64,000 nucleotides of DNA, taken from assembly GCA_017545245.1 (NCBI GenBank), contig JAFWPB010000060.1:1182-65181 (forward strand), in the 5' to 3' direction. This document shows, one piece after another, positions 1 through 64,000 of this stretch. Positions within the stretch are counted from its first letter, which is position 1, and each line of letters starts with the position of its first letter. The notes beneath the pieces were generated by a model. The model searched no databases. It saw only the letters and a list, made by a program, of their open reading frames with translations, and was not told where the DNA came from. The position numbers and the translations under genes are program-made. The stretch comes from Clostridiales bacterium. GTDB taxonomy: Bacteria > Bacillota > Clostridia > Saccharofermentanales > Saccharofermentanaceae.

Positions 1-1
1 G

Positions 2-928
2 CCGATTCCAACGCATATTCCAACGGTTACGCCAACACCGAAGCCGTTACCGACAAAACTGCCAACGAATACACCGACTCCGACGAAGAAGCCGACCAAT
101 ACGCCGACTCCGACGAAGAAACCGACAAGTACAACAAAACCGACGCCTATTCCGACGGCTACACCTACTGTAAAACCAACGGTGGCGAAGAAGCCAACCA
201 ATACGCCAACTAGCAAGCCGACAAACACGCCGGTACCTACTAAGCGGCCGACAAATACGCCTACTAATACGCCGACGACTACGCCGACAAATACACCAAT
301 AACAAAGAAGGCGACTGTAACACCAACACCTGCACTTTCTGCACCGTATGCAGTAACAGCAAAAACTGAATCTGCAACTTCAGTAAGACTTAACTGGACT
401 TCTGCGTCCAATATCCAGTACATCCAGGTTTGGCGGGCAACTGTTCAAAATGCTTCGCAGAGCCAGTATTCTTTGATTGGTGTGTATAACGCATCTGATA
501 AGACATCTCTTTCAGAGAATCTCAAACCCAATCAGATGTATTATTACAAGCTGAGAGGTTATTCAAAACTTAGTAATGGAACTACTGTTTATTCAGGGTA
601 CAGTACTATCGTAAGTGCACGACCGATCGTACCTGTTCCGCAAAACCTGAGAGTTACAGATGTCACATCAGACACGGTTACTCTGAATTGGGACAAGGTA
701 AACGGAAGCAGTATTCTTTATGAAGTGTGGAGAATGCCATCCCGAACAGAAACCCCTGGTGTTTGTCTGGGACGATACACAGATGCTCAGAAAGTAAGCA
801 CAAACCTGAAATCAAATACCTGTTATTACTATCGAGTCCGTGCATACTATTATTACAAGGATGCAGATGGTACACCACATCGTATCTACGGAGATTATAG
901 TTCGATCGTGGGTGCAAGTACCATATAA
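2..928 (+). CDS. Cell-surface/secreted protein, C-terminal part (5' end lies outside the window): Pro/Thr-rich linker followed by two fibronectin type III-like modules
   Basis: Frame 2 is open from the first base (PIPTHIPTVTPTPKPLPT...PTNTPT repeats; near-tandem DNA units ccgactccgacgaagaa around 80-130). Two ~90-aa modules follow with FN3 hallmarks (VRLNWTS...YYYKLRGY; VTLNWDK...YYYRVRAY). The ORF-track start at 182 is a GTG inside this open frame. Confidence 0.6.
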   Translation, partial: PIPTHIPTVTPTPKPLPTKLPTNTPTPTKKPTNTPTPTKKPTSTTKPTPIPTATPTVKPTVAKKPTNTPTSKPTNTPVPTKRPTNTPTNTPTTTPTNTPITKKATVTPTPALSAPYAVTAKTESATSVRLNWTSASNIQYIQVWRATVQNASQSQYSLIGVYNASDKTSLSENLKPNQMYYYKLRGYSKLSNGTTVYSGYSTIVSARPIVPVPQNLRVTDVTSDTVTLNWDKVNGSSILYEVWRMPSRTETPGVCLGRYTDAQKVSTNLKSNTCYYYRVRAYYYYKDADGTPHRIYGDYSSIVGASTI

Positions 929-982
929 GATAGGTATTGCAATTTCGATAAGGTTGTTCTAAACTATGAAAACAATAAATAC

Positions 983-1222
983 TGTGATGAGGACATGTTT
1001 CAGTTTCATGTACCGCCAGAGAAGAAGAGTAACAGCTGAGAACTCTTCCCGGAGAACAGTTTCTGAAGTACCACCTCGGAGTAGCATCAGTGAAGGATTA
1101 AGTAATTGATTGCCGCTACCTACAAGCGTTACGAGAGGAAAAGAGTGGTCTGTCTACGAAAGACAGGCAATTAGGGTGGAACCGTGCAGCCATGCATCCC
1201 TTGTCGGATGCATGGCTTTTTG
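983..1222 (+). promoter_or_regulatory. T-box leader RNA, threonine specifier (ACC), controlling thrS by transcription attenuation
   Basis: K-turn halves tgatga (985-990) and agtga (1089-1093). AGAGA at 1018-1022 and distal-loop GCTGAGA at 1035-1041. Specifier loop gaagtACCAcc has ACC at 1070-1072, followed by a purine and the AGTA S-turn (1080-1083). T-box sequence AATTAGGGTGGAACCGTG is at 1169-1186. Terminator GCCATGCATCC/GGATGCATGGC (1189-1217) plus a T-run sits immediately 5' of thrS. Confidence 0.8.
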
Positions 1223-1262
1223 TTTACGGAAGAATTGAAAGGCCATAAGGAGGATTTGAAAA

Positions 1263-3041
1263 ATGGTTGATTTTACAAACAAAGAAGAAAAGAACATGTA
1301 TCGTCATAGTACTTCACATATTATGGCCCAGGCAATCAAGAGATTGTGGCCGGAGACCAAGCTTGCTATCGGTCCGGCTATTGAAGATGGCTTCTATTAC
1401 GATTTTGACCGCGACGAAGCTTTTTCCTCGGAAGACCTGAAAAAAATCGAGGAAGAGATGAAGAAAATCGTAAAGGAGAAGTACCCGATCGAGAGATTTG
1501 AACTTCCTCGTAAGGAAGCGCGTGAACTGATGGTGAAACTCGATGAACCATATAAAGTTGAGCTCATCGATGATCTTCCGGAAGATGCAGTTATTTCTTT
1601 CTATAAGCAGGGAGAGTTCACAGATCTTTGTGCTGGCCCTCATGTTGAGAACACAGGTGAGATCAAAGCATTCAAGCTTCTTTCCTGCGCTGGCGCGTAC
1701 TGGAGAGGATCCGAGAAGAATAAGATGCTTCAGCGTATCTACGGAACTTCATTCCCGGATAAAGAGCAGTTGAAAGCTTTTGTTGCAGCTCGTGAAGAAG
1801 CGCTGAAGCGCGATCATAACAAGCTTGGCCGTGAACTTGAGTATTTCACAACTGTAGACTACATCGGACAAGGTCTACCGATTCTTCTTCCGAAGGGTGC
1901 AAGAGTTGTTCAGCTTCTTCAGCGTTGGGTAGAAGATGTGGAGCAGAAGCAGGGCTGTCTTCTGACAAAGACACCATATTTTGCTAAGCGTGATCTGTAT
2001 AAGATCTCCGGTCACTGGGATCACTATCGTGATGGTATGTTCATCATGGGTGATGCGGAAGATGAGTCGAAAGAGTGCTTTGCACTTCGTCCGATGACAT
2101 GCCCGTTCCAGTATCAGGTATTCCTTAACAGACAGCGCAGCTATCGTGATCTTCCGATGCGCTTGACAGAGACATCGACACTGTTCAGAAATGAAGACAG
2201 TGGTGAGATGCATGGCCTGATTCGCGTACGTCAGTTTACGATTTCCGAGGGACATTACATCCTGCGTCCGGACCAGCTGGAACAGGAATTCGGCAACTGC
2301 CTTGAACTGGCGAAGTATTTCCTGGGTACGGTAGGACTTCTGGAAGACTGCACATTCCGTTTCTCCCAGTGGGATCCGGCCAACCCGAAGAATAAGTACG
2401 AGGGTACGAAGGAACAGTGGGAAGAAGCACAGGCAACCATGAAAAAGATCCTTGATGATCTGGGCCTTGACTATACGATTGGAATCGATGAAGCGGCCTT
2501 CTACGGTCCGAAGCTCGACATCCAGTATAAGAATGTATTCGGTAAGGAAGATACACTCGTTACCATCCAGATCGATATGCTCCTTGCTGCTAAGTTCGGA
2601 ATGGAATACATCGATAAGGACGGACAGAAGAAGAATCCGTACATCATTCACAGAACCAGCCTTGGATGCTTCGAGAGAACATTGGCTTACCTCATCGAGA
2701 AGTATGCCGGCTGCCTGCCGCTCTGGATGGCTCCGGAACAGGTACGTATCCTTCCTATCGCAGATGCACATCTTGATCGTGCTTTCGAGATCCGTGACGC
2801 ACTTCGTGCAAAGGGTATTCGTGCTGAGGTGGATGACCGTTCTGAAAAACTCGGTAAGAAGATTCGAGAGGCCAACCTGGAAAAGATCATCTACATGTTC
2901 ACTGTTGGTGATAAAGAAGTGGAAGAAGGAACTGTTTCTGTCCGTTCCCGTTTCGATGGTGATCTTGGCTCGATGAGTCTTGATGAAATCACCAATAAGC
3001 TTCTTGATGAAATCGAGACAAAAAAAGCAGTGAAGTGCTGA
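1263..3041 (+). CDS. thrS: Threonine--tRNA ligase (short form, starts at the editing domain, no N-terminal TGS domain)
   Basis: 592 aa. HSTSHIMAQAIKRLWP editing-site motif at residues ~15-30. Class II core motifs (RPMTCPFQ, FRNEDSGEMHGLIRVRQFT) and a C-terminal anticodon-binding region. RBS AAGGAGGA at 1247-1254. Preceded by a Thr T-box. Confidence 0.95.
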   Translation: MVDFTNKEEKNMYRHSTSHIMAQAIKRLWPETKLAIGPAIEDGFYYDFDRDEAFSSEDLKKIEEEMKKIVKEKYPIERFELPRKEARELMVKLDEPYKVELIDDLPEDAVISFYKQGEFTDLCAGPHVENTGEIKAFKLLSCAGAYWRGSEKNKMLQRIYGTSFPDKEQLKAFVAAREEALKRDHNKLGRELEYFTTVDYIGQGLPILLPKGARVVQLLQRWVEDVEQKQGCLLTKTPYFAKRDLYKISGHWDHYRDGMFIMGDAEDESKECFALRPMTCPFQYQVFLNRQRSYRDLPMRLTETSTLFRNEDSGEMHGLIRVRQFTISEGHYILRPDQLEQEFGNCLELAKYFLGTVGLLEDCTFRFSQWDPANPKNKYEGTKEQWEEAQATMKKILDDLGLDYTIGIDEAAFYGPKLDIQYKNVFGKEDTLVTIQIDMLLAAKFGMEYIDKDGQKKNPYIIHRTSLGCFERTLAYLIEKYAGCLPLWMAPEQVRILPIADAHLDRAFEIRDALRAKGIRAEVDDRSEKLGKKIREANLEKIIYMFTVGDKEVEEGTVSVRSRFDGDLGSMSLDEITNKLLDEIETKKAVKC

Positions 3042-3066
3042 TCAGTAAGATTTGAACTGGAAATGA

Positions 3067-3106
3067 AAGAGGTTGAAGTGAAAGAAACTTCAACCTCTTA
3101 TTTTTT
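3067..3106 (+). terminator. Intrinsic terminator of thrS
   Basis: 13-bp perfect stem AAGAGGTTGAAGT (3067-3079) / ACTTCAACCTCTT (3087-3099), 7-nt loop, then ATTTTTT. Confidence 0.85.
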
Positions 3107-3194
3107 GCCCGGATGATTATTTCCACACATAATCTTCACATTGGAGAAGTATGATGGCGTCAACGTAAGGAAAGAAAAGGAGACGCGATTAGAT

Positions 3195-3632
3195 ATGAAA
3201 AGCCGTAAAATCTACATACTTTATGTGCTGCAGTGCTTTTTCATCGGGATACTGGTACTGGTGCTGCTGGGGTATAAGATGCAGGCGGAGAGAAAAGGTT
3301 TTTTGGACAATGAGATGTTCAGTGAAAACGTGCATGGACTTCAAATGTCGAGTGGGGAACTGCAGGAAACAGTGGATTTCCGTTTACCGCAGATTTCGGA
3401 TCAGGCGTATATGCTTTACCGATACCTTTCATTTGGGGCAAACGAGTGTGTGCGCGGGGTGTATGGAACGCAGGATGTGTTCGGGTTTTCGAAGTATCTT
3501 TCTTCGGGAAGGTTCTTTTCGAAAAAGGATCACGATGAAGCGAAACCTGTGGCGGTGCTTGGTTCCCGGGCCTATTCGAACGTGGTCGTACGGGATGGAA
3601 AAGGAATGCGGTTTGAGATGACGATATTGTAA
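3195..3632 (+). pseudogene. N-terminal fragment (~145 aa) of an FtsX/MacB-type ABC permease-like membrane protein; appears truncated
   Basis: MKSRKIYILYVLQCFFIGILVLVLLGY signal-anchor helix, then an extracytoplasmic segment ending in GRFFSKKDHDEAKPVAVLGSRAYSN. That pattern is typical of the start of MacB-type periplasmic core domains. No further TM helices or FtsX domain follow; the stop lies 78 nt before tRNA-Pro. Confidence 0.35.
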
Positions 3633-3709
3633 GTGGATACAACTAAGAAAAATCAAATTTGTTGTTGACATATAATGGTTTTAGAAGTATGATTTAGAGG
3701 TTCACTTTT

Positions 3710-3785
3710 CGGGGTGTGGCTCAGGTGGTAGAGTGCTTGCTTCGGGAGCAAGAGGCCGCGAGTTCGAGTCTCGCCACTCCGACCA
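3710..3785 (+). tRNA. tRNA-Pro (anticodon CGG)
   Basis: Hand-folded cloverleaf. Acceptor CGGGGTG/CACTCCG, D-arm GCTC..GAGT, anticodon stem CTTGC/GCAAG with loop TTCGGGA (CGG), T-arm GCGAG-TTCGAGT-CTCGC, discriminator A, encoded CCA. Confidence 0.9.
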
Positions 3786-3786
3786 G

Positions 3787-3815
3787 GACCGTCTCATTAT
3801 GAGACGGTCTTTTTT
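3787..3815 (+). terminator. Intrinsic terminator after tRNA-Pro
   Basis: GACCGTCTC (3787-3795) / GAGACGGTC (3801-3809), 5-nt loop, followed by T6. Confidence 0.85.
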
Positions 3816-3970
3816 AATTTCTGAAAGATGGTATTGATGTGCAGAAATATCGCTTTTTTGTCCTTGTTGTCCAAAATATGTTCATAATTGTTCACAATCT
3901 TATTTACAACGTGTGAACGAAGTGTTAACATTGTTGGTGTTGGGAATGAAAAAACGGGAAAGGGTCATAC

Positions 3971-4459
3971 ATGAAGTCATCTTATAAGCTAAGTGCATTA
4001 ATGTTGATATTTATCGTGCTGGTTATGATCGTTGGCGGGATCATTCAAGATCGTCGTGCCGAAAAGAAACGTGTGGTTGAGAGTGCGACCAAGACTATCA
4101 TCGCAGCAGGTTGTAAAGAAGTCGATGATGATTTCGAACCGGATTCTTTGTACCAGAAAGTTGACGCATCTTCCATCGATGAAAATATTATCAATAAAAT
4201 TTCTGAGTCCATTAAGAATAAGAGCACTTCAGGTGGATATGACGGATCGGATCTGTTTATGGTAGTTTCTTCTTTGACAAAGGAGACCTGTTTCCGCATT
4301 TTGGAAACGACAGTAGATGGTGACGAAGCTACGGTGAAAGTTGAGTTCTTTTTCGGAAGCACAAGTCAAATTGTCGACATGAAATTCTTCAACGAGAATG
4401 ATCAATGGGTTCTTGAGAATGATGCGGGTACTCTTCTTTCCGAATTCTCCATTAAATAA
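3971..4459 (+). CDS. Membrane-anchored hypothetical protein with C-terminal NTF2/DUF4878-like module
   Basis: 162 aa. N-terminal TM helix LSALMLIFIVLVMIVGGII. C-terminal pattern ILETTVDGDEATVKVEFFFGSTSQIVDMKFFNENDQWVLEND is typical of small DUF4878-like lipoprotein/anchor domains. The family assignment is from memory only. Confidence 0.45.
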   Translation: MKSSYKLSALMLIFIVLVMIVGGIIQDRRAEKKRVVESATKTIIAAGCKEVDDDFEPDSLYQKVDASSIDENIINKISESIKNKSTSGGYDGSDLFMVVSSLTKETCFRILETTVDGDEATVKVEFFFGSTSQIVDMKFFNENDQWVLENDAGTLLSEFSIK

Positions 4460-4574
4460 TCGTTTTTACTGATTGTGCGACCGATTCAGGTTTGCTCATA
4501 AATATTTGCTATTCTTCAAACATATTGTATTATATTATCGACGGTTATTTTAACAAGGCTGGAGGATAATATAT

Positions 4575-5120
4575 ATGTTGGGGAATATAAAGAAATCTTA
4601 CCTGGTCGCGGTAATCGTTCTTTTTGTTTTTCTTCTGGTATTTGTTGTATTTCATCTGTTTTCCGAATATGGACCTTCCAGTGATAAGGCGATGATGCGC
4701 GGATGTGTTGAATACATTATGGAAGAGTATGGTTCGCTGAACAAAGGATCAGAGGCCTGGTCAGACTATCGTGGCAAGGAAGCGGATCTGTCTCTTGGAA
4801 ATTGGTCTGCAGTAAAGCTGTGCAATTATTTCCAAAAGGGTGATTATGAAGAAGAAAAAGAAGCCAGAAAACATGTCTTGGCTGGAACAACGTATGAGAT
4901 CGATAGTTGCGAGATCTACGACAAAACGGCTATTGTTACGGTAAAAATCAATACGGCCCAATATGGAGTTCAGATTGCGAAAATCTATTTTGAGAAGCAA
5001 GGCGGAGATTGGGCAGTTCAGGCGGATTCAGTCTATGTTGCTTTGATGGCCGGCAATGGCGTAGGTGGAACTGGTAACGTAATCAGTGATATCTATGACA
5101 AGCTTGCTTCAGATTTTTGA
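4575..5120 (+). CDS. Membrane-anchored hypothetical protein, distant paralogue of the preceding gene (NTF2/DUF4878-like)
   Basis: 181 aa. GGAGG RBS. TM helix YLVAVIVLFVFLLVFVVFHLF. C-terminal YEIDSCEIYDKTAIVTVKINTAQYGVQIAKIYFEKQGGDWAVQ has the same pattern as 3971-4459. Confidence 0.45.
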   Translation: MLGNIKKSYLVAVIVLFVFLLVFVVFHLFSEYGPSSDKAMMRGCVEYIMEEYGSLNKGSEAWSDYRGKEADLSLGNWSAVKLCNYFQKGDYEEEKEARKHVLAGTTYEIDSCEIYDKTAIVTVKINTAQYGVQIAKIYFEKQGGDWAVQADSVYVALMAGNGVGGTGNVISDIYDKLASDF

Positions 5121-5145
5121 AAAGGACCAGGGTTCCTTGTTCTTA

Positions 5146-5164
5146 CGAAATCGATTTCGAAAAA
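5146..5164. promoter_or_regulatory. cre-like palindromic operator candidate (CGAAATCGATTTCG + AAAAA) upstream of the xylanase gene
   Basis: The 14-bp perfect palindrome CGAAATCGATTTCG matches the CcpA cre pattern TGAAANCGNTTTCA at 12/14 positions. An identical 19-mer recurs at 48632-48650. Confidence 0.45.
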
Positions 5165-5251
5165 ACGATTGAAGTTGTTCGTTCTTTCCGTTAATATAAA
5201 AAAGAACAAAATATATGGGTCGAAAGGCTCATAAAAATGGAGGAACGAAAA

Positions 5252-7429
5252 ATGAAGAAACAAAAGATTGCTTCTGTTATTCTGACTTTCGCGATGCTCT
5301 CTTCGATGGCATTGAGCGGATGTAAGTCAGAAGGTTCGACGTCGATCTCTCTTCAGGGCTACCAGCCGCCGAAAGTTTCCACATCGGCTACAGAACCTGA
5401 GAATCAGTTCGAACCAGAAAGACCAACAGTTGCGGATGGCGTGCCATGCGTTATGGAGGAATTCGCCGAGGAGTCTGACAAGTATCAGGCAAGAGGCGAT
5501 GTTACCCTGACGATCGAACAAGTTAAGAACGCTAATGGCAATGCCGTTCGTTGCACTAACAGAACTGACAACTGGAATGGTATCAATTTCCCGATCGACT
5601 TTTTCGTAGGAAATAACATTGCTATCCAGACACGTTGCCGTTGTTCTGGTGGTACAGTAAGAATTTCCTTGCAGTTCGACAACATGGGTAACACAACTTA
5701 CTCTAACTTGATGGACATCAAGGATTGCTCTGCTGATTTTGTTGAGACGAAGGTTACCTGCTCTGTACCAGAGGGTGTCGAGAATGTATTTGTATATCTT
5801 GAGGGAGTCGACACTTCTGATATTATCTGTGACTACATGTACGTTACCTGCGATGGTGAATATAAGGATCCTAGTAAGGTTGAAAAGGCAGAAATTGCTG
5901 ATACATCCAACTATGAGTCTCTGAAAGAACTCTACAAAGATGATTTCCTTCTTGGTTGCTGCGTACCGAGAAACATGATCGAAGTAGAAGAGTCCGAGCC
6001 GTATAGAAAGCTTCTGCTTGCTCAGTTCAGTTCTTTTACATGTGAGAACGAGATGAAGCCGGATAGCATTCTTGATGGTGAAACTACACTGGCTGACCCG
6101 GCTAAGTATAATGAAGCACCGGCTGTGCATTTTGATGCTTGTAAAGCAACCATGGATTATGCACAGGCAAATGGCATTAAGATGCGTTTCCATACTTTGG
6201 TATGGCATAGCCAGACACCAGACTGGTTCTTCTATGAGAACTATGATGTAAACGGAAAACTTGCAAGCAGAGAGCTTATGCTGAAGCGTCTTGAAAACTA
6301 CATCAAAGCAGTATTTGAGTACATCAATACGAATTATCCGGATCTCTTCTATGCATGCGATGTTGCCAACGAGTGCGTTGACGATTCCTACAACATGCGT
6401 AAGAGCCACTGGACTGAGACGATCGGTGATGATTTCCTCAATTATGCTTTCGAGTATGCAAGAAAGTATGCCGGAAAGAACATCAAACTCTTCTACAATG
6501 ACTACAACGAGTATGTTGCCAAGAAGAGAGATAAGATCATCGAAGTCCTGAAGCCAATCGCTGAAGCTGGAAACATTGATGGTATGGGTCTGCAGTCCCA
6601 CATCTCCAACCCTGTATCTATGGAAGACTACATCGGTTCTTTGAAGAAATATGCCGATGAACTTAAGGTTACTATCCACGTTACTGAGCTCGATGTAAAC
6701 GCACAGAAGGCTTCCGGTAACCCGGACTATGATCAGGGTGTTTATTACCAGACACTGTTTACAGAACTCCTGAAGGCTAAGGCTGAAGGTTATGATATTG
6801 AAAGCGTTACCATCTGGGGTCTCACAGATCTCGGATCCTGGCGTTCCGCTCAGACTCCGGTTCTCTTCACAGGTAACCTCGAAGCAAAACTTGCTTTCCA
6901 GGGCGTCGTAAATGCGAAGAAGGGCGGAGAAATCGAAAAGCCGGCTGATTACGTTGAGCCGCCGAAGGAAGGCGATCCTTTCGACGATAATTACGAGAAT
7001 GATAAGTTCGCAGGTTCTGCAAGAGCTGCAGTCAACCTAAAGGTCGTTTCTGAAGGTGCTTATGAAGGCGAGAAGTGCCTCGCAGTTACCGGTGCTTCTG
7101 AGACATGGGATGGTTACACAGTTGACCTTTCCCGTTTCATGGGCAAGAAGATCAAGTTCTCCTTTGCAGTTAAGTCTACTGCTGCAAAGACAAGCTTCAG
7201 TGCAGATATTGCAGACCTGTGGCCTCATATCGTTGAAGTAGATACAAGTTCCGGTGAGTGGGTACCGGTCGAGGGCGTACTCGATATGACTTCGAACAAG
7301 TGGGTATTGCCATCTGGTGATACAGTTGAGGTTCCTGCTGATATGAGTAATCTTGTTCTGTACTTCGAGACATTCGATTGCACAGATGATTTCTACGTAG
7401 ATGCATTCCACATCGAACTTGCTAGCTGA
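5252..7429 (+). CDS. Lipoprotein endo-1,4-beta-xylanase, GH10 catalytic domain flanked by CBM22/CBM_4_9-like modules
   Basis: RBS GGAGGA at 5239-5244 favours ATG 5252 over the ORF-track 5237. Signal peptide has lipobox LSGC. GH10 motifs: GIKMRFHTLVWHSQTP, CDVANECV (acid/base Glu), IHVTELDV (nucleophile Glu), TIWGLTD. N- and C-terminal beta-sandwich CBM-like regions. Confidence 0.9.
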   Translation: MKKQKIASVILTFAMLSSMALSGCKSEGSTSISLQGYQPPKVSTSATEPENQFEPERPTVADGVPCVMEEFAEESDKYQARGDVTLTIEQVKNANGNAVRCTNRTDNWNGINFPIDFFVGNNIAIQTRCRCSGGTVRISLQFDNMGNTTYSNLMDIKDCSADFVETKVTCSVPEGVENVFVYLEGVDTSDIICDYMYVTCDGEYKDPSKVEKAEIADTSNYESLKELYKDDFLLGCCVPRNMIEVEESEPYRKLLLAQFSSFTCENEMKPDSILDGETTLADPAKYNEAPAVHFDACKATMDYAQANGIKMRFHTLVWHSQTPDWFFYENYDVNGKLASRELMLKRLENYIKAVFEYINTNYPDLFYACDVANECVDDSYNMRKSHWTETIGDDFLNYAFEYARKYAGKNIKLFYNDYNEYVAKKRDKIIEVLKPIAEAGNIDGMGLQSHISNPVSMEDYIGSLKKYADELKVTIHVTELDVNAQKASGNPDYDQGVYYQTLFTELLKAKAEGYDIESVTIWGLTDLGSWRSAQTPVLFTGNLEAKLAFQGVVNAKKGGEIEKPADYVEPPKEGDPFDDNYENDKFAGSARAAVNLKVVSEGAYEGEKCLAVTGASETWDGYTVDLSRFMGKKIKFSFAVKSTAAKTSFSADIADLWPHIVEVDTSSGEWVPVEGVLDMTSNKWVLPSGDTVEVPADMSNLVLYFETFDCTDDFYVDAFHIELAS

Positions 7430-7452
7430 TCATTATAACGATTAGTACTATG

Positions 7453-7487
7453 AGAAGCCGTGTTTTCAAGCACGGCTTCTTTTTTTA
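7453..7487 (+). terminator. Intrinsic terminator of the xylanase gene
   Basis: AGAAGCCGTG (7453-7462) / CACGGCTTCT (7471-7480), followed by T7. Confidence 0.9.
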
Positions 7488-7560
7488 TGTTGTTTTACGT
7501 ATGCTATAATTGATGCGTTAATAGAAAACTGTGGATGAGTATTTACAGAGGGTGAAATGA

Positions 7561-8070
7561 ATGAGTATATGTGCAATCGTAGCTGTAGATGAAAACTGGG
7601 CGATCGGAAACAAGGGGGAACTGCTTGTGAGTCTCCCTGAAGACCAGAAGCAGAACTTTAAAGTGAAAACTTTAGGCCATCCGGTCGTATACGGACGCAA
7701 GACACTGGAAACATTCCCGAAGAAGATGCTTCTTCCTGGAAGAGAGAATATCATTCTATCCAGAAATAAAGACTTTGCAGTTGATGGAGCAACTATCCTT
7801 CATTCTGTGGATGAAGTTTTGGATTATACGAAGAAACGGGAGGAGGAAGTCTTTTTTATTATTGGCGGGGCGCAGATCTATGATCAGTTTTTGCCGTATT
7901 GCGATACTTGTATTGTTACCAAGGTAAAGAAGACTTTTGAAGCCGATGCATTTTTCCCCAATCTTGATAATATCAAAGAGTGGAAGTTATACAGCCGCGA
8001 GGCGATCATTCACTCGGTGAAGGGTGTAAGCTTTGAAATATGGACCTATAGAAGATGCGCGGAAAACTGA
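7561..8070 (+). CDS. folA: Dihydrofolate reductase
   Basis: 169 aa. IVAVDENWAIGNKGELLVSLPEDQKQNFKVKTLGHPVVYGRKTLETFP and IIGGAQIYDQFLPYCD match DHFR signature regions. Confidence 0.9.
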   Translation: MSICAIVAVDENWAIGNKGELLVSLPEDQKQNFKVKTLGHPVVYGRKTLETFPKKMLLPGRENIILSRNKDFAVDGATILHSVDEVLDYTKKREEEVFFIIGGAQIYDQFLPYCDTCIVTKVKKTFEADAFFPNLDNIKEWKLYSREAIIHSVKGVSFEIWTYRRCAEN

Positions 8071-8154
8071 TGGTGTGAAAGTTGCACAAATTGGGATTGT
8101 GCAACGTGCATAACAAATAACTGTTTTGTATGTGCAACCTCTACAATCATGTCG

Positions 8155-8183
8155 TTGACTCCCAGAATCTGTTTTACTATAAT
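8155..8183 (+). promoter_or_regulatory. Sigma-A-type promoter for the 8261 ORF
   Basis: TTGACT (8155-8160), 17-nt spacer, TATAAT (8178-8183). Confidence 0.6.
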
Positions 8184-8260
8184 GAACTTGCAAAGACAGG
8201 AAAGCTTTGCAAAGGAAAAAAGGAAAAAGAAACTCATTTAGATTTAAGGAGGTAGTCACC

Positions 8261-8527
8261 ATGAAGGCATTTAACATGAGCAATGTAGATGTTCACCAGT
8301 TTATGCAGGCACTTGATTCTTGTACCGGCGACGTAATGCTTATTACAGACGAAGGTGACAAGTTCAACTTGAAGAGCAAGCTTAGCCAGATCACAGGCTT
8401 GATGAAGCTGATTGAGGGCGGTAAGCTGGTAAGTGCAAAGATCTACTGCTCCAACGTGGAAGATGAAGCATTGCTTTTCAGACTGAATCTTTTCGGAACA
8501 GTGGAAGACGTCGAGAGCATCGGCTGA
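8261..8527 (+). CDS. Small hypothetical protein (88 aa), possible degenerate HPr-like fold
   Basis: AGGAGG RBS 7 nt upstream of ATG 8261, which is the preferred start over ORF-track 8207. GDKFNLKSKLSQITGLMKLI resembles the [17 protein letters not shown] region around Ser46 of HPr. The GIHARPA active-site loop is absent. Confidence 0.5.
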   Translation: MKAFNMSNVDVHQFMQALDSCTGDVMLITDEGDKFNLKSKLSQITGLMKLIEGGKLVSAKIYCSNVEDEALLFRLNLFGTVEDVESIG

Positions 8528-8582
8528 TTTACTGACGAGCATTTCGAAAAGATGCGGTTCTTCCGCACAAATTGAAAGTAAT

Positions 8583-8607
8583 GAGAGGGCTTCGGCCCTC
8601 TTTTTTC
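8583..8607 (+). terminator. Intrinsic terminator
   Basis: GAGAGGGC / GCCCTCTT with a TTCG tetraloop, followed by a T-run. Confidence 0.85.
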
Positions 8608-8688
8608 TTTATACTTTCTTAGTAAATAGAATGTAGATATGAGATATAATGATGCGTGTGTCAATATCGATTTCAGGGTGGGGTTATT

Positions 8689-9546
8689 GTGATCAAAGAG
8701 CTTAGAGTAAACTTTTACAGGATTTTTAGAACGAAGTCTTTCTATGTGATCTTCGGTGTGATCCTTGCATTTGCCCTGTTATCGTCCTTTTTTATTTTCT
8801 TCCTTGCGGATGATCCAACCGGATTCATGGAAGGTTTTACCTCTGCTTTGGATGAGCAGCTGATTGTCGCGTCTACGGAGAGCGATGACGAGGAAGAACA
8901 AAAAAGTCAAGAGCTTGTACAAGAGTATTTTGATAACATGGCTTCCTCGAACCAGCCAACGGGTGTGCTGTCGATGCTTTGGTCGGAATTTTCTGTGTTT
9001 CTCATGGCAGTATTTGTAGCGCTGTTTGTGGGAGGAGAGTTTAAAAGCAGGTTTCATATCAACCGGTTCTCTTTAAATACCGGACGTTCTATGATATTTT
9101 TCTGCGAATGGCTTGCTTTGGCCATTGTCGGATTTTTGGTGATGGTCATATCTACAATTGTGGGAATTGCGTTGACGATCCTGTTTTGTTCAAATTTCTA
9201 TTGGGGAGACCTGGGTAGTTTTTGTGTCAAGTTTTTTCTATCATATCTGTGCCTCCTGGTTTTTATGACTTTTGCGTTTATGATAGCGGTATTCCGCCGG
9301 GCCAGCGCACTTTCTATTGTTCTTTCCAGCCTTTACATTTTTGAAGTGTTCCATCTTGTTTATGGTATTGTTTCAATTTTGAACAGTTTGATCCTTGAGT
9401 TTTCAGTAAACAATATATTTACCAACGTTTATGGCAGAACGCTGACATCGAATGATGTGTTTGCTTATTCCTTCTTTCTTCTCGGCTATATTTTTGCTTT
9501 TCTCGGTATCACGATTGGTGTTTCAAACTACCGTGATGCGTGTTAA
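8689..9546 (+). CDS. ABC-2-type transporter permease-like polytopic membrane protein (no ATPase partner nearby)
   Basis: N-terminus IKELRVNFYRIFRTKSFYVIFGVILAF is typical of ABC-2 permeases, with about 6 hydrophobic helices. A TATAAT at 8645-8650 makes the ORF-track start 8656 unlikely. GTG 8689 has a GGTGGGG RBS-like element upstream. Confidence 0.5.
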   Translation: MIKELRVNFYRIFRTKSFYVIFGVILAFALLSSFFIFFLADDPTGFMEGFTSALDEQLIVASTESDDEEEQKSQELVQEYFDNMASSNQPTGVLSMLWSEFSVFLMAVFVALFVGGEFKSRFHINRFSLNTGRSMIFFCEWLALAIVGFLVMVISTIVGIALTILFCSNFYWGDLGSFCVKFFLSYLCLLVFMTFAFMIAVFRRASALSIVLSSLYIFEVFHLVYGIVSILNSLILEFSVNNIFTNVYGRTLTSNDVFAYSFFLLGYIFAFLGITIGVSNYRDAC

Positions 9547-9601
9547 GAGAAGAAGAAGTGTGTTATAATATTTTCCACGAAAAAAACTGCTTGGAGCGTT
9601 T

Positions 9602-10462
9602 ATGATAAATTATCTATATAATTCCAGGGATATTGCTGCGTATTTTAAGTGGGCCGGAGTCTCATCGCATCAGGAAAAGGAGTATCTGCATTATATTTTC
9701 CTGATTGGTAAAGACATTCTTGCAAGACCTCTTACGAGAGAATACGATAGCTTCGAAACGGCTGTATACAGGGATCTTTACTATCTGTGGTCAGAAGGCT
9801 TTGAAAATGAGTTTTCCGATATTGCTACGATTGCTCCCAGAGGTTCTGTATCACTGATCTGTGATCAAGAGTTTATCTGCCTGGAATCGTACATGAAGCT
9901 TCTGGCGCTGCATCTCATTTTCTCAAGAAATCTGCCTTATGTGCATGTTAACTTTTATGGCCTGATGCTTCCTTTGGGATTAAAGGGTGAGTTTTCTGAT
10001 TATGAAAAAAATGTCGTTGTGGCTTGCGAGACACTTCATCTTGTAACAAAAGATGTATTCGGAAAACCTTTTGATCTTCACCTGGGTATTCCGGATGAGG
10101 TTCTGTGCCTGTCACTGGAACCGTCTTTCCGTGAGACATTATCCGAACATGAGGACTTTAGAAAGAGTTTTATCCGTCATGCAGCCTCAAGACTTGCTGA
10201 ATTGAAACTTACTTCCAAGCAACTGCATGAGAAAGAAGAGAAAAAGAAGGCAAGAATACTCAAGAGAAAGCTGGCCAGAGAAGAAGCGGCAAGGAATAAA
10301 GCGGAAGCAAAAGTAAAAAAAGCGGACGCTGGAAAGAAATCTTCTAAATTGAAGGATGAAGATTCAGGGAAGAAGTCTTCAAAGACGAAGAAGACGACTG
10401 AATCAGAAAATATGAAAGAACCGGAAAAGAAAACGGTAAATAGAAGGAAAACTGAAGGATAA
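9602..10462 (+). CDS. Hypothetical protein with ~85-aa Lys/Glu-rich C-terminal tail
   Basis: 286 aa. GGAG RBS. No motif I recognise in residues 1-200. The tail [41 protein letters not shown]... is strongly basic. The stop TAA overlaps or abuts the start of the next gene. Confidence 0.55.
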
Positions 10463-13400
10463 TGGGCATGGAAAAATCATTGAAGATGGGACTGGATATT
10501 GGTTCCACCACCATAAAAATCGTACTTGTGGATGATGAGCAGATCGTTTATCAAGAGTATAGAAGACATCACTCTGATATTGCAGGAGAGCTTCTCAGTG
10601 CTTTTGAAGAAGTGAACAAGAAATTCCCTGGACTTGTGGTACGTGTGCAGATCACAGGTTCGGGCGGATTGTCTGTCGCAAAGTGGCTGGGACTTGATTT
10701 TGTTCAGGAAGTCATTGCTGAGACAGTGGCTATCTCCAAGTATCATCCTGAGACGGATGTTATCATCGAGTTGGGCGGTGAGGATGCAAAGATCACATAT
10801 CTGCATCCGGTACCGGAACAGAGAATGAATGGTACCTGTGCTGGTGGTACAGGTGCGTTTATCGACCAGATGGCAACCCTTCTCCGAACTGATGCCGATG
10901 GCCTGAATGAATTAGCTAAATCTTATACGACACTCTATACGATTGCTTCCCGATGCGGAGTATTTGCCAAGAGTGACCTGCAGCCGTTGATCAATGAGGG
11001 TGCTGCGAAAGAAGACCTTGCTGCATCGATTTTCCAAGCTGTTGTTAATCAGACGATCGCGGGTCTTGCGTGTGGACGTCCGATTCGTGGTCATATCGCA
11101 TTCTTAGGTGGACCTTTGTATTTCAATTCTGAACTTCGAAGAGCTTTTGAGCGAACACTGGAAGAACAGGTCAAGTCCTTCTGGATCCCGGATAATGCGC
11201 AGATCTATGTCGCACTGGGTGCGGCGCTTGGTGCCAAGGGAAATGAAGTCAAGCTTTCTGATCTGATCGCTTCTTTTGCTTCAAGAGAAGGATTTGAGCC
11301 GGATATCAAGCGTATTGCGCCGCTTTTCAAGGATGCGCGTGAAAAAGAGCTTTTCGATGAGCGTCATCAGAAAGCGACTTTGGATCTTTACCAGCTTTCG
11401 AAGCAGAAGGGGCCTTGCTACCTGGGTATCGATGCCGGAAGTACGACTACGAAGGCTGTTCTGATCAATGAAGAAGGACAGATGGTCTATACCTACTATG
11501 CAAGTAACCAGGGAAATCCGGTTAAAAGTGCGGTCAATATCGTAAAACAGCTCTATGAGCAGATGCCGCCGGAAACGTACATTGCCAACAGCTGCGTGAC
11601 TGGATATGGAGAGAATATCATTCGTGCGGCATTGGGTGTGGATCTTGGTGAAATCGAGACGATGGCGCACTTCCAGTCTGCAAAGTATTTCTGCCCGGAT
11701 GTAGACTTTATCATCGATATCGGCGGACAGGATATGAAGTGCATGAAGATCCGAAATGGTGTAATTGACTCCATCATGTTGAATGAAGCATGTTCATCAG
11801 GATGCGGATCTTTTATCCAGACATTTGCGGAAAACCTCAATATGGATGCACATACTTTCTCGATCGAAGCGCTTTCGGCGGAGAATCCGGTGGATCTGGG
11901 AACAAGATGTACCGTATTCATGAACTCGAAAGTGAAGCAGGCGCAGAAGGAAGGCGCGACTGTCGGTGATATTTCCGCCGGCCTTTCCTATTCGGTCGTT
12001 CGTAATGCGCTTTATAAGGTTATCAAGATCCGTGACACGCAGGAACTTGGAAAGAAGATCGTCGTGCAGGGCGGAACGTTCCTGAATGATGCGATCCTGC
12101 GTTGTTTTGAGCTCATTTCCGGACGTGAAGTCATAAGGCCGAATGTTGCAGGTTTGATGGGTGCTTTTGGTGCCGCGATCATTGCGAAGAAGCGTATGCC
12201 GAAAGACCAGAAAGTCTCCGGACTTTTGGGACTGGAAGATCTGAACCGCTTCGATATGACCACAGAGATGACGACATGTCCTCTTTGTACAAACCATTGT
12301 AAACTGACGATTTCCACATTCAGTAACGGCGAGCGCTTTATTTCCGGTAACCGCTGTGAGCGTGGCGAAGGAAAAGAGAAGGCGAAAGAGACGCTTCCTA
12401 ACCTGATCGCTTATAAGTACGCAAGAACATTCCGTTATAAACCGCTTGCGAAAGATAAGGCAACACGTGGCGAGATCGGTATTCCGAGAGCGCTGAATAT
12501 GTATGAAAACTATCCGTTCTGGTTTACTGTGCTTACAGAGCTTGGCTTCTCGGTCATTATTTCACCGAGATCGAATCATGAGCTTTTTGAGAAGGGCATG
12601 GATTCGATTCCGTCAGAGAGCGTCTGCTATCCGGCCAAGCTTGTTCATGGACATATTGAGAGCCTGATCGAAAAGGGAATCAAGACGATCTTCTATCCGG
12701 ATATTCCGTATGAACGTCAAGAGAATAAGGATTCCGGCAACCACTATAACTGCCCGATCGTTGCATCCTATCCGGAAGTTATCCGTAACAACCTGGAAAA
12801 CATCCAGGATAAGGGAATCAAGTATCTGAATCCGTTCCTTCCGCTTGATAATGACGAAGCATTGGCAGAACAGCTTGCAATTGCTTTTGCTGATTACGAT
12901 GTTACGAAAGCGGAAGCTGCTAAGGCCATTGCCGCTGGTAATAAAGAGTACGATGAATACAAGGCGGACATCCGAAGAAAAGGACAGGAGGTCATCGAAG
13001 ACCTTGCAAGAACCGGACAAAAGGGTATCGTTCTTGCTGGACGTCCATATCACAATGACCCGGAGATCCATCATGGTATTCCGGAAATGATCAATTCCCT
13101 GGGATTAGCTGTCTTGAGCGAAGACAGTGTTGCTGTCCCGGGCCGTCTCGAGCGCCCGATCCGCGTCATCGACCAGTGGATGTATCATACACGACTTTAT
13201 GAAGCTGCTGCGTATGTAGCGACAAACGATAATCTGGAATTGGTACAGCTGACTTCGTTTGGATGTGGCTTGGATGCCGTTACTTCCGATCAGGTGCAGG
13301 AGATCCTGGAATCCCAGGGTAAACTGTATACACTCCTTAAAATCGATGAGGTCAGCAATCTTGGCGCGGCCCGTATCCGTATGCGTTCTTTGAAAGTGGC

Positions 13401-14859
13401 TATGGATGAACGTGAGGCGGCAAGAAAAGACGGCACGATGCCGAAGAGAGAAAGAAAGTCCTATACGATCAAGAGAGTTCCTTTTACCGAGGAACATAAG
13501 AAGCGTCATACGATCCTTGCTCCACAGATGGCGCCGATCGAATTTGAATTTGTTGAGGCGGTATTCCATCATCACGGATATAAGCTGAAAGTGCTGAAAG
13601 AAGCGACACAGGCAGATATTGAGTGCGGCCTGCGTTTTGTAAATAACGATGCTTGTTTCCCGACGGTTATTGTTGTCGGACAGATGGTCAATGCGATCCT
13701 TTCCGGTGAAGTGGATAGGGATAACACGACAGTACTGATTACCCAGACCGGTGGTGGCTGCCGTGCGACGAACTATGTTGCTTTCTTGCGAAAAGCACTG
13801 CGTGAGGCAGGATATGGTGATATTCCAGTTATCGCGTTGTCCGTTCAGCAGTTTGAGAAGAATCCTGGTTTCAAACCGACACTTCCGTTTATCAACAGTG
13901 CGCTTCGTGCGATCTGCTATGGTGATATGCTGCAGACTCTGCTTCTGCGTGTCCGTCCGTATGAGAAGGTGAAAGGTTCAGCCAATGCGCTCTACCAGTT
14001 CTGGAACCGTTGCGGAAAACTCTTTTTCAATCCGAAGGAGAAATTCGAAGATATCACGACGGAGTACATCATGGCAGAAGCCTGCAAGAATGCGCCTCTG
14101 ACGGATGATGAGAAGAAAGCAGTAGAAGATCTTCTGAAAGAACTGCACTGCAGTAAGGTCGGGCGTCCGTCCTCTTACAGAAAAATGATCGATGCTACGA
14201 TCGATACATTTGATAAATTCCCGATGCTGGATATCCCGAGAAAACCACGTGTCGGTCTTGTCGGAGAGATCCTGGTAAAATTCCAGCCTGACGCGAATAA
14301 CCACGCCGTGGATGTTGTCGAGCAGGAAGGCTGTGAAGCAGTTGTTCCTGGCCTTCTTGACTTCTTCCTGTACTGTGCGATGGGTCCGGTCTGGGCTGCG
14401 GAGCATCTCGGCAGAAGCAAGAAATCCGCATGGCTTTCCAACCGCGGTATTGATCTTCTCCAGTCCTATCGCCGCCATATCGTAAAGAGAATGGCGCAGA
14501 CCGGAAAATTCCAGTTGCCGGAAAGCATCCGTCATATGGCAAAGAAGGCAGAGAATGTACTTTCCTGCGGTAACGATAACGGAGAAGGATGGTTCCTGAC
14601 AGCGGAAATGATCGAGCTGATCGAGAGCGGCGTTCCGAATATCATCTGCGCCCAGCCTTTTGCATGTCTTCCAAACCATGTAACCGGTAAAGGCATGATC
14701 AAGGAACTACGTCGTCAGTATCCGCTGTCCAATATCATCCCGATCGACTATGACCCGGGTGCCAGTGAAGCGAATCAGTTGAACCGTATCAAGCTTATGG
14801 TCAGCACGGCACATTACCGTGAAGAGATGAAGCAAAAAGAACAGGAGAGCAAGAAATAA
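10462..14859 (+). CDS. BCR/HAD-family fusion protein: two BcrAD/BadFG (HgdC-like) activator ATPase modules plus DUF2229/2-hydroxyacyl-CoA-dehydratase-like domains (possible PlsAR-type enzyme)
   Basis: 1465 aa; ATG 10468 is an alternative start with better RBS spacing. [11 protein letters not shown] and [11 protein letters not shown] are ASKHA phosphate-1 motifs. Paired Cys contexts [22 protein letters not shown] and [22 protein letters not shown]. Cys-rich [11 protein letters not shown]...[12 protein letters not shown]2229-like [25 protein letters not shown] and [13 protein letters not shown]. Confidence 0.85.
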
Positions 14860-14874
14860 CGAGGAGAGTCGGAT

Positions 14875-17640
14875 ATGTCTTTAGGTAAGCGTTTACTTCT
14901 GGTAGATGGAAACAGTATCATCAATCGTTCCTACTACGCGACAGCAGGGCGGAACAACCTGACAGCGCCGGATGGAACCCCTACCGGAGCGGTGAATATC
15001 TACCTCAACACGCTTGCCAAATACATGGGTGAAGTTGAACCGACCCATACCTGTACGCTCTTTGATCTGAAAGCACCGACTTTCCGTCATAAGGCTTATT
15101 CGGAATACAAGGGGACCAGAAAAGGCATGCCAGATGATCTGGCGGCCCAGATGCCGGTGTTGAAAGAAGTATTGGATGCGATGGGCTTTCCACGTTACGA
15201 GCAGGCTGGACTGGAAGCCGATGATCTGATCGGTACACTGAAGACGATGGCGGTAAAAGACGGTTTTGAAGTCTATATCTTAAGTGGCGACAAAGACGAT
15301 TTCCAGTTGATCGATGAACATACCAAGATCATCATGCCGGTAACCAAGAAAGACGGAAGCGGCACAGATTACTACGATGAAGCGCTTTTCACAGAGAGAT
15401 ACGGTATCGCATCTTCTGATTTTGTTACGGCAAAAGCACTGATGGGCGACAGCAGCGATAATATACCGGGTGTAAAGGGCATTGGTGAAAAAGGTGCCAT
15501 GGACCTGGTCCGCAAATATGGAACGCTGGATAATCTCTACGAGCACGTGGATGAATTAAGCGCTAAGCTCAAAGAGAAGCTTGTCAACGATAAAGAGAAT
15601 GCGTATATGTCCTTGATGCTTTCCAAGATCGTGACAGATGCAGAGCTCAATATTACGCTGGTTAAACTTGCTTTGCAGCCGATGGATATGGCGTCAGTAG
15701 CGACATGCTTCTACAAATACGGCTTCCGAAGCCAGATGAAAAAGTGGAATATAGATGAGAGTCAGGCAAATACTTCTGTTCCAGATGACGAAGAAGAAGG
15801 CGCGGAGGAGTATCCGAAGCTTTCCGGAAAAAAGCCGCAGATCATTCTGGATATGGAAGTGGAGACGGCATGGAAAGACATTTTTTCCAAGATCCAGGCC
15901 AACGATCCTGTAGCAATCGATCTAATCGATGCCGGAATTCCGGTTTTAGGTCTTTCTGTCATGGCTGACCAGGTCTATTTCTGGACAGATGAATCAGCGC
16001 AGAAAAAAGTGATCGAAGAACTTAGTAAATCCGATATTGGTAAGACAAGTGAATCAGCACCGGTAACATACCGCACAAAGAGTCATTTCAAGAGCTTTTC
16101 GGAAGGACTCCCATTTCAGAACGTATTCGATGTCGAGATTGCAGGCTATGTATTAAATGCGATCGAGGGCGCGGATCCTTCTTTTGAAATGCTTGTCGAG
16201 CATAGCAGCAAAAGACCGTTTCCTGTTCTTGAGGACTATGGAAAAGAAGCGGAGAAGAATGCGGAGAACCGCCAGCAAGACCTCTTTGCTTTGCTGGATG
16301 GTCCGAAAGAGGAGAAGAAAGATATCACAGCCGAATCTCTTCTGGATGCGGCATATGAGCTTCTTCTGGTCCGCTGGATCTCTTTCTATCAGAAAGCTGA
16401 CATCGAAAAGCAAGGCATTGAAAAACTGATCTATGAGATCGAGATGCCGCTAGTCATGGAGCTGGATAAGATGGAGCGGAGAGGCGTTCTAGTCGATTCC
16501 GTCCAGATCGATACACTTCATGCTGCTTTCGATGAAAAACTCGCAGAACTTGAAAAAGAGATTTACGAGCTTGCCGGGGAAGAGTTCACGATATTGTCGA
16601 CGAAACAACTGGGACAAGTGCTTTTTGAAAAGTTGAAACTGCCATCTGGGAAAAAACTGAAAAGCGGCGGCTACTCGACAAATTCCGAGGAACTCGAGCG
16701 TATCCAGGATAAGCATCCTATCGTTTCAAAAGTACTGGAATACAGACAGATCCAGAAACTGGACTCCACCTTTGTCATGGGGTTAAAGAAGAGTATTTCT
16801 GAAAAGGACGGACGCGTGCATACGACTTACAGTCAGGCGATGACCAATACAGGTCGTCTATCCTCTTCGGATCCGAATCTTCAGAATATACCGATCAGAA
16901 CGGATCTTGGCGGTCTGATCCGCAAGGCTTTTGTGGCAAAAGACGGCTATGTGCTGATCGATGCGGACTACTCGCAGATCGAACTGAGGCTTCTTGCCGC
17001 GATCTCCCACGATGAGGAGATGATCGCCGCTTTCCTGGAGGGACGCGATATCCATACGAAGACCGCCTGTGGTATTTTCGGGGTTCCGCCGGAGATGATC
17101 GATGCAGGCATGCGTGCGGCAGCAAAACGCGTCAACTTCAGTATCGTCTACGGTATCAGTGATTATGGCCTTTCCCAGGATCTCGGCATCAGCGTCTACG
17201 AAGCGCACCGCTATATTGAAGAATACTATCGTCAGTTTCCGACGATCAAACCTTGCCTGGAAGGATTTAAAGCAGAAGGTCATGAAAAAGGCTATGTGTC
17301 GACGCTTTTCGGACGCCGCCGCATCCTGAAAGAACTGACTTCAGCCAATCACAATATCCGGAGTTTCGGTGAACGTGCTGCCATGAATACGCCGATCCAA
17401 GGTACAGCGGCTGACATTATCAAGCTGGCGATGAATCGTGCGGCGCAGGCCCTCTCTGAAGCGGGATTGGATGCCCAACTGATCCTTCAGGTACACGACG
17501 AACTGATCGTTGAAGCAAAAGAAGAGATCGCCGAACAAGCGGCCAAGATATTGCAGGAAGCAATGGAAAATGTGGTGCAGCTTGATGTTCCGCTTCTTGC
17601 TGAAGCACGGATCGGGCATAGCTGGGCAGAAGCACACTGA
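14875..17640 (+). CDS. polA: DNA polymerase I
   Basis: 921 aa. 5'-3' exonuclease N-terminus (LLLVDGNSIINRSYYA, GDSSDNIPGVKGIGEKGA). Family A polymerase motifs DYSQIELRLLA, AAKRVNFSIVYG, QVHDELIVE. Confidence 0.95.
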   Translation: MSLGKRLLLVDGNSIINRSYYATAGRNNLTAPDGTPTGAVNIYLNTLAKYMGEVEPTHTCTLFDLKAPTFRHKAYSEYKGTRKGMPDDLAAQMPVLKEVLDAMGFPRYEQAGLEADDLIGTLKTMAVKDGFEVYILSGDKDDFQLIDEHTKIIMPVTKKDGSGTDYYDEALFTERYGIASSDFVTAKALMGDSSDNIPGVKGIGEKGAMDLVRKYGTLDNLYEHVDELSAKLKEKLVNDKENAYMSLMLSKIVTDAELNITLVKLALQPMDMASVATCFYKYGFRSQMKKWNIDESQANTSVPDDEEEGAEEYPKLSGKKPQIILDMEVETAWKDIFSKIQANDPVAIDLIDAGIPVLGLSVMADQVYFWTDESAQKKVIEELSKSDIGKTSESAPVTYRTKSHFKSFSEGLPFQNVFDVEIAGYVLNAIEGADPSFEMLVEHSSKRPFPVLEDYGKEAEKNAENRQQDLFALLDGPKEEKKDITAESLLDAAYELLLVRWISFYQKADIEKQGIEKLIYEIEMPLVMELDKMERRGVLVDSVQIDTLHAAFDEKLAELEKEIYELAGEEFTILSTKQLGQVLFEKLKLPSGKKLKSGGYSTNSEELERIQDKHPIVSKVLEYRQIQKLDSTFVMGLKKSISEKDGRVHTTYSQAMTNTGRLSSSDPNLQNIPIRTDLGGLIRKAFVAKDGYVLIDADYSQIELRLLAAISHDEEMIAAFLEGRDIHTKTACGIFGVPPEMIDAGMRAAAKRVNFSIVYGISDYGLSQDLGISVYEAHRYIEEYYRQFPTIKPCLEGFKAEGHEKGYVSTLFGRRRILKELTSANHNIRSFGERAAMNTPIQGTAADIIKLAMNRAAQALSEAGLDAQLILQVHDELIVEAKEEIAEQAAKILQEAMENVVQLDVPLLAEARIGHSWAEAH

Positions 17641-17661
17641 TAGAAAAAGGAGCAGAACGAG

Positions 17662-18270
17662 ATGTTTGTTTTAGGTATAACTGGTGGTATCGGATGTGGC
17701 AAAAGCACTGTTTCGGGATATTTCCGTGATCATGGTGTGCGTGTGCTCGATGCGGATGAAATCTCCAGACAAGTCACCAATACAGGAGGCATCGCCCTTC
17801 CGGAAATCGCAGAACTCCTTGGTTCCCGTGCAATCAATTCGCAAGGCGCGCTAAACCGCAAATACGTTGCATCTCTTGTTTTTTCTGAGAAGAAGAAACT
17901 TGATAAACTTTCGGCAATTATCCATAAGTATGTACTTTCCACCATTGCGGAGGAAATCGTAAAAGAGGCGGAGAAGAAGACAAAGCTTCTGGTCCTCGAT
18001 GTACCGATCCCGGTCAAGCATGGCTTTGTGGATGTGTGCAACCAGATATGGGTCGTCAGCACAAGAGACGATATCCGTCTTGAAAGACTGGTGCTCCGCG
18101 GAATGAATAGAGAAGATGCCCAGAAACGAATGGCCATGCAGATGACACGGGAAGAATATGAAGAACTCGGTGATGTTGTTCTGGTCAACGACGGCACGAT
18201 CGAAGAACTGATTTCCCAAGTCGAAGATGCTGTAAAAAAAGAACTTAACGAAAGAGGTATCCGCATATGA
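17662..18270 (+). CDS. coaE: Dephospho-CoA kinase
   Basis: 202 aa. P-loop GITGGIGCGKST. Conserved polA-coaE adjacency. Confidence 0.9.
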   Translation: MFVLGITGGIGCGKSTVSGYFRDHGVRVLDADEISRQVTNTGGIALPEIAELLGSRAINSQGALNRKYVASLVFSEKKKLDKLSAIIHKYVLSTIAEEIVKEAEKKTKLLVLDVPIPVKHGFVDVCNQIWVVSTRDDIRLERLVLRGMNREDAQKRMAMQMTREEYEELGDVVLVNDGTIEELISQVEDAVKKELNERGIRI

Positions 18271-18557
18271 ATGCCAAAGTGATCATCTCTCTTTGTTTTC
18301 TCGTTGTTTCAGTCGTGGTGACGATCCTGTGCTTTACGGTGCTCCGTAAGAAAAACTACGGAAAATTCATCGGCGCTTCGTCTGTGACATATGCATCCGG
18401 CTGCCTTTTGGTCTTTTTACTGGCGCTTTTTAAGAAGAATGCACCGCTCGTATTTGTGATCCTTTCGGATTCCCTGATCAGCGGTGTTTATTTGTTTACG
18501 GTTATTATGTTGATCCTGGTATGTACTAAAATCGTGGAGGGCGAAAAGCCTTCCTGA
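18267..18557 (+). CDS. Small integral membrane protein (3 predicted TM helices)
   Basis: 96 aa. The ATGA start/stop overlaps coaE. Hydrophobic segments VIISLCFLVVSVVVTILCF, GCLLVFLLALF, ISGVYLFTVIMLILV. Confidence 0.5.
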   Translation: MNAKVIISLCFLVVSVVVTILCFTVLRKKNYGKFIGASSVTYASGCLLVFLLALFKKNAPLVFVILSDSLISGVYLFTVIMLILVCTKIVEGEKPS

Positions 18558-18570
18558 AAGCGAGGATGAT

Positions 18571-20472
18571 ATGGGAATGGGTGGTCCGGGCTCCATGCGG
18601 ATGGGTCCAAGAGGTTTTTTAACCGAAGAAGAGAAGAAAAACAAACCAAAGGTAGATAAGAAACTCCTTAAGCGGATCGCATCTTACATGAAGCCGTACC
18701 GCCTTCAGTTTGCACTCGTAATCCTGTCTATCCTGCTATCCGCGGTAGTCGGCCTTTTCCCTTCGATCATTACCGGAAAAATCGTGGACAAAGCGCTTCT
18801 CGGCGATGATATGGGACTTCTCATCAAACTTCTGCTCGCTGCTTTTGCCGCATTGACCGTTTCCCAGGTCATCAGTGTCATAGAAAGTTATATCAATGCC
18901 TGGATTTCCCAGCGCATCATTTTCGATATGAAGAACGAGATGTACCGCCATCTCCAGTGGATGCCGCACAGTTTCTTTACGACAGAAAAACAGGGTGACA
19001 TCATCACCCGAATGAACACAGATATATCCGGCGTCAGTTCGGTTATTTCCAATACGCTGTCCAGCTGCGTAAATAACCTGGCTACGGTAGTCACGACTCT
19101 TGTCGCACTCTTCACCATGAGTATTCCGCTTGCTTTCGTCGGTATACTGATCATTCCGTTATTGATCCTGCCTACCAGAAACGTCGGTAGAAACCGCTAT
19201 AAGCTTCTTACTAAGACCCAGGAAAAAAATGATGAACTGAATCAGGTCATTAATGAAACTCTCTCCGTATCAGGTTCGATGCTTGTAAAGCTCTTTACGA
19301 GAGAGCAGAAAGAATACGAGAATTTCGTGGAGGTCAATGAACAGGTCACGAAGCTGTCTTTGAAAGAGCAACGGAGTGGTAAATGGTTCCGTGTCATGAT
19401 GGGCATGTTTACCCAGGTCGGCCCGCTCCTGATCTACTTTGCGGGCGGTATCTGCATCATCAAAAAAGTCGACACGACGCTTACCGTCGGTGTGGTCACT
19501 GCCACAGTAGCACTTATCAACCGTCTCTATCGTCCTGTCGAGTCACTCATGAATCTTGGCGTCGACTTTACGCGTTCACTTGCTCTGTTTACCCGTATTT
19601 TCGATTATTTCGACCGCGAGAATCCTCTGGTATCTCCTGAAAACGGGGAGAAGCCGGATGTGAAAAACAAGGACATCGTCTTTGATCACGTGAAGTTTTC
19701 CTATACTCCGGAAAAAGAACTGCTCCAGGACGTGACGTTTACCGTTCCGGGTGGAAAGATGTACGCTATTGTCGGTCCTTCCGGTTCAGGAAAATCCACC
19801 GTCGTGAACTTTATTCCGCGTCTTTACGATGTGCTTGAAGGAAGCGTCTCGATTGCCGGTGTAGATGTAAGGAAGATCGATCTTACCTATCTACGTCAAC
19901 AGATTGGTGTCGTGACACAGGATACCTATCTTTTCAATGGAACGATCAAGGAAAACCTTCTCTATGCAAAAGAAGATGCAACAGATGAAGAAATTGAGAA
20001 AGCCTGTAAGATTGCAAGTATCCATGACTTTATCAGCAAGCAGCCTGATGGATATGAAACGATGGTCGGTAACCGTGGTTTGAAGCTTTCCGGAGGAGAA
20101 AAGCAGCGCCTCAGTATCGCCAGAGTCATATTAAAAGATCCGAAGATCCTGATCCTTGATGAGGCGACAAGTGCACTTGATTCCATTTCCGAGAATGCCA
20201 TTTCGGAAGCGCTGGAGGTCCTGATGCAGGATCGTACGTCGATCGTTATTGCGCACAGACTGTCGACCATCATGAAGGCAGAGAAGATCGTCGTCATCGC
20301 TGACGGACATGTGGCCGAACTTGGAACACATCAGGAGCTGCTGGAGAAAAACGGCATATATCGGGATCTCTATGAGACTCAGTTCCGACAGGTTCTTGAT
20401 ATGCAGGAAGCAATCAAACCGGAAAATCCGGAGTGGGAAGAGAAGAATATGATTCAAAATGATGTATACTAA
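18571..20472 (+). CDS. ABC transporter, fused permease/ATP-binding half-transporter (MsbA/exporter type)
   Basis: 633 aa. Six-helix TMD, then Walker A GPSGSGKST, signature LSGGEKQR, Walker B ILILDEATSALD. Gly/Pro/Met-rich N-terminal extension. Confidence 0.9.
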   Translation: MGMGGPGSMRMGPRGFLTEEEKKNKPKVDKKLLKRIASYMKPYRLQFALVILSILLSAVVGLFPSIITGKIVDKALLGDDMGLLIKLLLAAFAALTVSQVISVIESYINAWISQRIIFDMKNEMYRHLQWMPHSFFTTEKQGDIITRMNTDISGVSSVISNTLSSCVNNLATVVTTLVALFTMSIPLAFVGILIIPLLILPTRNVGRNRYKLLTKTQEKNDELNQVINETLSVSGSMLVKLFTREQKEYENFVEVNEQVTKLSLKEQRSGKWFRVMMGMFTQVGPLLIYFAGGICIIKKVDTTLTVGVVTATVALINRLYRPVESLMNLGVDFTRSLALFTRIFDYFDRENPLVSPENGEKPDVKNKDIVFDHVKFSYTPEKELLQDVTFTVPGGKMYAIVGPSGSGKSTVVNFIPRLYDVLEGSVSIAGVDVRKIDLTYLRQQIGVVTQDTYLFNGTIKENLLYAKEDATDEEIEKACKIASIHDFISKQPDGYETMVGNRGLKLSGGEKQRLSIARVILKDPKILILDEATSALDSISENAISEALEVLMQDRTSIVIAHRLSTIMKAEKIVVIADGHVAELGTHQELLEKNGIYRDLYETQFRQVLDMQEAIKPENPEWEEKNMIQNDVY

Positions 20473-20510
20473 ATAAAGAAAAAAAGCGTGACACAAAGAA
20501 AGAGTAAGAA

Positions 20511-20891
20511 ATGAAACTGCATCACATAGGAATCGCAACCCAAAGCATTCCTGAATCAATTGAAAAATTAAAAGAAACGGCCGAGGTCGGAAGCATAGGA
20601 GACATCGTTTTTGATCCGGAACAAAATGCAGAACTCTGCATGATCGAGATCAAAGACGGAACGAACATTGAGCTTGTTTCGGGAGAAGTCGTCAGTGGAC
20701 TGGTGAAAAAAGGTCAGCGTCTGTACCATCTTTGTTGGGAAACAGACGACATTGAAGCGCAAATCAAAAGCATGGTCAAAGAAGGCGGACTTATCGTCAG
20801 CCCGTTAAAACCTGCGGTTCAATTTAATCGTCGACGGGTCGCTTTTGTTATGACTTCGTTAGGACTTACCGAACTTGTTGAAGCGGAATAA
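20511..20891 (+). CDS. VOC (glyoxalase/methylmalonyl-CoA epimerase-like) family protein
   Basis: 126 aa. MKLHHIGIATQSIPESIEKL N-terminus and ...IELV...YHLCWETDD pattern are typical of VOC/epimerase proteins. Confidence 0.65.
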   Translation: MKLHHIGIATQSIPESIEKLKETAEVGSIGDIVFDPEQNAELCMIEIKDGTNIELVSGEVVSGLVKKGQRLYHLCWETDDIEAQIKSMVKEGGLIVSPLKPAVQFNRRRVAFVMTSLGLTELVEAE

Positions 20892-20913
20892 AAACGTTAA
20901 AGCACTTGGCTGA

Positions 20914-22005
20914 TCAGACGTTGAAGCGGAATAGAACGACATCTCCGTCCTTCATGACATATTCTTTGCCTTCAGAACGGACAAGTCCTTTTTCCTTAGC
21001 GGCTGTATAGGTACCGCAAGCCATGAGATCATCAAAAGCGACGACTTCCGCACGGATGAATCCACGTTCGAAATCGGAGTGGATTTTTCCTGCTGCCTGC
21101 GGAGCTTTCGTACCGTTCTTGATCGTCCAAGCACGTACTTCCTGCGGACCTGCTGTCAAGTAGGAGATCAGTCCGAGCAGTTTGTAACTAGCCTGGATCA
21201 TCTTATCCAGACCGGACTGGCTAAGTCCCAGTTCTTCGAGGAACATGGCTTTTTCTTCCGGATCCAGCATAGCAATTTCTTCTTCGATCTTCGCGGAAAT
21301 GACGACACATTCTTCGCCGGAACGGGAAGCAATCTCCTGTACGGTTTTAACATATTCGATATCCGGATTGGAAATATCACTCTCTGCAATATTTGCCACA
21401 TAGAGTACAGGCTTGAGAGAAAGAAGAGCAAGATTTTTAACGAACTCCATCTCTTCCTCGTCGAAGGTGAGGGAACGGGCCGGCTTTTCTTCTTCGAGTG
21501 TTTTTGCGATGCGCTCATAAAGGTCAAGTTCTGCCTGGAAAGACTTGTCGCCGCCCTTCATCATCTTTCTGACCTTATCCAGACGACGCTCCATGTACTC
21601 CATATCCGAAAGGATCAGTTCGAGTTCGATAGTTTCAATGTCACGCTTCGGGTTAGCACCACCATCAACATGAACGACGTTCGAATCATCGAAGCAACGA
21701 ACTACATGAACGATAGCATCTACTTCACGGATGTTGGCAAGAAACTTGTTACCAAGACCTTCACCTTTGCTGGCGCCACGAACAAGACCGGCAATATCTA
21801 CGAATTCAATCACGGCCGGAGTATATTTTTCCGGGTCATACATCTTAGCAAGTTCATCAAGACGGCTGTCTGGAACGGAAACCACGCCTACGTTCGGTTC
21901 GATCGTGCAGAAAGGATAGTTTGCAGATTCCGCGCCTGCTTTTGTGATTGCATTAAAAAGAGTACTCTTGCCGACGTTCGGCAGACCAACGATACCCAGT
22001 TTCAT
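20914..22005 (-). CDS. ychF: Redox-regulated ribosome-binding ATPase YchF
   Basis: 363 aa. [20 protein letters not shown]1 motif, [23 protein letters not shown]-terminal TGS-like region ending VLFRFNV. Confidence 0.95.
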
Positions 22006-22182
22006 AGATGAAGACCTCGTTTCTTATTATCAATACTATTTAATAGGACATAGATTTACTATCAACGAACCCATATTATAGCACATTTCGTGCTTTTGTC
22101 GTGATTTGTCGAAAAATTCTCCAGTATGGAATTTTGAAAAGTCGTACAATGTCTCCACCATATAAAAGAAAGGAGTTTGTTT

Positions 22183-23763
22183 ATGACGCAGAAACCGAAA
22201 AATGCGAAAGTGAAAACCGTTTATCTTCAAGGCTTGGAAGGCTGTGAGGCAGAAGTGGAGGTGTCCATCTTTCAGGGCCTTCCGAATTTTGAAGTGGTCG
22301 GTCTTGGTGATTCTTCAATCCGTGAATCGAAGGAACGCGTACGCGCGAGTATCCGTTCTTGTGGATATACTTTTCCGAACCAGCGGATCCTGGTGAATAT
22401 CTCTCCGGCATATCTTCGAAAATCAGGATCCTCCTTTGACCTTCCGATAGCACTGGCGATCCTTCTTGCATCGGGACAGATCGAGAGCTTCTATTCGGAT
22501 ATCGTTGCTTATGGTGAACTATCGCTTACCGGAGAAGTACGCCCGGTGCCGGGAAGTATATCCCGTATGCTTGCTCTTTCGCACATTGAAAGCTCAATAA
22601 TACTGATTCCATTGAAAGACTGCCAGGAAGCGGCTCTTCTTTCCGTCGAAGTACTGGGAGTGACTTCGCTTTTGGATGCGATTTCGGAATTGATTACCCC
22701 TTTTGTTTCGCGCGACCATCAATATCCAATCTACAATCTTTATCCTACTTACTCTATGGATGAGCTTCCTGAACCTAAAGTTGACATTTCATGTTTACGT
22801 GGACAGCCTTCTGCAGAGCGTGCAATCATCATTGCTGCTGCAGGTTTCCATAATATGTTGTTTTCCGGCTCTCCTGGAACAGGAAAATCACTTTCTGCAC
22901 AGATCATACAAGGCATATTGCCGCCGCTTTCCATGCAGGAGAAAATCGAACTTCTTCGGGTGGAAAGCTCGCTTTCCGTTCTTAACCAATACGACCTTTC
23001 TTCCTGCGAACGGCCATTCCGATATGTGCATCACACATGTACGCCTTCGGCAATGGTGGGAGGCGGGAGAAATGCGCTTCCCGGCGAGATCTCCCGCGCT
23101 CTGCATGGTATCTTGTTTCTGGATGAACTTCCTGAATTTCCTGCAAAAGTACTGGATCTTCTACGGGTGCCTCTTGAAAGCGGAGAGATCGAGATATCCA
23201 GAAACTGTACATCCAATATATTCCCGGCAAGGTTCATGCTGGTTGCAGCAATGAATCCATGCCGTTGTGGTAAGTGTATTGAAGCTCCATCTGAGTGTAC
23301 TTGCACACCTTCCATGATACGCAGCTATCAGGCACATATCAGCGGAGCCCTTCTGGATCGGATGGATATTTACTGTTATATGCCGAGAATCTCTGAAGAT
23401 GCGATGGTGGAGACGATCCGTGCAGAACAGACTTCGAAGAGCAGGGAGTGGAGAAAACAGATCGAAGAAATATGGGAGAACCAATACCTACGATGTGACG
23501 AGATGGGTGTAAAGCGGGTTAGAAACGGAGAATGCAGGGAAGCGTCTCTGGCAGAACTGTTCCGTATAGGGAAAAAGGAGAGCGAGTATGCGGCACTTGC
23601 TGCCAATCAGATGAATCTTTCTGTAAGAGGATTACAAAGACTGGTACGCCTTTCCAGAACGATTGCAGATCTTGAATCTTCAAAAGATGTGAAATGTGAT
23701 CACATTACTGAAGCTTTATCGTACAGGATGCCTTTGAGCCGGGAAGACAAGGTGAGAGTATGA
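22183..23763 (+). CDS. comM: YifB/ComM family Mg-chelatase-like AAA+ ATPase
   Basis: N-terminal Lon-like domain (EVEVSIFQGLPNFEVVGLGDSSIRESKERVRASI), Walker A GSPGTGKS, ILFLDELPEF Walker B. AAAGGAG RBS favours ATG 22183 over ORF-track 22177. Confidence 0.9.
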   Translation: MTQKPKNAKVKTVYLQGLEGCEAEVEVSIFQGLPNFEVVGLGDSSIRESKERVRASIRSCGYTFPNQRILVNISPAYLRKSGSSFDLPIALAILLASGQIESFYSDIVAYGELSLTGEVRPVPGSISRMLALSHIESSIILIPLKDCQEAALLSVEVLGVTSLLDAISELITPFVSRDHQYPIYNLYPTYSMDELPEPKVDISCLRGQPSAERAIIIAAAGFHNMLFSGSPGTGKSLSAQIIQGILPPLSMQEKIELLRVESSLSVLNQYDLSSCERPFRYVHHTCTPSAMVGGGRNALPGEISRALHGILFLDELPEFPAKVLDLLRVPLESGEIEISRNCTSNIFPARFMLVAAMNPCRCGKCIEAPSECTCTPSMIRSYQAHISGALLDRMDIYCYMPRISEDAMVETIRAEQTSKSREWRKQIEEIWENQYLRCDEMGVKRVRNGECREASLAELFRIGKKESEYAALAANQMNLSVRGLQRLVRLSRTIADLESSKDVKCDHITEALSYRMPLSREDKVRV

Positions 23764-24935
23764 GCGTAAACAATAGTCTTAGCGCTGATCTTTTCTGTTC
23801 ACTTCTTATGAGTAATAAGATAATGTCGGCTCTTCAGATCCGACGCTTGCTGGATAAGCTGAAGATCAAATCCTTACTGGACTTCTTTACTGAAAGAGAG
23901 TCGATCCTTTCCAAGGTAAATCTGACAGTGGATCAATTTGAGAAATGGGAAAAGTTCAAGGAATTGCCAGCACATACCCGGCATAGTGAATATGCAGAGT
24001 ATGTGCAGAACAAGAATATAACTTCGGTCAATATTCTGGACCCGGATTATCCGGAGTATTTGAAGTCACTGAATAATATGCCTTTGATCCTCTATATGAG
24101 AGGTGATCCTCAGCTGCTTTCCAAGCAAAAGTCGCGCATATCCATAGTGGGTACGAGGAGACCTTCAAGCTATGGGAGAAAAGTGACCCGGGAGTTTTCG
24201 CGGGAACTCGCTATGCATGAGGTCGTGATCGTAAGCGGGTTAGCGCGTGGCGTGGATGGTATCGCGCATAGTGCCTGCCTGGAAGCCGGAGGAAAGACGA
24301 TTGCCGTCCTGCCTTGTGGCTTGGACATGGTTTATCCACCGGATCATATGGATCTTTTCCATGAGATTGCAAGAAACGGGCTTCTTCTTTCTGAACTTCC
24401 ACCAAGTGCAAAAGCAATAAGACAGTATTTCCCTGCGAGAAACAGGATCCTGTCTGCGCTTTCGGATTGCGTTCTGATCACGGAAGCAGGAGAAAAAAGC
24501 GGGACTCTCCACACGGCAAGTTTTGCGGCGGCGCAGGGAAAGGAAGTGTTTGTAGTTCCGAATACGATCTATTCGGATACGGGAAAAGGCAACCTTGCCC
24601 TGATGAAAGATGGTGCGATGATTGCGACAGAACCGGAGGATATACTGACGTTTCTGGCCGGAGCAGTATTCTTCCGAGAAATCGATGAGATAAAGGATGA
24701 ATGGAAAATGAAGAAACTGAAAGAAAAGATCAGTCAGGATCCTGACCTTCTCGAGAGCAGTGAAGTACGTATGTTGATCACGGAAGTTTTGATGTCACAG
24801 GAGCTGCGTGCTGATGAGATTTCCAAAGAAACAGAGCTTCCATATACAAAGGTGATAACTGAATTGGGAAGGATGGAGATCGAAGGTCAGGTCGTTTCGG
24901 AAAACCAAAAATACATTTTGACAATTCGCTTATAA
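23760..24935 (+). CDS. dprA: DNA-processing protein DprA (Smf)
   Basis: 391 aa. VGTRRPSSYGRKVTREFSRELAMHEVVIVSGLARGVDGIAHSACLEAGGKTIAVLPCGLDMVYP Rossmann-like core. Start overlaps the comM stop. Confidence 0.9.
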   Translation: MSVNNSLSADLFCSLLMSNKIMSALQIRRLLDKLKIKSLLDFFTERESILSKVNLTVDQFEKWEKFKELPAHTRHSEYAEYVQNKNITSVNILDPDYPEYLKSLNNMPLILYMRGDPQLLSKQKSRISIVGTRRPSSYGRKVTREFSRELAMHEVVIVSGLARGVDGIAHSACLEAGGKTIAVLPCGLDMVYPPDHMDLFHEIARNGLLLSELPPSAKAIRQYFPARNRILSALSDCVLITEAGEKSGTLHTASFAAAQGKEVFVVPNTIYSDTGKGNLALMKDGAMIATEPEDILTFLAGAVFFREIDEIKDEWKMKKLKEKISQDPDLLESSEVRMLITEVLMSQELRADEISKETELPYTKVITELGRMEIEGQVVSENQKYILTIRL

Positions 24936-24986
24936 TGAATTATATATAATAAATGTCAGAAATTTACTTTTAGGAGAATACTTTAG

Positions 24987-27182
24987 ATGAGCAAGAATTT
25001 AGTGATCGTTGAGTCTCCGGCAAAGGCGAAGACCATCGGACGATATCTTGGAAAAGAATACAAGATCACCGCTTCTGTCGGACATATACGTGATTTGCCG
25101 TCTTCTACAATGGGCGTTGACGTGAAGCACGATTTCAAGCCCACATATATCAACATGCGAGGAAAGGAAAAGGTCATCCGCGAACTGAAGGATCTCGCTG
25201 GTAGTGCAGAGAAAGTATTTATCGCAACCGACCCTGACCGCGAAGGAGAAGCCATTGCCTGGCATATTGCCAAGGTATTAAATATAGATCTCGATGAGGA
25301 TTGCCGTATTTCCTTTAATGAGATCACGGAAAAAGCAATCAAGAATGCGATCCTTTCTCCAAGAAAGATCGATGTGGATCTGGTAAATGCACAACAGGCG
25401 CGTCGTGTTCTGGACAGACTTGTAGGATATGAGTTAAGCCCGCTTCTTTGGACAAAAGTACGTAAGGGCCTTTCTGCAGGCCGTGTTCAGTCTGTTGCTA
25501 CAAAACTTGTTGTCGATCGTGAGAAAGAAATCAATGCTTTTAAGCCGGAAGAATACTGGAATGTGAATGTGGAATTATCTCCGATCGATTCCGGATTCCC
25601 GTTTAAAGCCCGCTATCACGGCGAGAAAAAGGGAGAGAAGATTGAGAAAGTCAAACTCTCCAATAAGGAAGAAACAGATGCACTTCTGGCTTCTTTAAAT
25701 GGCGGGGAATACTTTGTTGATACAGTCAAGAAAGGAAGAAAGCACAGACAGCCGTTTGCTCCGTTTACTACGAGTACGCTGCAACAGGAAGCTTCAAGAC
25801 GTATCAGCTTTACCTCCAGAAAAACCATGAGTGTTGCCCAACAGCTCTATGAAGGTGTTGAGATTGCAGGCCAGGGCCAGATCGCTTTGGTATCCTACAT
25901 TCGTACGGACTCCGTTCGTGTTTCGGATGAGGCCATGGCGGCAGCGAGAAGTTTGATTGCTGAGAAATATGGCGAGAAGTATCTTCCGAAGGCACCGAGA
26001 AAATTCTCGAATAAAAACTCTGCACAGGACGCACACGAAGCAATCCGTCCGACACATTTTGAATTAAACCCAGAATCGATCAAGAGTTCCTTGTCTCTTG
26101 ACCAGTACAAGCTCTATAAGCTCATTTGGGACCGCTTCCTGTCATCTCAGATGGCATCTGCAGAAGTGGATACGGTTTCTTTGGACGTGCGTTGTAATTC
26201 TTCGATTTTCCGTACGCAAGGTGAGACGATCAAATTCCAGGGATTCCTTGCAGCTTATGCTGATCTGAACGATGAAACGACTGATGACGATAAGAATACG
26301 AAGGCGAAACTTCCGGAACTTGCTGAAAATCAGCAGTTAAAACTTATCGATCTCACATCAGAACAGAAGTTTACCATGCCACCTCCGAGATTCACGGAAG
26401 CCACGCTCATCAAGATGCTGGAAGAAAAGGGAATTGGTCGTCCGTCAACCTATGCGCCGACTATTTCCACGATCCTTGAGCGTAACTATATCAGCAAGGA
26501 TGGCAAAGCACTTTGCCCGACAGAATTGGGAAATGTTGTTACGGATCTTCTGACTGATCATTTTGCCGAGATCGTAGATGTTTCGTTTACTGCGGATATG
26601 GAAACGAAACTCGACCAGATCGAACTGGGAAAGAAAGACTGGGTCAAGGTCCTTTCTGAGTTCTATCCACCGTTCCACGAGTTGATCCTGAAGGCCGGAG
26701 AGGCAGTCTCGAAAGTCAAGATGGCTGAAAAGCAGACAGGTGAGAAATGTCCGGAGTGCGGGAATGACCTTGTTATCAAGGAAGGTCGTTATGGTCAGTT
26801 TGTTGCCTGCTCTCATTTCCCGGAGTGCAAGTATACCAAGAATATCGAAGTGTCAGTCAAGGGCAGCTGTCCTCTGTGCGGCAGCGGTCTTGTTTCCCAT
26901 CGTTCAACAAAGTACAAGGGACGTACATTCTATACCTGCGATAAGAAAGGCAGCAATGCAGATTGCGGATTCATAAGCTGGGATCTGCCGATCGAGGGAC
27001 AGAAGTGTGATACTTGTGGTAGTTACATGGTTTGGAAGAGATTCCGTGGACGCGCGTATCCGAAGTGCGCGAATGCCAACTGTCCGAAGAATGCTACCAA
27101 AAAGAGTACAAAAGCTTCTCAAGCAGACAATGCATCTTCCGACACGAAGAAATCTAAGAGTAAAAGTAGTAAAGAGGAGTAG
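24987..27182 (+). CDS. topA: DNA topoisomerase I
   Basis: 731 aa. Toprim LVIVESPAKAKTIGRYLG, DPDREGEAIAWH, and three C-terminal Cys4-type zinc ribbons (CPECGNDL..., CPLCGSGL..., CDTCGSYM...). Confidence 0.95.
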   Translation: MSKNLVIVESPAKAKTIGRYLGKEYKITASVGHIRDLPSSTMGVDVKHDFKPTYINMRGKEKVIRELKDLAGSAEKVFIATDPDREGEAIAWHIAKVLNIDLDEDCRISFNEITEKAIKNAILSPRKIDVDLVNAQQARRVLDRLVGYELSPLLWTKVRKGLSAGRVQSVATKLVVDREKEINAFKPEEYWNVNVELSPIDSGFPFKARYHGEKKGEKIEKVKLSNKEETDALLASLNGGEYFVDTVKKGRKHRQPFAPFTTSTLQQEASRRISFTSRKTMSVAQQLYEGVEIAGQGQIALVSYIRTDSVRVSDEAMAAARSLIAEKYGEKYLPKAPRKFSNKNSAQDAHEAIRPTHFELNPESIKSSLSLDQYKLYKLIWDRFLSSQMASAEVDTVSLDVRCNSSIFRTQGETIKFQGFLAAYADLNDETTDDDKNTKAKLPELAENQQLKLIDLTSEQKFTMPPPRFTEATLIKMLEEKGIGRPSTYAPTISTILERNYISKDGKALCPTELGNVVTDLLTDHFAEIVDVSFTADMETKLDQIELGKKDWVKVLSEFYPPFHELILKAGEAVSKVKMAEKQTGEKCPECGNDLVIKEGRYGQFVACSHFPECKYTKNIEVSVKGSCPLCGSGLVSHRSTKYKGRTFYTCDKKGSNADCGFISWDLPIEGQKCDTCGSYMVWKRFRGRAYPKCANANCPKNATKKSTKASQADNASSDTKKSKSKSSKEE

Positions 27183-27185
27183 AAG

Positions 27186-28517
27186 ATGAACGAACCGGTA
27201 GTGACGATCATCGGCGCAGGACTGGCCGGCTCTGAAGCGGCATGGCAGGTGGCGCGTCATGGGGTGAAGGTACGTCTTTATGAGATGAAGCCTGTCCGAA
27301 AGAGTCCTGCACACCACACGGAGCAGTTCGCTGAGCTGGTTTGCAGTAATTCACTTCGTTCCAACCAATTAGAAAATGGTGTTGGTCTTCTGAAAGAAGA
27401 ACTTCGTATATTAGGCTCCTTGATCATGGAATCGGCTGATAAGGCGCAGGTTCCTGCGGGCGGAGCTTTGGCTGTTGACCGTGAAGAGTTCTCCGGTTAC
27501 ATCACCGAGAAGATAAAAGAACATCCGCTTATTGAAGTTGTATACGATGAAATCAAAAAGATTCCGGATGATGGTATTGTTATTGTTGCAACTGGTCCAC
27601 TCACGGATGGTGATCTTTACGATGATATTATGACCAAGATTGGTCAGAAGGATATGCACTTCTTTGATGCTGCCGCTCCGATCGTGATGGAATCAAGTAT
27701 CGACCGCTCGATTTGTTTTGCCATGTCGCGATATGGTAAAGGCGGAGATGACTATTTAAACTGCCCGATGAACGAAGAAGAGTATCGTCGTTTCTATGAA
27801 GCTTTGGTTTCTGCAGAACTTGCTGATGTCAAAGGCTTTGATAAAGAAACTGTTTTTGAAGGCTGTATGCCAATCGAGACGATGGCCAAGCGCGGCTACG
27901 ATACTATGCGTTTCGGACCTTTGAAACCTGTAGGACTCATTGACCCAAGAACAGGGAAGGAGCCATATGCCTGCGTACAACTGCGTCAGGATGATAGAAT
28001 GGCTTCTATCTACAACATTGTCGGCTTTCAGACCAGACTCAAATTCCCGGAGCAAAAGCGTGTTTTCAGCATGATCCCGGGACTTGAAAATGCTGAGTTT
28101 ACGCGGATGGGAGTCATGCACAGGAATACATATATTGAATCTCCCAAACTTCTGGATGCTTCTTATCGGCTTCGTGAAGATCCGAGAGTGTTCTTCGCAG
28201 GGCAGATCACAGGCGTAGAAGGATATATCGAGTCAACTGCATCCGGCTACCTTGCCGGTTATTATGCTGCATCGCAGGTCAGAGAGGATATGGATCCGGT
28301 TTCTTTTAGCGCTGAAACCATGATCGGAGCAATGGCTGCTTATATTTCTGATCCGAATGTCAAACACTTTGTTCCGATGAATGCAAACTTCGGACTGGTG
28401 GCTCCTTTGGGTTACAAAGTGAAAGGAAAGAAAAAAGAAAAGAATCTTGCCTATGCAGAGCGTGCGATTGCTGAAGTGTGCAAGAATAAAGAAACGATGG
28501 AGAATTTTTGGAAATGA
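27186..28517 (+). CDS. trmFO: Methylenetetrahydrofolate--tRNA-(uracil54-C5)-methyltransferase TrmFO
   Basis: 443 aa. FAD motif IIGAGLAGSEAAWQ, ELVCSNSLRS, FAGQITGVEGYIESTASG. Classic dprA-topA-trmFO order. Confidence 0.95.
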   Translation: MNEPVVTIIGAGLAGSEAAWQVARHGVKVRLYEMKPVRKSPAHHTEQFAELVCSNSLRSNQLENGVGLLKEELRILGSLIMESADKAQVPAGGALAVDREEFSGYITEKIKEHPLIEVVYDEIKKIPDDGIVIVATGPLTDGDLYDDIMTKIGQKDMHFFDAAAPIVMESSIDRSICFAMSRYGKGGDDYLNCPMNEEEYRRFYEALVSAELADVKGFDKETVFEGCMPIETMAKRGYDTMRFGPLKPVGLIDPRTGKEPYACVQLRQDDRMASIYNIVGFQTRLKFPEQKRVFSMIPGLENAEFTRMGVMHRNTYIESPKLLDASYRLREDPRVFFAGQITGVEGYIESTASGYLAGYYAASQVREDMDPVSFSAETMIGAMAAYISDPNVKHFVPMNANFGLVAPLGYKVKGKKKEKNLAYAERAIAEVCKNKETMENFWK

Positions 28518-29383
28518 AGTTAGGTAGAATACAATTTGAAGACGGGATCAAGCCAGCTGTCAGTGGCGGATTCTGGAGAACTTTCGGTCGTAACTGGAGT
28601 AGATTGATATCCTGTAATGCACTCTTCTTGATTTGTAATATTATCTCCATGTTTATTGCGTTTTTCATGGTGCTGACGATGTTTCCGTTCCTGTTCAAGA
28701 TATTCCTTTTTGAGAATTTTAAGGATTTTCTTGTTTCTAACGGTATGTTTACGCTCGAAGAGGCTACCGATGAGGCCGTTAACAGCATTTATTATCTGGT
28801 CAGCCTGATCTGTGAGATGTCACTTGTCGGTTTTCTTCTGATCATAAATGGTCCGATCCAATGTGGAATCTGTTATTACATGAGAAACATGATAACCGGA
28901 GATGCGTCTTTCAAGGCTGATTTCAAGAAAGGCGTGAAAGAAAACTGGAAGAAGGGACTTGGCGCCAGCATCATTTCGCTTCTTGTGACAGTTATACTGA
29001 TCTTTAATATCGGATATTACAAGAACGTCAGTTCCGGAACGGTCACGCTGTTCGTGCAGGGTTTCTTTATCTGGTGCCTTGTTTTCTGGTCTTGTCTGCA
29101 ATTATATGTCTATCCGCTGATTGCATGTACCAAGCTTTCTTTGAAAGATGTATACCGTAATGCAGCGCTTTTCTTCTTGAAGAAGTTCTTCTCGACACTG
29201 GGTATTTTCCTGATCCAGATGGTTCTCTTTTTCGGTCTGCCATTTGTCCTGATCTTCTTAGTGAGTCAGGTCGGATATGCCATCGCCATGCTGTTTTATA
29301 TCCTTTTTTCGTTTGGTTTTGTTATTTTCCTGGGAACCTATCAGTCCTGGAAACTCATTCAGAAATACGTCAAAGAACAATAA
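28508..29383 (+). CDS. YesL/DUF624-like polytopic membrane protein
   Basis: 291 aa. GGFWRTFGRNWSRLISCNALFLICNI followed by ~6 hydrophobic helices. Overlaps trmFO by 10 nt. Confidence 0.5.
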   Translation: MEMKLGRIQFEDGIKPAVSGGFWRTFGRNWSRLISCNALFLICNIISMFIAFFMVLTMFPFLFKIFLFENFKDFLVSNGMFTLEEATDEAVNSIYYLVSLICEMSLVGFLLIINGPIQCGICYYMRNMITGDASFKADFKKGVKENWKKGLGASIISLLVTVILIFNIGYYKNVSSGTVTLFVQGFFIWCLVFWSCLQLYVYPLIACTKLSLKDVYRNAALFFLKKFFSTLGIFLIQMVLFFGLPFVLIFLVSQVGYAIAMLFYILFSFGFVIFLGTYQSWKLIQKYVKEQ

Positions 29384-29525
29384 GCAGCATTCCCGAAGAC
29401 CGACGGAAACGGCCGTTTTTGCTTGAGCGGCTTCAACAATAGAACTTTCAGAAATCAAGTGATATGTACTTTTTCAGGCTTTTGGGCTAAAATGAAATAT
29501 AATCTTTTTTGTGAGGAACATGCTT

Positions 29526-31004
29526 ATGATACAGTGTGAAAGAGGTCATTTCTTTGATGAGAACCGTTATGCTGGTTGCCCATACTGCAATCAGATCGCC
29601 AGTCAACAAAGGAGTGTTATACCTCCTATTGCTCCAGCTATGGAGATTCCGAAACCATCTTGTGGAAAGACTGTTGCTATTGAGGGAATGGATACTGCTC
29701 CACAGATCAGCAAGACTGTCGCAATCGATGGATTCGAGGATAATTATCCTCATGTAAATAAGACTGTATCGATCACGGAACAGCTTTCGCCTTCCGGTCT
29801 TCCCGAATTTGCTCCGGCTGCTGCTGTTGCACCAATAGCTGCAAGTGCACCTGCTGCACAACCTGCACCGGCCGCTCCGACTGCGGTGGAAGTTCCTGCC
29901 GCTCCAGCAGTACAGGCCGCTCCAGTTGAAACAGCAGTTTCCAGCCCAGCTCCTTTTGCGGCCGCACCTGCTCCGCAAGAAACAGCGGATGCTTCTGCTG
30001 CACAAGTTAACAATGCTCCGGATCTTTCCTCTGATCCTGAGTCGTTCATGCGTCCTTATCAGGTAACCGGATTGGGTGTGAAAGAAAACCCGACACCGAT
30101 TCCTGTAAATGAACCAGTCTACGATCGTCCTTATGCCGTTTCGGGGCTGGGAGTAAAAGAGAATCCGACACCAACACCTTCTGATGTGGGTGCAACTTTC
30201 CCTGTAGAGCAACAAGGTGCAGCACCGATGGCTGCTGAGGCAGCGGCATTTGCATCTTTTGGTTTCCCGGGTGGACCTGTTCCGGGTATGATGCCTGGTA
30301 TGGTTCCGGGCATGCCACCGGCTCCGGCATCACCGTTTGCTTCTCCGGCACCTGCAGCACCTGAGGTTCAGGCTGAGCCTGCTGTTGCCGAAACGCCTGT
30401 GGCTCCGGTTGAAGCCGAAACACCGGTTGAACCTGCTGTACCTGAGGTTCCTGCTGAACCTGCAGTATTCGAGGCACCGGTTGAAACACCAGTAACCGAG
30501 AAACCTGTTGAACCTGCTGCTGTTGAAACACCAGTTCAACCTGAAGTGGCTGAAACACCAGCTGAATCGGTAGTTTCCGAAGTTCCTGTGGTTCCGGTAG
30601 TTCCTCAAGCTCCGGCTGATCCTCATGCGACTGTAGCAATGACAGAATCCGATATGGATTATCTGCCGAGGCTGCACGCAAGAGCTTTTTTCGTATGTAT
30701 AGATGGTCCTATGACAGGTGCAAGCTTTGTATTCCAGGAGAATAAGGCGATCATCGGCCGTCAGAAGAATTATGAGATTTCGCTTTTCAGAGATCCGTCT
30801 GTATCGCGTAACCCGCATGCGATTATCCGTTATGCCAAAGAAACACTGACTTATACTGTTGCTCCAGGCGATGCGGAGAAGAAAGTATCTGTAAATGGCG
30901 AGTTTATTTCCCAGGAGCAGACTCTGAAACTTTACGATATCGTGGGTATCGGTCAGACAAGACTTCTGTTCATTCCAGTCTGCAGTGAGAAGTTTGCATG
31001 GTAA
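29526..31004 (+). CDS. Zinc-ribbon / long Pro-Ala-rich disordered linker / C-terminal FHA domain protein
   Basis: GAGGAA RBS favours ATG 29526 (MIQCERGHFFDENRYAGCPYCN). Low-complexity PA/ETPV region at ~29800-30620. FHA motifs IIGRQ, SVSRNPHAII, VSVNGEFI, IGQTRLLF. Confidence 0.85.
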   Translation: MIQCERGHFFDENRYAGCPYCNQIASQQRSVIPPIAPAMEIPKPSCGKTVAIEGMDTAPQISKTVAIDGFEDNYPHVNKTVSITEQLSPSGLPEFAPAAAVAPIAASAPAAQPAPAAPTAVEVPAAPAVQAAPVETAVSSPAPFAAAPAPQETADASAAQVNNAPDLSSDPESFMRPYQVTGLGVKENPTPIPVNEPVYDRPYAVSGLGVKENPTPTPSDVGATFPVEQQGAAPMAAEAAAFASFGFPGGPVPGMMPGMVPGMPPAPASPFASPAPAAPEVQAEPAVAETPVAPVEAETPVEPAVPEVPAEPAVFEAPVETPVTEKPVEPAAVETPVQPEVAETPAESVVSEVPVVPVVPQAPADPHATVAMTESDMDYLPRLHARAFFVCIDGPMTGASFVFQENKAIIGRQKNYEISLFRDPSVSRNPHAIIRYAKETLTYTVAPGDAEKKVSVNGEFISQEQTLKLYDIVGIGQTRLLFIPVCSEKFAW

Positions 31005-31948
31005 TGGAAACAGTTCTTGCATCTTTAAATATGGAGAAAGCGAAGGATTTTCTTCATCATTGGGGGATTTTGTGTGCTCTTGTCCTAGTGCTGGTTATCG
31101 CCGTGATCCTGGTTATTCTGGTTTTGAAACGGAAAAAGGGAAAGGTGGTTGTGCCGAGCATGGCTGATCATTCCACAGGCACAAAGATGAGCAATGGCCT
31201 GTTTGAGATTGAAATCGGCAATTGTCAGGGAATTGGAGAAAGAGAAGAACAGCAGGATGCTTTTGGATTCTCGCCCAATAACAAGTGGAAAGATAAAGGT
31301 TTTCTAGCCGTTCTTTGCGATGGTATGGGTGGTCTGGATTCCGGTGCGGTGATTTCCAATAAGCTGGTAGCGGACGTGATCAAAGAGTTTCCGTATTCTT
31401 TTGATGCGCTCAAAGAAGGCTGGATCATCGATTCTCTTTCTGCGGAGATCTATTCCCAGTATAGTGGTCGTGGCGGTACAACGCTGATCATCACATATTT
31501 GAAAGACGATAAGCTTTGGTTTGCTTCAGTCGGAGACAGTGATCTGCTTCTTTACCGAGGCGGTCGTATCTATGCGATGAATCAAAGACAGGAATATGGA
31601 AATCACCTTCTTATGAAGGTGGTGGACGATGCTCTTGCGATGGAGCAGATCGAAGGAAATCCTGATGCGCCGGCTTTGACGGAGTTTATGGGTGCACAGC
31701 ATGCTGATCCTGACTATTCGATCACGCCGTGGCAGGTAATGGATGGAGATACATATCTTCTTTGTTCTGATGGTATTTCAGATACTCTGTCTTTCGATGA
31801 GATCCGTGAGGCGATGTCCCACTCGCCGGCAGAATGCGCGGAAATTCTTGAAAAGAGTATAATGGAGAAAAATAAGAGATATCAAGATAACTATACTGCA
31901 ATCATTTTTTCAATCAAAAGGGTGGAGGTTTCAAATGAAGTGGGTTAG
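30998..31948 (+). CDS. PP2C-family Ser/Thr phosphatase with N-terminal TM anchor
   Basis: 316 aa. TM ILCALVLVLVIAVILVILVL followed by KRKKGK. PP2C motifs EEQQDAF, VLCDGMGG, SVGDSDLLLY, LLCSDGISD, QDNYTAI. Start overlaps the upstream stop. Confidence 0.85.
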   Translation: MVMETVLASLNMEKAKDFLHHWGILCALVLVLVIAVILVILVLKRKKGKVVVPSMADHSTGTKMSNGLFEIEIGNCQGIGEREEQQDAFGFSPNNKWKDKGFLAVLCDGMGGLDSGAVISNKLVADVIKEFPYSFDALKEGWIIDSLSAEIYSQYSGRGGTTLIITYLKDDKLWFASVGDSDLLLYRGGRIYAMNQRQEYGNHLLMKVVDDALAMEQIEGNPDAPALTEFMGAQHADPDYSITPWQVMDGDTYLLCSDGISDTLSFDEIREAMSHSPAECAEILEKSIMEKNKRYQDNYTAIIFSIKRVEVSNEVG

Positions 31949-33269
31949 AAGAATTATCATGATACTGTTGGCGTTGGGCATCGCTGGTTGTGGTTTTTTG
32001 TCCTATTTGTCCTATGACAAGTGGAAAGAAGCAGATAAGGAAGTGACACGCCTTTCCTTGCTCAAAGATACACAGGGTGTAAGCATTTCAACTTCTGAAA
32101 ACCAGGAGTCGGTCGTATTTGTCATGTGTATCCGAGAATCAGATATGGCCGGCGGATACGGCTCCGGATATGTGGTTGGTGAACCCGGAGATAAGGCTGA
32201 GTACATCGTAACGAATGGTCATGTTGTTTCTTATCTTGAAAAGGATGATTCATTCGAAGTTCGTGTATATTTCGGAAAGAACGATTACAAGCCTGCAGAA
32301 GTTATTTTCTATCAGTATGATAAGAAACTGGATATGGCGATCCTCAAGCTTTCCAAGCCTACTTCTGATCGTACGCCTGTAGTGATCCGTGACTCTGATG
32401 AAGTTAATGCTGGTGATAAGTGTGTTGCCATCGGTTATCCGGATAAGGCCAATGACCTTGATACGAATTTTGCTGCGGATATTGCCAGCCAGACAGTTAC
32501 AGCCGGTGTTATCGGTAAAGTAAATGTTTCTCCTGCAGGTAAGTCCTACAAGTCATTCCAGATTGATGCGTTTATCACTCATGGTAACTCGGGCGGACCG
32601 CTTTTCGATGAGAATGGTTTCTTGATCGGTATGAACACGGAGGGCCGTGAAGACTCTGAAAACGTTAACTTCTCCATTTCAAGTAACGAGATCACAAAGA
32701 TTCTTGATAAAGAAGATATCGATTACACAACTAGTGATGATTACATTAAGAGTGAATCTGCTGACTCAAAAAAATCCGGTAAAAAGAAGTCCGAATTGTC
32801 CAAGAAGGAAGAGGAAGCGAATACAGAGAAAATCAAGTGCTTTGCCTTTGCGGGCGGTGCCGCTCTTTGTGCCGTTATTCTTCTTATTCTGGCGATCGTA
32901 GGAAATAAGAAAGTCGTCATGGTTGGCGAACAGGATGATGGAAAGAAGTCGATCCTTTACTGTACAAAAGGTCTTTATGCCGGACAAAGATTTGAGATTA
33001 CCGGTCATACGATGACTTTCGGACGCGACAAGAATACCTGCACGTTCGTTTTCCCGGAGAATACCCCGGGTATCAGTTCCAACCATTGCTCTGTATATTT
33101 CGATGCAAGAACCAAGAATTTTGTTCTTACAGATAATGGATCAACTTACGGTACTTATCTTGCTGACGGAAGAAAACTGACGAAGGGCGTTCCGGAGCAG
33201 ATCGCTCCCGGCTCTACGTTTGCCCTGGCCGATAAGGCGAACGAATTCCGTATAGAAAGAGAAGAATAA
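31935..33269 (+). CDS. Trypsin-like (S1) serine protease ectodomain - TM helix - cytoplasmic FHA domain fusion protein
   Basis: 444 aa. GGTGGAGG RBS. N-terminal LALGIAGC lipobox/anchor. Catalytic contexts TNGHVV, LDMAILKL, THGNSGGPLF. KKSGKKKSELSKKEEE linker. TM FAFAGGAALCAVILLILAIVG. FHA motifs TFGRD, ISSNHCSVYF, DNGSTYGTYL. Confidence 0.85.
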   Translation: MKWVRRIIMILLALGIAGCGFLSYLSYDKWKEADKEVTRLSLLKDTQGVSISTSENQESVVFVMCIRESDMAGGYGSGYVVGEPGDKAEYIVTNGHVVSYLEKDDSFEVRVYFGKNDYKPAEVIFYQYDKKLDMAILKLSKPTSDRTPVVIRDSDEVNAGDKCVAIGYPDKANDLDTNFAADIASQTVTAGVIGKVNVSPAGKSYKSFQIDAFITHGNSGGPLFDENGFLIGMNTEGREDSENVNFSISSNEITKILDKEDIDYTTSDDYIKSESADSKKSGKKKSELSKKEEEANTEKIKCFAFAGGAALCAVILLILAIVGNKKVVMVGEQDDGKKSILYCTKGLYAGQRFEITGHTMTFGRDKNTCTFVFPENTPGISSNHCSVYFDARTKNFVLTDNGSTYGTYLADGRKLTKGVPEQIAPGSTFALADKANEFRIEREE

Positions 33270-33271
33270 TC

Positions 33272-33979
33272 ATGGATTTTTATTCGTACACAAACAAGTG
33301 CGGGCATGAGCCGAATTGCGACTACCATCAGTTTATTGAGCACAATGATCAGATCCTGATGGTTGTTTGCGATGGCTTGAATGGTCTGCCTTCCGGTGAT
33401 GAAGCGTCGAAGATCATTGGGGATCTTGCGATCGCGGCGTTGATCGAAGGGGAGACTCCGGCGCAGGCTTGTATTACGGCGAATAAGAAGTTCCGTGAAA
33501 TGCAGTTTGACCAGGTAGCATTGCGTCGTGCCGGAGCCACGATCTGCGTGGTACGGATAAAAGATGGAATCTGCTCCTGGGCGAATGTTGGTGATTCACA
33601 TATTTATCATTTCTCCGAAGGGAAACTGGCACATCATTCTCATGACGATACGATGGCATACCAGATGTTTGAACGTGGGGAATGTGATTATGAAGCGATC
33701 CGTGAGATCGAAAACCGGACAGGTATGAATATCTGCGTGGGGCAGAAGGATGAAATCGTGCCGCATGTGGAGGAGTTTTCATTTAACGATCAGGATGGAA
33801 TACTTGTTTGTACAGACGGTTTTTGGGAGAATGTGTACGAAACCGAGATGATGATCGACATGATCAAATCAGTTAATGCAAAAGACTGGGCACGCAAAAT
33901 GCTTTTGCGTGCTTCGCAGCGTGGCCGGCTCAAAGGCGACAATATGACGCTGATCACTTATAAGAGAATGGCGGGTTGA
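33272..33979 (+). CDS. Soluble PP2C-like phosphatase (divergent motifs)
   Basis: 235 aa. MVVCDGLNG, ANVGDSHIYH, LVCTDGFWE, KGDNMTLI correspond to PP2C metal-binding motifs. No TM segment. Confidence 0.7.
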   Translation: MDFYSYTNKCGHEPNCDYHQFIEHNDQILMVVCDGLNGLPSGDEASKIIGDLAIAALIEGETPAQACITANKKFREMQFDQVALRRAGATICVVRIKDGICSWANVGDSHIYHFSEGKLAHHSHDDTMAYQMFERGECDYEAIREIENRTGMNICVGQKDEIVPHVEEFSFNDQDGILVCTDGFWENVYETEMMIDMIKSVNAKDWARKMLLRASQRGRLKGDNMTLITYKRMAG

Positions 33980-33983
33980 CAGA

Positions 33984-36446
33984 ATGGATACGAAGAATCT
34001 GTGCTTTGGATGTTTTAATGCTCATAACGGACAAGGACCATGTCCACGTTGTGGATTCGATCTTGCAACGGTGAAGCATCCTTTCGTTGCTCTCCCGATC
34101 GGAACGATTCTGAATGGACGGTATCTGACCGGCCGTGTACTAGGTGTGGGCGGCTTTGGTGTGACCTACCTTGCTTTCGATATGACGCTGGAAATCTGTG
34201 TGGCGATCAAGGAGTTCCTGCCATCAGGTATAGCGCTTCGTGATTCTGACAGATATACGATGACAGTCAGTTCTCCGGATGAACAGCCGAAGTTTGATTC
34301 CGGTGCGTCCAGATTCCTTGAAGAAGCAAGACTTCTTGCCAAGCTCCGTGATGTTCCGAATATCGTAACCGTGCAGGATTATTTCCGTGAAAATAATACC
34401 GCTTACTTTGTCATGGAGTATATTGAAGGCGTCGATCTGATGAAATATACGCAGATGCGCGGTGGTAAGCTTTCCTATGAAGAGACACTGCAGCTTACGC
34501 TTCCAATCATCGATTCTCTTGCACATGTTCATGCGCACAATCTTTTGCATCGTGATATCAGTCCTGACAATATTGTTGTGATGAAGAACGGTTCAACACG
34601 ACTTCTGGACTTTGGCGCGGCAAGACTGGCAATCGATACAGAGAAGAGCAAATCGATCATTCTCAAGCATGGATTTGCTCCGGAAGAACAATATAGAAAA
34701 CATGGTAATCAGGGCCCTTGGTCAGATGAGTATGCCCTTGCAGCGACGATGTATCTGGTCATGACAGGTGTTATGCCGCCGGATGCCATCGAACGTGTCC
34801 ATACGGATACGCTTGTTTCCCCGCTTCAGCTTGGTGTGCAGATTCCACAGCATGCGAACGATGCTTTGATGAAAGCACTTGCCGTCAATGCTTCCGAAAG
34901 ATTCCCGGACATGAGTTCTTTTTCCGAAGCATTAACAGGAAGAAAAGCAGTTGCTCCGATTACGTATTCTGCTGTAACTGACGTAATGAGCGGAACGCCA
35001 AGTACGGAACTGCCTAATGCCGGTTCGGTCATGGAAGGCAATATGGTTGAGGGCAAGACAGTTGCTATGGTAGAAGAAGTACCAGCTGTTTCCGCTCAGG
35101 GCGTTCCGGGACAACAGGCACCGCAGCAGGTTCCTGCGCAAGTCCAGCAAGGTATGCCGCAGGCACAGGCTCAGGCCCAGGCACAGGCGGGGCAGAAGGT
35201 AATCTCGCCATCGATCCTGAATCCTGCCCAGGCACAGGCTCTTCAGACAGAAAGACAGACGGTTCAGCCTCCGAAGGTGAAGAAGAGTATTTGGAAGCGT
35301 CCTGTCACGTATATCGTTGCTGCATTGATTGCTTTGGTCGGTGCAGGTGTGCCGACAGGTATTTTCCTGTATCAGAACGGATACCTGGGCGGAGAGACGG
35401 AAGAAACGACAAAGAGACCGAGAAGGACCACGACTACGGAGGCAACAACGGAGACAACGACCGAGCCGACTGAATATGCGGATCCCTCGATTTTTGAAGA
35501 GGGAGACTGGCGGGATTATACGGACCAGACGCGTATGTTCATGATTTCGGCGCCGAAAAACTATAACTTTGAGAGCGATGAGGGCCTCTATATTCTGAAG
35601 CGTGACGATGGCAAGTGTGTTGTATATACTGATTTCCTAACGCATTACGGCTACGACAGGATTTCTTCTTTGAGCGATTTTGTTGCATTAAGCAGAACGT
35701 TTGTTGAACAGTATGTAGACAACGAATTTGATTTGAAGGATTTTTCGTTGAAATCTACTGATTATGGGTTCATCCATCTCTCTAATGATTGTTATAGCGT
35801 GATGGTTGATGCCAATGCTGTCTTAAATGGAGAAAAGGTCGACGTTACGTTCATGGCGACGGAATCCAAAGAAAAAGAAGGTGTCTTCCTGAATTGTGCT
35901 GTCATGCCGCTGGACGATAAAGGCATGTATTCCAGTGATGACTGGGATGAATTACAGCAGATTCTCGGAAGCTTTGCAGAAGACACGACAAAAAAGAGTT
36001 CATATGAATTGTATGAATCTGATCTGACCCCGTCTTTCGAATTCTTGTATAAAAAGGATGACGTGGCTTCGATCCAGCAGGGAACAGTGGCAAATTCACT
36101 GACTTGTACGGATATTGCGATTTCTGAATCGAATCCGGAGAAGAATCTGATCCGTATAGTGAATCTCGGAAAGCAGAGTTCCATCACATCGGCATGTAAA
36201 ACAATGGAGCAGGCGATCGGCTTCTCCGTTGGCGGATATACGGCAGTCACCCCGATCGTGCGTACAGATCTGGATATCCGTGTCCGGAATTACACGGTCC
36301 AGAAAGATGGTGAGGATCTGAACTGTACGGCATGTGCCATGAAGTTAGGCGGACAGTACTATGGTGTGATAGCGGTCTGTGATGATGATTCGCTTGAAAA
36401 AGTTACACTGGCCTATACGTTAGCCGTGATGTCGCTTTCCAACTGA
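33984..36446 (+). CDS. Hanks-type Ser/Thr protein kinase with N-terminal zinc ribbon, single TM and ~350-aa non-PASTA ectodomain
   Basis: 820 aa. CFGCFNAHNGQGPCPRCGF. GVGGFGVTY G-loop, VAIKEF, HRDISPDNIVV, DFGAAR, GFAPEEQY. Gln/Ala-rich linker. TM VTYIVAALIALVGAGVPTGIFLY. Thr-rich stalk, then an unassigned ectodomain. Confidence 0.9.
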   Translation: MDTKNLCFGCFNAHNGQGPCPRCGFDLATVKHPFVALPIGTILNGRYLTGRVLGVGGFGVTYLAFDMTLEICVAIKEFLPSGIALRDSDRYTMTVSSPDEQPKFDSGASRFLEEARLLAKLRDVPNIVTVQDYFRENNTAYFVMEYIEGVDLMKYTQMRGGKLSYEETLQLTLPIIDSLAHVHAHNLLHRDISPDNIVVMKNGSTRLLDFGAARLAIDTEKSKSIILKHGFAPEEQYRKHGNQGPWSDEYALAATMYLVMTGVMPPDAIERVHTDTLVSPLQLGVQIPQHANDALMKALAVNASERFPDMSSFSEALTGRKAVAPITYSAVTDVMSGTPSTELPNAGSVMEGNMVEGKTVAMVEEVPAVSAQGVPGQQAPQQVPAQVQQGMPQAQAQAQAQAGQKVISPSILNPAQAQALQTERQTVQPPKVKKSIWKRPVTYIVAALIALVGAGVPTGIFLYQNGYLGGETEETTKRPRRTTTTEATTETTTEPTEYADPSIFEEGDWRDYTDQTRMFMISAPKNYNFESDEGLYILKRDDGKCVVYTDFLTHYGYDRISSLSDFVALSRTFVEQYVDNEFDLKDFSLKSTDYGFIHLSNDCYSVMVDANAVLNGEKVDVTFMATESKEKEGVFLNCAVMPLDDKGMYSSDDWDELQQILGSFAEDTTKKSSYELYESDLTPSFEFLYKKDDVASIQQGTVANSLTCTDIAISESNPEKNLIRIVNLGKQSSITSACKTMEQAIGFSVGGYTAVTPIVRTDLDIRVRNYTVQKDGEDLNCTACAMKLGGQYYGVIAVCDDDSLEKVTLAYTLAVMSLSN

Positions 36447-38635
<2,189 letters not shown>

Positions 38636-38656
38636 AGCCTCATATTATAATAGCAA

Positions 38657-38686
38657 TTGACGTTTGTGTATAGTAGGTGGTATGAT
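38657..38686 (+). promoter_or_regulatory. Sigma-A-type promoter (extended -10) for dapA-dapB
   Basis: TTGACG (38657-38662), 18-nt spacer ending in TGg, TATGAT (38681-38686). Confidence 0.5.
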
Positions 38687-38758
38687 TTTATGAGGTTTTT
38701 ACTGCCTTCTAAGGCTGTAATTCCTAATAAAATTTGAGAAAGAAATGGAGGCATGTTT

Positions 38759-39652
38759 ATGAAGAAGCCGGTTTTTACGGGCTCTGCTGTAGCCCTGGTG
38801 ACACCTTTTAACGAAGGAGGTGTAGATACGAAAAAACTGAAGGCTCTGATCGACTTCCATTTGGCACATAAGACAGACGCGATCGTTGCTTGTGCGACAA
38901 CAGGTGAGTGCGCAACGATGCCGGATGAAGAGCATCTTGCTACGATCCGTGAGGTCGTGGAATATGTTGACGGACGTGTTCCGGTCATTGCCGGAACGGG
39001 AAGTAATGATACTGTTCACGGTGTGAAGCTTGCGAAGGAGGCAACAGCGATCGGTGCAGATGCACTTCTGGTCGTAACTCCTTACTACAACAAGACTTCC
39101 CAGGAAGGTCTCTATCGTCACTTCAAGGCCACAGCCGAAGCAACGGATCTCCCAATCATCGTCTACAATGTTCCGTCGAGAACGAACCTCAATATTGCTC
39201 CTGCTACGTATAAGAGACTTTCCGAGATCGATAACATTATCGGTGTCAAGGAGTGCAACATTAATCAGATTCCGGAGACCGTGAATCTCTGTGGCGATAA
39301 CTTCCTGCTTTATTCCGGTGAGGACGGACTGGTCGTTCCGCTTCTGTCTATGGGTGGTAAGGGTGTTATTTCCGTAGCTTCTCACATTGTTCCGGAAACG
39401 ATGCATGATATGGTCATGAAGTTCCTGGATGGTGATGTTGCCGGTGCGGCTAAGTTGCAGGCAGACATTGTTCCGCTTGTAAAAGCACTGTTCTCGGATG
39501 TAAGTCCGATCCCGGTCAAGGAAGCACTGAATATTCTCGGTTGGGATATCGGTTCCTGCCGTATGCCGCTCTGTGAGATGAGTGATGAGGGTAGAGAAAA
39601 GCTTGCTGCTGTTTTGAAGCAGTACGATCTTTCCTTCCATCCGAAGGCATAA
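38759..39652 (+). CDS. dapA: 4-hydroxy-tetrahydrodipicolinate synthase
   Basis: GGAGG at 38747-38751 favours ATG 38759. Motifs GSAVALVTPF, VIAGTGSNDT, PIIVYNVPSRT, IIGVKEC (Schiff-base Lys). Confidence 0.95.
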   Translation: MKKPVFTGSAVALVTPFNEGGVDTKKLKALIDFHLAHKTDAIVACATTGECATMPDEEHLATIREVVEYVDGRVPVIAGTGSNDTVHGVKLAKEATAIGADALLVVTPYYNKTSQEGLYRHFKATAEATDLPIIVYNVPSRTNLNIAPATYKRLSEIDNIIGVKECNINQIPETVNLCGDNFLLYSGEDGLVVPLLSMGGKGVISVASHIVPETMHDMVMKFLDGDVAGAAKLQADIVPLVKALFSDVSPIPVKEALNILGWDIGSCRMPLCEMSDEGREKLAAVLKQYDLSFHPKA

Positions 39653-39666
39653 GGGAGGCGCATGGT

Positions 39667-40425
39667 ATGTCTGAAGTTAGAGTGTTTTTGAGTGGATGCA
39701 TGGGCCGCATGGGCCGTGTAATCACGGAAATGTGCGCAGAGTACGATGATACTGTCATTGTAGCCGGTTCTGATGTAGTAGAGAATCCGAATTCTACTTT
39801 CCCGATTTACAAGGATCCAATGGATTGCAAGGAAGAAGTAGATGTGATCATCGATTTTTCACACGTCAGTGCTTTTGCCAAGATAACCGAATTTGCTGAA
39901 AAGAGAAATATTCCGATCGTTATGTGCACGACGGGACTTTCCGATGAGCAGAAGACGGAGCTTGAGGCTTTGTCCAAGAAAGTTGGTGTGTTCTATTCCG
40001 GAAATATGTCGCTGGGTATTAATGTGTTGATCAAACTGGTACGCGAAGCGGCAGCAAAGCTTTATCCGGACTTTGATATTGAACTGGTCGAGGAGCATCA
40101 CAATAAGAAGCTTGATGCGCCTTCCGGAACAGCGCTTATGATCGCAGATGCCATGAATGAATCTGTGGACAACCAGTTGGAATATGTTTATGAGCGTCAG
40201 TCTAAGAGACAGAAGCGCGAGAAGAAAGAACTGGGGATCCACTCGATCCGTGGCGGAAATATCGTCGGTGAACACAAGGTCATGTTTATCGGTGGAGAAG
40301 AGATCCTTACGATCTCCCATTCCGCACAGACAAGAAATGTTTTCGGCCGCGGCGCGGTTGCAGCGGCGAAGTTCATGCTTGGAAAAGGTCCTGGCATGTA
40401 TGATATGCAGGCTATGCTCGGTTGA
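39667..40425 (+). CDS. dapB: 4-hydroxy-tetrahydrodipicolinate reductase
   Basis: 252 aa. GCMGRMGR nucleotide-binding loop, EEHHNKKLDAPSGTA signature. Confidence 0.95.
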   Translation: MSEVRVFLSGCMGRMGRVITEMCAEYDDTVIVAGSDVVENPNSTFPIYKDPMDCKEEVDVIIDFSHVSAFAKITEFAEKRNIPIVMCTTGLSDEQKTELEALSKKVGVFYSGNMSLGINVLIKLVREAAAKLYPDFDIELVEEHHNKKLDAPSGTALMIADAMNESVDNQLEYVYERQSKRQKREKKELGIHSIRGGNIVGEHKVMFIGGEEILTISHSAQTRNVFGRGAVAAAKFMLGKGPGMYDMQAMLG

Positions 40426-40465
40426 TGGCCGGGTTCTGAATAAATAATATATTGGAGGAAGAAGA

Positions 40466-40900
40466 ATGATTCGTTTTATGTTGGATGCGGCGCCTGAGGA
40501 GACCGCACAAGGCCCGAGTACTTTGATCATGCTCGCCATTTTCGCGGTATTTATCATTTTCTGGTATGTGATCGCACTCCGCCCGCAGAGAAAGAAAGAG
40601 AAAGAACTCAAAGCAAAAGTAGACTCGATGCGTGTGGGTGACCGCATCATTACAATTGGTGGTCTTTGTGGCTATGTTGCCAATATCAAGGATGATGAAG
40701 TTACGATCATGACAAGTGCTGCCAATACTCTGGTTACCTTTAAGAAGTCGGCTATCAATAATGTTGTCGGACGCGATGAGCATAAGGCTAATGCTGAGAA
40801 GACAGAAAAGACCGAGAAGATCGAGTCTAAGGAGTCTTCAAAAGAAGCGGCTCCTGAAGCTGCTGCTACAGAAGAAGAGACAACCACTTCTGAAGAGTAA
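40466..40900 (+). CDS. yajC: Preprotein translocase subunit YajC with acidic/Lys-rich C-terminal extension
   Basis: 144 aa. TM then RPQRKKEKELKAKVDSMRVGDRIITIGGLCGYV, the typical YajC core. Confidence 0.85.
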   Translation: MIRFMLDAAPEETAQGPSTLIMLAIFAVFIIFWYVIALRPQRKKEKELKAKVDSMRVGDRIITIGGLCGYVANIKDDEVTIMTSAANTLVTFKKSAINNVVGRDEHKANAEKTEKTEKIESKESSKEAAPEAAATEEETTTSEE

Positions 40901-40951
40901 TACGCGAAAGTACGTATTTTTAGTTTGATATTAGATTAGATGATATGAGAT

Positions 40952-40985
40952 GGAGCAGACCCGCAACGGGTTTGCTCCGTTTTGC
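40952..40985 (+). terminator. Intrinsic terminator of yajC
   Basis: GGAGCAGACCCG / CGGGTTTGCTCC (one G-U), CAA loop, followed by GTTTTG. Confidence 0.75.
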
Positions 40986-41089
40986 GTTCAGCAAGTAAAG
41001 TGATTTTGTGTTGTTCCTATGATAAAATAAACAGGTATTCTTTCCTTCAGAAATAGTGGGAAAGCATAATCGGAAAAGGAAGGCGAAAA

Positions 41090-42967
41090 ATGAGTAACGG
41101 CCGTGGTGGAATCCCGAACGAAGTAGTGGAAGAGATCCTTTCTCGCAGTGACATCGTGTCTATTGTGGGACAATATGTGCAGTTTACGAAGTCGTCCGGA
41201 CAGAACCAGTTCGGCCTCTGTCCTTTTCATTCGGAAGATACGCCTTCTTTTTCAGTTTCCACCAATAAGCAGATCTATTATTGTTTCGGCTGCCATAAGG
41301 GTGGTAATGTCGTCAATTTCATTATGGAAGTGGAACACCTGTCTTATGTTGAAGCGCTGAAATATCTGGCTGAGAAAGCCGGTGTCAAGATTCCGGAACC
41401 GGATGACGATAACTACAGGAAGCAGGAGTATCAGAGAAAACGGATCAAAGAAGTGCTTCTTGAGGCGGCGAGATACTATTATTCGTGTTTCCGTTCGGAA
41501 AAAGGTAACGAAGCGAAGGCTTACCTGACGAAGAGACAGATCACACCTAAGACGGCAACGAAATTCGGCTTGGGATACGCGCCGAATGAATGGAATGGTT
41601 TATATAATCATCTGGTGTCCAAAAAGTTTACACAGAACGAGATTTCCCAGTCGGGTCTTTTTGTGAATAAGAATGGCAAGACATTTGATCTTTTCCGTGG
41701 AAGACTGATGTTCCCGATATTTAATGCGATGGGAGAACTGATTGCCTTCGGTGGGCGTATCATCGGCGATGGACAGCCGAAATACGTAAATTCCCCGGAA
41801 ACCCTGGTATACTCAAAGCAAAGAAATCTCTATGCCCTGAATTTTGCTAAATCCGCAAAGATGAAGCAGATCATTGTCGTGGAAGGATATATGGATGTCA
41901 TCTCCATGCATCAGGCAGGAGTGACGAATGCCGTTGCTTCGCTTGGTACAGCGCTGACCGAGAGACAGCTTGATCTTCTCGAAAGATACTGCGAGGAAGT
42001 AGTACTGTTTTATGACTCTGACCGTGCCGGCCAGAATGCGGCTGTTCGTGGGTTGAAGATGCTTTTTGAGCGGAAGAAAAAGCACACAGGCATGACGACG
42101 AAAGTCCGTGTGGCGAAGGTTCCTGACGGAAAGGATCCGGATGAGTATATCCGTGCTTTTGGAAAAGATAAGTTTGCCGAGGTCGTGGCAAACGCGATGC
42201 CGGTCCTGGATTATCTTGTCGAGTCCGCGCGGATCCAAAGTATGGAAAGTGGAAGCTTCGATTCAGTTCTTTTCCAGCAGTTGGTATCCACTTATCTTTC
42301 GTGGGAGGATAACATGATCCTCCGCGAGCGGGCGGCGAATCAGGCAGCCCAGATACTGGGCGTTTCCACAGCTTCGGTCATGTCTGAAGTCGGGAAGCTC
42401 TCGACCAAGAGTCATCAGGAGGCGATCACCCGTTCACAGAAAGATGTGGAGAGACAGACTTCGATGCTGCCGCAGACCCAGGTGGGCGAGACGGCGACAC
42501 GTGAAGAACTGGTGCTGATGTGCCTTCTCTCGGCACTGGGGGAGAATTATGCCCAGTTTGTCGATCTTTATAAGGATAAGCCGTTGATCACCGATTTTTC
42601 GATGGGGACGATGCGTACGATCGCACAGGAAGTGCAGCCTGTCTTGGAAAAAGGGCAGCTTGATGCGAACCGGCTTCTCCTTGCGTGTGAGAATCTGATG
42701 CTCAACCGTAGAGCGGCGAAAGATACTTTTTCGGAGGCGCTTCTCAGTGTGGAGTATGGAAAAGATGCGCAGGAACTGATGAAGAATACGCTGCATTATC
42801 TGTATCTTGTCCGTTTGAATCTGTATACCAAGCAAAAGGATGAACTGGCGAAGCGTCTGGATATCATGCCTGACGGGGAAGATCGTGTGGCTACCGAGAA
42901 TTCGTTCCGACAGACATTAGAATACCTGCAGTTTTTGAAACAGAAAATGAGGAAACAAAATGGCTGA
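41090..42967 (+). CDS. dnaG: DNA primase
   Basis: 625 aa. CHC2 zinc finger CPFHSEDTPSFSVSTNKQIYYCFGCHKGGN. Toprim VVEGYMDVIS ... LFYDSDRAGQNA. Confidence 0.95.
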   Translation: MSNGRGGIPNEVVEEILSRSDIVSIVGQYVQFTKSSGQNQFGLCPFHSEDTPSFSVSTNKQIYYCFGCHKGGNVVNFIMEVEHLSYVEALKYLAEKAGVKIPEPDDDNYRKQEYQRKRIKEVLLEAARYYYSCFRSEKGNEAKAYLTKRQITPKTATKFGLGYAPNEWNGLYNHLVSKKFTQNEISQSGLFVNKNGKTFDLFRGRLMFPIFNAMGELIAFGGRIIGDGQPKYVNSPETLVYSKQRNLYALNFAKSAKMKQIIVVEGYMDVISMHQAGVTNAVASLGTALTERQLDLLERYCEEVVLFYDSDRAGQNAAVRGLKMLFERKKKHTGMTTKVRVAKVPDGKDPDEYIRAFGKDKFAEVVANAMPVLDYLVESARIQSMESGSFDSVLFQQLVSTYLSWEDNMILRERAANQAAQILGVSTASVMSEVGKLSTKSHQEAITRSQKDVERQTSMLPQTQVGETATREELVLMCLLSALGENYAQFVDLYKDKPLITDFSMGTMRTIAQEVQPVLEKGQLDANRLLLACENLMLNRRAAKDTFSEALLSVEYGKDAQELMKNTLHYLYLVRLNLYTKQKDELAKRLDIMPDGEDRVATENSFRQTLEYLQFLKQKMRKQNG

Positions 42968-43631
42968 TGCACAGGACATCCTTTCTTCACGGTTAAGTAC
43001 TGTGGCATCCCTGATCCCGGCATCGGATCTTGTGATCGATGTTGGTTCCGATCATGGAAAATTGGGGGCATGGTGCTTAAGTAACGAAATCTGTCCTCGC
43101 CTGATTGCTACGGATATTCACGAAGCGCCGGCGAAACGGACGGAGAGTTTTCTTCGTTTGTGTGGTTTCAGTGAAGTGAGCCAGGCGGTTTGTACGGACG
43201 GACTTACCGGAATAGAGATCGTTGATCGGACAACGGTCGTAATTGCCGGAATGGGAGGCTTAGAGATTAGGAAGATCCTTTCTGATTATCTGGAAATGCA
43301 TGAAAAGTTTCCTTTGGATACAACGCTGGTATTGCAGCCTCAGCGATCTTTCTATGAACTGCGTACATTCCTTCAGGAGAATAGCATTGAAATTGAAAAG
43401 GAAGCCATCGTCCTGGACAGAGGACACTATTATGTGGTGATCCGTGCAAAGATGTCTGAGAAAGTGCATAAACTCACGGATGCAGAGCTTTTCCTCGGAC
43501 CATATATTCTTTCTGCGAAGCCGGAACGATTTGAAGAGTACATGGAACATCAGCGGAAGCTCATGGAAAAGCAGGCACTCGGGGATTCCCGGTGCAAGGC
43601 AGTAGTAGAGAACTGGGAGGCATTATTATGA
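42960..43631 (+). CDS. trmK: tRNA (adenine22-N1)-methyltransferase TrmK
   Basis: 223 aa. RLSTVASLIP...VIDVGSDHGKLGAW, ATDIHEAP, IAGMGG motifs. Overlaps the dnaG stop by 8 nt. Confidence 0.8.
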   Translation: MADAQDILSSRLSTVASLIPASDLVIDVGSDHGKLGAWCLSNEICPRLIATDIHEAPAKRTESFLRLCGFSEVSQAVCTDGLTGIEIVDRTTVVIAGMGGLEIRKILSDYLEMHEKFPLDTTLVLQPQRSFYELRTFLQENSIEIEKEAIVLDRGHYYVVIRAKMSEKVHKLTDAELFLGPYILSAKPERFEEYMEHQRKLMEKQALGDSRCKAVVENWEALL

Positions 43632-44398
43632 AGAACGGATATTTAGTTTCGGATGTCATTTCGGCAATGGAAGAGATTGCACCGATGAGCATCGCGTGTG
43701 AATGGGATCATGTCGGCCTGATGGTGGGAGATGTGAGCGAGCCGGTAGAAGGCGTGCTGTTAACGCTGGATGCTGTTTCGGGTTCGGTTCAGGAAGCAGT
43801 TAACGTGGGTGCAAACTTGATCATTTCGCATCATCCTCTGTTCTTCGCACCTGTTCGTGAAATTGATTTTCAGACTTCTAAGGGGAAGATCATCCGTGAT
43901 CTTATTAAGAATGACATTTCGCTTTTTGCTGCCCATACAAATCTGGATAAGGCAGAAAAAGGCGTAAACCAGGCTCTTGCTGGTGTGATCGGCGTTTCTG
44001 AAACAGAACTTGTGGATAGCGTCGAGGTTGGCCTTGTCGGAGTAATCAAAGAAGGCCCCAAATCGCTTCGGGATTTTGCCGAGGATGTGAAAGAAAAGCT
44101 CGGGGCGACGGGTTTTATCCTGAACACGGACAAAGATTGCAGGATTTCACGTGTGTTTGTGCAGGGCGGTGCTTTTGACGAAGACGCAATACCATTTCTT
44201 AAGAATGCAGGAATCGACTGCATTGTTACCGGAGAAATGAAGCATCACCATATGCTGGAACTGGAGGAACTGGAAATCCCGGCAATTATCTGCGGACATG
44301 AAGTGACTGAACGCATAGTATTGCCAAGCGTAAAGGAGCAGCTTTTGCACAAATTGCCGAATTTGCCTGTCAGTATCTTTTATGGGCATAAATGGTGA
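43628..44398 (+). CDS. Nif3/YqfO-family dinuclear metal-centre protein
   Basis: ATGA overlap with the trmK stop. WDHVGLMVGD, ANLIISHHPLFF, AAHTNLD, TGEMKHHH motifs. Confidence 0.85.
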   Translation: MKNGYLVSDVISAMEEIAPMSIACEWDHVGLMVGDVSEPVEGVLLTLDAVSGSVQEAVNVGANLIISHHPLFFAPVREIDFQTSKGKIIRDLIKNDISLFAAHTNLDKAEKGVNQALAGVIGVSETELVDSVEVGLVGVIKEGPKSLRDFAEDVKEKLGATGFILNTDKDCRISRVFVQGGAFDEDAIPFLKNAGIDCIVTGEMKHHHMLELEELEIPAIICGHEVTERIVLPSVKEQLLHKLPNLPVSIFYGHKW

Positions 44399-44447
44399 AA
44401 AAAGTGCTAGAAGTAAATACTTCGTTCGATTATAATATGTATGTTTT

Positions 44448-44800
44448 CTGAGCTGGACCAGATGATCGCGGGCACGAGTGCCGAAAGGCCGTGCATGAGG
44501 AAAGTCCGGGCTCCGTAGGACAAGGGTGCCGGGCAGTTCCCGGTGAAGGCAACTTTAAGGAAAGTGCAACAGAAAAGAAAACCGCCGTGTTTTTCGGAAC
44601 ATGGCAAGGATGAAAAGGCGAGGTAAGAGCTCACCAGCGGTATGGTAACATATCGGCTTTGTAAACCCCACCTGGAGCAACGCCGTGGGAGATGTTAACT
44701 GTGGTCCGCAGGTCTCAAGGAGGCGGCTTGAGCCGGAACGAGATTTCCGGTCTAGATAGATGATCATCATAGACAGAACCCGGCTTACGGTCCAACTCAG
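44448..44800 (+). ncRNA. rnpB: RNase P RNA (bacterial, class A-like)
   Basis: P4 strands GAGGAAAGTCCGGGCTC (44497-44513) and ACAGAACCCGGCTTA (44773-44787). GGAAAGTGCAACAGAAA element. P1 pairing CTGAGCTGGACC (44448-44459) with GGTCCAACTCAG (44789-44800). TATAAT at 44431-44436 upstream. Confidence 0.9.
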
Positions 44801-44868
44801 AAAATGTTATTGTGTAAGATCCGTCGGGAAACCGGCGAAAGATGAAATAAAGAAAGAAGGATAATGAC

Positions 44869-46041
44869 ATGGCAGAATCGTATCTTAGTCGCGGTGTTTC
44901 TCCAACGAAAGATGATGTTAAGAAGGCTGTAGCCAATCAGGATAAAGGTGTTTTTCCTGGTGCTTTTTGCAAATTGATCGAGGATCTGGGAGGTGACCCG
45001 GATTATTGTACGGCAATCCATGCTGACGGAGCCGGAACCAAATCTTCCGTTGCGTATATTGCCTATCGCGAAACAGGAGATCTGAAGTGGTTCAAGGGTA
45101 TCGCACAGGATTCTCTAGTCATGAATACAGATGACCTGGCTTGTGTAGGTGCGATCGAGAAGTTATCCCTTTCCAATACGATCGGTCGAAACGCGCATCG
45201 TGTTGATGGCAAGTGTATTGCTGCCGTTATTGAAGGTTATAACGATATCGTCGGAAAACTCCAGGATATGGGATTCGATCTTTCCATGTGCGGTGGTGAG
45301 ACAGCGGATGTCGGCGATCTGGTCCGTACATTGATCGTGGATTCAACTATCGTAACCCGTGTTGCGAGAAAGAATGTAATCAACGCGGCGAACATTAAGC
45401 CTGGTCATGTCATCGTCGGACTGGCTTCTTTTGGACAGGCGACATATGAAGATTCCTATAATTCAGGTGTTTCTTCCAATGGCCTGACTGCTGCCAGACA
45501 CATGCTTCTTTGCAAAGATTATCTGCGTGAGTATCCGGAGTCTGTTTCTGAAACAATTCCGGAAGATAAAGTATATTGCGGTAAGTTCCGTCTGAGTGAC
45601 AAGCTTCCGAACAGCGATCAGACTGTTGCCGAGGCGATCCTTTCTCCGACACGTACTTATCTGCCGGTCATCCGCGATGTGTTGGAGAAGTGTCGTGATT
45701 CTATTTCCGGTATCATCCACTGCACTGGTGGCGGACAGGCTAAGTGCCGCGATTTCGGTAAGAATATCCGCATTATCAAGGACAATCTGTTTGCTTTCCC
45801 GCCGATCTTCCAGGCGATCTATGAGTCTGGCGAGATCCCGATGAAAGAGATGTACCAGGTATTTAACTGCGGCCATCGTATTGAGTTCTATTGTGACGAA
45901 AGCGTCGCAGAAGAAATCATGGCCATTGCCGGCAAGTACAATATCGAGTCCCGTATTGTCGGACGTGTTGAGGCACTCCCGGAAGGATCTGAGAATCAGG
46001 TCGTAATTCGTGCAAATGGTGAAGAATTCATCTACGGCTGA
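44869..46041 (+). CDS. AIR synthase-related (PurM superfamily) protein, long ~390-aa form
   Basis: AIHADGAGTKSSVAY, NTDDLACVGA, CGGETADVGD, IIHCTGGGQAKC correspond to PurM-family motifs. The N-terminus SRGVSPTKDDVKKAV...FPGAFCK resembles the Bacteroidetes-type long PurM, as far as I recall it. Confidence 0.65.
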   Translation: MAESYLSRGVSPTKDDVKKAVANQDKGVFPGAFCKLIEDLGGDPDYCTAIHADGAGTKSSVAYIAYRETGDLKWFKGIAQDSLVMNTDDLACVGAIEKLSLSNTIGRNAHRVDGKCIAAVIEGYNDIVGKLQDMGFDLSMCGGETADVGDLVRTLIVDSTIVTRVARKNVINAANIKPGHVIVGLASFGQATYEDSYNSGVSSNGLTAARHMLLCKDYLREYPESVSETIPEDKVYCGKFRLSDKLPNSDQTVAEAILSPTRTYLPVIRDVLEKCRDSISGIIHCTGGGQAKCRDFGKNIRIIKDNLFAFPPIFQAIYESGEIPMKEMYQVFNCGHRIEFYCDESVAEEIMAIAGKYNIESRIVGRVEALPEGSENQVVIRANGEEFIYG

Positions 46042-46062
46042 TCTTGCGAAAAGCACTGGTGT

Positions 46063-46911
46063 ATGAAAATGCGTGCCTGTTCTTTGTGTCGTACCACACT
46101 TTCGGTCATGATCGTGACCACATTGTTGTTTGCGGTTTCTTGTGGCAGCCTCGATAAAAGTCTGTCCAGGATCAGTTCGACTACGACCACTATAGAACCG
46201 ACTTTGGAAGAGAGTTCCTCGATTGATCCGGAAACCCAAAGACTTACTGCGAACGATGAATTGACCGAGATCGTCAACGGATATATGGAAACATTGGTAA
46301 GCGGGGACGTGGAAGAGGTCTGCAAGACGTTCGGTCTCGAACGAGATCAAGTTCTTTATCCAACTTATGATGAGGATAAAGATGTCTTTTCTGCATTCTT
46401 CCAGAATTCGACCTACACTGTGCGCAGGGCGATGACTTCGGATCATTCAAACTATGCTGTATATGTGGATTTCTCCTATCCGGACTTGTCCGGCTGTTTT
46501 GATCAGGTGTTGTCGGATCCTGCTTTTATTTCGGAAACTGCGTGGGCATGGATCCAGGCTTTGAAGAATCATGAGGGTGAAAGTGAAGCTAAGGCACAGC
46601 TGGTGAAAACGGCGTTTTTAGAAGCCGTGCGTCGTATCCAGGATGGCGAATTCATCGGGAAGATCAAGGTTTCAGATTCGTTTGCTTTTCATGCGAATCC
46701 AGACAAATGGTTAAAAACCGAAGATCCGGACTTTATCTTTCTGTTGGGCGGGGATTATTATATCAACAGGTTTGCCTATCTGAGTCTCCGTCAGGAGTAC
46801 ATGCATAGTGATGAATACGTGCAATGGTTTATCGCTAGCGGGGAACTCACTGTGGAAGAGGCGACCGCGATCGTTTCTGAGAAAGCGGAACAAGTGGCAA
46901 GTAGCATGTGA
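46063..46911 (+). CDS. Hypothetical lipoprotein
   Basis: 282 aa. Signal peptide with lipobox FAVSCG, Ser/Thr-rich stalk, no recognised domain. Confidence 0.5.
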   Translation: MKMRACSLCRTTLSVMIVTTLLFAVSCGSLDKSLSRISSTTTTIEPTLEESSSIDPETQRLTANDELTEIVNGYMETLVSGDVEEVCKTFGLERDQVLYPTYDEDKDVFSAFFQNSTYTVRRAMTSDHSNYAVYVDFSYPDLSGCFDQVLSDPAFISETAWAWIQALKNHEGESEAKAQLVKTAFLEAVRRIQDGEFIGKIKVSDSFAFHANPDKWLKTEDPDFIFLLGGDYYINRFAYLSLRQEYMHSDEYVQWFIASGELTVEEATAIVSEKAEQVASSM

Positions 46912-47030
46912 TTACAGTGCAGAGCACTTGAAAAAGAATGCTCTGCTGGAATGCGTATAGCTGTTTGATGGGATGGGTCGATATTTTTCTCTTTTTATTT
47001 CAGATTTTTTCTATAATTTGAAAAAGAGTG

Positions 47031-47059
47031 TTGACAACCGAATTTATCATCGATATAAT
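47031..47059 (+). promoter_or_regulatory. Consensus sigma-A promoter of tRNA-Lys
   Basis: TTGACA (47031-47036), 17-nt spacer, TATAAT (47054-47059). Confidence 0.75.
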
Positions 47060-47090
47060 AATCAACGTTCGCGAGAAACGAGAACGAAAT

Positions 47091-47166
47091 GTACCTTTAG
47101 CTCAGTTGGTAGAGCAACTGACTCTTAATCAGTGGGCCCAGGGTTCGAGTCCCTGAAGGTGCACCA
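47091..47166 (+). tRNA. tRNA-Lys (anticodon CUU)
   Basis: Hand-folded. Acceptor GTACCTT/AAGGTGC, D-arm GCTC..GAGC, anticodon stem ACTGA/TCAGT with loop CTCTTAA (CTT), T-arm CAGGG-TTCGAGT-CCCTG, encoded CCA. Confidence 0.9.
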
Positions 47167-47167
47167 G

Positions 47168-47195
47168 ACCGGATCAGAAATGATCCGGTTTTTTC
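47168..47195 (+). terminator. Intrinsic terminator after tRNA-Lys
   Basis: ACCGGATCA / TGATCCGGT, GAAA loop, T6. Confidence 0.85.
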
Positions 47196-47327
47196 TTTTT
47201 TTATCTGCCTGCCAGTTCCAGTACATTTCCCTTAGAAAATCAATCTTTTGCGAGAAAAACGGAAAGGTTTGTGCTATAATTCCATCTATGCGGTAAAGTG
47301 AGGCCGCGATCTACGGAGGATTTTCAA

Positions 47328-48611
47328 ATGGATAATAAATTCAGTATTGAGACCAATTGTGTTCAGGGCGCATATCAGCCGAAGAACGGCGAGTCCAGAG
47401 TTATGCCTATCGTGCAGAGTACTACTTGGAAGTATTCTTCAACTGAGCAGATGGGGCGCCTTTTTGACCTCGAAGAAAGTGGTTATTTCTATACACGTCT
47501 TGCCAATCCTACCAGTGACCTGGTAGCAGCGAAGATCTGTATGCTCGAGGGTGGCGTAGCTGCGATGCTGACTTCTTCCGGTCAGGCAGCGAATTTCTAT
47601 GCGATCTTTAATGTATGTTCTGCAGGTGATCATATCGTATGTTCTTCTGCGATCTATGGTGGTACTTATAATCTGTTTGCCCACACGATCAAGAAGATGG
47701 GCATCGATGCTACATTTGTTTCTCCTGATGCGACTGAGGAAGAGATCCAGGCAGCGATCCGTCCGAATACCAAGCTTGTATTTGGTGAAACGATTGCCAA
47801 TCCTGCTTTGAATGTTCTGGATATCGAGACATTTGCCAATACAGCTCATAAGAACGGACTTCCGTTCATGATCGATAATACATTTGCCACTCCGATCAAC
47901 TGCCGTCCGATCGAGTGGGGTGCCGATATCGTTATCCACTCTACAACAAAGTATATGGATGGTCATGCTACATCCGTCGGCGGATGCATTGTTGATGCAG
48001 GTACTTTTGACTGGGCTAAGTATCCGGATAAGTTTGCCGGACTTGTTGAACCGGATGAGACTTATCACGGTGTATCCTATACAGGCCGCTTCGGAAAGTC
48101 TGCTTTCATTATGAAGGCTGTCGCACAGCTGATGCGTGACCTCGGCTCTATCCCGGGTCCGATGAATGCTTTCCTTCTGAATATCGGCCTGGAGACACTG
48201 CACCTTCGTATGCCGCGTCACTGTGAGAATGCTTTGGCAATTGCCGAGTATCTGCAGAAGCATCCGAAGATCGCTTGGGTTTCTTATCCGGGTCTTCCTG
48301 GTGATAAGGAATATGCAAAAGCACAGAAGTACATGCCGAACGGAACTTGTGGCGTTCTTTCTTTCGGCGTGAAGGGTGGAAGAGAGGCTTGCGTGAAGTT
48401 TATGGATTCTCTTAAGCTTGCTGCAATCTGTACACACGTTGCGGATTGCCGCACATGCGTATTGCATCCTGCTTCCCATACACATCGTCAGATGAACGAT
48501 GAGGAACTCAAGGCCGCAGGTGTAAGCCCGGATCTGATCCGTTTCTCTACAGGTATCGAGAACAAAGAAGATCTGATCGCCGATATCGAACAGGCTCTGG
48601 CAAATGTTTGA
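47328..48611 (+). CDS. metY: O-acetylhomoserine/O-acetylserine sulfhydrylase (PLP-dependent, Cys/Met metabolism family)
   Basis: Extended -10 TGcTATAAT at 47272-47280 and GGAGG RBS favour ATG 47328. Motifs YTRLANPT, SSGQAA, HSTTKYMDGH (PLP Lys), HPASHTH. Confidence 0.85.
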   Translation: MDNKFSIETNCVQGAYQPKNGESRVMPIVQSTTWKYSSTEQMGRLFDLEESGYFYTRLANPTSDLVAAKICMLEGGVAAMLTSSGQAANFYAIFNVCSAGDHIVCSSAIYGGTYNLFAHTIKKMGIDATFVSPDATEEEIQAAIRPNTKLVFGETIANPALNVLDIETFANTAHKNGLPFMIDNTFATPINCRPIEWGADIVIHSTTKYMDGHATSVGGCIVDAGTFDWAKYPDKFAGLVEPDETYHGVSYTGRFGKSAFIMKAVAQLMRDLGSIPGPMNAFLLNIGLETLHLRMPRHCENALAIAEYLQKHPKIAWVSYPGLPGDKEYAKAQKYMPNGTCGVLSFGVKGGREACVKFMDSLKLAAICTHVADCRTCVLHPASHTHRQMNDEELKAAGVSPDLIRFSTGIENKEDLIADIEQALANV

Positions 48612-48631
48612 TTTGATCTGAATCAAATACT

Positions 48632-48650
48632 CGAAATCGATTTCGAAAAA
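48632..48650. promoter_or_regulatory. Second copy of the cre-like palindromic element (TCGAAATCGATTTCGA core)
   Basis: The 19-mer CGAAATCGATTTCGAAAAA is identical to 5146-5164. Here the palindrome extends to 16 bp (48631-48646). Confidence 0.45.
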
Positions 48651-48660
48651 GCATTTCATT

Positions 48661-48703
48661 TTACGCTCCTTTTATGTACAATAGAGGGAGCGTAATTATT
48701 TTT
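48661..48703 (+). terminator. Terminator-like hairpin between metY and the DUF4867-like gene
   Basis: TTACGCTCC (48661-48669) / GGAGCGTAA (48687-48695), 17-nt loop, followed by TTATTTTT. It lies only ~4 nt before the AAGGAGG RBS of the next gene. Confidence 0.5.
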
Positions 48704-48722
48704 CCCAAGGAGGAATTAAGAC

Positions 48723-49358
48723 ATGAAGATTTACAGCGTTTTGGACAAAGAATTCGCACCTTATGGTAAGGTTCTGGATGGTTACGATGTATCTGATCTG
48801 CTCAAGGCTCTGGATGAGAAGACCCCTCTTCCGGAAGGCGTTGAATACGTAATGAGCTGCGCAGATCTGGAGTATACCAAGGCTTTCGGTCAGCTTCAGA
48901 ATAATGCTTACGGCGGCATGCCGATCCAGCTCGGCTACTGCAACGGCCACAACACTAAGCTCAACTGCCTCGAGTATCACCGTGATAGCGAGCTGAACAT
49001 CGGTTCCACCGATTTTATCCTGCTCCTGGCTAAGGCTGACGATATCATCGATGGCAAGCTCGACACATCCAAGGTCATGGCTTTCAAGGCTGAAAAAGGA
49101 CAGGTCGTTGAAGTTTACGAGACATCTCTGCACTATGCTCCATGCTCTGCTAAGAAGGGCGACGGCTTTAAGGTAGTTATCGTTCTGCCGAAGGGCACAA
49201 ATGGTCCGGTTCCGGCTCTGACACCTGCTACTGAAGAAGATAAGTGGCTGACAGCATGCAACAAGTGGCTCTTGGCTCACGAGGATGCATCAGAAGCAAA
49301 AGACGGCGCATATGTTGGATTGACAGGTATCAATCCAGATATTGCTGATCTGATCTGA
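48723..49358 (+). CDS. DUF4867-like (cupin/ureidoglycolate-lyase-like) protein
   Basis: 211 aa. N-terminus MKIYSVLDKEFAPYGKVLDGYD and overall length match my memory of DUF4867 proteins. Not verifiable here. Confidence 0.5.
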   Translation: MKIYSVLDKEFAPYGKVLDGYDVSDLLKALDEKTPLPEGVEYVMSCADLEYTKAFGQLQNNAYGGMPIQLGYCNGHNTKLNCLEYHRDSELNIGSTDFILLLAKADDIIDGKLDTSKVMAFKAEKGQVVEVYETSLHYAPCSAKKGDGFKVVIVLPKGTNGPVPALTPATEEDKWLTACNKWLLAHEDASEAKDGAYVGLTGINPDIADLI

Positions 49359-49380
49359 TACTGCTTTTATCCGAAAAAGA

Positions 49381-49448
49381 CTGTCCCGCGCTGGTCCTCG
49401 GTACTTTGTACCTGCGGAATCGCGCGGGACAGTTTTTTGTGGATAAAA
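49381..49448 (+). terminator. Intrinsic terminator (long hairpin)
   Basis: CTGTCCCGCGC (49381-49391) / GCGCGGGACAG (49432-49442) enclosing an inner GGTAC/GTACC hairpin, followed by T6. Confidence 0.8.
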
Positions 49449-49666
49449 TTGAAAGCAAATCAGAAACGCAAGAATTCTGAATATCTCACAAGTTTGACGA
49501 TGCAATGAATTGGTGCAACAATAATCTAGAAAAGTAATGTGTGCATGGATGGTTTTAATCCACTCTATGCATTTCAATTAATATACGATTGACTTTGAAT
49601 GTTCTTGAAGCAGAACGTATCTATTGACGTTCATATGTGCTATGCATTTCTGGTGTGGAGGTAATT

Positions 49667-51484
49667 ATGAAGAATCGATTATTGTCTGTTGTTCTAGTTT
49701 CAATTTGTACGCTGATTGCTTTGAATGAATCATTCATTTGTGAGAGTCGTGTTGGGGCAGCTGATGAAGAAGGAGTCCAGATCAATGCTGATAATTTCCC
49801 GGATAGTTCTTTTCGAACGTTCATAATGCAATTTGATGACAATAGTGATGGCTGGTTATCTGATGATGAGACTTCAATTATTGAATATATGAGCTGCGAA
49901 AATCGTATGATTTCTTCGCTTAAAGGTATCGAGTATTTTACTTCACTAAATTGTCTTATATGTACACACAATGAATTGACCACGCTTGATTTGAGCAGCA
50001 ATACTGAGCTTTCTTATCTTAAATGTGATAATAATCATCTGAAAGAACTAGATCTTAGTAAGAATACAAAACTGAAACAGCTTTTTGTTCAGGATAATCA
50101 GTTAACGAGTCTTAAGTTGGAAAACAACGATGCTTTAATGCAGATTATATGTTACAACAATAAAATTCAATCTATGCAAATTAATCATTGTTCCCAAATG
50201 GAATACTTATGCTCAGTTGCTGAATACAAGGATAATGGCCAGTATTATTCTCTTTGCGTCTCTGTTGGTATTGATCAGCAATTCTATTTGGCTTTTGACT
50301 ACAATTGTGAGATTCAGGTCGCATTCCCCAAAGACGGATCAATAGGGGATTTTGTCGAACGCCTGTATACTGTAGCCCTCAATCGTGATTCTGAACTTGG
50401 TGGAAAAAAGTACTGGGTAAACGAGATCACAAATGGTAATAAAACTGGAGCAGACTGTGGTTTGTTCTTTCTTACGAGTGCCGAATTCAATAACCGAAAA
50501 CTCAGTATCGAAGATTTTGTAGAGACTTTGTATAAAACGTTCTTCGGGCGCGAATCCGAATCAGCCGGAAAAAAATACTGGGTAGGTGAGCTAAAGAATA
50601 AATCAAAGAGCAGGGAGGATGTTATCCGAGGATTCATAGATTCAGCGGAATGGTGTAATATCTGTGCGGATTACGGAGTTAAATCAGGTGCTCCGACAGC
50701 AAAAGCAGAACATGCATCTCAGGCGGCTATCGATTTTGCTACAAGATTATATACCTGTTGCCTTGGAAGAAATCCGGAAAAAGGTGGATTGCAGTTTTGG
50801 TCGCTTGCGCTAACTAACCTTGAACAGACTGGTGCCCAGGCTGCTCAGCAATTCTTTGAAGGAAAAGAATTTCTTGGATTTAAAACTTCAAATGAAGAGT
50901 ATGTTACGCGTCTTTACACGACTTTCATGGGAAGAGAGGCAGACAAAGAAGGCCTCGTTTATTGGACAGATATATTGAAACGTGGCGTGGATCGTCACTA
51001 TGTCCTGAGGTGTTTTGCTGATTCAGCTGAATATACAGAAATCTGTCAAAAGTTTGGAATTGAGAGAGGAAGGGTTCTTCCGATCCTTCATTCCGTTTCG
51101 GAGTTCATTTCTGATCCGAGATGGGCAAATGGAGTTGCTTTTGATATTAATACTCATTCATATTTGTTTCCGATTAATGGATATACAGCATGTTTGGCTT
51201 ATTGCATGGATTATATCTACTATTGTCATGGCGCTTCTGCTATTGAGTCTGATCAAAGTTTTTACGATGTAGATCAGATTCGGCCTGGTGATGTAGTGGA
51301 GATAGGCAGTTTTACAGAAGAAGGTCATGTGTTTGTTGTTTTAGAACGAGATGGAAAAAGGCTAAAGACTGCAGAAGGAAATTGTGATGGACATGTACGT
51401 ATAGGATGGTGTTATACAATCAGTGGGTCGAAGTTTGCCGAAGATCCTAGGCCTTTGAGAGCAGTTTATCGTTATAGTGATTGA
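49667..51484 (+). CDS. Secreted multidomain protein: EF-hand-like loop, leucine-rich repeats, four DUF4214 repeats, C-terminal CHAP/NlpC-like cysteine peptidase module
   Basis: GGAGG RBS favours ATG 49667. Signal peptide. DDNSDGWLSDDE Ca-loop. LRRs (LDLSSNTELSYLKCDNNHLKELDLSKNTKLKQLFVQDNQLTSLKL). DUF4214 repeats FVERLYTVALNRDSELGGKKYW / FVETLYKTFFGRESESAGKKYW / FATRLYTCCLGRNPEKGGLQFW / YVTRLYTTFMGREADKEGLVYW. C-terminal GYTACLAYC...GDVVEI...EGHVFVV...AEGN. Confidence 0.75.
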   Translation: MKNRLLSVVLVSICTLIALNESFICESRVGAADEEGVQINADNFPDSSFRTFIMQFDDNSDGWLSDDETSIIEYMSCENRMISSLKGIEYFTSLNCLICTHNELTTLDLSSNTELSYLKCDNNHLKELDLSKNTKLKQLFVQDNQLTSLKLENNDALMQIICYNNKIQSMQINHCSQMEYLCSVAEYKDNGQYYSLCVSVGIDQQFYLAFDYNCEIQVAFPKDGSIGDFVERLYTVALNRDSELGGKKYWVNEITNGNKTGADCGLFFLTSAEFNNRKLSIEDFVETLYKTFFGRESESAGKKYWVGELKNKSKSREDVIRGFIDSAEWCNICADYGVKSGAPTAKAEHASQAAIDFATRLYTCCLGRNPEKGGLQFWSLALTNLEQTGAQAAQQFFEGKEFLGFKTSNEEYVTRLYTTFMGREADKEGLVYWTDILKRGVDRHYVLRCFADSAEYTEICQKFGIERGRVLPILHSVSEFISDPRWANGVAFDINTHSYLFPINGYTACLAYCMDYIYYCHGASAIESDQSFYDVDQIRPGDVVEIGSFTEEGHVFVVLERDGKRLKTAEGNCDGHVRIGWCYTISGSKFAEDPRPLRAVYRYSD

Positions 51485-51556
51485 ATACATGCTTTATCAC
51501 TCGTCCGATGAGAAGTCTGGCATTCGGACAGGAGAAAAAAGTATTAGATAAAATGC

Positions 51557-51628
51557 AAAAAGAAATCTCTCAAGCGACGAGTTTTTCTCGAAGAGAAAAC
51601 TGTTTGAGTCGCGGAGAGATTTCTTTTA
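51557..51628. terminator. Long bidirectional terminator hairpin between convergent genes
   Basis: 13-bp outer stem AAAGAAATCTCTC (51559-51571) / GAGAGATTTCTTT (51614-51626), with inner GCGAC/GTCGC and TTTTCTC/GAGAAAA pairings. Flanked by an A-run upstream and a T-run downstream. Confidence 0.6.
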
Positions 51629-51646
51629 CTTTTAATAAGCTTTTCT

Positions 51647-52996
51647 TTAGCCGAAGAACTCTTTATAGAGCGTTCTAACCGCATAAGAGCAGTATTCTTC
51701 GCGGACGCCGAACATGACAGAGATCTCGGATGCGCCCTGGTTAATGAGCTCGAGGTTGATACCGGCTTTGGAAAGTGCAGTAGCGGCTCTTGCTGTTGTA
51801 CCAACTGTATTTGCCATAGCTTCACCGACGATCATGACAATGGCGAGGTCGCGGTTTACGGAGATGTTGTCTACATTGAGCTCGAGGCTGATTCTCTGAA
51901 TGATGCGGCGTTCTTTCTCCGGTGTGAAATCTGCAGAGCGGAGAATAATGGAAACCGAATCGATTCCGGAAGGCATATGCTCGATGGAAAGACCCTCATC
52001 AGCGATGATCGCCAGTACTTTTACAAGGAAACCAACTTCGCGGTTCATGAGGTACTTGCTCATGTTGAGTGCGCAGAAGCCCTTTTCGCCGGCAATACCT
52101 GTTACGAGTGAATCGTAATGAGTACGCTTGCTTACGATCATGGTGCCCTTACCGGACGGATTGTTGGTGTTCTTGATGTTTACTGGGATACCGCGTACGA
52201 AAGCAGGGTAAAGTGCTTCTTCGTGAAGTACCTGGAATCCTGCATAAGCAAGCTCACGCATTTCATCGTAGGTGATTTCGGTTACCGGGAAAGGATCCTT
52301 GACCAGATTCGGGTTTACAGCGAATACATTGTCGACATCAGTCCAGTTCTCATAAACGGAAGCATGGAGTGCAGCAGCAAGGATTGCGCCGGTAATATCT
52401 GAACCACCACGGGAGAAGGTAATGATCTCGCCGTCTTTAGAGAATCCGTAGAATCCAGGGAAGACACAGATCTCACGAAGGTGGGAAAGCTCTGCCAGGT
52501 TGTCGTAGGATTCAGGAAGAACCTTAACGTGGCCGCCGATCTCTGTTTCAAGGAAGAGTCCTGCCACTCTCGGGTTGCAGTATGTAGCCTTGTGACCTGT
52601 CTTTGTCAGATAAGTGGCAACAAGACGAGCGCAACTGTCCTCGCCAAGTGCTTTTGTAGCATCCATATAGCGGGAAGCATCTTTGATCGGCTCATTGATG
52701 GAGTCTTCGATATTCTCTTTGATGGATTCCATGCAGTCTGTGATATCAAGTTCTTCACAGATGGAAGAAAAACGATCCAGAACCGCTTTGAGTTCTTTTT
52801 CCCCGGACTGACCGGAAATCTTTGCGTTTGCCAGTGCGATCAAAAGATCTGTAACCTTGATGTCCGAAGAGAATCTCTTTCCTGGAGCGGAAACGACGAT
52901 AACACGACGCTCTTCGTCACTTAACAGTATGTCGCAGACCTTCTTGATTTGTGTGGCGTCTGCACAGGATGAACCACCGAACTTGGTAACTTTCAT
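51647..52996 (-). CDS. lysC: Aspartate kinase
   Basis: 449 aa. MKVTKFGGSSCADATQIKKV, VVSAPGK, TFSRGGSD, C-terminal ACT-domain pair. Confidence 0.9.
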   Translation of the reverse strand: MKVTKFGGSSCADATQIKKVCDILLSDEERRVIVVSAPGKRFSSDIKVTDLLIALANAKISGQSGEKELKAVLDRFSSICEELDITDCMESIKENIEDSINEPIKDASRYMDATKALGEDSCARLVATYLTKTGHKATYCNPRVAGLFLETEIGGHVKVLPESYDNLAELSHLREICVFPGFYGFSKDGEIITFSRGGSDITGAILAAALHASVYENWTDVDNVFAVNPNLVKDPFPVTEITYDEMRELAYAGFQVLHEEALYPAFVRGIPVNIKNTNNPSGKGTMIVSKRTHYDSLVTGIAGEKGFCALNMSKYLMNREVGFLVKVLAIIADEGLSIEHMPSGIDSVSIILRSADFTPEKERRIIQRISLELNVDNISVNRDLAIVMIVGEAMANTVGTTARAATALSKAGINLELINQGASEISVMFGVREEYCSYAVRTLYKEFFG

Positions 52997-53148
52997 ATTT
53001 TTTCGAACCTCCTTGATTCGCCTGCTGTTTTTTGTTTCAAGTTATTATATAGTTATAAAGTGCCAGTTCGCAAGTAAAACAAGAATACTTGCGGTTTTTT
53101 CTTTACATTGGTATTCTTACGGAGATATTTAACACAGGGAGAGGTTGC

Positions 53149-53640
53149 ATGGGAAACATATTCCGACCGGATATGACCGCAAAGCTGGTCAGTGATATCG
53201 ATTTTCAGGCTCTTGCGGAAAAGGGCTTTCGCTTTATCATGCTCGATTTTGACAATACGCTGGCTCCTGACCACTTCACAGAACCGATCCCGTATTCGTA
53301 TGAGATGGTTGAAAAGATGCAGAATGCAGGCTTTTCGCTGTGTCTTGTTTCTAATGCCAAATCTGAACGCTCCAAAAGAATTGCAGACATGTTGAAGATT
53401 CCTTGCATTTCCTATGCCCATAAGCCCAGCCCGTCTGGTGTAATCAAGGCGATGGAACTGATCGGTGCAGAGAAAGAGAAGACGATCATGCTCGGAGACC
53501 AGGTCTTTACAGATATCATTGCCGGAAATCGTGCTGGAATATTTACGATCCTGGTTGACCGCTATTCGAAAAAAGAAGTTTTCTATGTTGTGTTGAAGCG
53601 TTTCCCGGAGTGGATCATTCGGAAGATCTGCCGCTTCTAA
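53149..53640 (+). CDS. YqeG-family HAD-IIIA phosphatase
   Basis: ATG 53149. MLDFDNTLAP (DxDxT), LVSNA, MLGDQVFTDI motifs. Confidence 0.8.
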   Translation: MGNIFRPDMTAKLVSDIDFQALAEKGFRFIMLDFDNTLAPDHFTEPIPYSYEMVEKMQNAGFSLCLVSNAKSERSKRIADMLKIPCISYAHKPSPSGVIKAMELIGAEKEKTIMLGDQVFTDIIAGNRAGIFTILVDRYSKKEVFYVVLKRFPEWIIRKICRF

Positions 53641-53737
53641 GCCTTATTTTTCAGCGTTTTCCGCTCAAGCATCAAGTCAGCAGATACGGGGTTTTTTGTG
53701 TAAAATAGAAAAAATCTGAATTTGCCTGGCTTTTTAC

Positions 53738-53766
53738 TTGCACAATCAGAAGTGCTAAAGTACAAT
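53738..53766 (+). promoter_or_regulatory. Putative sigma-A promoter of efp
   Basis: TTGCAC (53738-53743), 17-nt spacer, TACAAT (53761-53766). Confidence 0.45.
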
Positions 53767-53819
53767 ATTATAGCAATTATTTAGATTAAGATTTATATTG
53801 ATATTTCGGAGGAACACTT

Positions 53820-54377
53820 ATGATTAGCGCTGGTGATTTTAGAAATGGTATGTGCTTTGAGATGGACGGACAGGTTTTCCAGGTTGTGGAATTCCAGCAC
53901 GTTAAGCCGGGTAAGGGCGCCGCTTTCGTACGTACTAAGTACAAGAACGTAAAGACAGGTTCTGTTGTTGAAAGAAGCTTCAACCCGAACGAGAAATTTG
54001 AACAGGCACAGCTTGATCGCAATGATATGCAGTATATCTATTCTGACGGTGATCTTTACTATTTCATGGATCAGGAATCCTATGAGCAGCGTCCGATCTC
54101 TAAAGAGAATATCGGTGAGAACATCCGCTTCCTGAAAGAGGAAATGGTTTGTAAGGTTCTTTCCTACAAGGGTGAGATCTTCGGTGTTGAGCTTCCGATC
54201 GTTGTTGAACTGGAAATCACAGAGTGTGAGCCTGGTGTTCGTGGTGATACGACAAACAATGCAACTAAGATCGCTACTCTTGAGACAGGCGCTACAGTTA
54301 AGGTTCCGCTTTTCGTAAATCAGAACGAAGTGATCCGTGTTGATACTCGTACAGGTGAATATCTCGAGCGTGCATAA
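53820..54377 (+). CDS. efp: Elongation factor P
   Basis: 185 aa. [47 protein letters not shown] is a near-canonical EF-P N-terminus. Confidence 0.97.
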
Positions 54378-54419
54378 TATCACGTTCTGATTTCACTTCG
54401 AGAAGAGGAAATTCACAAG

Positions 54420-54800
54420 ATGGGTGAGAATCTCGTATCGGAATCAATTAAAGGCGAACGCTCGATGTCGCAAGGCTTCGTTGCACAGTATGCAGCAGAA
54501 GCCGCCTTGCGTACGGAGGGCGTTGCTTGTCTTACGGCATCTGTTCCTGTTGCACTGAAAGAATCACTTGGATTCGTGCATGAAGGAAAAGGGGTGCGTG
54601 TCGAGTTTTCCGAGACGGAAGAAGGATTTGTTTCCGTAACAGTCTATCCGATCGTGTATTATGGTATGATTATTCCAGAGGTAGCGTGGTCCATACAGGA
54701 ACGCGTGAAGGAAGATATCGAGAAATTTACCGGTCTGGTTGTGGCATCGGTAAATGTTCATGTTTGTGGTGTCGTATTGAAGGAGGAGAAGGGTTCATGA
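54420..54800 (+). CDS. Asp23/Gls24-family envelope stress protein
   Basis: 126 aa; ATG 54465 is an alternative start. IAEAAALRTEGV-type N-terminus (AAEAALRTEGVACL), VNVHVCGV near the C-terminus. Confidence 0.8.
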   Translation: MGENLVSESIKGERSMSQGFVAQYAAEAALRTEGVACLTASVPVALKESLGFVHEGKGVRVEFSETEEGFVSVTVYPIVYYGMIIPEVAWSIQERVKEDIEKFTGLVVASVNVHVCGVVLKEEKGS

Positions 54801-55348
54801 ACCGGATCGTTCGCTTTGTGCTGATCGTATATTCCACGCTTTTAGCGGTATTGTCATTGCTTTTGCTCTATGCTTTTGTAGATGACGGGATTTTTGCAAA
54901 CCTTCTTGCACCATTATCCAGCATCGTAGAAGATCCTTACAAGAAGTACATCTATCTTGCTGTTTTGCTTTTCCTGCTGATCTCATGTGTGATTACTGTA
55001 ACATATTGTCTCTTGAACGGACGTTTGAGCAAGACTCGTATCCGTCAGACAGAGATCGGTCATGTTGAGATCGGAGTTGATGCAATCGAGAGTATTGCGC
55101 TGAACTCCGCAAAGAGTGCGCAGGTTGGTATTAAAACGGCGCGTGCACGTGTATCATCTGCAAAGAATAATGCGATCCGTGTTCACTTGAATGCGGTATT
55201 GTATTCCAACGTTGAAGTTCCGTCTACTATGGCAAAAGTCCAGGAACGCATCAAGAAAGATATCGAGAAGTATACAGGTATCACAGTTGAAAATGTTTCG
55301 GTCAAGGTCAGCCGCGTAGAGCCGGTAGTGGCAAAAGTGGAGCGCTAA
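54797..55348 (+). CDS. amaP: Alkaline shock response membrane anchor protein AmaP
   Basis: ATGA overlap with the Asp23 stop. Two N-terminal TM helices, then an Asp23-like C-terminal region (VEIGVDAIESIALNSAKS...ITVENVSVKV). Confidence 0.7.
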   Translation: MNRIVRFVLIVYSTLLAVLSLLLLYAFVDDGIFANLLAPLSSIVEDPYKKYIYLAVLLFLLISCVITVTYCLLNGRLSKTRIRQTEIGHVEIGVDAIESIALNSAKSAQVGIKTARARVSSAKNNAIRVHLNAVLYSNVEVPSTMAKVQERIKKDIEKYTGITVENVSVKVSRVEPVVAKVER

Positions 55349-55351
55349 GGA

Positions 55352-55588
55352 ATGAGAGCACTTTTTGTCAAAATCTTTGATATGCTGAAAGATAAGAATT
55401 CGGGCAAGATCGGTGCCGGAATTGCATTCTTCTTTGCGTTGTTTTTGGTGATCTTCGGCTTTTTTAAAACGTTGTTCATCATTATCCTTACGATCATAGG
55501 TTATGTGGTCGGCGCATTGTTGTTTTCCGATAAAGAGAAGATTAAGGACTGGATGGATAAGATCCTTCCACCCGGGAGGTTTAGATGA
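55352..55588 (+). CDS. DUF2273 small integral membrane protein
   Basis: 78 aa with two TM helices, in the conserved position between amaP and nusB. Confidence 0.65.
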   Translation: MRALFVKIFDMLKDKNSGKIGAGIAFFFALFLVIFGFFKTLFIIILTIIGYVVGALLFSDKEKIKDWMDKILPPGRFR

Positions 55589-55995
55589 GTAGAAGAGAAG
55601 CCCGCGATGCGGCATTGGCATTTTTATTCCAGCTGGATTTCAGATCAGAACCTGTTTCTGAGCAGAGAGATCTGTATCTTCAGAATCATCCGCTTGATGA
55701 AGCAGATATCGATTTCTTCGATACTCTGGTTCAGGGCGTATGCGAAAAGAAAGACGAGATCGATGAAGTCTATGCCAAATATCTGAAAGACTGGAAGCAG
55801 GACCGTTTGCCGAAGGTAGATGTCGTCATACTTCGTATCTCTGTTTACGAGATGCTGTATATGAAAGATGTTCCTACAAATGTTTCCATCAGTGAGGCGG
55901 TAATCCTTACCAAGAAATACAGTTCGGAAGATTCAAAGGGATATATAAACGCTGTTCTCGGTAAAGTGGGAAAAGAACTGGAATCCAATGAGTAA
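55585..55995 (+). CDS. nusB: Transcription antitermination factor NusB
   Basis: 136 aa. SRREARDAALAFLFQLDF, LRISVYEMLY, INEAV-like ISEAVILTKKY, VNAVLG-like INAVLGKV. Confidence 0.93.
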   Translation: MSRREARDAALAFLFQLDFRSEPVSEQRDLYLQNHPLDEADIDFFDTLVQGVCEKKDEIDEVYAKYLKDWKQDRLPKVDVVILRISVYEMLYMKDVPTNVSISEAVILTKKYSSEDSKGYINAVLGKVGKELESNE

Positions 55996-57199
55996 CGCTG
56001 TTTTTTCAGTTACAGATCTGAATGAGTACGTAAGCACATTGTTGTCACAAGACGATGTGCTTTGTCAGTTATGCGTAAAAGGTGAGATTTCCGGATATAA
56101 GCGTTATCCTTCCGGGCATGCCTATTTTCAGTTGAAGGATGAAAAATGCGCAGTCAGCTGCGTCGCTTTTAAAGGCAGTTTCCAGCATATAGCATTTGTC
56201 CCGGAAAGCGGCATGAAGGTCGTGATTTTCGGCCGTGCAGCACTTTACGGTGCGGACGGAAAATTCCAAGTCATCGTTTCTTTTATGCAGGAAGAAGGAC
56301 AGGGAGAGCTTTTCAAGCAGTTTGAACTTCTGAAGAGCAAGATGCAGGCAGAAGGCCTGTTTGACCCTGACCACAAGAAGCCGATTCCTCTGTTACCACG
56401 ACGGATCGGTGTGGTTTCTTCTCCAAAAGGTGCAGTGATCCAGGACATAATTAACGTTCTAAATAGAAGGTTCCCTAATTACGATCTGCTTTTGTATCCT
56501 TCAGCCGTACAGGGAAAAGAGGCGCCGGCGGAGCTGATCAGGGGAATCAGAACGCTGGATGCACGTGATGATATCGATGTCATCATTGTGGCACGTGGCG
56601 GTGGTTCGATGGAGGATCTCTGGTGTTTTAATGACGAAGCACTGGGGCGTGCCATCTTTGAGGCAAATACCCCGATCATTTCTGCGGTCGGACATGAGAC
56701 GGACTATACGATATGTGATTTCTGCGCGGATCTGCGTGCACCGACTCCGTCTGCAGCGGCGGAACTTGTCATGCCGAATAAAGTAGAACTGCGTTCGCGT
56801 ATGGACTCACTGGCTTCGAATCTGAAAGGCGCGATGTCACAGCTTCTCCGGATGAAGAGCCATCACTTGGAACTTCTCGGTCAGCATCGTGCATTGATGC
56901 TTCCTCAGGTAAGGATCCAGAATGAGCAGCAATGCTGTGATCAGATGACGGAGAAGATGCGGGTTGCATTAGATAGAAACCTCTCGAATTATCGCGAGAG
57001 GCTCGTCTCCCTTCTTGGGAAATACGAAGCGCTGAATCCGATGGGTGTCCTGCTTCGTGGCTATGCCTATGTTACTGATGAAAAATCTCAAACGGTCGAT
57101 TCCGTGAAGTGTGTTAATATAGATGGGAAGATTACGATCCATGTTTCGGATGGATCGATGGGTGCGGTTGTCACTTCAATAGAAGAAAAAGAGGGTTGA
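55988..57199 (+). CDS. xseA: Exodeoxyribonuclease VII large subunit
   Basis: 403 aa. OB-fold N-terminus VFSVTDLNEYVSTLL...VKGEISGYKRYPSGHAYFQLKD, IGVVSSPKGAVIQDI, ARGGGSMEDLWCFNDE, ISAVGHETD. Confidence 0.93.
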   Translation: MSNAVFSVTDLNEYVSTLLSQDDVLCQLCVKGEISGYKRYPSGHAYFQLKDEKCAVSCVAFKGSFQHIAFVPESGMKVVIFGRAALYGADGKFQVIVSFMQEEGQGELFKQFELLKSKMQAEGLFDPDHKKPIPLLPRRIGVVSSPKGAVIQDIINVLNRRFPNYDLLLYPSAVQGKEAPAELIRGIRTLDARDDIDVIIVARGGGSMEDLWCFNDEALGRAIFEANTPIISAVGHETDYTICDFCADLRAPTPSAAAELVMPNKVELRSRMDSLASNLKGAMSQLLRMKSHHLELLGQHRALMLPQVRIQNEQQCCDQMTEKMRVALDRNLSNYRERLVSLLGKYEALNPMGVLLRGYAYVTDEKSQTVDSVKCVNIDGKITIHVSDGSMGAVVTSIEEKEG

Positions 57200-57201
57200 T
57201 C

Positions 57202-57423
57202 ATGGCGGAAGAAAGTATAAACATGTCTTATGAAGATGCGGTAAAAGAACTGGAATCGATCATTTCCAAGCTCGAGTCGGGGGATGCGTCTCTGGACGAT
57301 TCGATCAAGCTTTATTCACGTGGAATGGAGTTGTCCAAGTTCTGCAAGGATAAACTGGATTCCATTGTGAAGCAGATCAGCATGCTTTCTCAGGACGGCA
57401 CCTCAGAAACCGATTTTTCCTGA
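57202..57423 (+). CDS. xseB: Exodeoxyribonuclease VII small subunit
   Basis: 73 aa. SYEDAVKELESIISKLESGDASLDDSIKLYSRGMEL is typical XseB. ATG 57202 is just after the xseA stop. Confidence 0.9.
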   Translation: MAEESINMSYEDAVKELESIISKLESGDASLDDSIKLYSRGMELSKFCKDKLDSIVKQISMLSQDGTSETDFS

Positions 57424-57437
57424 TTTAGAGGTGTGTC

Positions 57438-58340
57438 ATGACCAGTAATGTTTCGTATACGATGAAAAAATACCAGGAACGTCTTGAGCAGATGCTGCCC
57501 AATGTGTTTCCTGAAGAGTTAAGTGATGATCCGACAGTAAAAGCATCGCTGTATAGCCTTCTGGCAGGCGGAAAGCGTATCCGCCCTGTTTTGATGTATA
57601 TGTTTGCGGATCTTCTCGGCGTTGATCTCGAAATCATCGATGATTACGCGGTTGCGATCGAGATGATTCATACTTATTCTTTGATCCACGATGATCTTCC
57701 TTGTATGGACAATGATGATCTCCGTCGTGGAAAGCCAACCTGTCATGTCGCAAATGGCGAGAATTTCGCGCTTCTGGCAGGAGACTGTCTTATGAACCGT
57801 GCTTATGAAAGAGTTCTGGACGCGGTTAAGAAGCATCCTGAGACGATCGATGCTGCGATGTATTTTGCCACTAATGCCGGTATCCTCGGTATGGTTGGCG
57901 GACAGAGCATCGACCTTGATTCGGAAGGAAAGAAGATCGACACCGGAAAACTCTGTGAACTTCATGAGAAGAAGACAGGTGCGCTGATCAACACAAGCTG
58001 CCTGGTACCGTATCTGATCTATGCCGCGCAGAAAGGTAAAAACGAAGAAGTAGAAAAACGGATCAAGCGCTTTTCGGCCGGAACCGGTCTGGGCTTCCAG
58101 ATCAAAGATGATCTTCTGGATGTGCAGGCAGATGAGAGCGTTCTCGGAAAAACTGTCGGCAAAGACGAGCGTGATGAAAAGTCTACATTCGTCACGGTCT
58201 TTGGTGAGAAGAATGCACAGAAAATGCTTGACGATACATATAGTGATGTTTTCTGCGCACTGGACGAACTTCAGGAAATGGGCTACCAGGTCCGTGATCT
58301 TCGTCAGTTAAGCGAGCTTCTGCAGAATCGTATTCAATGA
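57438..58340 (+). CDS. ispA: Polyprenyl (farnesyl/geranylgeranyl) diphosphate synthase
   Basis: 300 aa. First and second Asp-rich motifs LIHDDLPCMDNDDLRRGKPT and FQIKDDLLD. Confidence 0.9.
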   Translation: MTSNVSYTMKKYQERLEQMLPNVFPEELSDDPTVKASLYSLLAGGKRIRPVLMYMFADLLGVDLEIIDDYAVAIEMIHTYSLIHDDLPCMDNDDLRRGKPTCHVANGENFALLAGDCLMNRAYERVLDAVKKHPETIDAAMYFATNAGILGMVGGQSIDLDSEGKKIDTGKLCELHEKKTGALINTSCLVPYLIYAAQKGKNEEVEKRIKRFSAGTGLGFQIKDDLLDVQADESVLGKTVGKDERDEKSTFVTVFGEKNAQKMLDDTYSDVFCALDELQEMGYQVRDLRQLSELLQNRIQ

Positions 58341-60232
58341 GTGGCAGTATGGAAGAGAAGAAGATCTTAGATTCTATAAAACTGCCCCAGGATGTTGCAA
58401 AACTGAGTTTTGACGAGGCAAAACAACTTGCGGCGGAACTCCGTGAGGTGATCGTTGACCGCGTTTCCCAGAACGGTGGTCATCTTGCTTCGAGCCTTGG
58501 AGTTGTTGAATTGACGATCGCACTTCTTTCCGAGTTTGATCTTCCGCATGACCAGATTGTCTGGGATGTTGGTCATCAGGCTTATGCATATAAAATCCTT
58601 ACCGGACGTAAGGACCGGTTTGATACACTTCGTAAATATGGCGGTGTTTCCGGTTTTCCGAAACAGAGCGAAAGTGAGTATGATGTATTTGGAGTGGGAC
58701 ACAGCAGTACATCTGTTTCCGCAGCACTCGGACTTCTCCGGGCAAAGAAACTGAAAGGCGATGACGGCCATGTTGTCGCGGTTATCGGTGATGGCGCAAT
58801 GACTGGCGGCATGGCTTTTGAAGGCCTGAATGATACTGGACACTTCAGTGAAAATCTTACTGTTATCCTTAACGACAATCAGATGTCGATCGACAAGAAT
58901 GTCGGTGGCCTATCCCGTGCTCTTGCAGAACTCCGTTCTTCCAAAGAATACATTAAAGTGAAGAGCCGTGTAGAGCGTTTCCTGCTTGCGATTCCGCTGA
59001 TTGGTCGTCCGATTGCCCGTTTTATCCGCATGGTAAAAACCTGGTTCCGACTCTTTATCCGCCGTAATGCCCCAGTTATCTTTGAAGATCTGGGATTCCA
59101 GTACTTCGGACCTTTTGACGGTCATAATATTGCACTTCTGAAGAAAAAACTGGAGATTTCAAAAGAAATCAACGGTCCTGTTCTGATCCATATTGTGACG
59201 AAAAAAGGTAAAGGCTATCCTTTGGCAGAAGAGAATCCTTCTGCTTACCACGGCGTTTCGCCATTTGATAAGACAAAAGGTGTGGTTCCGTCGGACAAGG
59301 AGACTTTTACCAAGTGCTTTTCCAAATCTATCGTGCGTGTCGGTCAGAAGTATCAGGATGTCGTGGCAATCTGTGCGGCCATGATGACCAGTACCGGTCT
59401 TGCTGAATTCCGTAAGCACATGAAACTCCGCTTCTTCGATGTCGGTATTGCAGAAGAACACGCGGTGACAATGGCGGCCGGCATGGCAACCAATGGCTTT
59501 GTCCCGGTTGTGGCTCTCTATTCCACATTTGCCCAGCGTGCCTATGACCAGCTGCTTCACGATGTCTGCCTGCAGAATCTCCATGTTGTATTGGCTTTGG
59601 ACCGGGCAGGTATCGTTGGTGCAGACGGTATGACACATCAAGGGATCTACGATATTTCAATGATGCTTTCGATGCCGAATGTTACGCTGCTTTCGCCTTG
59701 CAACTTCTCGGAATTGGACCGTATGCTCGAGTATGCTGTTTCTGATGCAAAAGGACTTGTGGCCGTTCGTTATCCGCGTGGCGGGCAGGGAGACAGGCTG
59801 AGTGCCATTCCTTCTTCAGAGGGAATCGGACCTCGTGTCATCCGTGAAGGAGAAAAAATTGCGATCCTTGCGCTTGGTGTCATGTGCGAGCAGGCCCTTG
59901 AAGCAGCGGATATCCTTTCTGAAAAAGGAATATCAGTGAAAGTGATCGATGTGCGTTGTGTGAAACCTTTGAATATGAATGACTGGCGTGATCTTTTACA
60001 GGACATTTCTTCGATTGTTACGATCGAAGATGGAATTGTTCACGCCGGCTTTGGCAAATATCTCCTTTCCAACATGGAAGATGCGGGTATGATGAAAGAT
60101 ATCTGCCATTTCGTAACTTTGGGTGTTTCCGACAAGCCGCTCGTGGCGGGTGACAGAAATACATTACTTGAAAATGAACATATGGATGCGAAATCAATTG
60201 TTAACTCTGTTCTCTCGATTGTTCAAAAATAG
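58337..60232 (+). CDS. dxs: 1-deoxy-D-xylulose-5-phosphate synthase
   Basis: 631 aa. GGHLASSLGVVELT, WDVGHQAYAYKILTGR, GDGAMTGGMAFEGLN (ThDP motif), DVGIAEEHAVT. Confidence 0.95.
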   Translation: MSGSMEEKKILDSIKLPQDVAKLSFDEAKQLAAELREVIVDRVSQNGGHLASSLGVVELTIALLSEFDLPHDQIVWDVGHQAYAYKILTGRKDRFDTLRKYGGVSGFPKQSESEYDVFGVGHSSTSVSAALGLLRAKKLKGDDGHVVAVIGDGAMTGGMAFEGLNDTGHFSENLTVILNDNQMSIDKNVGGLSRALAELRSSKEYIKVKSRVERFLLAIPLIGRPIARFIRMVKTWFRLFIRRNAPVIFEDLGFQYFGPFDGHNIALLKKKLEISKEINGPVLIHIVTKKGKGYPLAEENPSAYHGVSPFDKTKGVVPSDKETFTKCFSKSIVRVGQKYQDVVAICAAMMTSTGLAEFRKHMKLRFFDVGIAEEHAVTMAAGMATNGFVPVVALYSTFAQRAYDQLLHDVCLQNLHVVLALDRAGIVGADGMTHQGIYDISMMLSMPNVTLLSPCNFSELDRMLEYAVSDAKGLVAVRYPRGGQGDRLSAIPSSEGIGPRVIREGEKIAILALGVMCEQALEAADILSEKGISVKVIDVRCVKPLNMNDWRDLLQDISSIVTIEDGIVHAGFGKYLLSNMEDAGMMKDICHFVTLGVSDKPLVAGDRNTLLENEHMDAKSIVNSVLSIVQK

Positions 60233-60303
60233 TGCTTATATAGTAATGCATAATTACAAAATAATCTGTATAATTAACTCGAACATAAAGGAGGCTTTGC
60301 ATC

Positions 60304-61182
60304 ATGAGGTTTGGTATTGTTGTAAATGAAGATAAAGACCCGGGTTATGCTTTTTCCAAGCATGCTGTGGAGGTCTTGAATTCCCGCGGATGTGAAGTCG
60401 TGTTCGATCCTTATTATACAGATAATCCTGAAATTGTCGGGATTCCCGGCATCCAGATTGATGACTATTCTACTTGTGATGTTTTGTTTTCCATGGGCGG
60501 TGACGGTACTTTTCTTCGTACAGTACATAAGTTTGTGAAGGGGAGTCTTCCGATCATTGGCGTGAATCTGGGAAGTATCGGCTTTCTGACAGAGATTCAT
60601 AAAGAGGATTTTGAAGATGCCGTTGATCGCCTCATTGCAGGAAAGTATACTTTGGAGAACAGAACCCAGATTGACGTAACGCTTTGTTCTGAAGACGGAA
60701 CCGTGAAAGAGCATGGACTGTGTCTGAATGATGCGGTAATTGCTCGTGGTGCGAACCTGCATGTAGTGAATCTTGATCTTCTGATCGATCACGATTATGT
60801 AGAACGTCTGTCCGGCGATGGAGTGATCCTTTCGACTGCAATGGGATCGACAGCTTACTGCCTGGCAGCCGGTGGTCCGATCGTCAAGCCGGAAATGGAT
60901 ATTTTCATGGTAACCCCGATCTGCCCGCACACATTGCATAATCGAAGCTATGTGGTCTCCGGCGACAGTACAGTAGAGATCATTATCGGCCGTTTCTCCG
61001 AACCGCCGATCCTTTCATTGGATGGAAGACCCAATATTACTCTTGACCATCATGACCGGATAATCTTGAAAAAGTCCGAAACTCCGGTAGTTGTTGCAAA
61101 AATCGGATATAAGAATTTTTATCAGACAGTCAGACAGAAGATACGTGCTAGAGGTAGTTTCTATGAAGATGGCGAAAAATGA
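60304..61182 (+). CDS. nadK: NAD kinase
   Basis: 292 aa. LFSMGGDGTFL, GVNLGSIGFLT, STAMGSTAYCLAAGGP. Confidence 0.9.
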   Translation: MRFGIVVNEDKDPGYAFSKHAVEVLNSRGCEVVFDPYYTDNPEIVGIPGIQIDDYSTCDVLFSMGGDGTFLRTVHKFVKGSLPIIGVNLGSIGFLTEIHKEDFEDAVDRLIAGKYTLENRTQIDVTLCSEDGTVKEHGLCLNDAVIARGANLHVVNLDLLIDHDYVERLSGDGVILSTAMGSTAYCLAAGGPIVKPEMDIFMVTPICPHTLHNRSYVVSGDSTVEIIIGRFSEPPILSLDGRPNITLDHHDRIILKKSETPVVVAKIGYKNFYQTVRQKIRARGSFYEDGEK

Positions 61183-61639
61183 ACGACAAGAAGCAATGTT
61201 GAAACTGGTGAGAGCTAAGGATATCAGTACACAGGAGGAACTTGCCCGTGAACTGGAAAATGCTGGCTGGCAGGTGACGCAGGCAACCGTTTCCCGAGAT
61301 ATCAAAGATCTGGGGATCATCAAGGTGACGCTTCCTTCTGGCGGGACGAAATACAGTGTCCTGGACCGTACCGGCGACGTGGCACCCGGAAGACTGCTTT
61401 CCGTATTTGCCCACTCCGTGATTTCAAGTGATGTTGCCATGAATATGGTCGTGATCCGTACTCTTCCGGGAATGGCCAATGCAGCTGCTTCAGCGCTCGA
61501 TTCGATTCATCTCAACGGTGTAGTCGGTTCGATTGCCGGTGACGATACGATCTTTGTAGCGACTCCGAGTTGTGAAGATGCTTTGGCGATCCAGTCGACG
61601 ATCAAAGACATGAACAGCCGCATGAATACTGACTATTAA
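61163..61639 (+). CDS. argR: Arginine repressor
   Basis: ATG 61163 overlaps the nadK 3' end. RQEAMLKLVRAKDISTQEELARELENAGWQVTQATVSRDIKDLG winged-helix, C-terminal GSIAGDDTIFV. Confidence 0.9.
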   Translation: MKMAKNERQEAMLKLVRAKDISTQEELARELENAGWQVTQATVSRDIKDLGIIKVTLPSGGTKYSVLDRTGDVAPGRLLSVFAHSVISSDVAMNMVVIRTLPGMANAAASALDSIHLNGVVGSIAGDDTIFVATPSCEDALAIQSTIKDMNSRMNTDY

Positions 61640-61650
61640 GCGAGGAACAC

Positions 61651-63324
61651 GTGCTAATTTCTCTGACTATACAAGACTTTGCCATAGTGGAATATGCCAC
61701 TTTTTCTCCGGGAAAAGGACTGAATATCCTGACTGGTGAAACAGGTGCAGGTAAATCCTTGATCATCGATGCGATCGGAGCCCTTCTTGGCCATCGTATC
61801 GGTCGCGACTATGTGCGAAAAGACTGCGAGAAGGCCGTAATAGAAGCGGTCTTTGATGGGATTTCTGATTTGATTCCGAAGTCGGTCTTAGATGAATATG
61901 GCGTTGAGATTGAAGAAGATACGTTGATACTTCTTCGTGAGATCAGTAAGGATGGACGCAGTATCGTTCGTATTAACGGCCGGACCATGCCAGTATCCGT
62001 TTTGAAAACACTGGGGACTTATTTTGTTGATATTCATGGCCAGCATGATCAGCAGACGATCTTCGATCAGACGAAGCATCTTGGGATCCTGGATGATTAT
62101 CTTGGTGAAAAGTTTCTTCCGAGCCTTTCAGCTTTCCAGGCAAAACTGGAAGAGTATCGTTCGATTCTCCTGGAGAGAAAGAAATATGAGACGGATCCCG
62201 AAAAGAGCCGTCAAATGCAGGAACTTCTCAAGTATCAGATAAAAGAGATCGAAGAAGGCGGTTTCCAGGAACAGGAAGAAGAAGAACTGGAAGAAAAACT
62301 AAAGATCCTGAAAGTGGCCGAGAAGAGAAATCTTCATCTGTCCTATGTCTTGGGCGCGCTTTCAAGCGAGGACTCTCAGTCTCCGTTAAGCGAACTGAAG
62401 AATGCTTCGGAGCACCTTGATGCATTGGTTGCTATTGATGAGACTTTTTCTGAGTATTCGGAACAGCTTCGCTCGATCTGTATGGATCTCGATGCGATGC
62501 GTGCCGATCTTTCTGAAGATGAACTTGTTTTGAATGAATCATACGATGAAGTGGAGGCTCGGCTTGAGAAACTTCGTGCCTGCACCGCGAAGTATGGCGG
62601 AACATATGCCTCTATGCAGGCATTTTTGACCGATGCGAAATCTCGGCTGGAACTCTTGAGTGAAGGAGATTCTCGTCTGAAAGAATTGAATGCTGTCCGT
62701 CTTCGTCTGGAAAAAGAACTGGTTTCTTTGGCAGACGATCTTCATGCGTTGCGTGTGGAGGCAGGGACAAAGCTTGCTTCAGAAATCGTTGAACAGATCT
62801 GTTTCCTTGGCATTCCCAATGCTGGCTTTGAAGTCCGGTTCACGAAACGTCCGAAAGAGCGCTTTTTCTCGAAGACGGGATATGATGAAGTCGAATTCCT
62901 TTTCAGTGCGAACAAGGGCGAAGACCTGAAACCTCTTTCTAAAACTGCATCCGGTGGTGAGGCTTCTCGTATCATGCTGGCCATTAAGACAATCCTGGCA
63001 AGGGCGGATGCGACGCCGGTTCTTATCTTCGATGAAGTCGATTCCGGCATTTCCGGCGAAGCGGCTAAGGCTGTCTCGGTTTCCATGAAAGAGCTTTCGA
63101 AGTTCCATCAAGTATTCTGCGTGACTCATATGGGACAGATCGCTGCTGCGGCTGACCAGCATTTCTTTATTTCGAAGGATCAGAGCGGGGAGAGAACAAA
63201 GACGAATATCACTGAGCTCGGGGATTCCGGACGTATCATGGAAGTCGCCAGACTTCTGTCCGGAGATTCTTCCGACGAACAATCCCAACGCCTGGCAAAG
63301 AACCTCATAGAGGAGAGAAGATAG
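61651..63324 (+). CDS. recN: DNA repair protein RecN
   Basis: 557 aa, GTG start. LTGETGAGKSLIIDA Walker A, long coiled-coil, ASGGEASRIMLAIK signature, LIFDEVDSGISG Walker B. Confidence 0.95.
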   Translation: MLISLTIQDFAIVEYATFSPGKGLNILTGETGAGKSLIIDAIGALLGHRIGRDYVRKDCEKAVIEAVFDGISDLIPKSVLDEYGVEIEEDTLILLREISKDGRSIVRINGRTMPVSVLKTLGTYFVDIHGQHDQQTIFDQTKHLGILDDYLGEKFLPSLSAFQAKLEEYRSILLERKKYETDPEKSRQMQELLKYQIKEIEEGGFQEQEEEELEEKLKILKVAEKRNLHLSYVLGALSSEDSQSPLSELKNASEHLDALVAIDETFSEYSEQLRSICMDLDAMRADLSEDELVLNESYDEVEARLEKLRACTAKYGGTYASMQAFLTDAKSRLELLSEGDSRLKELNAVRLRLEKELVSLADDLHALRVEAGTKLASEIVEQICFLGIPNAGFEVRFTKRPKERFFSKTGYDEVEFLFSANKGEDLKPLSKTASGGEASRIMLAIKTILARADATPVLIFDEVDSGISGEAAKAVSVSMKELSKFHQVFCVTHMGQIAAAADQHFFISKDQSGERTKTNITELGDSGRIMEVARLLSGDSSDEQSQRLAKNLIEERR

Positions 63325-63326
63325 CG

Positions 63327-63347
63327 GAATAACTGAGTTATTCTTTT
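63327..63347. terminator. Short bidirectional hairpin between convergent recN and the pseudouridine synthase gene
   Basis: GAATAAC (63327-63333) / GTTATTC (63337-63343), 3-nt loop, followed by TTTT. Confidence 0.4.
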
Positions 63348-63348
63348 C

Positions 63349-64000
63349 TCATACAATTAAGTTCTTCATATCTTCCGGCATCTCTGAGGCGAATTCCATC
63401 CATTCGTTCGTGATCGGGTGATAGAAGCCGAGTTTGCAGGCATGGAGCGCCTGACGGGATATCTTATCCTCATTTTCTATGTGCGGCATATCCGGATCTG
63501 GAAAGTCGTTAGATCTCGGACCATACAGACCGTCGCCAACAAGAGGATGACCAAGATGCCGTGAGTGCACCCGGATCTGGTGGCATCGTCCGGTCTCAAG
63601 TTTATATGACACAACGGACAGATTTTTGTCAGGTAGTGTTTGGACTGTCTTATAATGTGTGACCGACGGGTGTCCATCTTCACGCACGATGCGGATCATA
63701 ATCGAATTCTCGTCTCTGCCGATAGGAAGATCGATCGTGCCTTCTTCCGGTTCAAAAGTGCCGTAGACGATACCGACATATTCTTTTTCCATCTTGTTCT
63801 TTGAAACGGTATTGTGTGCATATCCGTTCTTGGCGATAACGATCAGGCCGGAAGTCTCACGGTCGAGCCTCATGATCGGATGGAGTCTCTGGTCGCAGAG
63901 CCGCTGGATCAAGGAGTCGTCCATATGCTGCCAGGAAGGGTGGGTTACCAGATTTCCAGGCTTTTCGCATACGATGATCCATTCATCTTCAAAGTAGATC
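63349..64000 (-). CDS. RluA/RluD-family pseudouridine synthase (5' end beyond the window)
   Basis: The reverse frame stays open to the window edge (IYFEDEWIIVCEKPGNLVTHPS... upstream of the ORF-track Met). HRLDRETSGLIV catalytic Asp motif, YVGIVYG, RCHQIRVH. Confidence 0.85.
   Translation of the reverse strand, partial: IYFEDEWIIVCEKPGNLVTHPSWQHMDDSLIQRLCDQRLHPIMRLDRETSGLIVIAKNGYAHNTVSKNKMEKEYVGIVYGTFEPEEGTIDLPIGRDENSIMIRIVREDGHPSVTHYKTVQTLPDKNLSVVSYKLETGRCHQIRVHSRHLGHPLVGDGLYGPRSNDFPDPDMPHIENEDKISRQALHACKLGFYHPITNEWMEFASEMPEDMKNLIV

Follow-up and report, generated by a model that had tools for sequence, protein, structure and literature searches.

Five open reading frames of the + strand, called g1 to g5 here, lie at positions 29526-36446 of the window (the whole 64,000-nucleotide stretch of DNA that was analysed), with the coordinates, overlaps and short gaps that an earlier note on this DNA had described. 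The successive junctions are -7, -14, +2 and +4 nt. Thus, g1 and g2 overlap (ATGGTAA; use of an alternative g2 start at 31004 would give a TAATG overlap), as do g2 and g3, and only short gaps separate g3 from g4 and g4 from g5. The features of the cassette are the following:

29526..31004, + strand: g1, 492 aa, putative scaffold protein with a Zn-ribbon, a disordered multi-motif linker and an FHA domain at the C-terminus (ORF, start/RBS, Pfam FHA)
29535..29588, + strand: g1 N-terminal CHCC zinc-ribbon-like motif (C4, H8, C18, C21), conserved in 18/18 homologues
29667..29774, + strand: three [GSN]K-T-V-[AS]-I motifs in g1 (T49, T64, T80), candidate phospho-acceptor and FHA-docking sites (shuffles, homologues)
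30421..30561, + strand: 27-nt (9-aa) imperfect tandem repeats in the Pro/Ala/Glu/Val-rich g1 linker (Tandem Repeats Finder)
30627..30641, + strand: A-T-V-A-M motif (T369) in g1, about 25 residues upstream of FHA, conserved in loci L001 and L083
30699..30974, + strand: g1 FHA domain, divergent, SRxxH type (Pfam FHA and Yop-YscD_cpl matches)
30998..31948, + strand: g2, 316 aa (314 aa from ATG 31004), N-terminally membrane-anchored PP2C phosphatase (TM, PP2C_2)
31935..33269, + strand: g3, 444 aa, signal-anchor, extracytoplasmic HtrA-like S1 protease, TM and cytoplasmic FHA (Pfam, AF2, Foldseek)
32112..32714, + strand: g3 protease domain, residues ~60-260, without PDZ (profile and structure searches)
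32946..33263, + strand: g3 cytoplasmic FHA domain, residues 338-443, with a low-confidence linker to TM2 (Pfam, AF2)
33272..33979, + strand: g4, 235 aa, soluble PP2C phosphatase (PP2C_2, solved PP2C relatives)
33984..36446, + strand: g5, 820 aa, Zn-ribbon, PpkA-type Hanks kinase, juxtamembrane linker, TM and tandem PsbP-like ectodomain (Pkinase, PpkA match)
35055..35069, + strand: K-T-V-A-M motif (T359) in the g5 juxtamembrane region, conserved in L001, L083 and L086
35469..36443, + strand: g5 ectodomain, two predicted tandem alpha/beta sandwich (PsbP/Mog1/DcrB/DUF1795-like) domains (AF2, Foldseek)

This tight packing is operon-like; the translational coupling and the single transcript that had also been claimed may be supposed from it. 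Neither a convincing sigma-70 promoter upstream of the cassette nor a clear promoter or terminator bounding the five-gene unit was found. Considering that every gene from about 22.2 kb onward is co-directional, the transcription unit could begin further upstream. Profile searches recovered every domain proposed from the bare sequence. Together with the hydrophobic segments (residues 24-42 in g2, 7-25 and 304-322 in g3, 444-462 in g5; none in g1 or g4), they support the domain calls and the topology predicted in the earlier note. The catalytic and pThr-binding residues are all intact across the cassette proteins, and all parts of the cassette are under purifying selection.

For g1, two starts are possible (29511 and 29526), the best being the ATG at 29526 with GAGGA 9 nt upstream; gene callers likewise give a protein of 492 aa in the near-identical contig L087. 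The pattern C-x2-GH-[FY]-[YF]-D-x6-8-CP-x-C occurs in all 18 g1 homologues examined, which bears out the ribbon-like N-terminus (CxxxH...CPYC) noticed initially, and the whole architecture is kept in these 18 proteins. The FHA domain passes the Pfam cut-off narrowly (23.9 versus 20.7 bits), and no close solved relative of it was found. Both g2 and g4 match PP2C_2 (E 2e-07 and 4e-12, respectively). The transmembrane segment of g2 is followed by KRKKGK, and the motifs DGMGG, GDS, DG and DN are readable in its sequence. The orthologous group of g4 is separate from that of g2; it is represented in 13 of the 16 cassette loci described below and missing in 3.

g3 combines a Trypsin_2 domain (E 3e-24) with an FHA domain (E 3e-11). 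Its AF2 model (pLDDT 87) displays the protease, then a helical stalk and the second transmembrane segment, and finally the linker leading to FHA. In Foldseek searches, this model matches DegS-deltaPDZ and HTRA1 (TMt up to 0.76, E 1e-14), so that the predicted protease is of the HtrA/DegS type and PDZ-less. His96, Asp133 and Ser219 of the protease, as well as Gly363, Arg364 and His384 of FHA, are invariant in 21 homologues, and Ser381 is found in at least 90% of them. The two-transmembrane topology and an extracytoplasmic signal or anchor are kept in 21/21. Of the lipobox or anchor proposed earlier, the anchor is thus upheld, but the lipobox Cys19 is not conserved (it is absent from homologues P0003 and P0005). 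Two features of g3 count against the reading proposed below: a Tyr replaces the usual Asn of S-T-N-G in FHA, and a K-rich segment just outside the second transmembrane segment contradicts the positive-inside rule.

The kinase domain of g5 (Pkinase, E 5e-30) carries the motifs GVGGFG, VAIK, HRDISPDN, DFG and APE. Compared with solved structures, it is by sequence a PpkA-type kinase: PpkA (PDB 5hnv) is matched with an E-value of 1.1e-40, the next being StkP (1.4e-23) and PknB (~1e-16). PpkA and g5 also share the atypical catalytic loop HRDIS(P/L)DN and the segment ILKxGFAPxEQY. In support of this kinase type, the loop reads HRD[IV][STAC]P[DE]N in 29/30 Bacillota cassette kinases, whereas a proteobacterial analogue, L021, has the canonical HRDIKPSN. 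The CxxC...CxxC ribbon anticipated at the N-terminus is present, as in 20 of 29 cassette kinases. No PASTA domain is found in g5 by Pfam, in agreement with the non-PASTA sensor deduced earlier, and the ectodomain has no Pfam match. Structure prediction of the ectodomain (pLDDT 77, pTM 0.68) suggests a tandem PsbP-like fold; a single domain resembles PsbP, CyanoP, DcrB and EagT6 (E ~1e-4, TMt 0.5-0.65). With no more than 6 relatives in a set of 1.84e9 representative proteins, this ectodomain is nearly an orphan. It is the fastest-evolving globular part (47-62% identity versus 91-95% for the kinase domain), with a dN/dS of 0.13 where measurable, which indicates purifying rather than positive selection.

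In the disordered linkers, a conserved [KR]-T-V-[AG]-[VIM] motif is repeated. From their sequence, we propose these repeats as candidate phospho-acceptor and FHA-docking sites; many FHA domains prefer pT-x-x-hydrophobic, a pattern with which the repeats agree. In g1, the [GSN]K-T-V-[AS]-I form is observed 3 times whereas shuffling at constant composition gives an expectation of 0.04. Of the 18 g1 homologues, 13 keep the motif or have more copies of it (up to 6), and 5 lack it in the form defined here. In its broader form, [KR]TV[AGSP]x, it is enriched in 13/18 (shuffle P < 0.015), often directly upstream of FHA. At the position of T369, distant g1 homologues have GKTVAVF or GKTVG[IVM] just before FHA. 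In g5, the T359 motif is kept in L001, L083 and L086, in spite of an identity of only 49-59% in the juxtamembrane linker around it.

The cassette recurs, mostly with junctions of less than 30 nt, in 16 independent loci from different genera, in Clostridia and in the Paenibacillaceae genus Cohnella, across families and orders; these loci were gathered with g3 as bait, so that the link of g3 with the core is ascertained rather than measured. The gene order to be looked for in Clostridia and other Firmicutes is therefore found. The only recurring families are the Zn-ribbon-FHA protein (g1, in 16/16 loci), PP2C and kinase/FHA, and the flanking genes vary between lineages. RodA/PBP, FtsW, any other wall gene or a transcription factor recur in none of the 16 loci, in keeping with the lack of rodA and pbpA pointed out earlier. 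There are 1-4 kinases per cassette, with unrelated ectodomains. Kinases are fused to a g3-type FHA in L004 and L045. In sister cassettes, the same FHA type is fused to a PrsW protease, VWA or DUF805, which suggests that FHA may act as a portable adaptor plugging membrane effectors into the kinase. The cassette is found in many gut Clostridia.

No published characterisation of the cassette was found in the literature searched, in line with the statement that no characterised system has this composition. The earlier note drew a parallel with the actinobacterial FhaA/FhaB/PstP/PknB cluster, which is not retained here as the nearest known relative since the kinase is PpkA-type. g1 does resemble FhaA in layout (long disordered linker and C-terminal FHA). 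However, Pfam finds nothing in g1 but the C-terminal FHA, hence no FhaA N-domain is detected, and PstP has no N-terminal anchor whereas g2 is anchored at its N-terminus. Assignment of g1 and g3 to FhaB/FipA was rejected (16 and 29 bits, cut-off 125). The cassette is not the prpC-prkC pair either, as had been argued: the scores of both PP2Cs and of the kinase stay well short of what the NCBIfam models Stp1/IreP and PknB_PASTA require (Stp1-like E 7e-24 for g2 and 4e-31 for g4, both below cut-off; 140 bits versus 450 for g5). With its PpkA-type kinase, closest to the Gram-negative kinase by which type VI secretion is switched on, the cassette has as closest known system the T6SS threonine-phosphorylation pathway (TPP; PpkA/PppA/Fha). 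The domain order of T6SS Fha is opposite to that of g1. In the T6SS pathway, phosphorylated Fha multimerises and PppA reverses the process (PMC6082577).

By analogy, the cassette is best read as a Gram-positive equivalent of PpkA/PppA/Fha, the pathway by which type VI secretion is gated. It would be a self-contained, Bacillota-conserved TPP-like Thr-phosphorylation switch, with a surface protease under the control of FHA assembly that depends on pThr; we give this reading a probability of about 0.5. Its dedicated clients would be the multivalent scaffold g1 and the membrane-spanning protease g3. The following scheme may be envisaged, in which the phosphorylated residues, the binding partners, the signalling direction, the substrate of the protease, the cue and the biological role are all inferred. 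An extracytoplasmic cue would be bound by the lineage-specific tandem ectodomain of g5. The kinase would then autophosphorylate and phosphorylate the threonine of each K-T-V-A-[I/V/M] repeat; four of these motifs are in g1, and the kinase itself carries another in its juxtamembrane linker. Both g1 and g3 would dock on the pT-x-x-[I/V/M] sites through their FHA domains, yielding a multivalent membrane assembly that recruits or clusters g3 and thereby controls the activity or the location of the outward-facing protease. The active form of HtrA-family proteases is a trimer; the FHA domain of g3 would stand in for the missing regulatory PDZ, on the opposite side of the membrane. Finally, the membrane-anchored g2 and the soluble g4 would erase the marks. 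The FHA-mediated coupling of kinase and protease imagined in the earlier note thus gains from the kinase-FHA fusions and from the conserved candidate docking motif, the signal flow itself staying conjectural.

The biological role might instead be that of a housekeeping module for envelope growth or quality control, of the PknB/PrkC kind, following the analogy drawn in the earlier note, rather than a dedicated protease switch. The kinase would monitor the wall or the membrane, FHA proteins would serve as organisers of envelope enzymes, with the HtrA-like protease taking part in envelope protein quality control or in wall-hydrolase processing, as in the MarP-RipA case. In favour of this idea, which is partly compatible with the phospho-switch mechanism, the cassette of the window's lineage lies in a conserved housekeeping synteny (comM-dprA-topA-trmFO-...-tgt-queA-dapAB, 59% protein identity), and conservation is higher in its kinase domain (91% identity) than in TrmFO (86% in the same comparison). 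In addition, a Cohnella cassette kinase bears a PASTA domain, g3 is similar to HtrA and MarP, a PcsB-like NlpC/P60 hydrolase adjoins the cassette in L084, and an FhaA-like layout accompanies a membrane PP2C. However, the kinase type, the FhaB/FipA scores, the undetected FhaA N-domain and the complete lack of a recurring wall gene (0/16 loci) argue against it, and several kinases with unrelated ectodomains would be unusual for a single housekeeping sensor. We consider this role rather unlikely. Somewhat more doubtful still is a role in conflict or threat sensing, on the model of the T6SS TPP and of the actinobacterial Esr pathway. Competitors, phage or host factors would be recognised by the fast-evolving ectodomains of the kinases, and phosphorylated FHA outputs would then set off a defence at the cell surface, in this case an extracellular protease. 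PpkA is the nearest solved relative of the kinase, and its activation in P. aeruginosa responds to incoming T6SS attack. Esr follows the same logic, with a kinase/phosphatase pair, a phosphorylated Thr acting as the switch in EsrG, an FHA output protein, within its disordered region, and diversified outputs that include zinc-finger variants (PMC13622651). The fast evolution of the nearly orphan ectodomain, the modularity of kinases and FHA-fused outputs between cassettes and the varying flanks would fit. On the other hand, genes for toxins, nucleases, MoxR, secretion systems or other effectors are absent from every locus, PADLOC matches are generic and at the domain level only, the ectodomain is, where measurable, under purifying and not positive selection, and the cassette of the window's lineage is chromosomal and syntenic among housekeeping genes, without mobility genes.

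Last, the five genes might be merely adjacent, or the kinase might be a pseudokinase scaffold. In 29/30 Bacillota cassette kinases, Ser, Thr, Ala or Cys stands where HRDxK has its Lys, so that kinase activity of g5 cannot be taken for granted; the unit also has no clear delimiting promoter or terminator. Yet PpkA has the same substitution, and Fha phosphorylation in vivo depends on it. Moreover, the Gly-loop, VAIK-Lys, HRD-Asp, DFG-Asp and APE are all retained, and the two intact PP2Cs would have no purpose if nothing were phosphorylated. Simple adjacency fits poorly with 16 loci, from several families and orders, in which the same gene families stand together at short junctions between changing flanks. 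Both variants are very improbable.

Five closely packed genes make up the cassette. Each is found on the forward strand at the position that the earlier note had assigned to it from the sequence alone, and the domains claimed there are all recovered with Pfam and NCBIfam:

29526-31004, + strand: g1, scaffold with a Zn ribbon, a linker and an FHA domain (FHA, Pfam 23.9 bits, cut-off 20.7)
30998-31948, + strand: g2, membrane PP2C (PP2C_2, Pfam E 2e-07)
31935-33269, + strand: g3, protease-TM-FHA protein (Trypsin_2, Pfam E 3e-24; FHA, Pfam E 3e-11)
33272-33979, + strand: g4, soluble PP2C (PP2C_2, Pfam E 4e-12)
33984-36446, + strand: g5, receptor kinase (Pkinase, Pfam E 5e-30)

The spacings between successive genes are -7 (g1/g2), -14 (g2/g3), +2 (g3/g4) and +4 nt (g4/g5). 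The credible start of g1 is the ATG at 29526, with GAGGA 9 nt upstream, and gene calls on the L087 contig, a related locus 98% identical to the window, likewise give a g1 of 492 residues. Initiation of g2 would occur at 30998 or at 31004, the latter forming a TAATG overlap with g1. Hydrophobic segments are located at residues 24-42 of g2, 7-25 and 304-322 of g3, and 444-462 of g5. Genes are co-directional from about 22.2 kb onward. A scan upstream of the cassette gave no convincing promoter, the counts of promoters and terminators being no higher than in shuffled sequences; the only signals 5′ of g1 are a TATAAT standing alone (29498-29503) and, before it, a weak hairpin (29402-29417). Internal 'terminators' predicted in the cassette fall within TM-coding segments. 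No paralogue of the cassette domains was found elsewhere within the 64-kb window.

It had been proposed to look for the five-gene order in other Firmicutes, and the gene set does recur in loci from Clostridia and from Cohnella. Related loci were gathered with g3 as bait and read as Pfam-annotated neighbourhoods with the window domains mapped onto them, one genome per species having been scanned for full-length relatives. The link between g3 and the core genes was therefore built in by this choice of bait. Carriers are Clostridiales and Clostridia bacteria, an unclassified Bacillota bacterium, Ruminococcaceae, Ruminococcus, Lachnospiraceae, Acetatifactor and Lawsonibacter and, outside Clostridia, Cohnella yongneupensis (Paenibacillaceae). 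Invariably, a Zn-ribbon-FHA protein of the g1 type, a PP2C of the g2 type, the protease-FHA protein and between one and four kinases stand next to one another on one strand, with intergenic distances mostly below 30 nt. All-against-all clustering of every ORF in 16 loci was used to assess recurrence. The g1 family, the PP2C family (two copies in 13 loci) and the kinase/FHA family are each present in 16/16, and the only other recurring families are antisense shadow ORFs; RodA, FtsW, PBP, a transcription factor or a secretion gene did not recur in these 16 loci.

The genes that flank the cassette vary by lineage. In the lineage of the window, the order comM-dprA-topA-trmFO-membrane protein-cassette-tgt-queA-dapA-dapB-yajC-dnaG is held at 59% g3 identity. 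Wherever dS can be measured, purifying selection is seen on every part of the cassette. Relatives with 86% identity in TrmFO share 91-95% identity in the kinase domain, and the outward parts diverge faster (kinase ectodomain 47-62% identical, protease 59-72%). Positive selection on the g5 ectodomain is unsupported, dN/dS being 0.13 at the one measurable distance with dS saturated beyond it. The comparison with L087 over window 31004-33979 gives a dS of about 0.02 in g2 and the g3 protease and of 0.3-0.5 in the g3 stalk, the g3 FHA domain and g4; against L086, dS is 0.39 in the g3 protease (window 32055-32744) and above 1.2 in its neighbours. This mosaic would suggest recombination breakpoints within the cassette.

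By far the closest solved relative of the kinase g5 is PpkA (5hnv, E 1.1e-40), followed by StkP (1.4e-23) and, further down, by PknA and PknB (about 1e-16 to 1e-19), so that the actinobacterial cluster fhaA-fhaB-pstP-rodA-pbpA-pknA-pknB, to which the earlier note had likened the cassette, has to give way as its closest relative. Alignment of g5 with PpkA reveals a common atypical catalytic loop, HRDIS(P/L)DN (HRDISLDN in PpkA), and a common ILKxGFAPxEQY activation segment. The GVGGFG, VAIK, HRD, DFG and APE motifs are kept in g5, where HRDISPDN corresponds to residues 188-195 (window 34545-34568). The pattern HRD[IV][STAC]P[DE]N is found in 29 of the 30 cassette kinases of Bacillota loci, including L001-L017, L076 and L081-L086. 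The catalytic-loop Lys of HRDxKxxN, near-universal in Hanks kinases, is thus replaced by Ser, Thr, Ala or Cys in these 29 kinases, and it is likewise absent in PpkA. It might be that the conserved Lys of the activation segment (ILKxGFAPE) stands in for the missing one. The kinase of L021, a Burkholderiales analogue, has the canonical HRDIKPSN. An N-terminal CxxC...CxxC ribbon is carried by 20/29 cassette kinases.

The ectodomain of g5 gave no match in Pfam. Word-indexed searches, with the ectodomain alone and with a four-sequence profile, returned a single truncated, near-identical protein, and an exhaustive HMMER scan of 1.84 billion representative proteins yielded a family of 6 relatives (E < 1e-3). 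The AlphaFold model (pLDDT 77, pTM 0.68) displays two tandem alpha/beta sandwich domains with PsbP, CyanoP, DcrB, Mog1, EagT6 and LpqN as top structural matches (E about 1e-4, TMt 0.5-0.65 per domain). With moderate confidence, the ectodomain is predicted to adopt a tandem PsbP-like fold. Other cassette kinases have unrelated ectodomains, with PASTA and FG-GAP in Cohnella, DUF5050 in L004, and most of them without assignment.

Both phosphatases, g2 and g4, keep the DG(M/L)xG, GDS, DG and DN motifs, and g4 aligns to solved PP2Cs. They belong to two distinct PP2C groups that stand side by side across loci. In g2, the N-terminal TM helix is followed by KRKKGK, which places the catalytic domain in the cytoplasm. 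At the position of g4, three loci have a family of 108-136 residues without Pfam match (L002 9468-9872, L081 11514-11924, L085 11315-11641).

The scaffold g1 is recognizable in 18 homologues by an N-terminal C-x2-GH-[FY]-[YF]-D-x6-8-CP-x-C and by a divergent FHA domain with F-[IV]-P-x-C-x3-F-x-W at its end. Between the two, the length of the linker is highly variable, from about 40 to about 340 residues. A short threonine motif, [KR]-T-V-[AGS]-[IVM], is found in g1 and in g5:

29667-29774, + strand: T49, T64 and T80 of g1, disordered linker
30627-30641, + strand: T369 of g1, disordered linker
35055-35069, + strand: T359 of g5, kinase juxtamembrane region

This K-T-V-A-x motif is kept in orthologues even when identity in the linker around it is as low as about 50%. 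Thirteen of the 18 g1 homologues show an enrichment of it relative to composition shuffles, and distant ones repeat it up to 6 times (DIGKTVAV in L002 and L081). Many FHA domains prefer a hydrophobic residue at pT+3, which T-x-x-[I/V/M] fits. Often, the motif lies immediately upstream of an FHA domain, as DTGKTVAVF in L008 and L017 and before the g3-type FHA domain in L002. In the GarA/OdhI self-binding switch, a phospho-motif stands beside the FHA domain; by analogy, a comparable arrangement may be envisaged in the cassette. The g1 linker also contains a second duplicated peptide, RPY[QA]V[TS]GLGVKENPTP, with two copies at ~30080-30215 (residues ~186-230). It is conserved in L001 and L083, is absent in distant homologues, and may be another docking or phosphorylation site. 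Imperfect tandem repeats of 27 nt (9 residues) at 30421-30561 encode the (E/A)-T-P-V-x-P-rich part of the linker.

As for g3, residues His96, Asp133 and Ser219 of the protease and Gly363, Arg364 and His384 of the FHA domain are invariant in 21 homologues, down to 24% identity, and Ser381 of the FHA domain is kept in at least 90% of them. All 21 homologues have an N-terminal export signal or anchor and a second TM helix (TM2), which supports a location of the protease outside and of the FHA domain inside. The lipobox formerly read in g3 does not hold, and with it the lipoprotein reading was rejected: Cys19 is not conserved among homologues, and the conserved element is the export signal or anchor. 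Five elements are distinguished in the AlphaFold model of g3 (pLDDT 87):

residues 2-43: N-terminal helix
residues 60-260: protease domain
residues 267-323: helical stalk and TM2
residues 325-332: low-confidence linker
residues 338-443: FHA domain

The modelled protease domain matches HtrA, DegP, DegS, Deg1 and HTRA1 (E 1e-14; Foldseek TMt up to 0.76 against DegS-deltaPDZ and HTRA1), and the relation to the HtrA family is also seen at the sequence level. A PDZ domain was found neither with Pfam nor in the model, where the C-terminal part consists of the TM helix and the FHA domain. A close solved relative was found neither for the FHA domain of g1 nor for that of g3. In the model, the apparent flexibility of the TM2-FHA linker would favour recruitment or clustering over rigid transmembrane allostery. 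Both Pfam domains are present in most of the best 120 protein clusters from the g3 search, and Clostridiales metagenome-assembled genomes are the source of most of these clusters; the Trypsin-TM-FHA architecture is a sizeable family. In the Burkholderiales MAG locus L021 (7311-10397), a 577-residue trypsin-like and FHA protein stands beside the kinase with the canonical loop; the combination was possibly invented there independently.

In sister cassettes, the g3-type FHA domain is fused to other partners: PrsW intramembrane proteases (L004, L045), VWA (L045), DUF805 (L005) and also a degenerate trypsin. Kinases fused to it are found as well (L004, L045). The coordinates of these FHA fusions are as follows:

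L004 10506-12422: FHA fusion
L045 12015-13310: FHA fusion
L004 9204-10499: FHA fusion
L045 8297-9721, 14005-15864 and 6951-8285: FHA fusions
L005 4637-5359: FHA fusion

The kinase-FHA fusions would suggest that this FHA class acts directly with the kinase. Since it is fused to varied membrane proteins, the FHA domain may be regarded as a portable adaptor joining membrane effectors to the kinase.

Considering these properties, several known systems may be compared with the cassette. The threonine-phosphorylation pathway (TPP) of type VI secretion systems (T6SS) in Pseudomonas, Serratia and Agrobacterium has a PpkA-type kinase, which is the closest solved match of g5 and has the same atypical loop; like g5, PpkA is a single-pass receptor kinase with an outer domain that varies between species. 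In Serratia, PpkA-dependent phosphorylation leads to multimerisation of Fha, which PppA reverses, and the periplasmic domains of PpkA vary by species (PMC6082577). A PP2C antagonist stands alongside the kinase in that pathway, as do, in the cassette, the PP2Cs with their intact metal-binding motifs, and g1, like Fha, combines an FHA domain with a disordered Pro/Ala-rich region and may be a scaffold of that kind. T6SS signalling works through phosphorylation-driven multimerisation and assembly at the membrane, and the same logic is proposed, by analogy, for the cassette. However, the cassette has two PP2Cs where the T6SS pathway has one; Fha/TagH has an N-terminal FHA domain and a C-terminal disordered region, whereas this order is reversed in g1, which has in addition an N-terminal Zn ribbon; g5 carries a Zn ribbon at the N-terminus, and its outer domain is PsbP-like, that of PpkA being of the vWA type; the client is here an FHA-fused extracytoplasmic protease instead of a secretion machine; and the host of the cassette is Gram-positive. 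T6SS core genes (tss, hcp, vgrG) are not linked to the cassette, whose flanks are topA, trmFO, the membrane protein gene, tgt, queA and dapAB, and none recurs in the 16 loci.

Like the cassette, a predicted operon, the actinobacterial cluster groups FHA proteins with a membrane PP2C and one or several receptor Hanks kinases; in both, a long disordered linker is present in one of the FHA proteins and another is tethered to the membrane. In the cassette, however, the N-domain of FhaA is replaced by the Zn ribbon of g1, g2 is anchored N-terminally, and the TM-FHA protein carries a protease. The absence of rodA and pbpA and the non-PASTA sensor, both pointed out in the original description, are borne out: rodA and pbpA are absent from the cassette of the window and from the 16 related loci, and g5 has no PASTA match in Pfam and scores 140 bits with NF033483 (cut-off 450). 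With the FhaB/FipA model NF049868, g1 and g3 score 15.6 and 28.9 bits (cut-off 125). The system is also distinct, as had been stated, from the canonical PrkC/PrpC pair: with the Stp1/IreP model NF033484, the PP2Cs reach 84.6 and 108.4 bits (cut-off 230), and the kinase stays below its own equivalog cut-off. The usual neighbours of that pair, rsmB, rlmN and rsgA, are not adjacent to the cassette of the window.

With DegS and HtrA, g3 shares an N-terminal membrane anchor followed by an extracytoplasmic protease of chymotrypsin fold with a His-Asp-Ser triad, and a peptide-binding regulatory domain C-terminal of the protease. DegS/HtrA proteins (MEROPS S1C) have at least one C-terminal PDZ domain, whereas g3 has none, its regulatory domain being an FHA domain located in the cytoplasm after TM2; regulation would thus come from inside via phosphothreonine and not from unfolded proteins outside. 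NCBIfam models for HtrA, DegS and MarP score g3 far below their cut-offs (TIGR02037, 98 bits against 416). In the Esr system, tied to Esx secretion, the Thr targeted by a kinase/phosphatase pair is found within the disordered part of an output protein ending in an FHA domain, and the output proteins have variable accessory domains, including zinc-finger types (PMC13622651, Wang et al. 2026 preprint). Esr, reported only from Actinomycetes, needs a surface EsrA beta-propeller filament, a MoxR ATPase, a vWA protein and a transglutaminase (PMC13622651). None of these recurs in the 16 loci, where only kinase, phosphatase and FHA components do. Finally, the Deinococcus radiodurans operon DRA0331-0334 (vWA / STPK / FHA / FHA-PP2C), described as a push-pull phospho-docking module (bioRxiv 10.64898/2026.01.23.701218), likewise encodes a PP2C and an FHA protein along with a Ser/Thr kinase, but it differs by its vWA partner, its FHA-PP2C fusion, its cytoplasmic location and its involvement in DNA-damage signalling, and both a protease and a membrane-spanning FHA client are missing from it.

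PADLOC gave generic domain-level matches only, for the kinase (PD-T4-6, mad6) and for the protease (RT-Protease, LmuA), with models that have no curated cut-offs; g1 and g2 had zero matches. Searches of the full-text literature retrieved no account of a trypsin-FHA or PrsW-FHA cassette or of HRDISPDN kinases, and the literal string HRDISPDN was absent from the literature searched. Two candidate prior descriptions, the Aravind 2020 paper on vWA/MoxR conflict systems and the lipocone paper, do not contain the cassette; in the passages of the bacterial STK atlas that were searched, neither the Zn-ribbon/FHA/trypsin context nor the HRDISPDN loop is mentioned. The parts and the phospho-FHA logic are familiar. 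What is new is the FHA-tethered, membrane-spanning HtrA-like protease as client, which is undescribed, and, as far as the sequences indicate, an unexpected evolutionary link between the kinases of the cassette and of the T6SS, as well as a defined motif that is a candidate for docking.

Altogether, the most likely reading of the cassette is a TPP-like phospho-switch. In such a model, the receptor kinase g5 would respond to an outside cue and phosphorylate K-T-V-A-x threonines on itself and on the multivalent scaffold g1. The FHA domains of g1 and g3 would then dock on the phosphorylated sites, and this assembly would recruit or cluster the HtrA-like g3, thereby controlling proteolysis on the external side of the membrane. 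The PP2Cs g2 and g4 would reset the system. In its full extent, the idea is that FHA-fused membrane proteases, the HtrA-like g3 and PrsW-FHA, form an undescribed class gated inside-out by phosphothreonine. The kinase would write a 'pThr code' of K-T-V-A-x sites on g1 and a cytoplasmic FHA domain would read it, switching on outer-face proteolysis as in a DegS with its sensor moved inside, in a widespread system of gut Clostridia tied evolutionarily to the T6SS switch. We would give this reading a probability of roughly 0.3; it is a tentative proposal.

Concerning the biological role, two possibilities may be envisaged. The cassette may serve envelope homeostasis: its output protease is HtrA-like, a cassette kinase of Cohnella carries a PASTA domain, and the window lineage combines synteny with housekeeping genes and strong constraint. 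It may instead be devoted to threat sensing, to which the analogies with PpkA and Esr, the fast evolution and multiplication of the sensor domains and the modularity of the FHA-fused outputs would point.

To our knowledge, Hanks-kinase signalling in Firmicutes is known nearly entirely through PASTA kinases (PrkC, StkP, IreK). In gut Clostridia and some Bacilli, the cassette would represent a second Ser/Thr system, conserved and self-contained. The kinase of this system appears to belong to the PpkA lineage, otherwise known from type VI secretion control. Membrane effectors are joined to its readers: in the window, an HtrA-like protease, and in related cassettes PrsW, vWA and DUF805. Should the phospho-switch mechanism be true, it would offer a clear example, in bacteria, of extracellular proteolysis governed by phosphorylation in the cytoplasm, a defined K-T-V-A-[IVM] motif together with FHA domains for probing FHA specificity, and a view of the T6SS phospho-switch as one branch of a much broader family of modules plugging membrane effectors into a kinase. 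The cassette is experimentally tractable, with five genes, a measurable enzymatic output and clear point mutants at hand (kinase Lys/Asp, FHA Arg364, protease Ser219, motif Thr to Ala).

Some features of the surroundings may be added. The product of the gene upstream of the cassette (28508-29383) is a multi-pass membrane protein that matches the MusI family weakly (35 bits, cut-off 160). The gene overlaps the end of trmFO by 10 nt; it adjoins the cassette in L001, L083, L086 and L087, where the entire region is syntenic. At the other end, the TGA stop of g5 (36444-36446) directly abuts the stop of the convergent tgt (TCA on the + strand, 36447-36449) with zero intergenic bases. The two stops form a TGATCA palindrome (36444-36449), which leaves no space for a terminator between the convergent genes. 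This end-to-end arrangement is the same in L087, and a 6-nt gap is found in L083. Directly 3′ of the cassette in L085 (14641-20214), three large DZR / Zn_Ribbon_1 proteins are encoded, one with a TM7S3/TM198-like membrane domain; these double-zinc-ribbon proteins may be related to the Zn ribbons of g1 and the kinase. Elsewhere in the window, gathering-level Rfam matches (975-1204, 3710-3782, 44449-44803, 47091-47163) correspond to a T-box leader, two tRNAs and a class A bacterial RNase P RNA, in keeping with an ordinary stretch of chromosome.

Follow-up and report, generated by a model that had tools for sequence, protein, structure and literature searches.

A membrane-spanning, PDZ-less HtrA-family serine protease with a cytoplasmic FHA domain, encoded in a conserved Ser/Thr kinase/phosphatase cassette

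Much is known about HtrA-type proteases on the one hand and about Hanks kinase/PP2C/FHA modules on the other; a physical fusion of an HtrA protease outside to a phosphothreonine reader in the cytoplasm is unexamined. HtrA-type proteases (MEROPS S1C, including DegP, DegS and the Gram-positive HtrA) are normally trimeric, and their usual regulatory domain is an extracytoplasmic PDZ, present in one or two C-terminal copies. The M. tuberculosis protein MarP (Rv3671c) is a membrane-anchored, PDZ-less S1 protease acting outside the cytoplasm, which reportedly processes a peptidoglycan hydrolase, and we know of no link between MarP and a kinase cassette. On the signaling side, the mycobacterial fhaA-fhaB-pstP-rodA-pbpA-pknA-pknB cluster encodes a long-linker FHA adaptor, a membrane PP2C, receptor Ser/Thr kinases (STKs), and FhaB/FipA (Rv0019c), in which a TM helix and a short linker precede a C-terminal FHA domain. 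In the Rv1747 ABC exporter and in GarA/OdhI, a cytoplasmic FHA domain reads kinase-made phosphothreonine (pThr) to control a membrane or enzymatic function, and in the T6SS PpkA-PppA-Fha1 threonine phosphorylation pathway, a kinase/PP2C/FHA triad controls a membrane-associated machine. The Sulfolobus protein ArnA combines a Zn-finger with an FHA domain (PMC7472852).

Two earlier reports come close to the protein described here, both concerning FHA domains fused to a membrane or extracytoplasmic peptidase. An FHA-FHA-Trypsin protein of Bacteroides thetaiotaomicron (NP_811686.1) was catalogued in 2008 (PMC2605481), and a computational study of 2012 referred to PrsW-FHA proteins as "signalling peptidases" (PMC3482391). 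The Bacteroides protein has the opposite domain order, PrsW belongs to a different peptidase class, neither report describes a cassette or a topology, and neither protein has been characterised. The literature searched contains only these two mentions and no functional study of a trypsin/HtrA-FHA fusion, in agreement with the original prediction, which could match the arrangement to no studied protein.

The gene lies in a window of 64,000 nucleotides (the whole stretch of Clostridiales bacterium DNA that was analysed), with a GGAGG Shine-Dalgarno sequence 7 nt 5' of its ATG. The gene and the parts of its 444-residue product are as follows.

31935..33269, + strand: protease-TM-FHA gene (signal-anchor, HtrA-like S1 protease, stalk, TM helix, FHA)
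31953..32015, + strand: N-terminal hydrophobic segment, aa 7-27, preceded by MKWVRR (+3) (hydropathy)
32112..32714, + strand: HtrA/DegP-like serine protease domain, aa 60-260, extracytoplasmic and PDZ-less (Pfam, NCBIfam, Foldseek)
32220-32222, + strand: catalytic His96 in TNGHVV (coordinates checked)
32331-32333, + strand: catalytic Asp133 in LDMAILKL (coordinates checked)
32589-32591, + strand: catalytic Ser219 in GNSGGP (coordinates checked)
32715..32840, + strand: charged extracytoplasmic linker or stalk, aa 261-302, including KKSGKKKSELSKKEEEANTEK (AF2)
32841..32903, + strand: central transmembrane helix, aa 303-323 (hydropathy 2.76)
32946..33263, + strand: cytoplasmic FHA domain, aa 338-443 (Pfam FHA, E 3.4e-11; AF2)
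33024-33026, + strand: predicted pThr-pocket Arg364 (residue conservation)
33075-33077, + strand: predicted pThr-pocket Ser381 (residue conservation)
33084-33086, + strand: predicted pThr-pocket His384 (residue conservation)

The reading frame is uninterrupted, with no internal stop, and all 150 of the 50%-identity representatives listed match the protein at full length, which bears out the original prediction of a trypsin-like protease, a TM helix, and an FHA domain fused in a single ORF. Pfam places Trypsin_2 at aa 76-233 (E 3e-24) and also reports Trypsin (E 1.4e-15), both above the gathering cut-off, and FHA at aa 361-431 (E 3.4e-11, 43.8 bits versus a gathering cut-off of 20.7). The hydropathy profile shows exactly two hydrophobic segments, the signal-anchor at aa 7-27 (IIMILLALGIAGCGFLSYLSY) and the central helix at aa 303-323 (FAFAGGAALCAVILLILAIVG), and the charged linker that had been proposed before the second one is found at aa 279-299. 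In the AF2 model (pLDDT 91.8), aa 2-44 form a single helix (pLDDT 86-93), and helices at aa 267-277 and 281-323 render the stalk as a helix continuous with TM2. From aa 341 onward the FHA region folds into a beta-sandwich (block-mean pLDDT 93-98), whose predicted pThr pocket also takes in Thr404.

The best sequence and structure matches of the protease domain are HtrA/DegP/DegS proteins. The best PDB match by phmmer is M. tuberculosis HtrA1 (E 1e-17), and the top Foldseek matches of the AF2 model are Deg1, DegP, DegS, and Mtb HtrA (E 2e-15 for DegP, DegS, and Deg1), with a TM-score, normalised to the target, of up to 0.78 for DegS-deltaPDZ chains. The domain shares with this group the chymotrypsin fold, the GNSGGP motif, the N-terminal anchor, the extracytoplasmic catalytic domain, and the His-Asp-Ser triad, whose alignment with S1/HtrA proteases is supported by Pfam, NCBIfam, and the PDB search and, for the fold, by AF2 and Foldseek. 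Unlike HtrA/DegP/DegS, the protein yields no PDZ domain in the Pfam search of its 444 residues, with aa 261-444 being stalk, TM helix, and FHA, and it has a second TM helix leading to the cytoplasm. Its NCBIfam scores (50-98 bits) also stay far below the HtrA-type cut-offs of 408-800, for example, degP_htrA_DO with 98.2 versus 416, SerProtHtrA with 96 versus 470, and DegS with 55 versus 423. The MarP model matches with an E of 1.4e-19 and a score of 70.4 versus a cut-off of 250, and MarP differs in its four N-terminal TM helices and in having no FHA domain. Among the homology matches, the only PDZ-bearing proteins are weak, protease-only ones (P0104 onward). We read the protein as a membrane-spanning, PDZ-less HtrA-family serine protease with a cytoplasmic FHA domain.

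Residue and topology counts were taken over 88 homologues. The motifs named in the original prediction (TNGHVV, LDMAILKL, GNSGGP, TFGRD, ISSNHC, and GSTYGT) occur at the places given for them and are near-invariant in this set. His96 is kept in 87/88, Asp133 in 88/88, and Ser219 in 87/88 homologues. In the FHA motifs, G363 is kept in 88/88 and R364 in 86/88 (TFGRD), S381 in 86/88 and H384 in 87/88 (ISSNHC), and the predicted phosphate-contacting T/S404 in 84/88, G406 in 88/88, and T407 in 87/88 (GSTYGT). The canonical Asn of the FHA S-T-N-G-T motif is Tyr405 here and Tyr in 76/88 homologues (Asn in 6/88), and because of this substitution, peptide recognition may be atypical, judging from the sequence.

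The protease-FHA family is large and common in gut and rumen Clostridia, with 6,081 50%-identity representatives at E<=1e-30. A scan of genome contigs with the alignment of the family picked up mainly generic HtrA genes and, as full-length relatives, only L001 and L002, so that it widened the taxonomic spread little. Six independent metagenome runs from gut each contain the gene complete (100% of the sampled words), and the contigs aligned with it show no indels. Stalk length co-varies with the length of the N-terminal stalk (r=0.69), ranging within the clade from 34/42 up to 68/74 residues.

The topology was assessed from hydropathy, charge bias, and conservation, plus the requirement for FHA ligands in the cytoplasm. 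A hydrophobic N-terminal segment is present in 84/88 homologues, with the positively charged MKWVRR as the N-terminus of the query, and 86/88 have exactly one TM helix between the catalytic Ser and the GR motif of the FHA domain. Therefore, the protease is very probably outside and the FHA domain inside, as had been predicted, whether the N-terminus is cleaved, lipidated, or kept. The mean number of K+R residues around the central TM helix among homologues is 3.0 on the FHA side versus 1.7 on the protease side; the query itself has four on both sides of TM2, its Lys-rich stalk rendering the local positive-inside signal neutral. Distant homologues have short N-termini resembling signal peptides. 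The N-terminus had been proposed to be an anchor or a lipobox. The hydrophobic segment stands, and IAGC (Cys19) fits the lipobox pattern in the query, but lipidation is probably not a family feature, because the lipobox Cys is not conserved (15/88 homologues, with Ser being the commonest residue and also found in the 74%-identical P0003). The lipoprotein reading was downgraded on this count.

The genes around the protease-FHA gene form a cassette with the following features.

29526..31004, + strand: Zn-ribbon-FHA adaptor, first gene of the cassette (Pfam FHA and Yop-YscD_cpl; motif counts)
29664-29777, + strand: three adaptor G/S/N-K-T-V-x-I motifs (motif counts)
30624-30641, + strand: adaptor HATVAM (motif counts)
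30998..31948, + strand: membrane-tethered PP2C (Pfam PP2C_2 and PP2C; NCBIfam Stp1/IreP-like, below cut-off)
31061-31126, + strand: TM segment of the membrane-tethered PP2C, aa 22-43, followed by KRKKGK (hydropathy)
33272..33979, + strand: soluble PP2C (Pfam PP2C_2, E 4e-12; NCBIfam Stp1-like, E 4e-31, below cut-off)
33984..36446, + strand: receptor-type Hanks Ser/Thr kinase (Pfam Pkinase, E 5e-30)
35052-35069, + strand: GKTVAM in the kinase linker (motif count)
35304-35372, + strand: kinase TM helix (hydropathy)

The adaptor is composed of an N-terminal Zn-ribbon, the three G/S/N-K-T-V-x-I motifs, a long Pro/Ala-rich spacer, HATVAM, and the C-terminal FHA domain, and the kinase is composed of an N-terminal Zn-ribbon, the kinase domain, a linker with GKTVAM, the TM helix, and an ectodomain. 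The tethered PP2C gene shares 7 nt with the adaptor gene before it and 14 nt with the protease gene after it, the soluble PP2C begins 3 nt past the stop codon of the protease gene (a gap of 2 nt), and 4 nt separate it from the kinase gene. An STK and one or two PP2Cs adjoin the protease-FHA gene in 12 of the 13 genomic contexts, and the adaptor is present in 10 of these 12. The cassette flanks differ and are unrelated from context to context, with one host being the cultured Cohnella yongneupensis, and the distant homologue L087 is a lone gene without the cassette. In L088, a PrsW-FHA gene adjoins the cassette. The cassette is conserved and translationally coupled, and we are highly confident that the protease-TM-FHA protein is a dedicated component of it. 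A promoter and terminator scan gave nothing above shuffle expectation, and an Rfam scan gave no match within the cassette or close to it. Metatranscriptome contigs from sheep and bovine gut span portions of the adaptor, protease, and PP2C genes, a thin, low-depth coverage that may include DNA and gives a hint of cassette expression.

The cassette resembles the mycobacterial cluster in its long-linker, FhaA-like adaptor, its PstP-like membrane PP2C, and its receptor STK, whereas rodA and pbpA are missing here and the adaptor carries a Zn-ribbon in place of the FhaA N-domain. The C-terminal half of the protease-FHA protein has the layout of FhaB, which has no ectodomain enzyme and whose NCBIfam model scores 28.9 versus a cut-off of 125. 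The outputs of Rv1747 and GarA/OdhI are export and TCA-cycle enzymes, in contrast to extracytoplasmic proteolysis here; the query FHA shows negligible similarity to the Rv1747 FHA (E 0.58), and solved FHA domains match weakly. The Zn-finger plus FHA architecture of ArnA is also that of the adaptor (weak match to PDB ID 5a8i), but archaellum and T6SS genes are absent here, and the element under control would be a protease that carries an FHA domain of its own.

Ten adaptors together contain 24 copies of the motif [GSNCA][KR]Txx[VILM] versus 0.8 expected (maximum 5 in 2,000 shuffles). The remaining cassette proteins contain 7 in 18,782 aa, two of which are GKTVAM in a kinase linker, one in the window and one in L081; most other cassette kinases lack it, and the protease-FHA protein itself has no G-K-T motif. 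The adaptor homology search was dominated by the close clade owing to the low-complexity spacer, and within this clade, which the statistics cover, 66/70 close homologues have exactly three [KR]TV sites, with Ile at pT+3 in 176/204 sites. Many FHA domains are selective for a hydrophobic residue at pT+3, a position at which mycobacterial Hanks kinases also favour hydrophobic residues. On sequence grounds, the repeated G-K-T-x-x-[I/V] motifs are candidate pThr docking sites. That the protease's FHA domain docks on them is a serious possibility, somewhat short of an even chance. By analogy to the cis pThr-FHA switch of GarA/OdhI, the adaptor's own FHA domain could bind these sites in cis, with HATVAM/GKTVG lying just upstream of it and an NCBIfam OdhI match in the adaptor FHA region (E 2.4e-4).

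On balance, we consider it somewhat more likely than not that this PDZ-less HtrA with a cytoplasmic FHA domain, dedicated to its cassette, is localised and thereby regulated by phosphorylation. The kinase would sense an extracellular or cell-envelope cue via its variable ectodomain and phosphorylate the Thr of the G-K-T-x-x-[I/V] motifs, usually three per adaptor and in this clade one copy also in the juxtamembrane linker of the kinase itself. The cytoplasmic FHA domain of the protease would dock on these pThr sites, so that the phosphorylation state would set the location and clustering, and with them the activity, of the outward-facing protease, and the two PP2Cs would reset the system. The extracytoplasmic PDZ, the peptide-binding regulator of HtrA, would then be replaced by a phosphopeptide reader across the membrane. 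We infer the motif phosphorylation and the inside-out control of protease activity, including the direction of signaling. FHA docking as such activating the protease is a tentative idea that we hold to be rather doubtful, and more doubtful still is an inside-out switch in which the pThr triplets of the adaptor would gather the three FHA domains of one HtrA-type trimer, causing assembly or allosteric activation outside. The substrate would most likely be a cell-envelope protein, or the ectodomain or ligand of the kinase itself.

The FHA domain might instead serve localisation only, tethering a constitutively active quality-control or processing HtrA, its catalysis unregulated, to a phosphorylated membrane complex; that complex could be the kinase, or division or wall-synthesis proteins, as for FhaB/FipA recruited in mycobacteria. 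Many Gram-positive HtrAs are simple membrane-anchored housekeeping enzymes. The FhaB/FipA-like layout of the TM-linker-FHA half, with a weak NCBIfam FhaB_Rv0019c match (E 1e-6), the PASTA domain on the Cohnella cassette kinase, and the cell-wall hydrolase genes adjoining the cassette in L084 (PcsB-like NlpC/P60) and L091 (M23) are consistent with this view. However, the PDZ domain is missing family-wide with an FHA domain in its stead, two dedicated phosphatases and a multi-site adaptor are costly for mere placement, and rodA, pbp, and ftsW genes are linked in none of the contexts examined, so that we regard pure localisation as unlikely.

The FHA domain could also bring the protease to the autophosphorylated kinase, whose ectodomain or ligand it would cleave, ending or converting the signal, with information flowing from kinase to protease and back to the kinase without a separate output. 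The GKTVAM motif in the juxtamembrane kinase linkers of the window and L081, which is that of the adaptor, suits such shedding, as do the single TM helices on which kinase and protease each present an ectodomain. The kinase ectodomain (about 355 aa) is fast-evolving; its homology search gave a single match, a near-identical partial protein, and AF2 on the single sequence reached a pLDDT of 35. This rapid evolution can be read in favour of shedding, but across cassettes the ectodomains are of unrelated types (PASTA/FG-GAP, tandem alpha/beta, and others), with weak relatedness among some only in an all-against-all BLAST, while the protease domain is well conserved, which disfavours a conserved cleavage target there. 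With the linker motif also missing from most other cassette kinases, we think this reading quite improbable.

A role in conflict or defence, in which the ectodomain would detect a phage or competitor and the extracellular protease would degrade receptors, toxins, or invader proteins, appears very improbable. Predicted conflict systems do repeatedly use Ser/Thr kinases, PP2C, FHA, vWA, and trypsin domains (PMC7159879), the ectodomain diversifies rapidly, and L090 has a vWA-FHA partner. The PADLOC matches (PD-T4-6 and mad6 for the kinase, the protease module of RT-Protease_XI for the protease) are generic domain similarity, the adaptor and the TM-PP2C having none, and no cassette protein matches a defined anti-phage system of PADLOC-DB at full length. 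Within this clade, dprA-topA-trmFO on one side and tgt-queA on the other are stable flanks of the cassette, down to about 60% protein identity, no defence-island neighbours or signs of mobile elements were seen, and an extracellular effector would be unusual for abortive infection.

We give almost no credence to an artefact or to both domains lying on the same side of the membrane, for which the neutral charge balance around TM2 in the query is the sole weak point, since the full-length matches, the six intact runs, the contigs free of indels, and the conserved two-TM architecture speak against it; a fusion of two genes by frameshift was rejected on the same full-length matches and runs.

Beyond the original prediction, the analysis adds the conserved cassette, the abundance of the family, the HtrA-like nature without a PDZ, and the non-conserved lipobox. 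The family has a cultured host in at least one case (Cohnella yongneupensis KACC 11768), which makes the question testable, and the G-K-T-x-x-[I/V] repeats offer definite residues for mutagenesis and peptide sequences for synthesis. Control of the protease by the FHA domain, if real, would give the family a direct route from bacterial Ser/Thr phosphorylation to extracytoplasmic proteolysis, with possible roles in cell-envelope remodelling, signal shedding, or surface-protein turnover, and an alternative to the PDZ-based regulation of HtrA. Should the switch that gathers the FHA domains of a trimer be true, intracellular Ser/Thr phosphorylation would directly gate extracellular proteolysis. Bacteria would then have a counterpart of inside-out receptor activation, and the HtrA family a regulatory principle new to it, with the PDZ outside exchanged for an FHA domain inside.

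The gene at 31935-33269 (+) is a single 444-residue ORF with no internal stops, whose ATG lies 14 nt inside the 3' end of the preceding gene and follows a Shine-Dalgarno sequence (GGAGG) 7 nt upstream. The Pfam search detected two domains above their gathering thresholds, Trypsin_2 (aa 76-233, E = 3e-24) and FHA (aa 361-431, E = 3.4e-11), and no PDZ domain. Only two stretches stand out as hydrophobic in the hydropathy profile, aa 7-27 and aa 303-323, and the charged linker KKSGKKKSELSKKEEEANTEK immediately precedes the second. The original prediction described an extracytoplasmic trypsin-like protease joined by one TM helix to a cytoplasmic FHA domain, and all motifs it quoted were found where it had put them. 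Its observation is confirmed overall and its interpretation is supported; membership of a gene cassette and an HtrA-like identity without a PDZ domain have to be added, and the proposed lipobox, which is not conserved, has to be corrected.

Sequence searches indicate that the protease-TM-FHA fusion is a large family and not a one-off. Among 5.8 billion proteins, about 100 clusters have the same Trypsin_2 plus FHA composition, with identities down to 24%; the few named clusters are called only "trypsin-like peptidase domain-containing protein" and come from uncultured Clostridiales or Saccharofermentans. When 1.84 billion 50%-identity representatives were searched with a profile, 6,081 proteins scored E <= 1e-30, and among the matches listed, 150 of 150 (E <= 1e-112, about 400 to 720 aa) cover the protease-TM-FHA span. 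Since protease-only HtrA matches score at most about 80 bits in the 5.8-billion-protein search, most of the 6,081 representatives probably carry both domains. An ORF created from two genes by a sequencing frameshift, one of the refuting cases named in the original prediction, was rejected: the listed family matches are full length, every 31-mer sampled from the gene occurs in each of six independent gut metagenome runs, and the metagenome contigs aligned over the gene show no indels. Part of the sampled 31-mers was also found in further bovine-gut runs, and the metagenome runs with the gene are described as gut, bovine gut, and sheep gut.

The AlphaFold2 model, built with an alignment of 88 homologues, has a mean pLDDT of 91.8. 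At the N-terminus it predicts one long helix (aa 2-44), and then a protease domain rich in beta strands (aa 60-260). Next come a short helix (aa 267-277), a further helix leading from the stalk into the membrane (aa 281-323), a disordered juxtamembrane stretch (aa 325-331), and an FHA beta-sandwich (aa 338-443). The Foldseek matches of the protease domain in the PDB are Deg1, DegP, DegQ, DegS, and the M. tuberculosis HtrA/PepD (E down to 2e-15), with target-normalised TM-scores of up to 0.78 for DegS-deltaPDZ chains, and a PDB sequence search agrees, with M. tuberculosis HtrA1 matched at E = 1e-17. By its structural matches, the protease domain clearly belongs with HtrA proteases. The NCBIfam scores are far under all HtrA, DegS, and MarP cut-offs; with neither a PDZ domain nor a score above any curated cut-off, we therefore describe the protein as HtrA-like and not as a member of a named HtrA subfamily. 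Searched alone against solved FHA structures, the FHA domain gives only weak matches (best E = 0.0016; ArnA, 0.05; Rv1747, 0.58).

The catalytic residues H96 (87 of 88 homologues), D133 (88), and S219 of the GNSGGP motif (87) are almost invariant, which together with the HtrA fold and sequence matches bears out the predicted S1-type triad. The same holds for the FHA residues G363 (88/88), R364 (86/88), S381 (86/88), H384 (87/88), and T/S404 (84/88), and therefore both modules look functional. In the S-T-N-G-T loop of the FHA domain, 76 of the 88 members have Tyr (Tyr405 in the window protein) where the canonical Asn would stand, which may change the peptide specificity.

The alignment also upholds the proposed orientation with the protease outside and the FHA domain inside. 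A hydrophobic segment precedes the catalytic His in 84 of 88 sequences, exactly one TM helix separates the catalytic Ser from the FHA GR motif in 86 of 88, and the 15 residues flanking this helix contain on average 1.7 Lys and Arg on the protease side versus 3.0 on the FHA side. As a caveat, the window protein has four on each side, leaving its local charge balance neutral, and its stalk is Lys-rich. FHA ligands, phosphothreonines made by ATP-dependent kinases, are confined to the cytoplasm. The protease is predicted to lie outside and the FHA domain inside whatever the fate of the N-terminal segment. In the window protein, MKWVRR (+3) leads into a stretch of about 21 hydrophobic residues, and distant members have short N-termini resembling classical cleavable signal peptides. 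The suggested lipobox is present in the query as IAGC, but it is not a family feature, with Cys at that column in 15 of 88 sequences and Ser in the 74%-identical homologue P0003. The length of the segment between the first TM helix and the protease co-varies with that between the protease and the second TM helix, from 34/42 up to 68/74 residues in the window's clade (overall Pearson r = 0.69, raw and without phylogeny correction). This fits a retained N-terminal helix paired to the helix before the second TM helix in a two-helix stalk.

The main new finding is the gene's context. It occupies the third position in a compact run of five genes on one strand, the first two junctions being overlaps of 7 and 14 nt and the last two being gaps of 2 and 4 nt:

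29526-31004, +, adaptor with Zn-ribbon, Pro/Ala-rich spacer, and FHA domain
30998-31948, +, PP2C, N-terminally membrane-tethered
31935-33269, +, protease-TM-FHA protein
33272-33979, +, soluble PP2C
33984-36446, +, kinase with Zn-ribbon, Hanks kinase domain, TM helix, and ectodomain of about 355 aa

The cassette has a stable place between dprA-topA-trmFO and tgt-queA in the window's clade, in the core chromosome of a fibre-degrading ruminant-gut Clostridiales bacterium. The window also encodes a GH10 xylanase with a CBM_4_9 module (5237-7429) and a 1,465-aa BadF/BcrA-type CoA-enzyme activase fusion (DUF2229; 10462-14859), consistent with a fibre-degrading ruminant-gut anaerobe. The housekeeping RNAs include a T-box leader 5' of the threonyl-tRNA synthetase gene, two tRNAs, and a class A RNase P RNA (regions 975-1204, 1263-3041, 3710-3782, 44449-44803, and 47091-47163). 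Directly upstream of the cassette lies a 291-aa polytopic membrane protein (28508-29383) with no Pfam or PADLOC matches, which is syntenic in the homologous locus L081 (290 aa) and may be part of either the cassette or the trmFO neighbourhood. Metatranscriptome contigs of low depth from sheep and bovine gut overlap the adaptor, protease, and PP2C genes in part, a weak sign of expression. One low-depth contig of sequencing run X13 skips 164 nt (30786-30951), not a multiple of 3, at the end of the adaptor's FHA-coding region shortly 5' of the PP2C start, which may reflect either variation between strains or an error of assembly.

We compared 12 further homologue contexts, with protease-FHA identities ranging between 60% and 24%. 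In 11 of them (L081, L082, L084, L085, L086, L088, L089, L090, L091, L001, and L002), genes for a Ser/Thr kinase and a PP2C adjoin the protease-FHA gene, mostly in the same order, where the L090 kinase and the L091 PP2C were assigned by reading their sequences. The genes flanking the cassettes are unrelated between contexts, and the most distant homologue, L087, is the only lone gene. A cultured host is Cohnella yongneupensis KACC 11768, whose cassette kinase has PASTA and FG-GAP modules in its ectodomain. The cassettes vary as follows:

L082 and L086, small 108-136-aa protein replacing the second PP2C
L001, L088, L089, and L091, second kinase
L090, 4456-6117, vWA-TM-FHA protein
L001, 4637-5359, DUF805-FHA protein
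L088, 7322-9097, two additional TM-FHA proteins
L088, 11473-13002, PrsW intramembrane peptidase-FHA fusion

The FHA-fused membrane proteins beside homologous cassettes suggest a wider theme of FHA-coupled membrane effectors.

In every cassette, the adaptor carries repeated G-[KR]-T-x-x-[VILM] motifs between the Zn-ribbon and the FHA domain. The motif sites in the window are:

29664-29777, adaptor, GKTVAI, SKTVAI, and NKTVSI
30624-30641, adaptor, HATVAM, just upstream of its own FHA domain
35052-35069, kinase, GKTVAM, in the juxtamembrane linker

The pattern [GSNCA][KR]Txx[VILM] occurs 24 times in the 2,776 residues of 10 adaptors, at least once in each, where shuffled sequences give an expectation of 0.8 and a maximum of 5 in 2,000 shuffles. 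All other cassette proteins contain seven sites in 18,782 residues, two being the GKTVAM of the juxtamembrane linkers in the window and L081 kinases. The number of [KR]TV sites is exactly three in 66 of 70 close adaptor homologues, and Ile stands at T+3 in 176 of 204 cases. A Thr with a hydrophobic +3 residue is a common FHA preference and a feature of mycobacterial Hanks-kinase phospho-acceptors, and the adaptor and kinase-linker motifs are candidates for phospho-acceptor and FHA-docking sites. With no copy of the motif, the protease-FHA protein would be a reader and not a site. A second conserved repeat, the short linear motif RPY[QA]V[ST]GLGVKENPTP, occurs in two copies in the adaptor's low-complexity Pro/Ala-rich spacer (about 30078-30215; aa ~190-235 of 497) and is shared with L081 and the protein P0189.

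For the kinase ectodomain (35376-36443, about 355 aa), Pfam gave no match and a word search of the database only one relative. Divergence is far quicker in the kinase ectodomains than in the co-encoded proteases, as expected for an environment-facing sensor: between the window and L082 (P0056) the proteases are about 37% identical, whereas the ectodomains share only a 12-residue match (E = 6.5). The predicted secondary-structure pattern hints at two tandem alpha/beta modules, the single-sequence AlphaFold2 model being unreliable (pLDDT 35).

In the best-supported reading, the protein is an HtrA-type exoprotease without PDZ, in which the regulatory module for peptide binding has been relocated to the opposite side of the membrane and exchanged for a phosphopeptide reader. 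The analysis shows the architecture and fold, the conserved residues of the catalytic site and the pThr pocket, the logic of the topology, the linkage of the cassette genes, and the enrichment of the motif; motif phosphorylation, the FHA domain that reads the motifs, the catalytic effect, the substrate, and the direction in which information flows are inferred. A cue from outside or from the envelope would activate the kinase, whose phosphorylation targets would be the G-K-T motifs of the adaptor and, in the window's clade, also the one in its own linker. The FHA domain of the protease would dock on these motifs. Recruited or clustered in this way, the outward-facing protease would be positioned or activated, and the tethered and soluble PP2Cs would reset the system. 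The three candidate adaptor sites are suggestive in view of the usual HtrA trimer.

By fold and sequence, the protein would work like an anchored HtrA/DegS-type protease, with which it shares the anchored-protease type but not the PDZ domain or curated scores. FhaB/FipA has the same layout as the C-terminal half, although the FhaB model score is far under its cut-off, and as in that system the FHA domain might serve for localisation only. Alternatively, the protease might shed the kinase's own ectodomain or its ligand as feedback. A conflict or defence module is the least likely of these alternatives, as the PADLOC matches are to generic domains only and the genomic setting is housekeeping. 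The cassette itself parallels the mycobacterial fhaA-fhaB-pstP...pknB cluster, whose rodA and pbpA genes are absent here. The adaptor shares its Zn-ribbon and FHA architecture with the archaeal ArnA and, similarly to GarA/OdhI, has a Thr motif preceding the FHA domain of the same protein.

We found no functional work on any trypsin- or HtrA-FHA fusion in the literature. In line with the prediction that no studied protein matches, the literature searches gave only two mentions: FHA-FHA-Trypsin is listed for Bacteroides thetaiotaomicron in a domain-architecture catalogue of 2008 (PMC2605481), and a computational study of 2012 remarks that fusions of PrsW and FHA are probably "signalling peptidases" (PMC3482391). 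What is new is an HtrA-type protease inside a kinase/PP2C/FHA module, in a family that is widespread yet uncharacterised, and the hypothesis that it would act as a phosphopeptide-reading exoprotease is clearly testable.
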